A stretch of DNA of 32,000 nucleotides from Candidatus Electronema halotolerans (GCA_942493095.1 OW818675.1:1710001-1742000); one strand, 5' to 3'. Positions 1 to 32,000 are shown, counted from the first letter of the stretch. Made by a program: numbers and translations. The notes: generated from the letters alone by a model not told the origin.

Positions 1-260
1 TACACCGGGCGGCAGGTCTGCGCTCCTTTCAGCCCAAGACCAATCTGCACACCTACAAAACATACGCCCATCTTCTCGGCATGGTGATCGTGCGGAGCTG
101 GAACCGGGCGGCGCGGGTGCAGCAGGCCATGATCCTGCGCGGCTTTGACGGAACTTTCCGCAGTTTGGACACCGCCATCCTGCACCGGAGCGATGTCATT
201 CTGACTGCTGGCCTGTCCTTTGCCGCCCTTGCCCTGACCGTGCTCGAACTGGCGCGGTAA
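1..260 (+). CDS. cbiQ: ECF-type cobalt/nickel transporter transmembrane (T) component, CbiQ-like; 3' end only, 5' end off-window
   Basis: Frame is open from the window edge to TAA at 258-260 (...MVIVRSWNRAARVQQAMILRGFDGTFRSL...LELAR*). This has the C-terminal R-x-A-x-x-AM-x-x-RGF signature typical of CbiQ/EcfT. A CbiO-type ATPase gene follows 32 nt downstream. Confidence 0.7.
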   Translation, partial: HRAAGLRSFQPKTNLHTYKTYAHLLGMVIVRSWNRAARVQQAMILRGFDGTFRSLDTAILHRSDVILTAGLSFAALALTVLELAR

Positions 261-292
261 GCTGATTTTCTTTCTTTCCTTTTACAACAAAG

Positions 293-1036
293 ATGACCGT
301 TGATTCAACTCCTCCTCTTGTCCAGCTTCAGCAGATTTCCTTTGCCTATCCGGGCCGCCGTCAGATTCTCGAGCAGGCGGATGTGACTTTGGATTACCGG
401 CAGCGCATTGGCCTGATCGGTCCCAACGGCAGCGGCAAGACCACCCTTCTGCATCTGCTCATGGGTCTGATCAATCCCACCGGCGGCAAGGTGCTCTTCA
501 AAGGCCGGGAGGTCAGCAGCAAGGAGGACTGGCGTGAGCTGCGCCGCAGCATCGGGCTGGTCTTTCAGGATGCGGATGACCAGCTTTTTTCTCCCACTGT
601 GCTCGAAGATGTCGCCTTTGGCCCGCTCAACCTTGGTCTGAGCCAAGAAGAAGCTCTGGATAAATCCCGCCAGACATTAGACAACTTGGGTCTGACCAGG
701 CTGACGGACCGAATCACGCATCAGCTTTCCGGCGGCGAGAAAAAGTTGGTCTCCTTGGCCACTGTGCTGTCCATGCAGCCGGAAGCCATGCTCTTAGATG
801 AGCCGACCAACAACTTGGACGGCACCATCCGCGCCCGCCTGATCAGCATTCTTAAAGGCTTGAAGATCGGCTACATGATTATTTCCCATGACTGGGATTT
901 CTTGGCTGAGACCTGCGATGAACTCTACACCTTGCGCGACGGCAAGGCACTGCGCAGCGGCACGGAATGTCTGCACTGCCATCCGCATGCGCACAGCGGC
1001 GGCGGCCTGCCGCATGAGCATCCGCAGCAGCAATGA
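293..1036 (+). CDS. cbiO: ECF/ABC transporter ATP-binding protein (CbiO-type) with an unusual His/Cys-rich C-terminal tail
   Basis: 247 aa ORF with Walker A GPNGSGKTT, ABC signature LSGGEKK, Walker B LLLDEP and H-loop ISHD. It lies directly after cbiQ. The tail reads TECLHCHPHAHSGGGLPHEHPQQQ. Confidence 0.9.
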   Translation: MTVDSTPPLVQLQQISFAYPGRRQILEQADVTLDYRQRIGLIGPNGSGKTTLLHLLMGLINPTGGKVLFKGREVSSKEDWRELRRSIGLVFQDADDQLFSPTVLEDVAFGPLNLGLSQEEALDKSRQTLDNLGLTRLTDRITHQLSGGEKKLVSLATVLSMQPEAMLLDEPTNNLDGTIRARLISILKGLKIGYMIISHDWDFLAETCDELYTLRDGKALRSGTECLHCHPHAHSGGGLPHEHPQQQ

Positions 1037-1248
1037 GCACTACGGAAGAAGGTTCCAGCCGGAAACGCCGCCGGAGAAGCGGCGGCAACCGCGTCTGTCA
1101 CTGCTGCAAGATGGAAGCGCCGTTTTGCCGGACCTGCCTCTGCGGCTTTGCCATCTGTCCGGCCTGCTTTGCGGAAAACACGTGGGGCATGAGCAACGGC
1201 CCAACGTGGATCTGCCCTGACTGCGAGCGGGTCCATCTGCTGGAGTAA
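1033..1248 (+). CDS. Hypothetical 71-aa protein with a basic N-terminus and Cys-rich, zinc-finger-like core
   Basis: Its ATG overlaps the cbiO stop (ATGA at 1033-1036). It has 10 Cys arranged as CxCC-x6-CxxCxC-x4-CxxC-x15-CxxC, after an N-terminal SSRKRRRRSGG stretch. No family recognised. Several other-frame ORFs overlap here, as expected in GC-rich DNA. Confidence 0.45.
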   Translation: MSTTEEGSSRKRRRRSGGNRVCHCCKMEAPFCRTCLCGFAICPACFAENTWGMSNGPTWICPDCERVHLLE

Positions 1249-1362
1249 TTTTTCCTGCCAATAACCCGCTTTCTACGCCCGCCACATCTTTCCTTGGGAA
1301 CGCCCGTTCCTGTTCTTGACAAGCAGCTCCTGTCTGGCTGATCAGCCACATAATGGAACTGT

Positions 1363-1707
1363 CTATTCAGCGGGCATCTTATCTTGAATCAGCGCAAGCT
1401 GGCTGTCCAAGCCGACCACCTGCTCCACGGGCAGGACAAAGGACATGCCAGTGCCGGGTTTGGCAAACTCGCCCGCCTGAGCAATGGCATCAAGAATGTC
1501 TTGGACAAAATGCTCCTCAATCAGCATCATGATGATGTCGCTGGGCGGCTCCAAGGTCAGGCTGAAAAAGGTTTTGGCCTCATGACAGCCTGTGCCCCTG
1601 CCGGACAGAATGGTGGCTCCAGTGGCTCCGGCAGCCTTGGCCGCCTCAACCACCTTGTCGGTGAGCGCAGGCTTGACCGTGGTGATGATGATCTTAAAGC
1701 GCATCAC
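1363..1707 (-). CDS. PII-like signalling protein (GlnB superfamily; divergent, shortened T-loop)
   Basis: 114 aa. MRFKIIITTVKP...VVEAAKAAGATGATILSGRGTG... matches the PII beta-alpha-beta fold pattern. Its start overlaps the stop of the upstream DUF1538 gene by 14 nt. Confidence 0.8.
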   Translation of the reverse strand: MMRFKIIITTVKPALTDKVVEAAKAAGATGATILSGRGTGCHEAKTFFSLTLEPPSDIIMMLIEEHFVQDILDAIAQAGEFAKPGTGMSFVLPVEQVVGLDSQLALIQDKMPAE

Positions 1708-2503
1708 TTTGTTTCTCCTTGTTGCGTTCTTTTCTCTTCTTCCATGCTGCCAGCCATTCGCTGATCATGGCATAGCCCAGCACGGTGATGATCGGGCAGA
1801 GGCAGGCAAAGGCGATCATGCCAAAGCCGTCCAAAGCCGGATTGCGGCCCGGCACTGCTCCGGCCAGGCCAAGGCCAAGGGCGGCGACCAAAGGCACGGT
1901 CACGGTTGAGGTGGAGACCCCGCCGGAGTCGTAGGCCAATGGGATGATATTTTTCGGGGCAAAGATGGTCAGCAGGGTGACGAGCAGATACCCGGCAAGT
2001 ATGTAGAGATGAAGCGGGGTGCCTGTGACAATGCGGAAGGCTCCGAGAGCAATGCCGCAGGCCACGCCTGTAGCCACTGTGATGCGCAGGCCGAGCTGGC
2101 TGATGGCTCCGCCGGAAACCTCATGAGCCTTGTGCGCCACTGCGATCAGCGACGGCTCGGCAATGGCTGTGGAAAAGCCGGTCAGGGCGGCGAACAGGTA
2201 AATCCAGCCGTAGTCTGTCCAATGCGCTGCTGCCGGGGCTGCTGCTGCCGAGCCATAGAGAAAGGCTGGATCAGCGAGCTGGACTGCCATAGTGGTGCCG
2301 AGCGGGAACAGGGCCTTTTCCAATCCGAGGAGAAACAGGGCCAAGCCGAGAATCACATAGACACAGCCGAGCAGCACCCGTTTGAGATGGGGCACTGGCT
2401 GGCGGAGGACAAAGAGCTGAAAGCAGGCGACTAAGAGGAGGATCGGGGCGACATCGCGCAGGGTTGCCAGCAGGATGGGCACAAAGGCGGCAGTAAGGTT
2501 CAT
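1694..2503 (-). CDS. DUF1538-family integral membrane protein (paralog 2)
   Basis: Polytopic membrane protein, paralogous to the adjacent gene (shared GLALF..GLE..LFP.G..MA and AYDSGGV[ST][13 protein letters not shown] motifs). Start set at ATG 2503 by alignment with the paralog; the listed ORF start at 2542 is a TTG. Confidence 0.8.
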   Translation of the reverse strand: MNLTAAFVPILLATLRDVAPILLLVACFQLFVLRQPVPHLKRVLLGCVYVILGLALFLLGLEKALFPLGTTMAVQLADPAFLYGSAAAAPAAAHWTDYGWIYLFAALTGFSTAIAEPSLIAVAHKAHEVSGGAISQLGLRITVATGVACGIALGAFRIVTGTPLHLYILAGYLLVTLLTIFAPKNIIPLAYDSGGVSTSTVTVPLVAALGLGLAGAVPGRNPALDGFGMIAFACLCPIITVLGYAMISEWLAAWKKRKERNKEKQSDAL

Positions 2504-2507
2504 CGCT

Positions 2508-3239
2508 TCAGCCAAAGAAAATGAGTCCGTAGCCCATGACAAAGATCATCGGCAGGAGCGAGGCAAAGGCGATGAGGCCGAAGCCGTCCACCATTGGATT
2601 GCGGCCCCGGATGATCGAGGCCAAGCCCACGCCAAGGGCGGCGACCAAGGGCACGGTGATGGTCGAAGTGGTCACGCCGCCGGAATCATAGGCAATGCCG
2701 ATGATCTCCTTGGGCGCGATCAGGGTCATGAGCATGACCAGAGCATAGCCGCCAATGATCAGGTAATGCACAGGCCAGCCCCGCAGGATGCGCAGCACCC
2801 CGATCAGAATGGCGGTGCCGACTGAGCAGGCCACAGACAGGCGCAGGCCCAAGGCGTACCGCTGCATGGCCTGTTCGCCTGCGGCCAGCAGCCCGGCCTG
2901 ACTGGCGGTTTCCGCCGCCTTGTCAGCAACCGCAATCAGGGCTGGTTCCGCCACGGTGGTGGAAAAACCCAAGGCAAAGGCGAAGAGCAGGAGCCAGAAC
3001 AGGCTGCCCTTGCGGGCCAAGGCTTCGGCCATGGTCTCGCCAATGGGAAAGAGGCCCATTTCCAAGCCTTGGACAAACAGGGCCAAGCCGATGACCACCA
3101 GCACTGCCCCGGTGAGCACTTCGGCCAGATCAGGAAGCGGCTGCTGGATGACGACAAGCTGAAAAAAGCTGATCACGGCAATGATCGGCAGCAGGTCGGC
3201 CAAGGCGGCCCAGAGCTTGTTACGAATGAGGCGGAGCAT
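2508..3239 (-). CDS. DUF1538-family integral membrane protein (paralog 1)
   Basis: 243 aa polytopic membrane protein with the same motifs as its neighbour. Its start overlaps the stop of the upstream gene by 20 nt. Confidence 0.8.
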
Positions 3240-4281
3240 GGTCTGCTGTCTGCTGGGCAGTCACAAAGCCCTTTTGACGAAGAAAGGTTTCCAACTTCTT
3301 GGCATATTCTTTAGTGGCCAGCGGACTGGGATGACCGTCATAAGGCAGATTCATATAGCGCGGATTTTTTCGGAAGCTGACCGAAATATCCACATTGGGT
3401 ATTCCGTGCTTGTCGGCAAAAGCCAGCATCTGCGGGTCAGTGCCAATGGTGGCAAGAATGAACTTCACCCCGTGCTGCTGGGCTAATCTGTTGATTTCCA
3501 GCACCAATGCCTCTGAGACCTTGCGGCTCTGGCGCAGCTTCTGCTCCAGCTCGTTCCACTTGATTTCCAAGAAGTGGGACAGGGCGGAATAGCGCATCAA
3601 GGGAAATTCCCTGTATTCAACCTTGGCAAGATGATACTGCAAATTTCCGTCGCTGTCCAGTCGGGCGTAAGGCTGAACCAGCGGGCCGAGCTTGTTCCAC
3701 GGGGCAATGGACTTGCGCCGCTTGCGGAGAAAGGTGTTCCGCTCATCATGGATGTCCGCATAGGCGAGCACGGCAATCTTGGGAGTCTTCTTTTTCAAGG
3801 CCTCGCGGAACTGAATCAGCGAATGAATGGTGCCGTAGCCGCTGAAGCCGAAGTTGACCACTTCGTAGTCTGGCAGGTGTTCCTGAAGCCGCCACGGATA
3901 GGTGTCCTCATCATTGAGGCTCCAGCCATGCGTGAACGAGCAGCCCAATATCCAGATTTCCGGCTTGTGCGCAGCAGGATTGTAGGTGTTGAGCGGATGG
4001 GTGATGCGCAGGCCATTGGGCAGATGGGTGACGTGGAAGCTGTAGTGTGTCTGGAGCAGGGTGACAGTGAACTGTCCGGGAATGGCGGCATAGCCAAGCA
4101 GCGGATCCTTGCGGAAGAATTTGCCGCCCGGCTCCACCCGCACCGGCGCATCCCGGACATGCCAGGGCTGCACGCCTTTCATGCGGGCAATGATCTCCCC
4201 GCCGCCCAGGAGGACAATGGTCAGGAAGAGCAGATAGGCTGCATAAAGAATGATTTTGTGCTTGAGAAGAAACGCTTTCAT
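3220..4281 (-). CDS. Membrane-anchored SGNH/GDSL-like hydrolase or acyl-esterase family protein (tentative)
   Basis: Start chosen at internal ATG 4281 ([27 protein letters not shown]..., N-terminal TM anchor, GGAG 8 nt upstream). Block-I-like [10 protein letters not shown], Gly block NFGFSGYGT and a C-terminal DGHPS (D-x-H) resemble SGNH blocks. Confidence 0.6.
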
Positions 4282-4327
4282 TGTTCTGCTCCTTGCTGGA
4301 CGCGGTTGTTGTGACCAGGCATTGATT

Positions 4328-6862
4328 TCATCGGCTGCCCGCCTCTCTTGCGCTCTTTTTGAGAATCCGCAGCCCGGCGGCGGCATCATTTTCCAAAGCC
4401 AGCACCTTGGCCAGCACCTCCCTCGGCCCGATGCCAGCCTCGGCATGAGGATGCAGCAACTCAAGCCGCAGCCTGCCCGCCTCCTCCAGCTTGAGCTTGC
4501 GGATAAACTTCTTCAGCTCAAAGGTCTGGGTTTTACCCTTGCGGCTGCGCTCCAGCAGCATGCTGGCCGCAACGTGGAAGGCGGCGATGCTGTCCGTCGC
4601 CTGATCTAAGTTCATACCCTCCGGCAGCAGGCAGTCATAACTGACAATCTCTGTCATCGGCACTTTCTTCTTGGCCGGAGCCAGCGATGTGACAGCCATG
4701 AAGCCGGGCAACTGGCGGTTCAGCTCGTCCATGACCTCGACCGGGCGGCGGATGGGTTCAGCCAAGTCCATCTCAAAGAACTCAATCTCGCTCTCCACGC
4801 CCACTGGCAAGGCCGGGCTGAACGAGACCTTGGGCGTGGGATGGAAGCCCTGCGAGAAAAGCACAGGCAGCCCGGCCCGTTGGAGAACGCGGAAGACAAG
4901 TTGCAGAATCTCCAGATGGCCAAGAAAGCGGCCATCACCAAGACGGTAATATTCGGCCCGATATCGGAACACCGCAGGCTGGCTCTGAGCTGGCCGCTCG
5001 ACCGTGCGCAGAGGACTGGCGGCAGTTTCATCCTGCTTGCTGTCAGGATTGAGCAGCGGCTTGATGGTCTTGAAATCGCAGAGGCCGCAGTTCTGGCAGC
5101 CATGCTTGCGGCAGTCCGGCGTGTAGGCGCGCTCCAGCGAGCGAGCGTATTCCTGCTCCAGAAAGCTGCGCTCCACGCCGCTGCGCAGGTGATCCCAGGG
5201 CAGGACTTCGCTCATCTCGCGTGGACGCAGGTAGGCTTGCAAATCAATGCCCAACCGCTCGGCGGCCTGCTGCCAGCGGGCGAGCGAAAAATGCTCATTC
5301 CAGCCGTCCAAGCGCGCTCCGTCCTGCCATGCCGCCTCAATCAGATAAGACAGTCTGCGGTCGCCCCGCGAGAACACGCCTTCCATGAACGATTGCTCCG
5401 GCTCGTGCCACTTGAGCTTGAAGCCCTTGCCCGGCAGCCGCTGCTTGAGCCGCTGAATGCGCTGCCGCGATTCCTCCAAGGAAATCTGGCCGCACCACTG
5501 GAAGGGCGTGTGCGGCTTGGGGACAAAGGTCGAAACCGAGACGTTGATGTCCGCCCGTCCTCCTTTGGCTTCCCGCCGCGCCCGCATGGCCAGCTCAACG
5601 ATTGCATCGACATCCTCCATTGTCTCAGTGGGCAGGCCGAGCATGAAGTAGAACTTGATCAGCTTCCAGCCCGCGCTGAAGGCATCGCGACAGCTTGCAA
5701 GCAAATCGTCTTCAGTGATGCCCTTGTTGATCACCTCGCGCAGGCGGTCAGTGCCTGCCTCCGGGGCGACCGTGAAGCCGGTCTTGCGCACCCGCCGAAT
5801 CTGGGCGATGACCTCTGGCGTAAGTGTGCCGACCCGCATTGAAGGCAGCGAGACTGCCACCCGTTCATCAGCAAAGCGGTCCATCAGCTTGGTCAGCAAA
5901 TCGGGCAGGCCGGAGAAGTCGCCGCTCGACAGCGAGAGCAGGGCCAGCTCGCCAAAGCCGGAACTGCTGATGCCCTGCTCGGCCAGGCGCATGATGTCGG
6001 CAATCGTGCGCTCACGCACCGGGCGGTAGATCATGCCAGCTTGGCAGAAGCGGCAGCCGCGTGTGCAGCCACGGGCAATCTCAATGCCAAGACGGTCATG
6101 CACTGGCTTGACTAATGGCACTAACGGACGTTCGAGCAGCTCCACTGGCGGCAGCTCCGGGACAATCCGGCGACGGACAAAGTCATAACCGGGCTTGAGC
6201 GGCAAGATGGCGGTCAGCCGCCCGTCCTCGTATTGAGGCTGAAACAAGGCAGGCACATAGACACCCGCAATCTCGGCCAGCCGATGCAGCTTTTCGCTGC
6301 GGGAGAGCTTGTCCGCCTTGGCCGAACGCAGGGCAGCGGCGATGTCGAGAATCACCTCCTCGCCGTCACCAAGGACAATGGCATCAAAGAAGTCTGCCAG
6401 CGGCTCTGGGTTGAGGGAGCAGGAACCGCCGCCAATTACTAAGGGCGCATCTTCGCCGCGCTTTGCCGCCCGCAGAGGAATCCCGGCCAGATCAAGAATG
6501 GTGAGGATATTGGTGAAGCACAGCTCATAAGGCAGAGTGATGCCGATGACATCAAAAGCTGCCAGAGGCCGCCTCGATTCGAGCGAGAAGAGTGGCAGCT
6601 GGTGACGCCGGAGCTGCGCTTCCATGTCCGTGTCCGGGGCATAGCAGCGTTCCGCAGCCAAGCCCGGCTGCTGGTTGATAATATGGTAGAGAATCTGCAA
6701 GCCTTGGTGCGACATGCCGATTTCATACAAGTCCGGGAAGACAAGGGCAAAGGCAAGATCAACTGCGGCATAATCAGGCCGGACGCTGTGCAGCTCACCG
6801 CCGATGTAGCGGCCCGGCTTGCGCACCAAGGGCAGGATGGAGTCTAAAGAGAGCGTGTTCAA
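4328..6862 (-). CDS. Radical SAM protein, a fusion of a B12-binding-like radical SAM domain and a radical-SAM-associated C-terminal domain (TIGR03960 + TIGR03936 / DUF2344 type)
   Basis: 844 aa. Radical SAM cluster motif GCTRGCRFCQAG. The N-terminus MNTLSLDSILPLVRKPGRYIGGE is typical of this family, and the C-terminal ~230 aa (FRYRAEYYRLGDGRFLGHLE...) resemble DUF2344. Confidence 0.9.
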   Translation of the reverse strand: MNTLSLDSILPLVRKPGRYIGGELHSVRPDYAAVDLAFALVFPDLYEIGMSHQGLQILYHIINQQPGLAAERCYAPDTDMEAQLRRHQLPLFSLESRRPLAAFDVIGITLPYELCFTNILTILDLAGIPLRAAKRGEDAPLVIGGGSCSLNPEPLADFFDAIVLGDGEEVILDIAAALRSAKADKLSRSEKLHRLAEIAGVYVPALFQPQYEDGRLTAILPLKPGYDFVRRRIVPELPPVELLERPLVPLVKPVHDRLGIEIARGCTRGCRFCQAGMIYRPVRERTIADIMRLAEQGISSSGFGELALLSLSSGDFSGLPDLLTKLMDRFADERVAVSLPSMRVGTLTPEVIAQIRRVRKTGFTVAPEAGTDRLREVINKGITEDDLLASCRDAFSAGWKLIKFYFMLGLPTETMEDVDAIVELAMRARREAKGGRADINVSVSTFVPKPHTPFQWCGQISLEESRQRIQRLKQRLPGKGFKLKWHEPEQSFMEGVFSRGDRRLSYLIEAAWQDGARLDGWNEHFSLARWQQAAERLGIDLQAYLRPREMSEVLPWDHLRSGVERSFLEQEYARSLERAYTPDCRKHGCQNCGLCDFKTIKPLLNPDSKQDETAASPLRTVERPAQSQPAVFRYRAEYYRLGDGRFLGHLEILQLVFRVLQRAGLPVLFSQGFHPTPKVSFSPALPVGVESEIEFFEMDLAEPIRRPVEVMDELNRQLPGFMAVTSLAPAKKKVPMTEIVSYDCLLPEGMNLDQATDSIAAFHVAASMLLERSRKGKTQTFELKKFIRKLKLEEAGRLRLELLHPHAEAGIGPREVLAKVLALENDAAAGLRILKKSAREAGSR

Positions 6863-7014
6863 GCTAACGTGTCAAGGCGGCTGAGGAATGGAGAGGCAGG
6901 CTGCGCTGTGCGGCCTGCTTGTTCAGGTTCAGGATGCGGCTGCCACCATAGCGGAAGATAGAGGGAAAAGGCAAGGAAAAGATAGGCAACTTGGAATCTC
7001 GGCAAACTGAAGCA

Positions 7015-8610
7015 TCATTTTTTGATAAACCGCTGCTTCAGCTTGCCGGTGATCTCTGCAAATTCCGGCAGGCGGAGCAGATGGAGCATGAGCGCGTGCA
7101 GCAGGGCGGCGGTGCTGATCAGCAGGGCCACTGCGGCAAGCTGAAAGAGAATTGCTCCGTCAAGCAGCGGGCGGAGGAGCAGCTTCATGGCAATCAATCC
7201 GACTGCCATGATCGCGCTGGCCAGAATGATCTTTGCCGTGCCTCTGCCGAGATAGCTGAGGGAAAACCCGGCCAGCTTCCGGTGCAGGATCAGGCCGAGA
7301 AAGAGGAAATTCAGCACCATTGAGCAGGAAGTGGAAAGGGCGATGGCCCGGAAGGAAAGCAGGTCAATGCTCAGGCTGATGAAGACGATGTTGACTGCCA
7401 CGGCAAGAAAGGAGCCGATCACCGGATATTTGGTGTTGTCGAGGGCATAGAAGACCGGCACCATGATTTTCACCGCTGAATAGGCGAACAGGCCGCAGGC
7501 ATAGCAGACCAAGGCTTGGGCGGTGCGGGCCGTGTCAGCAGGGGTGAAGGCTCCGTGCTCAAAGATCAGGCGGATGATCGGCTCGGCCAGCAGAATCAGG
7601 CCGACTGTTGCCGGGATGGTGAGGCTGAAGACCATGACCAAGGAGGAGGAGAAGGTCTGACGCAGGCCGGGCAAGTCCTTCCGGGCGGCATGACGGGCCA
7701 GCACTGGCATGGCGGCAATGGAGAAGGCCACGCCGAACACGCCGATGGGAAGCTGAACAAGGCGGAAGGCGTAATTGAGCCACGAGACTGAGCCTTCCAT
7801 GCAGGAAGAGGCAAAGTTGGTGTTGACAAAGATGTTGATCTGGGTGGCGGAAAGACCGATGGTGGCGGGCAGCATCAGGCGGAGGATGCGGCGCAGGCCG
7901 GGGTCGCGCAGATCAAGCTGGGGCATAAAACGGAAGCCGGTCTTGCGCAGCGCAGGCAGCTGAATCAGGAGCTGGAGCAGACCGCCGCTCAAGGTGCCCC
8001 ATGCCATGCCGACTATCGCCGGATAGCCAAATTTGGGCAGCAGCCAGGCCAAGCTCACGCCGCCGATGATTGAGCCAAGATTAAAGAAGGACGAGGACAT
8101 GGCCGGAATGAAGAACTTGCCCTTGCTGTTGAGCATGCCCATGACCACGGCTGCCAAGGCCACGAGGATGAGAAAGGGAAACATGATCCGGGTCATCATG
8201 GACGTGAGCGCAATTTTGCCTGTCACCTCGGCGAAATCCGGGGCCAAGAGGCGGACGATTGGCTCGGCCAGCAGGATGCCGACCAAGGTGAGCACACTGA
8301 GGAGAATGCTGATGAAGACTAAGACATTGGAGGCAAGCTGCCAGGTCGCCTCGCTGCCTTTGTTGGTGTCATAATCAGAAAAGACCGTGACAAAGGCGGC
8401 AGAAAGCGCGCCCTCGCCGAACAAGTCCCGGAGCAGGTTGGGAATGCGGAAGGCGACGACAAAGGCATCATAGGCGTATCCGGCTCCGAACAGCCCGGCA
8501 AATATCTGCTCCCGCACCAGCCCCAGCACCCGGCTGCACATCACCGCCGCGCTCACCGCCCCGGCAGAACGGGCAATCTTCCCTGTTGAACTGCTTGCTT
8601 TCTCTGACAT
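7015..8610 (-). CDS. murJ: Lipid II flippase MurJ (MviN)
   Basis: 531 aa polytopic protein. The N-terminus ...SRVLGLVREQIFAGLFGAGYAYDAFVVAFRIPNLLRDLFGEGALSAAFV is the hallmark MurJ motif. Confidence 0.9.
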   Translation of the reverse strand: MSEKASSSTGKIARSAGAVSAAVMCSRVLGLVREQIFAGLFGAGYAYDAFVVAFRIPNLLRDLFGEGALSAAFVTVFSDYDTNKGSEATWQLASNVLVFISILLSVLTLVGILLAEPIVRLLAPDFAEVTGKIALTSMMTRIMFPFLILVALAAVVMGMLNSKGKFFIPAMSSSFFNLGSIIGGVSLAWLLPKFGYPAIVGMAWGTLSGGLLQLLIQLPALRKTGFRFMPQLDLRDPGLRRILRLMLPATIGLSATQINIFVNTNFASSCMEGSVSWLNYAFRLVQLPIGVFGVAFSIAAMPVLARHAARKDLPGLRQTFSSSLVMVFSLTIPATVGLILLAEPIIRLIFEHGAFTPADTARTAQALVCYACGLFAYSAVKIMVPVFYALDNTKYPVIGSFLAVAVNIVFISLSIDLLSFRAIALSTSCSMVLNFLFLGLILHRKLAGFSLSYLGRGTAKIILASAIMAVGLIAMKLLLRPLLDGAILFQLAAVALLISTAALLHALMLHLLRLPEFAEITGKLKQRFIKK

Positions 8611-8794
8611 GATTTTGCGCCCTGCGCCAGGAACAATGGAATAGACGTGCTGCTTGCAATGGACAGATGCTTGTTACCATTCTCCAAGCAAAAGGGGAAG
8701 TTCTTTCCGCGCCCCCGGCTTTGCCCGCAAGTGTCCACGGATAAAACCAGTGGCTTTAGTTTGCGGGCCGCTCAATGCGGCATGTTGAAAAGAT

Positions 8795-11700
8795 TCACTG
8801 ACCACCTGTCGGCATAACGACTTTCCGGCAACAGGCATCCAGCCTTTCAACCAGCGCAGAGGGAGGAAGAGCAGCAAACACGCCGCTTGCTGGAGAAGAG
8901 GGAAAACTCATGCCGCGCAGGAAGAGATAGAAGACACCGCCGAAATGCTGTTCATAGCTGTAGCCGTTGAGCCGCTGGCCGAGAAAACGGTGCAACGCCA
9001 CAGTGTAGATCAGATATTGGAGATCGTAGCGATGCTCGTTCATGGCCGCAGTCAGCCGTTCCGGGCGGTAGTCTTCCGGCTGGCTGCCAAGATGATTGGA
9101 TTTGTAGTCAGCCAGATAATACTTGCCCTGCCAGCAGAAGATCAAGTCAATAAAGCCGGTCATCAGGCCGTGCAGGGTGCCGCTGCGTTCCGGCAGGGGC
9201 GCATGGCCGAAGTCGTGCAGCACGCGGTTGAATTGCTCAAGGCGTAACGATTCCAGCGGGAAATAAAAGGCCATCTCGTTGAGCCGTGCGCTCTCTTGCA
9301 GGCAGGAGAGCGACAAGCCGGGCAGCAGCGGACTGCGCAGCACCTCCTGCATCCACTCGCTCACAGTCGGCAGCCACGAATCCGCAAAACCGGCCCTCGC
9401 CAGCTGGCTGGCAATCACCTCAGCATGGCCGCTGCTGTCGCTGAAGCTGATCCGCTCCAGAATATTATGAAGGCAGGTCCCTGCTGCCGCGCCTTTGGGA
9501 AAGCCGAACACACCTTGATCAGGCGCAGGCAGAGCTGCTTCCTCTTCATCCGCCGCCTCATCATGATCCGGTTGCTCAGTGTGGCTGTCCTCCTTGCGGG
9601 AAGCCAAGCTGGAATAGCTGGTGATTCGCCACGTTGTGTCAATATGCTCCCGGAACTGCTTGGCTTGCAGCGACTCCTTTGTTTCCGAGGAGCGCAGGTC
9701 AGGCAGGGGCGGAAATGTCTCTGGCCAGGCTTTGACGGCCAGCGTCTCTCCCAGTCGGGCCAAGTCAGCAGCAAGCTGCGCTGAAGAGGGTTCGCCGCTG
9801 TGGAGCAAATAGGCCAACGCGCTGTCCTCCATGCTTTTAATCCAGCCCCAGCAGAAGAAGCAAGCGTGCGCCGCTCTGGTCACAGCCACATAGAGCAGGC
9901 GCAGGTCTTCGGCCAGCCGCTCGCGCTCCGCCAAGGCAAGATGCTCCTCGTTGCCGGAGCCAAGATCAAGGCAGAGGCGATCATCCGGGTCATGGAAGGT
10001 CAGCGGCTTGTCCTTGTCGCAGACCCGCGCTGACCAGAGAAAGGGCAGGAACACCAGCGGATATTCCATGCCCTTGGCCTTATGAATCGTAACGATCTTG
10101 ACTAAGTTCTCGTCGCTTTCCAAGCGGAGCTGCTGGCTTTCTGCCTGCCCTTCCGGGTGCTGCATCTGGTCGATGAACCAGCGCAGGAGCGCGTCCATGC
10201 CGGGCCGCTGCTTGGAAGCCTCTTGCAGCAGCTCGGCCAAGTGGAGGAAATTGGTCAGCATCCGCTCGCCAGACGGCTCGGCATAGAGGCGGCTGACCGT
10301 CTTCTGCTCGCTGAGAAGCTGCTGGAGCATGGCCAAGAAACCCTTTTCCAGCCAGAGCTTATGGTAGCGGTTCATGGCCTCCATGATCTGCTCCCGCGCC
10401 GAGTCGTTCTCGTTCAAGTCATAGATTCGCTCTGCTGTCCAGCCGAACAAGTCGCCAGCCAAGGCCGTGCGCATCAGGCTGGTATCGGACAAGTCGCTGA
10501 GGCTGGTCAGGAGGATGCGGAGCTGCTTGGCCTCCTGCGTGCTGAAGACTGAATCCCGATCGCCGGAGACGCTGGCAATGCCCAGCGCATGCAGCTCGCG
10601 GCGCACCAGCTCGGCCTCAACATGTGTGCGCACCAGCACGGCAATGTCACCGGAACTGAGGGGCTTGTCGCCGATCTTCGCCTCTCCAATCTGACCAGCG
10701 GTCAGCAGGCTGCCGATTTCTTGGGCACAGAAACGGGCAGCCAGTTCCTTAGCAGCTTCCTTGCTCAGGGCTTGACTGCCTTTCTTGCCCTGTCCTTCCG
10801 GCAGGAGTAGGCAGGTCAGAGCTGGCTGCGGCCTGCCGTCAACAAGAAATGCCTTCTGGCCTGCCTTGTCCGCCGCTTTGACGTGGGGAAAGTCAATTTT
10901 ATCTTTTGAAAAGAGAAAGGGGGCCTCATGCTCAAACAGGCGGCTCACCGCCGCCACCATTGCCGGACTGGAGCGATGATTCTCCATCATGGTCAGGCGG
11001 TTATGCGGCGGCGTGTCTTGACGGGCCTGGATGTAGGTGAAGATGTCCGCGCCCCGGAAGCTGTAAATAGCCTGCTTTGGGTCGCCGATCAGGAAGAGAC
11101 CGGCCCGCCAGCGGCGTTTCTGCCGCGCAGCCGCATGAATCGCATTGAAGATGCGGTACTGAAGCGGGTCGGTGTCCTGAAACTCATCCACCAAGATGAC
11201 TGGCAGCCGCCGGGCAATGCGCCAAGCCAGCTCCCCGCCTTCCGGGCCGCCCAGAGCCTTGGCCAGCCATGTTTGCAGATCGTCAAAACCAAGCTGGTTC
11301 TGCTCCTGCTTGCGCCGGGCCAGCTCGCTGCGCAGATAGTCCCGCGCTTCGACAAGGACAGCAATCTTGCGGCTGTTGAGCAGCTTTTCCTGCATCTGCC
11401 AGAACTGCTCAAAGAGATCAAAGAAAGGATGCTCCGGCGGTGCTTCCTTGCTTCTCTTTTGGAGAGAGTCGAGTATCTTGCTGCTCGTGAACAGCTCCAG
11501 CTCTTTGCCCAGCAACCAAGGCGATTCTGCCGCCTCAGCCAATCTGTCCATCTGCGCCAAGGCAGAGTCAAGCCGCTCCAAACCATAGCCTTTCTTATTA
11601 TCCCGTGAGAGCTTCTTGCTCTCCCGCAGCAGGCTGGCAATTTCCTCTCCTTGCTGCTGCCAGTGCTGCCGCACTTTCGCAAAGAGTCTGGTTGATTCCG

Positions 11701-12328
11701 CCTCCAGCCGGGCCAAGGTTTCCGGGCTGATCTCTGGCAGGCATTGCACGTCCTCCCGCTCCAGATGTCCGCCCAGCCCGGCCAGCAGCGCGGCAGGCTC
11801 CTGCCACTGTGACTGCACCCAAGCCGCCTCAGACTCGCCCGCCGGATAGAACTGTTGTCGCCAGAAGTCCTCGATGATGCGCGTCCGCAGCACAGCCTCG
11901 CTGTCGATCAGCTCCATCTCAAAAGGCGCGCCTGACTCAACAGCGTGCTCTTGCAGCATCCGGCGGCAGAAGCTGTGGATGGTGCGGACTGCGGCCTCAT
12001 CCATCCGGGTCAGGGCATCGTTGAGCAGCACCTTAGTCTGCTCATTCCGCCCGGCCTTGTCTAACAGTTTGTGGAGAAGCGGATCATTCGGCCCGCCGCC
12101 TTCCAGCACATCCAAAGCCTCCCGAATACGCTTGCGAATCCGATCACGCAACTCCTCCACTGCTGCGTCCGTGAAGGTGACAACAAGGATTTCATCGACC
12201 GCCAATTCCTGTTCGAGCAGGAGGCGGAGGAAGAGCAAGGCAATAGTGTAGGTCTTACCTGTGCCTGCGCTGGCTTCAATCAGAATCTGGCCGCGCAGAG
12301 GCAGGGTGAGGGGATTGAGGGGACGCAT
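8795..12328 (-). CDS. recB: Exodeoxyribonuclease V beta subunit RecB (UvrD-like helicase plus PD-(D/E)xK nuclease)
   Basis: 1177 aa. Walker A EASAGTGKTYTI, DEFQDT (motif II), and a C-terminal nuclease motif GFIDLIF...YYLADYKSN. No recC or recD lies next to it in this window. Confidence 0.92.
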   Translation of the reverse strand: MRPLNPLTLPLRGQILIEASAGTGKTYTIALLFLRLLLEQELAVDEILVVTFTDAAVEELRDRIRKRIREALDVLEGGGPNDPLLHKLLDKAGRNEQTKVLLNDALTRMDEAAVRTIHSFCRRMLQEHAVESGAPFEMELIDSEAVLRTRIIEDFWRQQFYPAGESEAAWVQSQWQEPAALLAGLGGHLEREDVQCLPEISPETLARLEAESTRLFAKVRQHWQQQGEEIASLLRESKKLSRDNKKGYGLERLDSALAQMDRLAEAAESPWLLGKELELFTSSKILDSLQKRSKEAPPEHPFFDLFEQFWQMQEKLLNSRKIAVLVEARDYLRSELARRKQEQNQLGFDDLQTWLAKALGGPEGGELAWRIARRLPVILVDEFQDTDPLQYRIFNAIHAAARQKRRWRAGLFLIGDPKQAIYSFRGADIFTYIQARQDTPPHNRLTMMENHRSSPAMVAAVSRLFEHEAPFLFSKDKIDFPHVKAADKAGQKAFLVDGRPQPALTCLLLPEGQGKKGSQALSKEAAKELAARFCAQEIGSLLTAGQIGEAKIGDKPLSSGDIAVLVRTHVEAELVRRELHALGIASVSGDRDSVFSTQEAKQLRILLTSLSDLSDTSLMRTALAGDLFGWTAERIYDLNENDSAREQIMEAMNRYHKLWLEKGFLAMLQQLLSEQKTVSRLYAEPSGERMLTNFLHLAELLQEASKQRPGMDALLRWFIDQMQHPEGQAESQQLRLESDENLVKIVTIHKAKGMEYPLVFLPFLWSARVCDKDKPLTFHDPDDRLCLDLGSGNEEHLALAERERLAEDLRLLYVAVTRAAHACFFCWGWIKSMEDSALAYLLHSGEPSSAQLAADLARLGETLAVKAWPETFPPLPDLRSSETKESLQAKQFREHIDTTWRITSYSSLASRKEDSHTEQPDHDEAADEEEAALPAPDQGVFGFPKGAAAGTCLHNILERISFSDSSGHAEVIASQLARAGFADSWLPTVSEWMQEVLRSPLLPGLSLSCLQESARLNEMAFYFPLESLRLEQFNRVLHDFGHAPLPERSGTLHGLMTGFIDLIFCWQGKYYLADYKSNHLGSQPEDYRPERLTAAMNEHRYDLQYLIYTVALHRFLGQRLNGYSYEQHFGGVFYLFLRGMSFPSSPASGVFAALPPSALVERLDACCRKVVMPTGGQ
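12252..12328. repeat. Direct repeat copy 1: the functional recB 5' end (codons 1-26)
   Basis: By hand alignment it matches 15688-15764 at 69 of 77 positions, including a 47-bp perfect core (12261-12307 = 15697-15743). Confidence 0.9.
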
Positions 12329-12344
12329 GGCCGGACAGGCTGCT

Positions 12345-12431
12345 CTATGCCAAGTCGTCCAAGAAGCGGCGGAGCCAAGACTGCGGCGTGGTCATGGCAT
12401 TGATTTCGGGCCGCCATTGAATCGTTGTCAT
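12345..12431 (-). CDS. Possible 28-aa leader or remnant ORF just upstream of recB
   Basis: MTTIQWRPEINAMTTPQSWLRRFLDDLA*, preceded by a good SD (AAGGAGAAACATC-ATG), ending 16 nt before the recB ATG. Too short to judge as coding; it could be a truncated gene left by the rearrangement described in findings. Confidence 0.25.
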   Translation of the reverse strand: MTTIQWRPEINAMTTPQSWLRRFLDDLA

Positions 12432-12581
12432 GATGTTTCTCCTTGTTTATTCAACTTGTTGAGATGACCGCTGAAACCTTTGCCCGCCCAATCTAAGACG
12501 GGACTGCGTTGCTGTCAACAGGTTTCTTGCCATGATGCGCAGGAAAAGCGGCGCGGCAGAAGCACCTTGGCAGTCGCAAAC

Positions 12582-12710
12582 CGAGCACTAAGGTGGTCGT
12601 GCAGCGGACAGGAGAGTGATCGTATATCGAGCACGAGAGTGGTTGGCAAACGATAACTCTGGTGATCGAAAAGTGACCACTCCGGTGCTCGCAGAAAAGG
12701 CACTCTCCTG
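12582..12710. repeat. Three copies of a 17-nt motif CGAGCAC-N4-GTGGTY (two direct, one inverted) nested in a 10-bp outer inverted repeat; candidate structured RNA or protein-binding array
   Basis: Copies at 12582-12598, 12628-12644 and 12675-12691 (inverted). Outer stem is caggagagtg 12609-12618 with cactctcctg 12701-12710. The inverted copy can pair with either direct copy. Confidence 0.5.
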
Positions 12711-13040
12711 CTTGGGCGCAGGGCAGGTGCTGGCGAAGAAAAAGCTGCTGCAACTAATGAAGTTTTGTCTTGCTCTTTTACACAGTTGGGATTAGGTTAT
12801 CTGCTTTGGTGCTGCCAGCATTCCGCTGGCTGGGCTGGAACATAAGCATTTCCTTTACAAAGAGGAGCATCATGAAAAAGCAAACGTATTGGCGGGTGCT
12901 GCTGGCGGCATCCTTTCTGCTGCTGCTGGCTGGCAGTGCAGCGCAGGCGGCTGACATCACAGTAGATGGAACTAACTGTACATTGCCAGATGCGATCACT
13001 GCGGCAAATAGCGATATAGCGGTTTCGTATTGAACAGATA

Positions 13041-13975
13041 TCAAACCCAGCAATGACGGAAAAACGATTTGATTGATTTTGACTTAACCGTTTTCAGAGA
13101 TATATCATAAGCTTCCATCAGCTCACGCTCTGTTCTCGGCTTCAATTTTCTTATAGTGTTTTTCATTACTGACCAGCAGTATTCAATAGGGTTCAGTTCA
13201 GGACGATAAGGAGGGAGGAAAATGATCTTCGCTCCTGTACTTCTGATCAAAGCGAGAGCTTCTTTGTTTTTATGAGGACTGGCATTGTCAAGAACGACTG
13301 TCTTACTGCTGTCAAGATATTTCAAAAGATAATTTTTTATATAGAAATAAAAGACATCTCCTGTCATGGTGCCTTTAAATTTCATGCACTTCAATATTTT
13401 TCCAAACTTTACAGCTCCTATCATGCTTATTCTTTTCCCTTTACCTGAAGGTCTTTTTGAAAAAGCTCTTGTTCCTTTTCTTGATCTTGCAAATTTTCTC
13501 GACATGTTCAAACAGCATCCTGTCTCATCAATAAAGATGAAATTCTTTTTGTCAGCCTCGATCAGGCCTGCAAGGTAATTAACTGTCTTTGCTATATTTT
13601 CTTCTTTATACGCCGCCGGATCGCGGAAAGTTTTTTTTTCCGGCTGATTTTCAGTCTGGCGAGAGTTTCGCACAGCGTGGAAGGTGCTATTTTTAAATTG
13701 AATTTCTCGTATAAGCGATCACACATCTCTTCAAGCGTAAGATCGTTCTCGTCATCAATCATGCTGGTCAGAAAAGGAATATGAACTTCCTTGATTTTCG
13801 GAGGATTTCCGCCTTTATGAGGCTTCGGCTCAATCGTCCCCTCAGTCTTCCATCTTTTTACAAGACTTTGAACAAATTTATAGGAAACGTCAAGCAAATC
13901 TGCAGTTCTTCTCAATGATTTCTGTTTTTCATAAACAGACAAGACTTTCTTTCTGAAATCAATAGAATAAATCAT
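13041..13975 (-). CDS. IS630-family DDE transposase, in two frames joined by a probable -1 frameshift at an A9 run
   Basis: OrfA 13592-13975: MIYSIDFRKKVLSVYEKQKSLRRTADLL... (HTH). OrfB frame 13041-13673 contains FIDETG, VLDNASPHK and LNPIEYCW (DD35E spacing by my count). Slipping -1 on CGG AAA AAA AAA gives ...ISRKKK-TFRDPAAY.... Confidence 0.8.
13631..13639 (-). other. A9 slippery run (T9 on the + strand): candidate programmed -1 frameshift site of the IS630 transposase, or a phase-variable or inactivating homopolymer
   Basis: The two transposase frames overlap exactly here. The fusion junction gives a plausible continuous RKKKT sequence. Confidence 0.5.
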
Positions 13976-15632
13976 GGCAGACCTCCGTGTGTGAAAAAAT
14001 GGAAAAAACAGACAAGTCAAGTTTAATCTTTTTCTGATAACCATACAACCTGAAACCGCTATACAGCAACAGGTGGCTGTACGGCAGGATCCGGCGACGA
14101 TACCATCACCTTGCAGGCGGATGTCACGCTTGCGGCTACCCTGCCGGATATTGTCAGCACGATGACCATTGAAGGCGGCGGTCACTTCATCAGCGGTAAT
14201 AATGATGAGAACGTTGGCAGCGTGCTGTATATAACCAGCGACGGAGACCTGACACTAAATGAGACTACGATCAAGGAGGGAAAGACGACAGGCGACGGCG
14301 GGGGGATTTACAACGATGGCACTGCCTATCTAACGAATTCCATAGTCAGCGGCAATACTGCCTCCTCCTCCTCCTCCGATGGCGGGGGGATTCAGAACAA
14401 GGGTGTTATCTATCTGACGAACTCCACAGTCAGCGGCAATACTGCCTCCTCCTCCTCCTTCTCCTCCGATGGCGGGGGGATTTACAACTATGGCACCGTC
14501 ACGCTGACGAATTCCACAGTCAGCAACAATACAGCCTCTTCCTCCTCCTTCTCCAATGGCAGTGGGATTTATAACGCAGGCACAGTCACGCTGACGAACT
14601 CCACGATCAGTGGCAATACTGCTTCCTCCACGTCCTCCGCCTCCTCCGGCGGTGGAATTTACAACTATGGCACAGTCACGCTGACGAACTCCACGATCAA
14701 TGGCAATACTGCTTCCTCCACGTCCTCCGACTCCTCCGGCGGTGGAATTTATAACGCAGGCACAGTCACGCTGACGAACTCCACGATCAGTGGCAATACT
14801 GCTTCCTCCACGTCCTACTCCTACGGCGGTGGGATTTACAACTATGGCAATGGCACAGTCACGGTGACGAATTCCACGATCAGCGGCAATACTGCTTCCT
14901 CCACGTCCTCCGCCTCATTCGGCGGTGGGATTTACAACTATGGCACAGACACAGGCACAGTCACGCTGCAAAGCTCCATCATCAGCGGCAATACGGCTTA
15001 TATTGTCAATGAAGTTTATAACAAAGATACATTCAATGCTGTAGTCAATGCCGCAAGCTTCAATATCTTTGGCCACAGCGGTGAGACAGACACAGAGGCA
15101 TTCTCTGGCTTCACACCAGGTAGCAGCGATGTCACTGCTACCAGTGACGGCGACACACCGACTACGCTGGATGCCATTCTCAATACAACCTTGGCGGACA
15201 ATGACGGCCCTACGCAAACTCATGCCTTAGTTGCGGGCAGTCCAGCTATTGATCTGGACAAAGATTGCAGCACTGAGCTGACCGAGGATCAACGCGGCTA
15301 TACCCGCCCAGTCGGTGCGGGCTGCGATGCAGGATCGTTTGAATCTGCTGATATTACAGTTATTTTTACTGTTACACCGAACGCCGGTACCGGCGGCAGC
15401 GTCACTCCTGATACAGCTCAGACTGTTGCTGATGGCAGTACGGCCAGCTTCACCGTCACACCGGATGCAGGTTACAGTGCTGATGAAGTAGTCAGCGGCA
15501 CCTGTCCCGAAGGTAGCTGGGACGGCAGCATATACACCACTGGTCAGATAGATGCGGACTGCACTGTTGAGTTCAGCTTCATCGCCGACAAGAAGAAGAT
15601 AAACATGGTGCCCATCTACAAGCTGCTGCTGC

Positions 15633-15764
15633 TCAAGTGAGCGAAGCGGAAAGTGCCGCCGCCTTCGGCTCCGGCCAGCAGGGCAATGTCTTGCCCGTGC
15701 CTGCGCTGGCTTCAATCAGAATCTGGCCGCGCAGAGGCAGGGTAAGAGGATTAAGCGGGCACAT
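15633..15764 (-). pseudogene. recB: Orphan truncated copy of the recB 5' end (recB')
   Basis: The minus strand reads MCPLNPLTLPLRGQILIEASAGTGKT, then diverges (LPCWPEPKAAALSASLT*). The genuine RecB starts MRPLNPLTLPLRGQILIEASAGTGKTYTIALL. Outside the 47-bp identical core the differences are mostly synonymous third-position changes. Confidence 0.8.
15688..15764. repeat. Direct repeat copy 2: the orphan recB 5' end
   Basis: See copy 1 (12252-12328). The two copies are offset by 3436 bp. Confidence 0.9.
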
Positions 15765-15790
15765 GAGAGATGTTCACCGCAGCACAGCCA

Positions 15791-17233
15791 TCAGAACAGC
15801 AGCAGCCGCACTCCCGGCAGAAATTTCGGTTTGATTGGTGAAGCGATAAAGGTCAGATTGCCGCTCTCCGGGTAGCTGACAGCACCTTCAGAGTTGCTCG
15901 CCTCCACGTGCCAGTAATTGGTGCCGTCATTGGTCAGATCGGCTCCATAAGGAACTGTCGCACTGCAATAGCTGTTGCTGATTTCGCCTGCAACAGAAGC
16001 GGATGTATTGCTGTCTGTGCCGTAATGAATAATGCAGTTATCCGCATTGGCAATATTTATCCGCAGCTGCTGGGTAGAGGCGTTGTATGAAGACACCTTT
16101 GCATCGTCTGCGGGAGATGGACTGGAAAGCGTTGGCAGCCCACTCGGCCAGCCCATGTCCTTGAGCATGCCTTTGGCCACTGGGCCAGGATCATGCACAG
16201 CCTCGCCATTGCTGATTGCCCAGACCATAAGCTGGTTGACGGTGTTGTTGAAGGTGTCGTAATCAAGATGAGAATAACTGGAACCAGGTTTCCATGTGGC
16301 AGGCGCATAAATTTTCACCCGCTGGCCGCCATTGGCTGTCATGGCGTTCGGGCCGTGAAACCAAAGGTCTCCTGAACGCAAAGCCGTGCCAAGGGCAACA
16401 GACGGGGCCGTGTAGGACACAATATCCTTGCCTGCGCCATCTTTGACAAACACATCGTAAATATTAGGAAAGCCACCTTCACCTTCGGCAGGTTCCCAAA
16501 AACCTGAACCCTCCTGGCTGGTGCTGTCATAGCTTGCAGTGCCAGAGAAATTCAAGCCATGCGCAATTTCATGCAGGACTACTGTGAGCATGTCCATCTG
16601 ATCTGACGGCGGGTTTCCATCCACACCATAATACCAAGTAAAATTTCTGTTGTAGGTGATATGCATATCTGGGTTTTCAGTATCTAAATCTTTTCCTGCC
16701 AAGGCATTCGCCAATGATACAGAATACCAAGTCTCACTTCTTGGAGCAGCGGCAAAGTCACGCACCATATTTCCTGCGCCCGAATACCCTAAGGTTGAGG
16801 ATTCCCCAAAATCACTCCAGCAGGCCCGGATCGTGACAGGCACATCAGACTTGATGATATTTCCCCAGATGCTGGCTGCCGCCTCAAAGGCAGCTTTGGC
16901 TTCTTCTGGAAAAGTATAGCAGTTTGCTCCCAAAATATCCGTACCACCGGAGGTGACATAGTCGATAGTGAAGGTGGCAGAAGCAGTCTGTGCAGCAGTC
17001 ATCAGGTTGATTGCCGCAGGAATTTTCAGCGGATTCTGGCTGATGTTCGGATCGAAAACCACAACAAGAGGCTGCGAGCCGTTCATCAATGTCTTGCCAT
17101 CCGCAGACAGCTTGGCGGGCAGCGGTTGAGGAATATAAACTTCCTCTCTGCTTGCAGCATGACTTTGCACGGCAGCAAATACGGTCAGCATTGCTGCAAC
17201 AGTTACGATAGATTGCACTTTCATTTTTTTCAT
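15791..17233 (-). CDS. Secreted zinc metalloprotease-like protein (HExxH)
   Basis: Signal peptide MKKMKVQSIVTVAAMLTVFAAVQSHAAS. Zinc motif VVLHEIAHGLNF. C-terminal beta-rich domain. Start set at ATG 17233; the listed ORF start at 17263 is a TTG. Noticeably more AT-rich than the core genes. Confidence 0.75.
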   Translation of the reverse strand: MKKMKVQSIVTVAAMLTVFAAVQSHAASREEVYIPQPLPAKLSADGKTLMNGSQPLVVVFDPNISQNPLKIPAAINLMTAAQTASATFTIDYVTSGGTDILGANCYTFPEEAKAAFEAAASIWGNIIKSDVPVTIRACWSDFGESSTLGYSGAGNMVRDFAAAPRSETWYSVSLANALAGKDLDTENPDMHITYNRNFTWYYGVDGNPPSDQMDMLTVVLHEIAHGLNFSGTASYDSTSQEGSGFWEPAEGEGGFPNIYDVFVKDGAGKDIVSYTAPSVALGTALRSGDLWFHGPNAMTANGGQRVKIYAPATWKPGSSYSHLDYDTFNNTVNQLMVWAISNGEAVHDPGPVAKGMLKDMGWPSGLPTLSSPSPADDAKVSSYNASTQQLRINIANADNCIIHYGTDSNTSASVAGEISNSYCSATVPYGADLTNDGTNYWHVEASNSEGAVSYPESGNLTFIASPIKPKFLPGVRLLLF

Positions 17234-17296
17234 TTTGTTGAAGTTGCCTGTTGTCTTCTGCAACAGATAGTCTTTACAAGACGCATTATGTTTTTC

Positions 17297-18538
17297 TCAC
17301 AGCCGCCTGCCGAAATGCAGCACGCTTTTGGCGATGACTGCGCCGGTGTGGGACTGGGTCCAGTCATGGTGGCGGTCATCAAAGGGCAGAAAGACTAAGG
17401 AGGCGGCCTGTGCTGCCGGGGCCGCGCCGGAGAGCTGGGAATATATTTCACGTCCGCTGGCGGCGCAGGCAGCCAGCACCACTTTGAGTGATTGCAAGGC
17501 CTCGCTGCGGGGCAGAGTCACTGGATGCGGACTGACCAGCTCCTTGATTTTTGTCTGCCGCTCCGGCAGCAAATACCGCTGACTGATGGTGAGCTGCTTG
17601 CTGACCCGGAGAAACATTTCCGGGCGCAGCTTGAAGGCTGGAATCCAGAACTGCATGGCCTGCCGCCGCCACTCCGGGCGCGGCACCAGCGGCTGGTTGG
17701 TGCGCTCGATGAAATCTGCAAAGCTGCGGAGGCGCAAGGAAGGGAATTGGACAGCAATTTTCCAGAACGGCAGATGCAGGGCCGCCTGCCAATCGTTAGG
17801 AACGACTTTGCAGGCCACTCCCTCCAAGGCATCTTTGCCAATCTGCCAGGCCGTGTCGCAGTTGGGGCAGAGCGGGACAAGGCAGTCGCCCTCGCCGTCC
17901 AGTGTGCCGCCGCAGCGTGGACAGAGGGCGGCGAGAAATCGGGTTTGCCAATGGGGCTGAACGGGAACACCGTTTTTCAGCACTCCGACGGAACTGGGCA
18001 GCGGTTCGCCCAGCACTGCGTCAAACAGCCCGTCTTCTCGCGGCAGCAGCGGCAGATAGATAAAGCTGACTGTCTCGCCGATATAGGCATGGTGATGGAC
18101 CTGCTTCTCAGCATGGCCTTCCATCAGATTGTGCAGCTTGGTGGCCTTGAAGAAAATATCTCTGACTGTAAGAGCGAGCGGCAAAAAGCGGCCCTTGGTT
18201 TCGCTGTGAACTCGCACTAATTTCATGGCTTGAGGTCGGAGGCCGAGGGAGGCGGGCAGGCCCGGCTGACCGCAGCCATCGTGAGTGGTGTCCAAGACCC
18301 GGTAGGAAACCCCGCTGTCTGTCACAGAAAAGACAGTGCCTTTGAAGCGCAGATAGGGCGCGTAAATCAGGCGGGCCTGATCTTTGGCCCGGTTGGGCAA
18401 GGCATAGCGGAACGGCGCGCCGCCGGTGAGGAGAAAACTTTTGACCTTGCAGTAGGGACAGGTGAGCAGGCGGTCGTCTGCATCTAACGTGACCGGGCCG
18501 CCGCACTGCGGGCAGGGCTGCTCGACCCGCAGGCTCAC
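17297..18538 (-). CDS. Hypothetical protein with two zinc ribbons (apparent internal duplication)
   Basis: A GTG start at 18538 overlaps the stop of the upstream SPFH gene (GTGA). ZnR1 is CPQCGGPVTLDADDRLLTCPYC and ZnR2 is CPRCGGTLDGEGDCLVPLCPNC. Each is followed ~25-30 aa later by a hydrophobic P-[YF]-[LW]-[RK] segment (IYAPYLRFKG / LHLPFWKIAV). Confidence 0.7.
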   Translation of the reverse strand: MSLRVEQPCPQCGGPVTLDADDRLLTCPYCKVKSFLLTGGAPFRYALPNRAKDQARLIYAPYLRFKGTVFSVTDSGVSYRVLDTTHDGCGQPGLPASLGLRPQAMKLVRVHSETKGRFLPLALTVRDIFFKATKLHNLMEGHAEKQVHHHAYIGETVSFIYLPLLPREDGLFDAVLGEPLPSSVGVLKNGVPVQPHWQTRFLAALCPRCGGTLDGEGDCLVPLCPNCDTAWQIGKDALEGVACKVVPNDWQAALHLPFWKIAVQFPSLRLRSFADFIERTNQPLVPRPEWRRQAMQFWIPAFKLRPEMFLRVSKQLTISQRYLLPERQTKIKELVSPHPVTLPRSEALQSLKVVLAACAASGREIYSQLSGAAPAAQAASLVFLPFDDRHHDWTQSHTGAVIAKSVLHFGRRL

Positions 18539-19656
18539 AGCTTCAAGCCGCAGCCATTGCAGAACTTGGCTCCGGGCAGATTCTCCTGCTTGCAGGCCGC
18601 GCAGATGATCGCGGCAGGCTTTTGATCCGCAGGCTGGCCGCAGCGGGAGCAGAACTTGGCTCCGGGAGTGAGATTCTTGCCGCAGTTGGCGCACTGCATG
18701 AGGACAATCTGCTGATGACCGCAGAGCGGGCAGAAACGGGCCTGAGCCGGAATCGAGTTGCCGCAGTCAGAGCAGCGGCTGACCGCCGCAGAAGCTGCTT
18801 GCCCTGCTGTTCCCTGCTGTAGTCCCGCGAACATGGCAGGCATCATCAGGCCCATGCCCAGCCCCAATCCAGCTCCGGCCTCGCCGCCGCTCTGGGCCGC
18901 CTTTTCCATAGCCATTGCCGCTTTCATGCGGACAAACTTGTCCATGTCCTTGATCACGCCAAGGCGACTGCGGTCGTCAATCGCGGCCTGCACCTCTTCC
19001 GGCGGCGTGATGGAGGAGATGTACAGCTCATCCAAGGCCAGACCAAGCCGGACAAAATCCCGGACCAGCCGTTTGCGCATCTCCAAGGCCATCTCGTCAA
19101 ACTGAGACGGCAGGCTGAACAGGGTGTCAACAGTTTCGCCAAGATAGTCGTTGAGCCGGGAAACAATCACCCGGCCCAGATACTCTTCAATCTGATCCGT
19201 ATTGTATTTGCCCATTGTCCCAGCCAAGGTGTTGATGAACAGCACTGGCTGGATGACCCGGATGTTGCAAATCCCGTGCGCCCGCAGGCGGACAAAGCCC
19301 AGCTCTGAGTCGCGGAAGGCCATGGGATCGCGGGTGCCCCATTTCAGATTGGGAAAGAGCTTGAGATTGACAAAATAGACCTCAGCCCGCAGCGGGCTGC
19401 TCATGCCCCACGGCGCGGAAAACAGCTTGGTGATGATCGGAATGTTGCCGGTGCGCAGGGTGTGGCGGCCCGGGCCAAAGACATCGCCAGCCCGGCCTTT
19501 GTAATACAAAACCGCTGCCTGGCTTTCGCGCACCGTGAGCTGGGCACCGAACTTGATTTCGCCGGAACCTTTTTCCGGCAGGCGGTGGAGCAGCTCCTGG
19601 CCGCTCTCATCAAACCATTCCAGATTTTCCAGCAGAATCAGGTTGTCGGCACTCAT
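18535..19656 (-). CDS. SPFH (stomatin/prohibitin/flotillin/HflKC) domain protein of the COG4260 'virion core protein-like' type, with three C-terminal zinc ribbons
   Basis: ATG 19656 with GGAG 5 nt upstream. LENLEWFDESG...EIKFGAQLTVRESQAAVLYYKG...KWGTRDP...RLRAHG is characteristic of this family. Gly/Ala/Met linker. The tail has CSDCG-x9-CPLCG, CANCG-x9-CSRCG and CAACK-x9-CNGCG. Confidence 0.85.
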   Translation of the reverse strand: MSADNLILLENLEWFDESGQELLHRLPEKGSGEIKFGAQLTVRESQAAVLYYKGRAGDVFGPGRHTLRTGNIPIITKLFSAPWGMSSPLRAEVYFVNLKLFPNLKWGTRDPMAFRDSELGFVRLRAHGICNIRVIQPVLFINTLAGTMGKYNTDQIEEYLGRVIVSRLNDYLGETVDTLFSLPSQFDEMALEMRKRLVRDFVRLGLALDELYISSITPPEEVQAAIDDRSRLGVIKDMDKFVRMKAAMAMEKAAQSGGEAGAGLGLGMGLMMPAMFAGLQQGTAGQAASAAVSRCSDCGNSIPAQARFCPLCGHQQIVLMQCANCGKNLTPGAKFCSRCGQPADQKPAAIICAACKQENLPGAKFCNGCGLKL

Positions 19657-19711
19657 TGCAGCTCCATTTGAAAAAAGCAAAGCATTCTCACAGCCCGGTC
19701 AGCAGAACAAC

Positions 19712-19969
19712 TCAGTCAATATCCGGCTTGCGGTAGTATTTCACGTTTTCCGAATGAGTTGGCGGCGGCTCCTCGTTCAGAACCCTGTTGATGCGGCTGG
19801 GCATCTTTGTCACCGGCTCTTTCATGATCAATTCATAGCCGATGGAAAAGACCAGCAGGAATCCCGCAAGCATGAACAATTTCTTTTTTCGCCACTCTGA
19901 GGGCAGAAAGATAAGCCCAACAGTGGCGGCAATCATAATGTAGAGATGATACTCGACCAGCATGGACAT
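19712..19969 (-). CDS. Small (85 aa) two-TM membrane protein, hypothetical
   Basis: Strong SD (GAGGAGGG 8 nt upstream of the ATG). Two hydrophobic helices (YIMIAATVGLIFL, LFMLAGFLLVFSIGY) and a charged tail. Lies 55 nt upstream of the SPFH gene on the same strand. Confidence 0.6.
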   Translation of the reverse strand: MSMLVEYHLYIMIAATVGLIFLPSEWRKKKLFMLAGFLLVFSIGYELIMKEPVTKMPSRINRVLNEEPPPTHSENVKYYRKPDID

Positions 19970-20024
19970 GAGCTGCGCCCTCCTCTGTATTTTTTTGCAA
20001 TCAAGTCATCGACAATAAATAATC

Positions 20025-21413
20025 TTAGTTCTTGGCCAGCACGTCAAAATCCATTGCTTCAGCATAGCGGAGCAGCCAAGTCATATCAATGCCGCGTCCT
20101 TTGACAGTGACAATGAACCGGCTGGCAACCACGATATTGATCTCGCCGCTGTGTTCCTCTTCATTGTATTTTATCATGGCCCGCTGCCTTTTGATGGTCT
20201 TGAGGTTGCCGCCTGAAGCTCCTGCGAAAAGCGGATTGTTGAGCATCATGATAATGGATTGCAGAACCGGAGAATCAGAAACAATCTCAATGGAAATCAC
20301 AGAGCCGTTCTGGGTGAAATAATCACGGCTGACAGTTGAGCCGCCGCCGAAAACAGCAGTGCCAAGGGATTGCGACACAGCTTCTTTGGCCTGCCAGCCG
20401 TAAAACGGTTCCGGCAGCAATTTCTTGAGCAGTTCGGTTTTTTTCTGGCGGATCAGGTGGGCGGCGTAATCAAGATTGGAAACCGCGCCTGCGAAATCCT
20501 TGCTCCTGTACTGCCGCATGGCCTCTTCAACAGCAGCAACAATGTCATCCTGCGCTGCTGGAGGGGCAAGAACAGGGGCAGGAAACGCCGGGCTGCCGGA
20601 CTGCTGCACTGCTTGTTGTCCAGCAGAAGCAGAGGTCATGGCCGGCAGAACTGCCTGCGGTGCTGAGGAGGCGGGCAAGCTCTGCGGCGGTTCAGGCACA
20701 GGCCAGCCTGAGTCTTGCCTGAACTGCGGTTGTGCTCTATTTTGCGACTGCGCCGGAGAACTGCCGCTGTTCTGCTGCCTGTTGGGAACAGCGGCTGGAG
20801 AGACGGACTGCGGCTGGCTTGGCACCGAAGCGGCTGGCTTTTCCGGCAGCTGCTCCTTAACAGGGGCTTGCGCCTCAATGACGACAATCTCCTGATCAGG
20901 ATAGGCGGACCAAGTTGACGGTTGGCCCGCGCCCTGCGCCGGAACAGCACTGTCCTGCTGCCTGTTGGGAACAGCGGCTGGAGAGACGGACTGCGGCTGG
21001 CTTGGCACCGAAGCGGCTGGCTTTTCCGGCAGCTGCTCCTCAACAGGGGCCTGCGCCTCAATGATGACAGCTTCCTGAGCCGGGGCAGCGTTGTTCTGCT
21101 GTCCGCTGGAAAGAGCATCAGCAGGAGCTGCGGCGGCAGGCTCTGCCTGCGGGGTTGTTTTTTCCTCAGCAGGCAGTTCCTGAGCCGGGGCATCAGCAGA
21201 AGGCTGCGTTTCCTGCGGGGAGTCTTGATCCACAAGCTGCCAAATATCAATGGCTTGAATAAGCGCATCGTCCTGAGACTGCTGCGGAGTGCTGCTGTCG
21301 GCAGCTTGAGTCGTTGGCATTTGCTCATCTGCTGCTGCTGCCGACAGCGGGCCGCTTGCTGCCAAGGCCAGTAAAACAACAGCAAAAACAGGCTTCCTGA
21401 TGGTCTGTTTCAT
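20025..21413 (-). CDS. Secreted protein with a long P/Q/A/S-rich low-complexity region (internal tandem duplication) and a globular C-terminal domain of unknown function
   Basis: Signal peptide MKQTIRKPVFAVVLLALAASGPLSAAAA. The duplicated segment IEAQAPV[EK]EQLPEKPAASVPSQPQSVSPAAVPNRQQ occurs twice. The C-terminal ~170 aa (…LPEPFYGWQAKEAV…IVVASRFIVTVKGRGID…) is not low-complexity. Confidence 0.75.
   Translation of the reverse strand: MKQTIRKPVFAVVLLALAASGPLSAAAADEQMPTTQAADSSTPQQSQDDALIQAIDIWQLVDQDSPQETQPSADAPAQELPAEEKTTPQAEPAAAAPADALSSGQQNNAAPAQEAVIIEAQAPVEEQLPEKPAASVPSQPQSVSPAAVPNRQQDSAVPAQGAGQPSTWSAYPDQEIVVIEAQAPVKEQLPEKPAASVPSQPQSVSPAAVPNRQQNSGSSPAQSQNRAQPQFRQDSGWPVPEPPQSLPASSAPQAVLPAMTSASAGQQAVQQSGSPAFPAPVLAPPAAQDDIVAAVEEAMRQYRSKDFAGAVSNLDYAAHLIRQKKTELLKKLLPEPFYGWQAKEAVSQSLGTAVFGGGSTVSRDYFTQNGSVISIEIVSDSPVLQSIIMMLNNPLFAGASGGNLKTIKRQRAMIKYNEEEHSGEINIVVASRFIVTVKGRGIDMTWLLRYAEAMDFDVLAKN
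20748..21069. repeat. Tandem duplication, two copies, period ~183-186 bp, inside the secreted P/Q-rich protein gene
   Basis: 20772-20886 and 20955-21069 differ at 3 of 115 positions by my alignment. Confidence 0.85.
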
Positions 21414-21499
21414 GACAAGGTTTTGTGAAACGGAAATGTTTTATGCTGTCTATGTGATACCAAGCAGCAGGAGCACTGTCAAGCGCGGAGGATATTTGT

Positions 21500-22771
21500 T
21501 CAAAAACGGTCGGTGAAATAGGGTTCCAGCACTTCGGGCAGCCGGACAGTGCCGTCTTCCTGCTGATAGTTCTCCAAGATCGCCAGCAAAGTCCGTCCGA
21601 CAGCCAAGCCGGAGCCGTTCAAGGTGTGAACATGACGGCTTTTCTTCTCACCCTCAGGTCGGTAGCGGATGCCCGCCCGTCTTGCCTGAAAATCCAAGAA
21701 GTTTGAGCAGGAGGAGATTTCCCGGTACGTGTTCTGCCCTGGCAGCCAGACTTCAATGTCATACGTCTTGGTCGAAGAAAAACCAAGATCACCGGCGCAG
21801 AGCAACATGACCCGATAGGGCAGGCCAAGAAGCTGGAGCACTTCCTCGGCATCAGCGAGCAGCGATTCCAGCTCCTGATCCGAAGTCTCCGGGGTGGTCA
21901 ATTTGACCAATTCCACCTTGTCAAACTGATGCTGACGGATCAGGCCGCGTGTGTCCTTGCCGTAGGAACCAGCCTCAGAGCGGAAGCAGGGCGTGTAGGC
22001 GGTGTATTTGAGCGGCAGATCCGCTGCGTTCAAGGTGGTGTCAGCATGAATGTTGGTCAGCGGCACTTCCGCAGTCGGAATCAGCCAGAGATCACGGTCT
22101 TCAATTTTAAACAGGTCTTCTTTGAACTTGGGCAGCTGGCCAGTGCCGGTCATGGACTTGGAATTGACCATGAACGGCGGCAGAAATTCCGTGTAGCCAT
22201 GCTTCTGGGTGTGCAAATCAAGAAAGAAATTGATCAAGGCTCTCGACAGCCGGGAGGCAAAGCCTTTGAGCAGGGAAAAGCGCGCCCCGGAGAGCTTGGC
22301 CGCTGTCTCGAAATCAAGAATGCCGAGCTGCTCGCCCACTTCCCAGTGCGGCTTGGGGGCAAAGGAAAACTCAGGAATCCCGCCCCAGCGGCGCACCTCA
22401 AGGTTGTCGCGCTCATCGCTGCCCGCAGGCACAGCACTGTCGCAGAGGTTGGGAATCGACAGCACCGTCTCATCAAGCTGGCTCTGAATTTCGGCCAGAC
22501 ATTTATCCAAGGCCGTGATCCGGTCAGAAACCGTCCGCATGTTGGCTATCAGCGGTTCGGCCTGCTCTTCCTTGCCTGTTTTTTTCAACGCGGCGATTTC
22601 CTTGGACACGGTGTTGCGCTGATTTTTGAGCTGCTCCGACTCGCTCAGAATTGTCAGCCGCCGGGCATCGGCAGCGGCAAAGGTGTCCAGCAGGTCCGTG
22701 CTCATGCCCCGGCTGATGCATTTGGCCCGGACAAGACTGAGGTTTTCCCGGATAAAGCGTAATTCAAGCAT
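21500..22771 (-). CDS. serS: Seryl-tRNA synthetase
   Basis: 423 aa. [11 protein letters not shown]... N-terminal coiled-coil arm; class II core motifs (…[25 protein letters not shown]…, …[18 protein letters not shown]…). Confidence 0.93.
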
Positions 22772-22961
22772 GATGACAGATGAAGTGGATAAAATGAAGG
22801 TTCAGAAGCTAGGCCTGCCTGTTTCAGCATGACGCAGCTTGGGCCGCAACTGATATTCAATTGATTTTGCCCTGCGGGTCTGTTACATAGAAAACCATCC
22901 CCGCAGCGGCAGCGCAGGGGATATTCGCCATCCTGACAGCAATTCCGACTTTTCGCAACCT

Positions 22962-23687
22962 GTGCAACAACATCTCAGCAATCTTGCCCTGTTTCTGGCC
23001 GAGCTGCGCAGCTCGCTCCGCTTTCTTCTGATCAGCCTGATCAGCCTGACCGCAGGCATTTTTCTGCTCTCCTCCGGCCTGATCACGGTCTTTCAGGAGC
23101 ATCTGCATGAAAAAATTTATTTCTTTTCCGTGGCCGGACCCTTTCTCGCCCATGTCAAGGCCGCCTTTTTCGGAGCGGTCTATGTTCTCATGCCGCTGTT
23201 CATCCACGTTCTCTGGAAGGCCTTGGGCAAGCCCTTTGCCGTGACCGGGCAGAAACTGTTCTGGCTCACCGCCGCGACCTGCCTGCTTTTTTACAGCGGC
23301 ACCCTGTTCTGCTATTTTGTCACCCTGCCCTACGGCATCAGCTTTCTGCTCAGTTTTCAGTCGGAAAATTTGCGCCCGCTGATTTCCATTGACAGCTTTG
23401 TCAACTTCATCAGCATCTTTATTCTCGCCTTTGGCCTGATCTTTGAGCTGCCGGTCTTTATGATTTTTTCTGTGCAGACCGGGGCGCTGTCCCGCCATTT
23501 TTATGAGAAGAACCGCCGCTTCGCCATTCTCGCCATTGCCATTCTCGCCGCTGTCCTGACTCCGACCCCGGATGTGGTCAACATGGCCTTCATGGGTGTG
23601 CCGCTTTATCTGCTCTACGAAAGCGGCATCTTGGTCATTCGGCTGCTGCGGCTTGACAAAGCAGATGCAGCGGTCAAAATTCAATAA
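22962..23687 (+). CDS. tatC: Twin-arginine translocase subunit TatC
   Basis: 241 aa, GTG start, six-TM pattern. Characteristic ...LFCYFVTLPYGISFLLSF... and FELPVFMIF...LTPTPDVVNM motifs. No tatA or tatB is adjacent. Confidence 0.85.
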   Translation: MQQHLSNLALFLAELRSSLRFLLISLISLTAGIFLLSSGLITVFQEHLHEKIYFFSVAGPFLAHVKAAFFGAVYVLMPLFIHVLWKALGKPFAVTGQKLFWLTAATCLLFYSGTLFCYFVTLPYGISFLLSFQSENLRPLISIDSFVNFISIFILAFGLIFELPVFMIFSVQTGALSRHFYEKNRRFAILAIAILAAVLTPTPDVVNMAFMGVPLYLLYESGILVIRLLRLDKADAAVKIQ

Positions 23688-24093
23688 GGCGGAGGCCGTG
23701 CCGTTGGAGCAAGGCGGCAGTCACGCCGAGCTGCGGAGTCAGGCCGCAGGAAGGGCTGCGCGCCTTGAGCAGGGCCAGCCGGATATTCTGCGCTTGGGCA
23801 ATATGCAGCACCGCCGCAGCTCCGGCACAAAACTGCTTGGTCAGGTCCGCGCCTTCCCGGTTGATGACCCGCGCCCTGCCGTCCAGCACAGCCTCGCCGT
23901 CGCCGCCAGTCAGATCCGCAGCAATGCGGGGCGTGGACAGGCCGCCAAGCTGCTCCGGGCAGACAGGAATATACTGACAATGGCGCAGTCTTGCCAAACA
24001 GTGGCTGTCCGGCTTGCTGCGTCCGTCATAGCGGGTGCAAAGCCCGATCAGGCAGCTGCTGACAAGGCAGGGTTCAGCGTTGTTTTCGCGCAT
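23674..24093 (-). CDS. DUF523 family protein (TudS-like 4Fe-4S thiouracil desulfidase family)
   Basis: MRENNAEPCLVSSCLIGLCTRYDG...IPVCPEQLGGLSTPR...ARSPSCG match DUF523 Cys motifs. The start is uncertain: ATG 24093 is preferred by family N-terminal spacing, with ATG 24117 and TTG 24126 as alternatives. The 3' end overlaps the tatC 3' end convergently by 14 nt. Confidence 0.7.
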   Translation of the reverse strand: MRENNAEPCLVSSCLIGLCTRYDGRSKPDSHCLARLRHCQYIPVCPEQLGGLSTPRIAADLTGGDGEAVLDGRARVINREGADLTKQFCAGAAAVLHIAQAQNIRLALLKARSPSCGLTPQLGVTAALLQRHGLRLIEF

Positions 24094-24177
24094 AAGCGTC
24101 AAACTATAGTGCATCATGCAGAACAAGCCAACTGAAATATGCGGCAGGATGCCAGAACAGGAACAAGGAGAGAGGGC

Positions 24178-24522
24178 ATGACAGACCGGCGGCGAAGCTA
24201 TCTCAACCAGCGGGAGAAACGGGCCTTGGTGCGGATTCTCTCAGCTGCCGCCTTGTCCGCCCTGCTCTTTTTCCTTTTTGCCCCGCACTGCGGCCTGCGC
24301 GCCCATTGGCTGATGCAGGAAAAAAATGAGGAACTGCGGCAGAAGAACAGCGGGCTGGTGCAGGAGAACCTGCGCCTGCAGAAAGAAATAAGCCGCATCC
24401 AGCATGATGACCGCTACTTGGAGCAGATTGCCAGAGAAAAATACAACATGCTGCGGAAAAACGAGGAGGTCTATTACATCGCCCCGCCGCCTGCTGAGGA
24501 ACAAAGCGATGTCAGCCCCTGA
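24178..24522 (+). CDS. ftsB: Septum formation initiator family protein (FtsB/DivIC-like)
   Basis: ATG 24178 with AAGGAG upstream. N-terminal TM (ILSAAALSALLFFLF), then a coiled coil ending ...IQHDDRYLEQIAREKYNMLRKNEEVYYI, typical of FtsB. Confidence 0.8.
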   Translation: MTDRRRSYLNQREKRALVRILSAAALSALLFFLFAPHCGLRAHWLMQEKNEELRQKNSGLVQENLRLQKEISRIQHDDRYLEQIAREKYNMLRKNEEVYYIAPPPAEEQSDVSP

Positions 24523-25300
24523 TCCTGCCGCCTTGGCCCTGCTGCTTTGTCAGACCCGCAGCCTCTTAGTCAGTCATCTGGAGCTGGGCATCACTGCCTA
24601 TCCAGCCACGCCGGAGCTGCGCCGCTTTGCCGTTGCCCGGACAGCAAATTTTCAGCCCGCAGGAGGAGCGGCAAATCCCCGGCCAGAAACAGTTGCCAGA
24701 CAGCCCGCAGCGGCCAAGCAGTCGGTGCTCAGTTTGCCGGACTTTGCCGGACAGCTAGCCGTCTGCCGCCGCTGCGGGCCAGAAGCTGGGCCCTGTCCCG
24801 GCATGGGCAGGGCCGGTGCCAGGCTGGCCGTGATTGGTCCCTGCCGCGTCGGGGCAACTTTGGACAGGGAAATGCTCTGGGGCCAGCGTGAAGATGAAAT
24901 GTTCTGGCGGATGATGGCGGCCATTGATTTGCACCAGGCGGACGTTTATGTCACCAATGTGGTCAAATGCGGCCAGCCGAGCGAGCTGGGGCCGGACAGC
25001 GGGGCCGAACGCCGCTGTCTAGCCTGGCTGGAGCAGGAGCTGCGGGCAGTCCAGCCCAAGGTAATTTGCGCAATGGGTGACATTGCCGCCAATGCCCTGC
25101 TCGGCAGAGCAAAGCCTGCGCCTGTGGCCCGGCTGCGGGGCAAGTTGTACCGCTGCCCTTGGCCCGGCATCACTGCCCCGGTCGTGCCCACCTACCATCC
25201 CCGCCACCTTCTCCTGCAACCGGAGCTGGTTCAGATAGAGATGAAACGGGCGGCATGGCAGGACTTGCAGGCCATTCAACGAAAGCTGAGGGATTTATGA
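24509..25300 (+). CDS. Uracil-DNA glycosylase superfamily protein (family 4-like) with a degenerate catalytic motif A
   Basis: The start overlaps the ftsB end. CRRCG Cys pair, VYVTNVVKCG, C-x-x-L (CLAWLEQEL), HPRHLL motif B. The usual GE[AG]PG..ED motif is replaced by GPCRVGATLDRE. Confidence 0.7.
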   Translation: MSAPDPAALALLLCQTRSLLVSHLELGITAYPATPELRRFAVARTANFQPAGGAANPRPETVARQPAAAKQSVLSLPDFAGQLAVCRRCGPEAGPCPGMGRAGARLAVIGPCRVGATLDREMLWGQREDEMFWRMMAAIDLHQADVYVTNVVKCGQPSELGPDSGAERRCLAWLEQELRAVQPKVICAMGDIAANALLGRAKPAPVARLRGKLYRCPWPGITAPVVPTYHPRHLLLQPELVQIEMKRAAWQDLQAIQRKLRDL

Positions 25301-25920
25301 GCAAACCTGTGCGGCTGCATCTGCTCCGGCATGGCCCGACCACTGCTCCGCAAGGCTGTTTTGCAGGCAGCACGGATCTGCCCTTGTCCGGGCAGGGGCT
25401 GGAGGGCCTGCCTGCGCTGCTGCCGCATCTGCAAGGCGTGGAAATGTGGCATTGCAGCCCGCTGCGCCGCGCCTGCCAGACCTTGGAGCATCTGCGGACA
25501 CAGGGCTGCCGGATTGAGCAGCCTCTGTACGATGCCCGGCTGCGGGAGATTGATTTCGGCGCATGGGAAATGAAAACTTTTGCCGAGATTGCTGCCGCTG
25601 CTCCAGAAAAAATCACTGCCTGGCAAGAGGACTATGAAGGCTTTGTCTTCCCGGAAGGCGAGGCTGTGGCTGATTTTCTCTGCCGGACTAAGGAGATGCT
25701 GGCTGTGCTCGCCGCCTCCGGCAGTCAGGTCGCCGCCGTCACCCACGGCGGGGTGATCCGGGCCATGCTCTGCGCCGCGCTCAACCTGCCGCCGCGCAGT
25801 TATCTGCTCTTTGACGTGCGGCCCGCCTCTCTGACCGTGCTGGATATTTTTTCTCAAGGGGCGGTGCTGCGGGCGTTGAATCTTCCGGTCTGCCACCCAT
25901 CAGTTTTTTCGGCCCTGTGA
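25297..25920 (+). CDS. Histidine phosphatase family protein (CobC/alpha-ribazole phosphatase-like)
   Basis: ATGA overlap with the upstream stop. RLHLLRHGPT (RHG catalytic motif), ...CSPLRRACQT..., ...AAVTHGGVIRA (second His). Confidence 0.75.
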   Translation: MSKPVRLHLLRHGPTTAPQGCFAGSTDLPLSGQGLEGLPALLPHLQGVEMWHCSPLRRACQTLEHLRTQGCRIEQPLYDARLREIDFGAWEMKTFAEIAAAAPEKITAWQEDYEGFVFPEGEAVADFLCRTKEMLAVLAASGSQVAAVTHGGVIRAMLCAALNLPPRSYLLFDVRPASLTVLDIFSQGAVLRALNLPVCHPSVFSAL

Positions 25921-26024
25921 AATGACAGTTGTCAAAGTTTCTCATCATCTCCATAGCTGTGAGTCTTGAAGCGATGCCCTGTAATCGCGCACCATTGGCA
26001 ATGAAAAGACGGAGCGTATGGCAT

Positions 26025-26047
26025 GGGAGCAGAACATCTCTGCTCCC
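26025..26047. terminator. Perfect 9-bp stem / 5-nt loop hairpin between convergent genes; possible bidirectional terminator with no clear U-tract
   Basis: GGGAGCAGA-acatc-TCTGCTCCC. It lies in the 292-nt gap between the phosphatase gene (+) and cooF (-). Confidence 0.3.
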
Positions 26048-26212
26048 CGCAACCAATCCTCAGATAATCGCCTTCATTACGCTCATTCAGCTCCAGCCCT
26101 TTGCCGATCACATGGTCGTCATGAAATCTTGCAGCAGCGAACAAGGGCGTGGTTGCAGCAGCTCATGGCGGAGATTGTGCGGGGGGTAAGTGCAAGTGGT
26201 AAGGGATGCACC

Positions 26213-26695
26213 CTACCCAATTTCCCGCAGCAGCACCTCCCTCCGCCGCTCCTTGGGCAGCTCGTCCGCATCAACGATTCGCAGGGCCTTGGTCGGGCAG
26301 GAGGCCACGCAGGCCGGGATTTCGCGGTCAGGGCAGCGGTCGCATTTCACGGCCAGATGCAGGTCCGCATCGCGGGCCACCACGCCAAAGGGGCAGGCCA
26401 TGATGCAGGACCAGCAGCCGATGCAGCGTTCATCTTTGCGCTGCACCACGCCCCGCTCGTCCCGGTACAAGCTGCCGGTGATGCAGGCGGCCATGCAGGG
26501 CGAGTCATCGCAGTGATGGCAGAGAATCGGGGCTTTCATGCCGCCCTGCTGCTCGACAAAGAGCCGCTTTTTCGGCGGATGAATCTGGCGGATGGCGGCG
26601 AAGAGGTTCTTCGTCTCAGCGTGCTCGACCCGGCACTGGATTTCACAGGTTCGGCAGCCGAGACAGCGGTCAGCCCGCACGTAAATCAGTTGCAT
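26213..26695 (-). CDS. cooF: 4Fe-4S dicluster ferredoxin-type subunit, CooF-like
   Basis: Start at ATG 26695, overlapping the cooS stop by 10 nt. Contains multiple Cys-cluster motifs (CLGCRTCEIQC, CHHCDDSPCMAAC, CIGCWSCIMACP, CDRCPD...CVASCP). Confidence 0.85.
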   Translation of the reverse strand: MQLIYVRADRCLGCRTCEIQCRVEHAETKNLFAAIRQIHPPKKRLFVEQQGGMKAPILCHHCDDSPCMAACITGSLYRDERGVVQRKDERCIGCWSCIMACPFGVVARDADLHLAVKCDRCPDREIPACVASCPTKALRIVDADELPKERRREVLLREIG

Positions 26696-28611
26696 GACAT
26701 GCCTCCTTGCAGGCCCAGCCCGGCCCGGCGTTCGTCGATCACTGCCAGCAACGCCTCGGCAGCCTTGTTCGGATCCGGCTCCACAATGAAATAGCCGCCC
26801 AGCAGCTCCTTGACCGTGGAGGTCAGCACTTCCGTGACCAGCGCACTGCCGAGAACTGGCGGTACTACACCAAGATGGGTTGGCAAACCGCCTGCCACAG
26901 CCCAAGTGCCGATAGCCACCGCCTTTTCCGTGACCGCTTCCGGGGCGGAGGCCACCACCGGCAATTGGCTCAGATCCACACCCAGCTTGTTGGCCACTGC
27001 AACTGCCACATCAACCGCTCTGGGGTTATCTACGCAGGAACCAAGATGCAAAACCGGCGGCAGCGGCCCGCCCAATCCAGCAGCTTCACCAATAGCGGTG
27101 AGCACTGCGGCCAAACCTTTGCCGGCATATTTGGTCGTGGCCTCAGAAGTCATGAAGCCGTGCCGGGCATACGTTGAGGAAGCGCAGCCTGTGGCGAGAA
27201 TGAGGACATTCTCAGCCAGCAGCCGCTTTACCATTTCCACATAGTTATGATCCTGCGGCACCTTGACTGTGTTGCAGCCAGCAAAGAGACATAAGCCCCG
27301 GATATGCCCGGACACGATGCTGTCGATCAGCGGCTTGAGCGGGTCTTCGGCATTGACCTTGGCCAGCGCGCCGACAATCGCCTCTGCCGAGAAACCGGCA
27401 ATCGCGGTTGAGACCTCCTGCGGAATACAGACCTTGTCTTTGTTGCGTATTTTGAAGCGTTCAATGCCTTGACGGAGGATGGCTCGGGCGCATTCCGCCG
27501 CGTTCTCATCCGCAAACGGGACATGCTCCGCACCCGGCATCTTGGCAATCGGCATGGTGGTGATGACCTTGGTGTGGAAGCACTCGGCTGCCGTGGCCAC
27601 CGCTGGCATGATGCACTGATAGTCAACCACCATCGCGTCAATCGCCCCGGTCATGATTGCAACCTCTTGGGAAATCGAGCTGGTGGCTAACGGAATGCCG
27701 TGCCGCATCATGACTTCGTTGCCAGTGCAGCAGATGCCGACCACGTTCAAGCCGCCGCTTGCGCCTGCCGCCTCAGCCTCGGCAATCAGCTCCGGCTCAG
27801 AAGCAACCTGGGCAATAATGTCGCTGAGAAGCGGATTATGGCCGTGCAGGGCGATGTTGACCGCATCCTCCTTGAGCACGCCGAGATTGGCCTTGCTGAC
27901 CACAGGCTGCGGGGTGCCGAAGAGAATGTCGGACAGATCAGTGGCGATATGGCAGGCCGTGTAGTCAGCCACTGCGCATTTGAGCGCACCGAGGAGGATG
28001 TTGACCGGGTCGGCGTCCACGCCGTAGGTAGTGCGGTGCATAACCTCGGCAATGGAGCCGTCAATACTGGTCGGGACTATGCCCAGCTTGCTGAAGGTCT
28101 CCACCCGGCCTGCGGTGACAGTCGTTGCAGCCCACGTCAAAGCCTCACCTTTGTCGCCGAACTCAGATAGAGCCGTTTCAACTAAATCTTGAGCAATTTC
28201 CTTCACGGAACGGCCTTCCACAGCAATACCGCAACGGGCTGCCACCGCCTTGAGCTTGCCCTCGTCCTTGATGGCGTAGTCCGGGGTTTTGCCAGCCAAC
28301 ATTTTCTTGAGTACGTGGGCGACATGCAGGGCATGGCCGCTGTGCGAGGCCGCTCCTCCTGCCACAGCCCGCGCCACGCCGCGTGCGACAATCGTATCCG
28401 CTGTTGCCCCGCAGATACCGCGAGTCGGGCCTTCGCCAAAGGGGTCAATGCGGCAGGGGCCTTGCATGCAGTGGCGGCAGCAGACTCCCAGCTCACCAAA
28501 GCCGCATTGCGGCTGCTGGGCCTCGTATCTGTCCCAAGCGGTCTGGACTTTCGGGCCGCCTTTGTGCTGGGCCAGCACTTCAAGGACTGCTTTATCGGTC
28601 GATTGCTTCAT
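26686..28611 (-). CDS. cooS: Anaerobic Ni-Fe carbon monoxide dehydrogenase catalytic subunit
   Basis: 641 aa. The N-terminal cluster B/D region QPQCGFGELGVCCRHCMQGPCRI and GICGATADTIVARG is diagnostic of CooS/AcsA-type CODH. Confidence 0.92.
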   Translation of the reverse strand: MKQSTDKAVLEVLAQHKGGPKVQTAWDRYEAQQPQCGFGELGVCCRHCMQGPCRIDPFGEGPTRGICGATADTIVARGVARAVAGGAASHSGHALHVAHVLKKMLAGKTPDYAIKDEGKLKAVAARCGIAVEGRSVKEIAQDLVETALSEFGDKGEALTWAATTVTAGRVETFSKLGIVPTSIDGSIAEVMHRTTYGVDADPVNILLGALKCAVADYTACHIATDLSDILFGTPQPVVSKANLGVLKEDAVNIALHGHNPLLSDIIAQVASEPELIAEAEAAGASGGLNVVGICCTGNEVMMRHGIPLATSSISQEVAIMTGAIDAMVVDYQCIMPAVATAAECFHTKVITTMPIAKMPGAEHVPFADENAAECARAILRQGIERFKIRNKDKVCIPQEVSTAIAGFSAEAIVGALAKVNAEDPLKPLIDSIVSGHIRGLCLFAGCNTVKVPQDHNYVEMVKRLLAENVLILATGCASSTYARHGFMTSEATTKYAGKGLAAVLTAIGEAAGLGGPLPPVLHLGSCVDNPRAVDVAVAVANKLGVDLSQLPVVASAPEAVTEKAVAIGTWAVAGGLPTHLGVVPPVLGSALVTEVLTSTVKELLGGYFIVEPDPNKAAEALLAVIDERRAGLGLQGGMSCN

Positions 28612-28789
28612 TATTTGTCCTCCTCAATGATATTTGCAGATTCACGTTCCAGTTGACTGGCTGTCAAGAATAGCTTTTTTGGCCGCTTGAAACCAAGATT
28701 TTTTTGGCCGGTTGTTGCGTTTTTTCATGAGGAATGTCCTTGCCAAGGGCCGTCGCTCCAGATGACAAAAATACAGCCAGCTGCGATTT

Positions 28790-28805
28790 TGTTATTTAAT
28801 CGACA
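28790..28805 (+). promoter_or_regulatory. TGT-N10-ACA element: candidate NifA-type enhancer (UAS)
   Basis: TGTtatttaatcgACA lies ~90-105 bp upstream of the sigma54 -24 element. It is a single copy, and the motif is short. Confidence 0.4.
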
Positions 28806-28893
28806 AAAATGAACAAGACGATACATTTGCCACATCGCTGCCGCGCTTAGTGCAGCAATATGTTTTTATTTAAATAATACCGAATTTATTCTT

Positions 28894-28909
28894 TGGCACA
28901 GCTCTTGCT
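28894..28909 (+). promoter_or_regulatory. Sigma54 (RpoN) -24/-12 promoter for nifE
   Basis: TGGCACagctcTTGCT exactly matches TGGCAC-N5-TTGCW. It lies 50 nt upstream of the nifE ATG. Confidence 0.75.
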
Positions 28910-28958
28910 GCAAGCAGGATGACAGCCATCCTCACCTTTTTCTTTGCAGGGAGCAATC

Positions 28959-30326
28959 ATGGGCGAAGCAGTGCTGAAAGAACGGGAAGATCAGATTTAT
29001 GTCAAGGGTGAGAAACCCTTCAAGATCGTCTGCAACAAGGACAGCTTGGCCGGAGCGGTCAGCCAGCGGGCCTGCGTCTTCTGCGGCTCGCGGGTGGTGC
29101 TCTATCCGATTGCCGATGCCCTGCATCTGGTGCATGGCCCCATCGGCTGCGCGGTTTATACATGGGACATTCGCGGCGCACTCTCCTCTGGGCCGGAATT
29201 GCACCGGCTCTCTTTTTCCACCGACTTGCAGGAGCGGGATGTCATTTTCGGCGGGGAAAAGAAGCTGCGCAATGCCCTGCTGGAGCTGATCGAACGCCAC
29301 AGCCCCAAGGCCGCCTTTGTTTATTCAACCTGCATAGTCGGCATCATCGGCGATGACTTGGAAGCGGTCTGCAAGAGCGTGGCTGCCGAGACTGGCATCC
29401 CAGTCATTCCGGTGCAGTCCGAGGGGTTCAAGGGCAACAAGCGGGCAGGCTATCAGGCGGCTTGCGAGGCCATGTTCCGCCTGATCGGCACCGGTGACAC
29501 CGCAGGCCTCTCCAAGTTTTCGCTCAATATTCTTGGCGACTTCAACTTGGCCGGAGAAATCTGGATGGTGCGCGAATACTACGAGCGCATGGGCGTGCAA
29601 GTGGTGGCCAACATCACTGGCGATGGCCGCGTTGCTGACATCTGCCGGGCGCACGGCGCAGCCCTGAACGTTGTCCAGTGCTCCGGTTCGACCATGCAGC
29701 TTGCTAACATGATGGAGGAAAAATACGAAACCCCATCGCTGCGGGTTTCTTATTTCGGTATTGAGGACATGTCAGAGGCCCTGTACGACATTGCCCGCTT
29801 CTTCCAGAAGAAATACCCGGACGATCCCGAAGCGGACCGGATCATGGAGCGGACCAAGGTCTTGGTGCAGGAAAAAGTGCGCGACTTGGTGCCCAAACTG
29901 GAGCCGTACCGCAAGGCTTTAGCCGGGAAGAAGGCGGCAATTTACGTGGGCGGCTCGTTCAAGGCCTTCTCGTTAGTCAAAGCCTTCCGGCTGGTGGATA
30001 TGGATGTGGTCATGGTCGGCTCGCAGACCGGCACTGAGGAGGACTACCGCGAGCTGGAGGCGATCACTGATCCGGGCACAGTCATTGTCGATGATGCCAA
30101 CCCGCTGGAGCTGAACAGCTTTCTCAAGGAAAAAGGCGTGGATATCTTTGTCGGCGGAGTCAAGGAGCGGCCTATTGCCTACAAGCTGGGCATTGGCTTC
30201 TGCGACCACAACCATGAGCGCAAGGAGGCTCTGGCTGGCTTTGAGGGCATGCTCAACTTTGCCAAAGAGGTCTATTCCTCGGTCATGAGTCCGGTCTGGC
30301 GGTTTGTGCCGAGGAAGACAGCCTGA
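28959..30326 (+). CDS. nifE: Nitrogenase FeMo-cofactor biosynthesis scaffold protein NifE
   Basis: ATG 28959 with GGGAG upstream. NifE-like blocks RACVFCGSR, LHLVHGPIGCAVYTWDIRG, TDLQERDVIFGGEKKL, FVYSTCIVGIIGDDLEAVCK, IPVIPVQSEGFKGNK and NVVQCSGS. No nifN follows. Confidence 0.85.
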   Translation: MGEAVLKEREDQIYVKGEKPFKIVCNKDSLAGAVSQRACVFCGSRVVLYPIADALHLVHGPIGCAVYTWDIRGALSSGPELHRLSFSTDLQERDVIFGGEKKLRNALLELIERHSPKAAFVYSTCIVGIIGDDLEAVCKSVAAETGIPVIPVQSEGFKGNKRAGYQAACEAMFRLIGTGDTAGLSKFSLNILGDFNLAGEIWMVREYYERMGVQVVANITGDGRVADICRAHGAALNVVQCSGSTMQLANMMEEKYETPSLRVSYFGIEDMSEALYDIARFFQKKYPDDPEADRIMERTKVLVQEKVRDLVPKLEPYRKALAGKKAAIYVGGSFKAFSLVKAFRLVDMDVVMVGSQTGTEEDYRELEAITDPGTVIVDDANPLELNSFLKEKGVDIFVGGVKERPIAYKLGIGFCDHNHERKEALAGFEGMLNFAKEVYSSVMSPVWRFVPRKTA

Positions 30327-30339
30327 GCGGCCTGACTAT

Positions 30340-32000
30340 TCAAAAGGCAGGCTGTGCTCTTCCGCACTCCAGAACCCTGCCGTCTGTTGCGCACTGCGCT
30401 GCTCCCTGTTCTCTGGTGATCCAGACCGCAATATGCCGCTCCTGCCAGAGGGCAAGATTTGTCGCTGCCGGGAAATGCTCCTGCCGATACCCTGTTCCGG
30501 CGGAAACCACAATCAGCTCTGGTCTGACCGCTGCCAGAAACGCTTCGCTGTTTGAGGTGCTGCTGCCATGATGCGCGGCCAGAAGCATATCCGCCTGCAA
30601 GTCCTCGTTTTTTTGGATAAGCAGTTGTTCGCTGCGCTTGCCGATGTCGCCGGGCAGGAGAAAAGCCCGTTGCCCGTGCTGATAACGAAGCACCAGCGAG
30701 GCATCGTTGACATCCCCTCCCGGAGCTGCGCCGTGCAGGACGGTCAGAGCAAAGTCCTTGCCCTGCGCCAGCCGTTGTTTGTTCTCAGGAATCAGCACGC
30801 GGATGCCCTGCCCTGCTGCCTGATCAAGAATCTGCTGATAATTCCCCTCCCGGTGCGCGTCACCGTTAATCCAGAGCTGCTTGGGCCGGAAATGGCAAAG
30901 GATGAAGTCCATGCCGCTGAAATGGTCGCTGTGCGGATGGCTGATCACGGCCTGATCCAGCCGCCAGATGCGCTGGCTCCAGAGATACGGCCCGATGACC
31001 TGCTCGCCGATTTTGGCCGCTGTGCTGCCGCCGTCGGCAAGAATACGGGTGCCGTCCGGCAAATGGAGAAATGCCGATGAGCCTTGGCCGATATCCAAGA
31101 TTGTGACCTGACTGCGGCCCGGTCGTTCTGGCAGCCAGAGTCCCCACGTAAAATGGAGAACAAGGAGGGCTGCGCCGAGCAGCGCGGTTTTGCGACGATG
31201 CAGCGTCCAGAGCAGGAGCAGCAGGAAATACGCAAGAATTTCCCAACTGCTGGGCCTGATTGTCCAGACCGAAGCCCACGGCAGGGCGGCTCCTTGGCCA
31301 ACGCACCATTGCCCGGCTGCAAGACCGAGGCTGCCGATCTTGAGCAGCACGATGGCGAGCGGCGGAGAGATGAAAATGCAGGGAATGGCTGCCAAGCCCC
31401 ACGGCAAGGCCCAGAAGCAAAGCAGCGGCTCGATCAGCAGGTTCAGCAGCGGGCTGATCAGCGAAATGCGGTGGAAATGGAAGAGCATCAGCGGCAGGGT
31501 GCCCAAGGTTGCGGCAATGGAGGCCATGAATAGCGGCACCAGCCAGCGGGCAATAATGCCTTTTTTCTCTTCCGAATCTGGCGGCAGAATCTGGGGCAGG
31601 AAGAGAATCAAAGCGGCGACTGCACTGAAAGAGAGCTGAAACGAGGCCGTGAACAGGGTCAGCGGATTGCTGGCTAAAACCAGCAGGGCGGCGGCAGCAA
31701 GCAGGTGCAGCAGGTTGTGCTGGCGGCGGAGCAGCGCAGCGGCAAGGAGAATCGCGGCCATGACCACCGCCCGCAGCACCGGCGTGTTCATCCCGGCAAT
31801 CAGGGCGTAGGTGAAGAGCAGCGGCAGGGTGCCCAGCAGGGCCAAGCTCGGCAGATGGCTGTGCAGGAGCAGCCAGCGCGACCGTCCCAAGAGCCAGCGG
31901 AGCAGTGTGGCGGCCAGCAGGGCGAGCAGGCCGACATGCAGGCCGGAAATCGCCAAGATGTGCATGGTGCCGGTGGCCTTGAACTGCTCCAGCAGTTCCG
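30340..32000 (-). CDS. comEC: DNA internalization competence protein ComEC/Rec2 (C-terminal part; 5' end off-window)
   Basis: Competence-domain motif ILAISGLHVG, polytopic membrane region, and a C-terminal metallo-beta-lactamase domain (VISHPHSDHFSG). The frame stays open to the window edge. Confidence 0.85.
   Translation of the reverse strand, partial: ELLEQFKATGTMHILAISGLHVGLLALLAATLLRWLLGRSRWLLLHSHLPSLALLGTLPLLFTYALIAGMNTPVLRAVVMAAILLAAALLRRQHNLLHLLAAAALLVLASNPLTLFTASFQLSFSAVAALILFLPQILPPDSEEKKGIIARWLVPLFMASIAATLGTLPLMLFHFHRISLISPLLNLLIEPLLCFWALPWGLAAIPCIFISPPLAIVLLKIGSLGLAAGQWCVGQGAALPWASVWTIRPSSWEILAYFLLLLLWTLHRRKTALLGAALLVLHFTWGLWLPERPGRSQVTILDIGQGSSAFLHLPDGTRILADGGSTAAKIGEQVIGPYLWSQRIWRLDQAVISHPHSDHFSGMDFILCHFRPKQLWINGDAHREGNYQQILDQAAGQGIRVLIPENKQRLAQGKDFALTVLHGAAPGGDVNDASLVLRYQHGQRAFLLPGDIGKRSEQLLIQKNEDLQADMLLAAHHGSSTSNSEAFLAAVRPELIVVSAGTGYRQEHFPAATNLALWQERHIAVWITREQGAAQCATDGRVLECGRAQPAF

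What the first reader, a model, noticed from the sequence alone, without database searches (positions are those of the whole stretch)
12252..15764. Second, decayed copy of the recB 5' end lies 3.4 kb upstream of recB, bracketing accessory DNA
Seen directly:
- 12252-12328 (recB codons 1-26) recurs at 15688-15764, matching at 69 of 77 positions with a 47-bp perfect core.
- Outside the core, almost all differences are synonymous third-position changes (CCC/CCG, CTC/CTT, CCC/CCT). This suggests the two copies come from different recB alleles rather than a fresh tandem duplication.
- The distal copy (MCPLNPLTLPLRGQILIEASAGTGKT...) loses the RecB frame right after the Walker A lysine.
- The distal copy sits 26 nt downstream of the metalloprotease gene stop, as though that gene was once the direct upstream neighbour of recB.

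The bracketed 3.4 kb carries a micro-ORF with a strong SD, a three-copy structured motif, and an IS-disrupted secreted adhesin-like gene.

Inference: a foreign segment recombined into the first ~80 nt of recB and brought its own replacement 5' end. This is the logic of integrative islands that target gene ends and repair them. No integrase is present, so it would be a remnant or a non-canonical event. recB also has no adjacent recC or recD here.
Basis: partly seen in the sequence, partly recalled or inferred. Interest (0 to 1): 0.7.

Follow-up and report, generated by a model that had tools for sequence, protein, structure and literature searches.

The report
Eroded leftover of a second recB
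A short, decaying leftover of the start of a second, diverged recB gene sits 3.4 kb upstream of the working recB in a cable bacterium. It is a real scar of an old recombination between two recB versions, not a mobile island, so it is well documented but ordinary.

Summary
In detail: 12252-12328 recurs at 15688-15764 with 69 of 77 identical bases and a 47-bp perfect core. After a 7-nt deletion the distal copy runs on to recB nt 95. It is not an artefact. The window comes from the long-read closed genome of Ca. Electronema halotolerans. An independent JGI contig spans adhesin end, recB', and metalloprotease end. Two Logan contigs break where a k=31 graph would branch on a second copy.

The island reading is not supported. 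There is no integrase, and nothing similar occurs in plasmids or phages. The bracketed DNA (adhesin gene, conserved promoter, micro-ORF) is the normal upstream neighbour of recB in the closest relatives, at the same divergence as recB.

The orphan is a remnant of a different recB allele that was once functional:
- Nine of 10 substitutions are synonymous.
- It is no closer to its neighbour than to other species' recB.
- In a sister strain it probably continues to about recB nt 320 with further deletions.

The contrast between core and flanks (0/47 against 10/41 differences, p=2.5e-4) points to homologous exchange in the core.

Best reading: recombination between two diverged recB alleles made a partial duplication, and the redundant copy is now being eroded by deletions. 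Low interest.

The parts
8795..12328 (-). Functional recB (1177 aa), exodeoxyribonuclease V beta subunit.
   Evidence: TIGR00609 scores 1015 bits against a cut-off of 696. Pfam finds UvrD-helicase, UvrD_C and PDDEXK_1. It is 100% identical to the Ca. Electronema halotolerans protein P0001.
12252..12329 (-). Proximal repeat copy: recB nt 1-77 plus the base before the ATG.
12261..12307 (.). 47-bp tract identical to 15697-15743. Probable crossover or gene-conversion tract.
   Evidence: One search gives the coordinates. One search gives 0/47 differences in the core against 10/41 in the flanks (p 2.5e-4), the most extreme of 55 pairs of recB 5' ends.
12345..12431 (-). 28-aa micro-ORF with an AAGGAG Shine-Dalgarno sequence. 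Its stop lies 16 nt before the recB ATG. Its coding status is doubtful.
   Evidence: It is present at the same place in L082 (75% aa identity). Window against L082 shows 7 non-synonymous and 1 synonymous change (by inspection). There are no Pfam or NCBIfam hits.
12490..12518 (-). Sigma-70-like promoter match (TTGACA-17-TAGATT) upstream of the micro-ORF and recB.
   Evidence: Both hexamer regions are conserved in L082.
12583..12690 (.). Three copies of GAGCAC-N4-GTGGT, spaced 46-47 nt apart with the third inverted, in the divergent intergenic region. Probably operator sites.
   Evidence: 3 matches against 0.36 expected, and none of 100 shuffles reached 3. No Rfam match.
12872..13016 (+). 5' part of the secreted adhesin-like gene (signal peptide).
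   Evidence: Joined to 14064-15640 it gives an open 573-codon frame.
13017..14063 (-). IS630-family insertion sequence. It has terminal inverted repeats, a TA target duplication (13015-16 / 14062-63), and a transposase in two overlapping ORFs. It is a later, separate event.
   Evidence: Pfam DDE_3 and HTH_Tnp_IS630. Inverted repeats are pair I2. GC is 0.36-0.40. Junctions are shown.
14064..15640 (+). 3' part of the adhesin-like gene: 30-aa tandem repeats, a choice-of-anchor Q domain and PMP repeats.
   Evidence: The C-terminal region is mosaic between strains.
15641..15676 (-). Spacer between the adhesin stop and recB'. It probably holds the last residue of a decayed recB segment (nt ~236-320), most of which is lost here.
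   Evidence: Strain L088 has 46 + 19 more nt here, and its spacer aligns colinearly to recB nt 236-300 of L082 and L081. The score is 19.5 against shuffles of 11.0 +/- 1.5 over the first 600 nt. Over the whole gene the shuffles give 12.7 +/- 1.6 with a maximum of 21.5.
15677..15764 (-). Orphan recB' remnant: recB nt 1-76, a 7-nt deletion (between 15688 and 15689), then nt 84-95. Codon 2 is Arg->Cys in this strain only.
   Evidence: The same deletion and the same inner end occur in L088. The start of the remnant is present in L083 and L084.
15765..15790 (-). 26-nt spacer between the metalloprotease stop and the remnant ATG.
   Evidence: It is identical in L083, L084 and L088. It is absent from L085, whose homology to the window ends at 15790.
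15791..17263 (-). Secreted metalloprotease-like gene, the last gene of a conserved SPFH / zinc-ribbon / metalloprotease block.
   Evidence: NF038122 weak hit. Synteny is conserved in L083-L087.

Best explanation
The distal copy is a non-functional remnant of a second, diverged recB allele that is being eroded by deletions.

Inferred history:
- Two recB alleles from different lineages of the same cable-bacteria clade recombined. One was linked to the SPFH / zinc-ribbon / metalloprotease block. The other was linked to the clade's usual upstream neighbours, namely the adhesin gene, promoter and micro-ORF.
- The exchange happened by homologous recombination in the longest tract of perfect identity, the Walker-A-coding 47 bp. 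The likely route is a Campbell-type or insertion-duplication event after DNA uptake.
- The result was a partial tandem duplication: metalloprotease -> recB' (5' piece of at least 95 nt, probably at least 320 nt) - adhesin <- promoter / micro-ORF -> complete recB.
- The complete copy keeps working from its own conserved promoter.
- The cut-off copy has since lost 7 nt, about 140 nt, and in this strain a further 46 + 19 nt.
- An IS630 element later split the adhesin gene.

Shown here: the repeat, its reality, its allelic divergence, its erosion, the conserved adhesin-recB linkage, and the absence of any integrase.

Inferred only: the direction of transfer, the circular or linear form of the incoming DNA, and whether the perfect core is the original crossover or later gene conversion.
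For: Reality of the arrangement:
- The genome was closed with Nanopore reads plus Illumina polishing.
- JGI contig L088 spans adhesin end, spacer, recB', the 26-nt spacer and the metalloprotease end. It carries the same 7-nt deletion and the same inner boundary.
- Logan contigs L083 and L084 (99.25% identical to the window) run from the metalloprotease gene into recB'. They stop exactly 30 nt after the last base that distinguishes the two copies.

Different alleles that were once functional:
- Nine synonymous substitutions against one non-synonymous.
- The distal copy is 9/90 from L081 and from L082, and 12/90 from its own neighbour.
- The L088 spacer matches recB nt 236-320 of L082 (72 matches, 11 mismatches) and L081 (70/14) better than the adjacent recB (62/24).

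Exchange in the core: 0/47 differences against 10/41 in the flanks (p 2.5e-4). Orthologue pairs with similar flank divergence have 4-11 core differences.

Erosion: a 7-nt gap, a gap covering recB nt 96-235, and strain-specific gaps of 46 and 19 nt.

The bracket is recB's usual neighbour:
- L082 has adhesin <- micro-ORF -> recB, with uniform 0.75-0.92 identity and a conserved promoter.
- L081 has an adhesin-like gene divergent from recB.

The metalloprotease block is native: it is syntenic in L085, V4 and L087.

No integrase is present. A ComEC competence gene lies in the window at 30340..31965.

There is an analogous scar in another genome: L081 has a recB 3'-end remnant 5.26 kb downstream of its recB.
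Against: - No relative shows metalloprotease -> recB, so the 'resident' arrangement is only inferred.
- Identity of window to L082 is uniform through the micro-ORF and recB, so no donor/resident boundary is visible beyond the first 95 nt.
- The extension of the remnant to nt ~320 rests on a gapped alignment of moderate significance. One of 300 shuffles beat it when the whole gene was the target.
- Decay is uneven. Nt 1-95 carry one indel and about 6% substitutions against L082, while the putative nt 236-320 part carries many indels. This needs gene conversion, some constraint, or a partly spurious alignment to explain it.
- With so few informative sites, the mosaic predicted by a single crossover cannot be demonstrated.
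Confidence: 0.62

Rival explanations
1. Remnant of a site-specific integrative island that targets the 5' end of recB and supplies a replacement 5' end. The two copies would be attL and attR, and the integrase would since have been lost.
For: Direct repeats bracket 3.4 kb. The perfect 47-bp core has diverged flanks. Homology between the copies starts at the ATG. The working gene is repaired and has its own promoter inside the bracket.
Against: There is no tyrosine or serine recombinase in the bracket or in the 32-kb window. The bracketed genes are the conserved neighbours of recB in L082 and L081 at the same divergence as recB. The segment has no occurrence in plasmids or phages. The orphan probably extends to nt ~320 with internal deletions, unlike an att site. 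The analogous scar in L081 is at the other end of recB.
Confidence: 0.07
2. In-situ tandem duplication of the recB 5' region within this lineage, followed by divergence and deletion, with no second allele involved.
For: The copies are directly oriented and close together. Ongoing deletional erosion is documented.
Against: The copies differ by about 10%, almost only at synonymous sites, which a pseudogene would not show. The distal copy is not closer to its neighbour than to the recB of other species. Its nt 236-320 part is closer to L082 and L081. The relative L085 lacks it after the metalloprotease gene.
Confidence: 0.1
3. Two complete recB genes (one native, one acquired) once lay in tandem without any exchange between them. 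The upstream one was then deleted down to a stub. The perfect core would come from later gene conversion or from conservation alone.
For: The stepwise deletions, the diverged allele, and the recB 3' stub in L081 all fit loss of a redundant copy.
Against: It needs an unexplained initial placement of a second recB exactly beside the first. Conservation alone does not give 0/47 when the flanks show 10/41. In practice it differs from the best explanation only in the first step.
Confidence: 0.15
4. Assembly artefact: a chimeric or collapsed junction in a metagenome-derived genome.
For: The genome is a metagenome-assembled genome.
Against: It was closed with long reads. The independent JGI contig L088 crosses the whole junction. 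Logan contigs from two runs enter the remnant from the metalloprotease side.
Confidence: 0.01

Closest known systems
Campbell-type insertion-duplication: single homologous crossover of DNA that carries an internal or 5' gene fragment.
   Same: There is one truncated and one complete copy in direct orientation flanking the inserted DNA. The exchange lies in the longest identical tract. The complete copy acquires the incoming upstream region.
   Different: No vector or circle is known here. The incoming DNA looks like the ordinary recB upstream region of a related cable bacterium. The copies are about 10% diverged. The event is natural and old enough for deletional decay.
Gene displacement in situ with pseudogene remnants, and deletional decay of redundant bacterial genes.
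   Same: A stub of a diverged allele lies next to an intact homologue. The substitutions are those of a formerly selected gene. The stub is shrinking stepwise by deletions, and it sits at a synteny breakpoint.
   Different: Here only the 5' few hundred nt may ever have been duplicated. Which allele is the incomer cannot be told.
Genomic islands that integrate into the 5' end of a protein gene and restore it, for example dusA-specific integrase islands (recalled from the literature, not tested here).
   Same: Direct repeats of a gene's 5' end bracket extra DNA, and the gene stays intact with a substituted 5' end.
   Different: There is no integrase. The cargo is not mobile and is not variable relative to recB. 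The repeat is not a short clean att site. No empty site or independent copy was found.
Homology-facilitated illegitimate recombination during natural transformation.
   Same: Diverged DNA from a relative is anchored by a short conserved stretch and brings non-homologous neighbouring DNA with it. A ComEC gene is present in the window.
   Different: The classical products replace DNA rather than duplicate the anchor. No microhomology junction could be identified.

Membership tests
Site-specific integrative island targeting a gene end | An integrase or recombinase gene at one end of the bracketed segment. | tested here: not met
   Pfam on all major ORFs of the bracket and of the 32-kb window finds only an IS630 DDE_3 transposase inside the adhesin gene.
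Site-specific integrative island targeting a gene end | The segment is variably present: close relatives have an empty site, or the segment occurs elsewhere as a unit. | tested here: not met
   The adhesin / micro-ORF / recB linkage is shared with L082 and partly with L081. Three strain haplotypes all carry the remnant. There are no plasmid or phage matches. No empty site was found.
Site-specific integrative island targeting a gene end | Short att repeats that end at the recombination site. | tested here: inconclusive
   A 47-bp perfect core exists. However, the orphan continues to nt 95 and probably to about nt 320 with deletions in L088.
Campbell-type insertion-duplication by homologous recombination | Direct repeats of the homologous fragment flank the insert, one truncated and one complete. 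| tested here: met
Campbell-type insertion-duplication by homologous recombination | Both copies are reciprocal mosaics of two parental alleles around the crossover. | tested here: inconclusive
   The core-versus-flank contrast is significant. The distal 3' flank is identical to L082, while the proximal 3' flank has 4 differences. The 5' flanks do not discriminate.
Pseudogene remnant of a displaced or redundant homologue | Loss of reading frame and truncation, with substitutions that reflect past purifying selection. | tested here: met
   A 7-nt deletion and truncation. Nine synonymous changes against one non-synonymous.
Pseudogene remnant of a displaced or redundant homologue | Progressive deletional erosion visible between strains. 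| tested here: met
   The window lacks 46 + 19 nt that are present in L088. The 7-nt and ~140-nt gaps are shared.
RecB (exodeoxyribonuclease V beta), for the intact gene | A full-length match above the curated cut-off, with helicase and nuclease domains. | tested here: met
   TIGR00609 scores 1015.5 bits against a cut-off of 696. Pfam finds UvrD-helicase, UvrD_C and PDDEXK_1.
IS630 family, for the element splitting the adhesin gene | A DDE_3 transposase with an IS630 helix-turn-helix domain, terminal inverted repeats, and a TA target duplication. | tested here: met
   domains; inverted-repeat pair I2; TA on both sides. Removing 13017-14063 restores the reading frame.

The most novel reading that the evidence does not exclude
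recB ends may serve repeatedly as portable homology arms in this clade of cable bacteria. The extremely conserved 5' (Walker A) and 3' ends of recB would let diverged lineages exchange whatever lies next to recB, such as surface adhesin genes or a 5-kb tail-collar / dynamin-like cassette. They might also let recB alleles themselves be replaced again and again.

This would explain two observations. Two of the three closest genomes carry recB-end stubs from diverged alleles: a 5' stub here and a 3' stub in L081. Both flanks of recB differ in every species examined. A driver such as selection on RecBCD by phage inhibitors is conceivable but untested.
Probability: 0.12. Interest if true: 0.5.

Novelty: new member of a known kind. 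Interest (0 to 1): 0.2.

Why it matters
The finding mainly bears on genome annotation and on reading cable-bacteria genomes.
- The 43-codon ORF at 15633..15764 should be treated as a recB pseudogene fragment, not as a gene.
- The working recB is probably transcribed from a promoter at about 12490-12518, next to a divergently oriented adhesin gene.
- The locus is a small, well-resolved example of recombination between diverged lineages followed by stepwise deletional decay, seen in three strain haplotypes.
- If recB-end scars turn out to be common in this clade, they would mark recB as a recurrent exchange point for neighbouring surface-protein genes.

On present evidence it is an ordinary recombination scar.

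Tried and rejected
- Rfam, on the whole window at gathering thresholds and on 12300-12900 at E<=5: no RNA family.
- tRNA/tmRNA scan for a possible att target: none found.
- Search for a third recB fragment in the window: none by blastn or tblastn.
- Exact look-up of the RecB product and of P0001: not on record.
- Two metagenome pattern scans, one for the conserved recB 5' core and one for the remnant-specific junction: 0 hits each.
- blastn of 12329-15687 against plasmids and phages: no match.
- Synteny search around recB in L001-L006: no shared neighbour on either side, so there is no empty site to compare.
- Sliding identity of window against L081 and L082, looking for a donor/resident boundary inside recB: none visible.
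- Search for a continuation of the window's own 36-nt spacer in recB: not significant on its own. Only the longer L088 spacer gave a signal.
- Folding of the recB leader 12329-12500: not more stable than shuffles, z = 0.37.
- Pfam and NCBIfam on the micro-ORF: nothing.
- Idea that the recB' stub marks the boundary of a strain-variable cassette: rejected. Against L088, identity stays at about 99% through the last 90 nt of the adhesin gene and drops only further inside it.

Full report
**Source and gene identity**

The RecB product of 8795..12328 (minus strand) is 100% identical to a protein of Candidatus Electronema halotolerans on a 3.2-Mb contig. That genome was closed from Nanopore reads with Illumina polishing (PMC10030654). 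The gene is a bona fide recB: TIGR00609 scores 1015 bits against a cut-off of 696, and Pfam finds UvrD helicase and PD-(D/E)XK nuclease domains.

- 12252-12328 and 15688-15764 match at 69 of 77 positions, with a perfect 47-bp core at 12261-12307 / 15697-15743.
- The repeat finder reports the same pair as a 78-nt direct repeat at 90% identity.
- The window has no third copy at either the DNA or the protein level.
- After the Walker A lysine codon, the distal copy has a 7-nt deletion and then continues colinearly to recB nt 95, at window position 15677.
- By codon inspection, 9 of the 10 substitutions between the copies are synonymous. The one exception is Arg2Cys.

**The arrangement is not an artefact**

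- JGI metagenome contig L088 (1,114 nt, from a different sample) spans the adhesin 3' end, the spacer, recB', the 26-nt spacer and the metalloprotease 3' end. It has the same 7-nt deletion and the same inner boundary. It is 100% identical to the window on the metalloprotease side.
- Two Logan contigs, L083 and L084, are 99.25% identical to window 15717-20801. They run from the SPFH / zinc-ribbon / metalloprotease genes into recB'. Both end exactly 30 nt after the last base that distinguishes the distal from the proximal copy.
- That end point is where a k=31 de Bruijn graph would branch if a second copy exists. The value of k is from my own knowledge of Logan.
- At least three strain-level haplotypes therefore carry the stub.

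**What the bracketed DNA is**

- The adhesin-like gene (12872-13016 plus 14064-15640) has a choice-of-anchor Q domain and PMP-type repeats.
- It is split by an IS630-family element at 13017-14063. That element has inverted repeats, a TA duplication, and GC of 0.36-0.40. Removing it restores the reading frame, so it is a later and unrelated event.
- The rest of the bracket is not foreign to recB. In the closest relatives found, the same neighbourhood occurs.
- L082 (RecB 84% identical) has the micro-ORF directly upstream of recB and a divergent adhesin-like gene beyond it.
- L081 (RecB 88% identical) has a divergent adhesin-like gene whose C-terminus matches the window's, but it has no micro-ORF.
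- Identity between window and L082 is uniform (0.75-0.92 per 100 nt) from the micro-ORF through the whole of recB.
- A sigma-70-like promoter match (TTGACA-17-TAGATT, 12518..12490), the leader and the SD sequence are conserved in L082.
- So adhesin <- promoter / micro-ORF -> recB is an inherited unit of this clade, and the working recB probably uses that promoter.

**The other side**

- The SPFH / zinc-ribbon / metalloprotease block is also native. It is syntenic in L085 (89% nt identity), in the closed genome of Electronema sp. V4 (L086), and in L087.
- In none of these is the metalloprotease gene followed by recB. In L085, homology to the window ends exactly at the stop codon (15790). V4 continues with YjeF and L087 with TatC.
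- In L001-L006 (RecB 63-78% identical), neither flank of recB shares any gene with the window.
- The stub therefore sits at a junction between two blocks that are each conserved elsewhere but not adjacent there.

**Nature of the stub**

- It is no closer to the adjacent recB (12/90 differences) than to the recB of L081 or L082 (9/90 each).
- Its differences are almost all synonymous. This is the signature of divergence while both sequences were functional genes, not of a pseudogene drifting in place.
- In L088 the spacer between recB' and the adhesin stop is 65 nt longer than in the window.
- That spacer aligns colinearly with recB nt 236-300 of L082 and L081. The score is 19.5 against 11.0 +/- 1.5 for shuffles over the first 600 nt of the gene. 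Over the whole gene the shuffles give 12.7 +/- 1.6, and one of 300 beat the real score.
- At the homologous position it fits L082 (72 matches, 11 mismatches) and L081 (70/14) better than the window's own recB (62/24).
- I take this as probable, not certain, evidence for two things. The stub once covered at least about 320 nt of recB. It has been shrinking by deletions: 7 nt, about 140 nt, and in the window's lineage a further 46 and 19 nt.

**Evidence for exchange in the core**

- The two copies show 0 differences in the 47-bp core and 10 in the 41 comparable flanking positions (Fisher p = 2.5e-4).
- This is the most extreme contrast among all 55 pairs of recB 5' ends compared. Orthologue pairs with similar flank divergence have 4-11 core differences.
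- Conservation of the Walker A region alone therefore does not explain the perfect core. A crossover, or later gene conversion, in that tract does.
- The 3' flank of the stub is identical to L082, whereas the 3' flank of the working gene carries four private changes. This fits a reciprocal mosaic, but the 5' flanks do not discriminate.

**Most likely history**

Two diverged recB alleles recombined homologously in their longest identical tract. One was attached to the metalloprotease block. The other carried the clade's usual upstream neighbours. The result was a partial duplication in which the complete gene kept, or received, the adhesin-side promoter region, while the cut-off 5' piece remained behind the metalloprotease gene and decayed.

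A ComEC gene lies in the window (30340..31965), so uptake of DNA from relatives is at least plausible.

I cannot tell which allele was resident. I also cannot tell whether the incoming DNA was circular, or whether the perfect core is the original crossover or later conversion.

The integrative-island framing does not survive, for these reasons:
- There is no recombinase anywhere in the window.
- The segment does not occur independently.
- No empty site was found.
- The cargo is recB's ordinary neighbour.
- The repeat is not att-like.

**An analogous scar elsewhere**

In L081, the last ~130 nt of recB plus 55 nt beyond the stop (5422-5607) recur at 10684-10869. That copy is 82% identical and has a frame-breaking indel. 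About 5.26 kb lies between, encoding a beta-flower-like protein, a tail-collar-domain protein and a dynamin-like GTPase. That stub is again about as far from its own recB as from the window's recB (83.7%).

Two stubs in three closely related genomes, together with the complete lack of synteny around recB across the genus, leave open that recB ends are recurrent exchange points. With this sample size it may equally be coincidence.

**Verdict**

The finding is real and well resolved. It is an ordinary kind of object: a recombination scar and decaying gene fragment.

Noticed in passing
L081:5422-5607 and L081:10684-10869: In the relative with 88% identical RecB, the recB 3' end plus 55 nt past the stop is repeated 5.26 kb downstream (82% identity, with an indel). 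It brackets genes for a Bflower_2-like protein, a 595-aa unknown, a phage tail collar-domain protein and a dynamin-like GTPase. This mirrors the window's 5' stub.
   Followed up: partly
window 12345-12431 (minus strand) and L082:765-848: The micro-ORF is kept with the same length and stop in L082, but the two differ by 7 non-synonymous and only 1 synonymous change. The nucleotide stretch GCCATGACCACGCCGCAGTCTTGGC is identical in both. Conservation may act on the leader DNA or RNA rather than on a peptide. The leader's fold is no more stable than shuffles (z = 0.37).
   Followed up: partly
window 12583-12690; L082:~560-700: Three copies of GAGCAC-N4-GTGGT (46-47 nt apart, the third inverted) lie between the divergent adhesin and micro-ORF/recB starts. 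L082 has a different repeated palindromic motif (AAGGnnCCTTGCCG-like) at the equivalent place. These look like lineage-specific operator arrays.
   Followed up: partly
window 13592-13673: The IS630 transposase is split into two overlapping ORFs around a run of nine T (plus strand, ~13634-13642). This could be a programmed frameshift, a real inactivation, or a homopolymer error of R9.4.1 Nanopore assembly.
   Followed up: no
window 15050-15640 vs L088:157-738: The adhesin C-terminal region is a mosaic between strains that are otherwise 100% identical next door. The last ~90 nt are 99% identical and 15366-15415 is 92% identical. Elsewhere identity is 64-76%. The L088 ORF is only 214 aa, with unrelated AT-rich sequence upstream. 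This suggests rapid recombination among adhesin paralogues.
   Followed up: partly
window 8795-8825: Homology of the window's recB to L081 and L082 ends about 27 nt before the stop codon. The window protein has a private 10-13-residue tail (…RKVVMPTGGQ). All three close relatives have different genes downstream of recB: murJ here, a Bflower-like gene in L081, and a class II tRNA-synthetase-like gene in L082.
   Followed up: partly
L081:1-672: A PDDEXK_2 (Rpn/YhgA-like 'transposase' nuclease) gene lies next to the 3' end of the adhesin-like gene upstream of recB in L081.
   Followed up: no
window 15744 and 15761: The window's stub has two private C->T changes (in the recB sense, one giving Arg2Cys) and two private deletions. 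By contrast, the adjacent 200 nt of the metalloprotease gene are identical to L088. This fits relaxed constraint on the stub. Alternatively, L083 and L088 were converted by their proximal copy.
   Followed up: partly
L001:9710-9933: Tandem 69-nt repeats (93% identical) lie immediately upstream of recB in Ca. Electronema sp. KV.
   Followed up: no
window 30340-31965: A ComEC/Rec2-type competence gene (Competence plus metallo-beta-lactamase domains) lies in the window. It is relevant only as a hint that DNA uptake is possible.
   Followed up: no

What the first reader, a model, noticed from the sequence alone, without database searches (positions are those of the whole stretch)
17297..19969. SPFH-triple-zinc-ribbon protein coupled to a duplicated zinc-ribbon protein and a small membrane protein, with no PspA or NfeD partner
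Seen directly: a small 2-TM protein gene, then 55 nt later a COG4260-type SPFH protein with three CxxC-x9-CxxC ribbons, then a 413-aa protein whose GTG start overlaps the SPFH stop (GTGA). That last protein contains two zinc-ribbon modules in an apparent internal repeat.

Established knowledge: in Bacillus subtilis the same SPFH subfamily (YdjI) is encoded in pspA-ydjGHI. There it works with YdjG, which as I recall is a zinc-ribbon protein, and with the membrane protein YdjH to recruit PspA to the membrane.

This cluster has a comparable trio but no PspA. It is embedded between genes for secreted proteins (P/Q-rich protein upstream, metalloprotease downstream) on the same strand. The 413-aa partner matches no family I recognise. 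It is a candidate envelope-stress or membrane-scaffold module of unknown output.
Basis: partly seen in the sequence, partly recalled or inferred. Interest (0 to 1): 0.65.

Follow-up and report, generated by a model that had tools for sequence, protein, structure and literature searches.

The report
SPFH scaffold with new zinc-ribbon partner
A membrane-scaffold (SPFH) protein with three zinc ribbons is encoded next to an uncharacterised double zinc-ribbon protein of apparently new fold, and this gene pair is conserved across sulfate-reducer and cable-bacterium relatives, pointing to an undescribed kind of SPFH partner system.

Summary
All three ORFs are real and lie on the minus strand. They are an 85-aa 2-TM ORF, a 373-aa Band_7_1 SPFH protein with three C-terminal zinc ribbons, and a 413-aa protein whose GTG overlaps the SPFH stop codon.

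Only the last two form a conserved unit. The SPFH gene sits directly upstream of the 413-aa homologue in 142 of 154 informative loci, down to about 30% identity of the 413-aa protein. The flanking genes vary.

The small membrane ORF, the P/Q-rich protein and the metalloprotease are lineage-specific neighbours. The small ORF is absent even from a relative whose 413-aa protein is 90% identical.

The SPFH protein is a YdjI/SamI-type protein: 25% identical over its full length, with the same Gly/Met linker and ribbon tail. The 413-aa protein shares only the zinc ribbon with YdjG and has no TM segment. The small ORF is unrelated to YdjH.

The 413-aa family has hundreds of clusters, all annotated hypothetical, and no Pfam, NCBIfam or PADLOC match. 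It is an internal duplication of a ribbon plus α/β module. A high-confidence AlphaFold model (pLDDT 93.5) has no PDB match.

Best reading: a stoichiometric cytoplasmic SPFH–partner complex acting at the inner membrane face, independent of any operon-encoded PspA. This is a new variant of a known kind; its function is inferred, not shown.

The parts
18535..19656 (-). Gene for a 373-aa TM-less SPFH protein (Band_7_1, YdjI/SamI type) with a C-terminal triple zinc-ribbon tail. First gene of the conserved pair.
   Evidence: Pfam PF13421 at 203 bits, plus DZR and Zn_Ribbon_1. 25% identity to B. subtilis YdjI over the full length. Highest 19-residue Kyte-Doolittle mean is 1.42, so no clear TM segment. 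Orthologues sit directly upstream of the partner gene in 142 of 154 informative loci.
18958..19566 (-). SPFH (Band_7_1) domain, residues 31-233 of the SPFH protein.
   Evidence: Pfam alignment covers residues 31-233 against profile positions 8-210 of 211.
18802..18894 (-). Conserved Gly/Ala/Met-rich hydrophobic linker (GEAGAGLGLGMGLMMPAMFAGL), a possible membrane-contact segment.
   Evidence: The sequence is. The motif AG.GLGMG.G.MMPAMF is kept in orthologues down to 55% identity. It aligns with the Gly/Met-rich low-complexity region of YdjI. A membrane role is inferred only.
18550..18774 (-). Three tandem CxxC-x10-CxxC zinc ribbons (residues 295-312, 322-339, 352-369).
   Evidence: Regex scan. 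Pfam DZR, Zn_Ribbon_1 and Zn_ribbon_3 each match three stretches. 97 of 100 full-length orthologues have exactly three ribbons.
17297..18538 (-). Gene for the 413-aa cytoplasmic partner: two tandem modules, each a four-Cys ribbon followed by an α/β domain. Uncharacterised family with a predicted fold that has no solved relative.
   Evidence: No Pfam, NCBIfam or PADLOC family. 982 homologues and 1097 50%-identity clusters at E<=1e-3. Internal repeat by hhalign at 96%. AlphaFold2 pLDDT 93.5, pTM 0.91. No Foldseek PDB hit at E<=0.001. No TM segment.
18449..18514 (-). Partner zinc ribbon 1 (C9, C12, C27, C30; CxxC-x14-CxxC).
   Evidence: The four Cys are invariant in 106 sequences.
17858..17923 (-). 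Partner zinc ribbon 2 (C206, C209, C224, C227; CxxC-x14-CxxC).
   Evidence: The four Cys are invariant in 106 sequences.
18535..18538 (-). GTGA start/stop overlap between the SPFH gene and the partner gene, implying translational coupling.
   Evidence: Sequence. The closest genome locus L001 has the same 4-nt overlap (SPFH match ends at 6004, partner starts at 6001). The median gap in other loci is 16-26 nt.
19712..19969 (-). 85-aa ORF with two TM segments and a strong Shine-Dalgarno sequence, 55 nt upstream of the SPFH gene. A lineage-specific neighbour, possibly co-transcribed, and not part of the conserved module.
   Evidence: Hydropathy. RBS GAGGAGG. Found only in contigs carrying the identical protein. 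No tblastn match in 160 related loci. Absent from the relative L083, whose partner protein is 90% identical. No similarity to YdjH.
20019..20089 (-). Two overlapping sigma-70-like promoter matches upstream of the small ORF. Weak consensus matches only.
   Evidence: each matches 9 of 12 positions. The region as a whole has 9 such sites against 2.2 expected from shuffles.

Best explanation
The functional unit is a two-gene operon, not a trio.

Gene 1 encodes a TM-less, YdjI/SamI-type SPFH scaffold protein. It carries a conserved Gly/Met-rich hydrophobic linker and a tail of three zinc ribbons.

Gene 2 is translationally coupled to gene 1. It encodes a dedicated cytoplasmic partner built from two tandem copies of a four-Cys ribbon plus an α/β domain, and its predicted fold has no solved relative.

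Inferred mechanism: the two proteins are made in fixed ratio and form a complex. As other SPFH proteins do, the SPFH subunit oligomerises into a ring or cage at the cytoplasmic face of the inner membrane, with peripheral attachment through the SPFH domain and the Gly/Met segment. Its ribbon tail and the partner's ribbons act as protein-protein docking modules.

In this reading the partner takes the place that NfeD, FtsH or YdjG/YdjH hold in other SPFH operons, as the client or adaptor whose activity or location the scaffold controls. By analogy with B. subtilis SamGHI, the output would be membrane-state sensing or maintenance that does not need an operon-encoded PspA.

Shown here: gene structure, domain content, family size, conserved adjacency, the internal duplication, the absence of TM segments, and the lack of known relatives.

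Inferred: complex formation, membrane association, and physiological role.
For: - The SPFH gene lies directly upstream on the same strand in 70 of 80 genome loci and 72 of 80 metagenome loci. That is 142 of 154 loci with enough upstream sequence. Partner identity falls to 30-39% in the metagenome set.
- Nothing else is conserved around the pair in distant loci. Flanks there are housekeeping genes such as ychF, pth, prs and xerD, named here from reading the listed N-terminal sequences rather than from a domain scan.
- A 4-nt start/stop overlap is present here and in L001, and median gaps elsewhere are 16-26 nt.
- 94 pairs have the same architecture of three SPFH ribbons plus two partner ribbons.
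- The SPFH protein aligns end to end with YdjI. In B. subtilis, YdjI is a soluble SPFH protein that depends on its operon partners, including the ribbon protein YdjG (PMC8581546). It also has PspA-independent roles (bioRxiv 10.64898/2026.02.06.704340).
- The partner has no TM segment and folds as one compact body at pTM 0.91.
- Some partner homologues carry an extra C-terminal DZR ribbon of the same type as the SPFH tail.
- The module is absent from viral contigs and from PADLOC, and it shows lineage-tracking synteny in Desulfobulbaceae. These fit a chromosomal, cellular function.
Against: - No experiment or complex prediction supports a physical interaction.
- Neither protein has a clear membrane anchor, so membrane association is an assumption. 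The Gly/Met linker reaches a Kyte-Doolittle mean of only 1.1-1.4.
- In eight Ca. Electrothrix loci, in L059 and in 3 metagenome loci, the partner gene is intact without an adjacent SPFH gene. The partner may therefore work alone or with an unlinked SPFH gene.
- The partner diverges about twice as fast as the SPFH protein: mean identity 35-50% against 60-71%. That pattern is also seen in conflict-related genes.
- No PspA, NfeD or protease is linked, so the output is unknown.
Confidence: 0.55

Rival explanations
1. The three genes (small 2-TM protein, SPFH, 413-aa protein) are the functional equivalent of B. subtilis YdjH, YdjI and YdjG. They would form a membrane-anchored stress module that recruits a PspA encoded elsewhere.
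For: The SPFH protein is of YdjI type. YdjG is a ribbon protein and YdjH is membrane-associated. The small ORF has a good RBS, lies 55 nt upstream on the same strand, and has promoter-like sites in front of it.
Against: The small ORF is not conserved in any of 160 related loci, nor in a relative whose 413-aa protein is 90% identical. It has no TPM domain and no similarity to YdjH. The 413-aa protein matches YdjG only in the ribbon, lacks a TM segment, and has its ribbons about 175 residues apart rather than in tandem. No PspA is in the window.
Confidence: 0.08
2. The pair is an anti-phage or other conflict system. The SPFH cage would sequester the ribbon protein, an effector or sensor, until infection.
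For: The partner evolves faster than the SPFH protein. In the close relative L083 a NACHT/NB-ARC-TPR STAND gene lies just downstream. In the window an IS630 transposase and variable surface-protein genes lie nearby. Flanks differ even between close relatives.
Against: No PADLOC hit for any of the five proteins. No relatives in IMG/VR viral contigs. In most loci the neighbours appear to be housekeeping genes, and synteny tracks taxonomy, as expected for vertical inheritance. No recognisable effector domain such as a nuclease, protease, TIR or pore-former.
Confidence: 0.08
3. The 413-aa protein is a nucleic-acid-binding or regulatory ribbon protein (TFIIB-, RpoP- or PriA-like, as some pipelines label it). 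The SPFH protein would tether or release it to couple membrane state to gene expression.
For: Source annotations include 'RNA polymerase subunit RPC12/RpoP', 'PriA' and 'ribosomal protein L37AE'. There are weak ribbon hits to RNA polymerase subunit P in the PDB. In B. subtilis, loss of SamI causes global transcriptional changes.
Against: All those labels rest on the roughly 30-residue ribbon alone. PDB E-values are 0.15 or worse. No HTH or other DNA/RNA-binding domain was detected.
Confidence: 0.12
4. The adjacency is inherited synteny without functional coupling, and the two proteins act independently.
For: The partner occurs without an adjacent SPFH gene in Ca. Electrothrix and a few other loci.
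Against: Adjacency holds in 92% of informative loci, while every other neighbour changes, down to about 30% partner identity. The pair has overlapping or very short intergenic junctions.
Confidence: 0.05

Closest known systems
B. subtilis pspA-ydjGHI (renamed pspA-samGHI) operon: YdjI/SamI SPFH protein with YdjG and YdjH
   Same: The SPFH subfamily is the same (Pfam Band_7_1). Both SPFH proteins lack a TM segment and have a Gly/Met-rich linker followed by a C-terminal zinc ribbon. Both operons encode a partner that begins with a four-Cys ribbon. B. subtilis also shows PspA-independent functions for this system.
   Different: There are three ribbons on the SPFH protein here, against one on YdjI. 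No pspA and no TPM-domain YdjH homologue is present. The partner is soluble, has its two ribbons about 175 residues apart, each followed by its own domain, and shows no detectable homology to the YdjG C-terminal domain. YdjG has two tandem ribbons, an NTF2-like domain and a TM segment (PMC11237479). Gene order also differs: SPFH first here, last in B. subtilis.
SPFH-NfeD operons (stomatin/NfeD, FloA-NfeD2, FloT-YuaF, QmcA-YbbJ, YqiK-YqiJ) and HflK/C-FtsH
   Same: The principle is shared: an SPFH scaffold is encoded next to, and works with, a dedicated partner or client. This rests on established knowledge and on PMC11237479.
   Different: No NfeD or protease domain is present. Neither protein here has a TM anchor. 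The partner belongs to an unrelated, uncharacterised family.
Archaeal 'Meth_adaptin' ESCRT-like loci (Makarova et al. 2024, PMC10936438)
   Same: [quoted passage not shown]
   Different: They are multi-gene loci with Vps4/ESCRT components and adaptin-appendage domains. None of these was detected here. Foldseek hits to β-sandwich proteins (arrestin, VPS26) had probability 0.03 or below and TM-score about 0.1.

Membership tests
SPFH, Band_7_1 subfamily (YdjI/SamI type; COG4260) | Match to Pfam PF13421 above the gathering score | tested here: met
   203 bits against a cutoff of 24, covering residues 31-233 and nearly the whole profile.
SPFH, Band_7_1 subfamily (YdjI/SamI type; COG4260) | No transmembrane anchor (a soluble SPFH protein) | tested here: met
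   The highest 19-residue Kyte-Doolittle mean is 1.42, in the Gly/Met linker, and there is no N-terminal hydrophobic segment. This was a hydropathy scan only, not a dedicated TM predictor.
SPFH, Band_7_1 subfamily (YdjI/SamI type; COG4260) | Low-complexity Gly/Met linker followed by a C-terminal zinc ribbon | tested here: met
   BLASTP against B. subtilis YdjI aligns through the linker into the first ribbon at E 5e-28. There are three ribbons here instead of one.
SPFH, Band_7_1 subfamily (YdjI/SamI type; COG4260) | Encoded in an operon with pspA and recruits PspA to the membrane | tested here: not met
   No PspA_IM30 domain was found in any sizeable ORF of the window, and no family other than the pair recurs among neighbours of related loci (sequence clustering, with only some neighbours scanned against Pfam). 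Recruitment itself cannot be tested here.
YdjG/SamG family (TFIIB-type zinc-ribbon membrane protein) | Two tandem N-terminal ribbons matching Pfam Zn_Ribbon_TF (PF08271) | tested here: not met
   YdjG hits PF08271 at E 1.7e-11 in two stretches within residues 5-80. The 413-aa protein has no PF08271 hit, and its ribbons lie at residues 9-30 and 206-227.
YdjG/SamG family (TFIIB-type zinc-ribbon membrane protein) | Homologous C-terminal (NTF2-like, YpeB-related) domain | tested here: inconclusive
   Profile-profile comparison aligns only the ribbon (probability 86%, 34 columns). Domain-only comparisons give 2% and 18% probability. The YdjG profile was shallow (Neff about 2), so remote homology is not excluded. 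No structure comparison was possible.
YdjG/SamG family (TFIIB-type zinc-ribbon membrane protein) | C-terminal transmembrane segment | tested here: not met
   The highest 19-residue Kyte-Doolittle mean in the 413-aa protein is 1.04. YdjG ends in a hydrophobic segment, AAWFSGIAGGTFLALKLVSLMMGGGF.
YdjH/SamH family (TPM-domain membrane protein) | TPM_phosphatase domain (PF04536) | tested here: not met
   YdjH hits PF04536 at E 4.3e-23. The 85-aa ORF has no such hit, and BLASTP against YdjH finds nothing.
YdjH/SamH family (TPM-domain membrane protein) | Conserved co-occurrence with the SPFH gene | tested here: not met
   The small ORF is absent from 160 related loci and from L083.
SPFH-NfeD operon | Adjacent NfeD-domain gene | tested here: not met
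   No NfeD domain was found in the window ORFs.
Known anti-phage defence systems (PADLOC-DB 2.0) | Match of any component to a defence-system model | tested here: not met
   No hit for the SPFH protein, the partner or the two larger flanking proteins. The small ORF gave only a chance-level Cas6 hit at E 0.012.

The most novel reading that the evidence does not exclude
The 413-aa family is a structurally new class of SPFH partner. Together with the triple-ribbon SPFH protein it would form a self-sufficient sub-membrane assembly with no integral anchor, in which Zn-ribbon to Zn-ribbon contacts replace the TM partners, NfeD and PspA of all described SPFH systems. This would define a fourth type of bacterial SPFH operon, with its own as yet unknown activity centred on the invariant polar residues (D83, R101, Q103, D173, D275).
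Probability: 0.2. Interest if true: 0.75.

Novelty: new variant of a known kind. Interest (0 to 1): 0.5.

Why it matters
SPFH proteins such as flotillins, stomatins and HflK/C are universal membrane organisers, and their function is usually dictated by the partner encoded next to them.

Only a few partner types are known: NfeD, FtsH, and YdjG/YdjH/PspA. This pair would add a widespread partner family that is unannotated and appears structurally new. It would also show that YdjI-type SPFH proteins operate without an operon-linked PspA or membrane anchor.

The pair gives a compact two-gene system for asking how a TM-less SPFH scaffold finds the membrane and what zinc-ribbon tails do. At least one culturable species carries it (Desulfobulbus alkaliphilus, L072). 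It also supplies an annotation for hundreds of 'hypothetical' or mislabelled genes ('RpoP', 'PriA', 'L37AE') in Thermodesulfobacteriota, including cable bacteria.

Tried and rejected
- **YdjG homology.** I recalled the B. subtilis YdjG sequence from memory and verified it against the database (P0271 at 100%, P0272 at 99% from B. subtilis). BLASTP, single-sequence hhalign, profile-profile hhalign and domain-only hhalign all found nothing beyond the ribbon. One weak motif resemblance reached only 18% probability and is not claimed: PVTLPxSEA...LVYLPF against VIPFTISKEEA...MYVPFW.
- **YdjH equivalence of the small ORF.** Rejected.
- **First AlphaFold model.** Built from 26 close homologues, it was mediocre (pLDDT 70), so its Foldseek searches of the PDB and BFVD were uninformative. 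A model from a 106-sequence alignment reached pLDDT 93.5 and still found no PDB relative. The arrestin, VPS26 and norovirus P-domain rows are noise, with probability 0.03 or below and TM-score about 0.1.
- **PDB sequence searches.** The partner profile gave only ribbon-level hits at E 0.15 or worse. The SPFH protein gave none.
- **Other negatives.** PADLOC and two viral-contig scans found nothing.
- **A conserved third gene.** I looked for a small TM ORF upstream of the SPFH gene and found none. In Desulfobulbaceae an FmdB-type ribbon protein lies upstream, and in some Desulfobacterales a divergently transcribed 98-aa TM protein does, but both are lineage-specific synteny.
- **Literature.** Searches for Band_7_1, COG4260, and SPFH with zinc ribbon found no description of this pair.
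Full report
**Observation.** The region 17297-19969 carries three consecutive ORFs on the minus strand.
- An 85-aa ORF at 19712-19969 has two hydrophobic segments and a GAGGAGG ribosome-binding site.
- A 373-aa ORF follows 55 nt downstream, at 18535-19656 with an ATG start.
- A 413-aa ORF at 17297-18538 has a GTG start that overlaps the preceding TGA as GTGA. Homologues start at the same residue, which supports both start calls.

The middle protein matches Pfam Band_7_1 at 203 bits and ends in three zinc ribbons. The 413-aa protein has two CxxC-x14-CxxC ribbons at residues 9-30 and 206-227. It matches no Pfam, NCBIfam or PADLOC family.

**The 413-aa protein belongs to a large, unannotated family.** A word-indexed search found 982 homologues, led by Ca. 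Electronema, Ca. Electrothrix and Desulfobulbaceae proteins. An exhaustive profile search found 1097 50%-identity clusters at E<=1e-3, and 454 at E<=1e-30. A further search seeded with distant members returned Desulfobacterales and Desulfatiglandales proteins and one Nitrospirae MAG protein. Nearly all are named 'hypothetical'. Some carry ribbon-derived mislabels such as RpoP, PriA or L37AE.

All eight Cys are invariant in 106 sequences, together with Q11, D83, R101, Q103, D173 and D275. The two halves of the protein are related: hhalign gives probability 96%, E 1.7e-9. This falls to 29% without the ribbons, although the alignment register stays the same. There is no TM segment.

**What is conserved around it.**
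- Among 80 genome loci with 41-83% partner identity, an SPFH orthologue lies directly upstream on the same strand in 70.
- Among 80 metagenome loci fetched with distant family members, with 30-39% identity to the window's protein, it does so in 72. Five of the remaining eight have too little upstream sequence to judge.
- Overall this is 142 of 154 informative loci.
- Gaps are short, with medians of 16-26 nt and 4-nt overlaps here and in L001.
- 97 of 100 full-length SPFH orthologues have exactly three ribbons, and the linker motif AG.GLGMG.G.MMPAMF is conserved.

Nothing else is conserved. Desulfobulbaceae share a longer synteny: aroB-like gene, FmdB-type ribbon protein, SPFH, partner, cytidine-type deaminase, radical SAM enzyme, TPR-methyltransferase. 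In distant loci only the pair persists, among neighbours that read as housekeeping genes.

The small 2-TM ORF, the P/Q-rich protein and the metalloprotease have no counterpart next to the pair elsewhere; only the metalloprotease recurs at all, about 1.6 kb downstream of the pair in L003. The small ORF is found only on contigs carrying the identical protein. It is absent from L083, whose partner protein is 90% identical; there an AMIN-domain gene ends 30 nt before the SPFH start.

The exceptions are eight Ca. Electrothrix loci, L059 and three metagenome loci. In these an intact partner gene has no adjacent SPFH gene. In most of the Electrothrix loci it instead follows a histidine-kinase gene.

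**Comparison with B. subtilis pspA-ydjGHI.** I recalled the YdjG sequence and confirmed it against the database (100% to P0271 and 99% to B. subtilis P0272). I then fetched the operon: PspA_IM30, Zn_Ribbon_TF protein, TPM_phosphatase protein, Band_7_1 protein.
- The window's SPFH protein aligns with YdjI over its full length at 25% identity, E 5e-28, through the Gly/Met linker into the ribbon.
- The 85-aa ORF shows nothing in common with YdjH.
- The 413-aa protein resembles YdjG only in the ribbon, by BLASTP, hhalign and domain-only hhalign.

The literature describes YdjG as two tandem ribbons, an NTF2-like domain and a TM segment. It describes YdjH as a TPM-domain membrane protein and YdjI as a soluble SPFH protein that needs both for membrane localisation (PMC8581546, PMC9239133, PMC11237479). 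A 2026 preprint reports PspA-independent roles for the renamed SamGHI proteins.

The SPFH membership is therefore solid. The partner and the small ORF fail the YdjG and YdjH membership tests. An analogy in working principle remains reasonable.

**Structure.** A model from 26 close homologues reached only pLDDT 70. A model from 106 diverse homologues reached pLDDT 93.5 and pTM 0.91, with no low-confidence segment. Foldseek against 350,542 PDB chains found no match at E<=0.001. The best whole-protein rows have TM-score about 0.1, and only ribbon-sized fragments align. The fold therefore has no solved relative detectable this way. The AlphaFold DB was not available, so 'new fold' is provisional.

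**Mechanism.** I conclude that this is a two-gene SPFH-partner operon. Conserved adjacency, coupled translation and a fixed 3+2 ribbon architecture point to a stoichiometric complex. By analogy with other SPFH systems, the SPFH subunit would oligomerise at the cytoplasmic face of the membrane and hold or regulate the partner. The ribbons would serve as docking modules. Some partner homologues even carry an extra DZR ribbon of the SPFH-tail type.

Complex formation, membrane association and physiological output are all inferences.

Against a defence role:
- no PADLOC hits;
- no viral-contig relatives;
- housekeeping-type contexts with vertical synteny.

In its favour are only the partner's faster divergence and occasional STAND or IS neighbours.

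**Verdict.** What is of interest is a widespread, undescribed SPFH partner family of unknown fold, not a YdjGHI-like trio. I rate it a new variant of a known kind, of moderate interest.

Noticed in passing
window 13041-14185 (minus strand): An IS630-family transposase is split into two overlapping ORFs: an HTH_Tnp_IS630/HTH_32 part at 13592-14185 and a DDE_3 part at 13041-13673. It sits in a low-GC patch (38% against about 57-60% around it). It is likely a frameshifted or programmed-frameshift insertion sequence, and it marks a rearrangement point downstream of the gene pair.
   Followed up: partly
window 14111-15640 (plus strand); tandem repeats at 14293-14952: A 509-aa protein is rich in 'GGGIYN.G.VTLTNSTISGNTASS' repeats, with a weak Chlamydia PMP repeat hit. 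It is encoded by a 90-bp tandem array of 7.4 copies at 80% matches. It is probably a variable surface or autotransporter-like protein.
   Followed up: partly
window 20025-21413 (minus strand): A 462-aa P/Q/A-rich protein has an N-terminal signal-like segment and a block of about 37 aa (IEAQAPV.EQLPEKPAASVPSQPQSVSPAAVPNRQQ) present twice. It has no Pfam or NCBIfam hit. It is not homologous to the AMIN-domain protein that holds this position in the close relative L083.
   Followed up: partly
window 15791-17263 (minus strand): A 490-aa secreted protein with an HExxH motif gives a sub-threshold match to the NF038122 metalloprotease family (47.7 bits against a cutoff of 80). A 53%-identical copy lies in the Desulfobulbaceae locus L003, but not adjacent to the gene pair there.
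   Followed up: partly
L010-L017 (Ca. Electrothrix loci), about 2800-7250: In marine cable bacteria the partner gene is intact, with all eight Cys kept, but no SPFH gene precedes it. In most of these loci it follows a large hybrid histidine kinase or response-regulator kinase, and a deaminase gene follows it. Whether the SPFH gene has moved elsewhere in these genomes could not be checked.
   Followed up: partly
L083 (ENA contig; partner 90% identical), 838-6344: Even in this close relative, both flanks of the pair differ from the window. An AMIN-domain protein lies upstream, and a 662-aa NB-ARC/NACHT-TPR STAND protein lies downstream.
   Followed up: no
for example L026 4065-4559 and L001 4348-4842: A 164-aa FmdB-type Zn_ribbon_8 protein (MPIYEF.C.DCN...) lies just upstream of the SPFH gene in many Desulfobulbaceae loci. 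This would be a third zinc-ribbon protein in the neighbourhood. It is lineage-restricted and absent from the window.
   Followed up: partly
proteins P0169 and P0177 (about 500 aa): Some partner-family members have a long insertion after the first module and an extra C-terminal DZR-type zinc ribbon, the same ribbon type as in the SPFH tail.
   Followed up: partly
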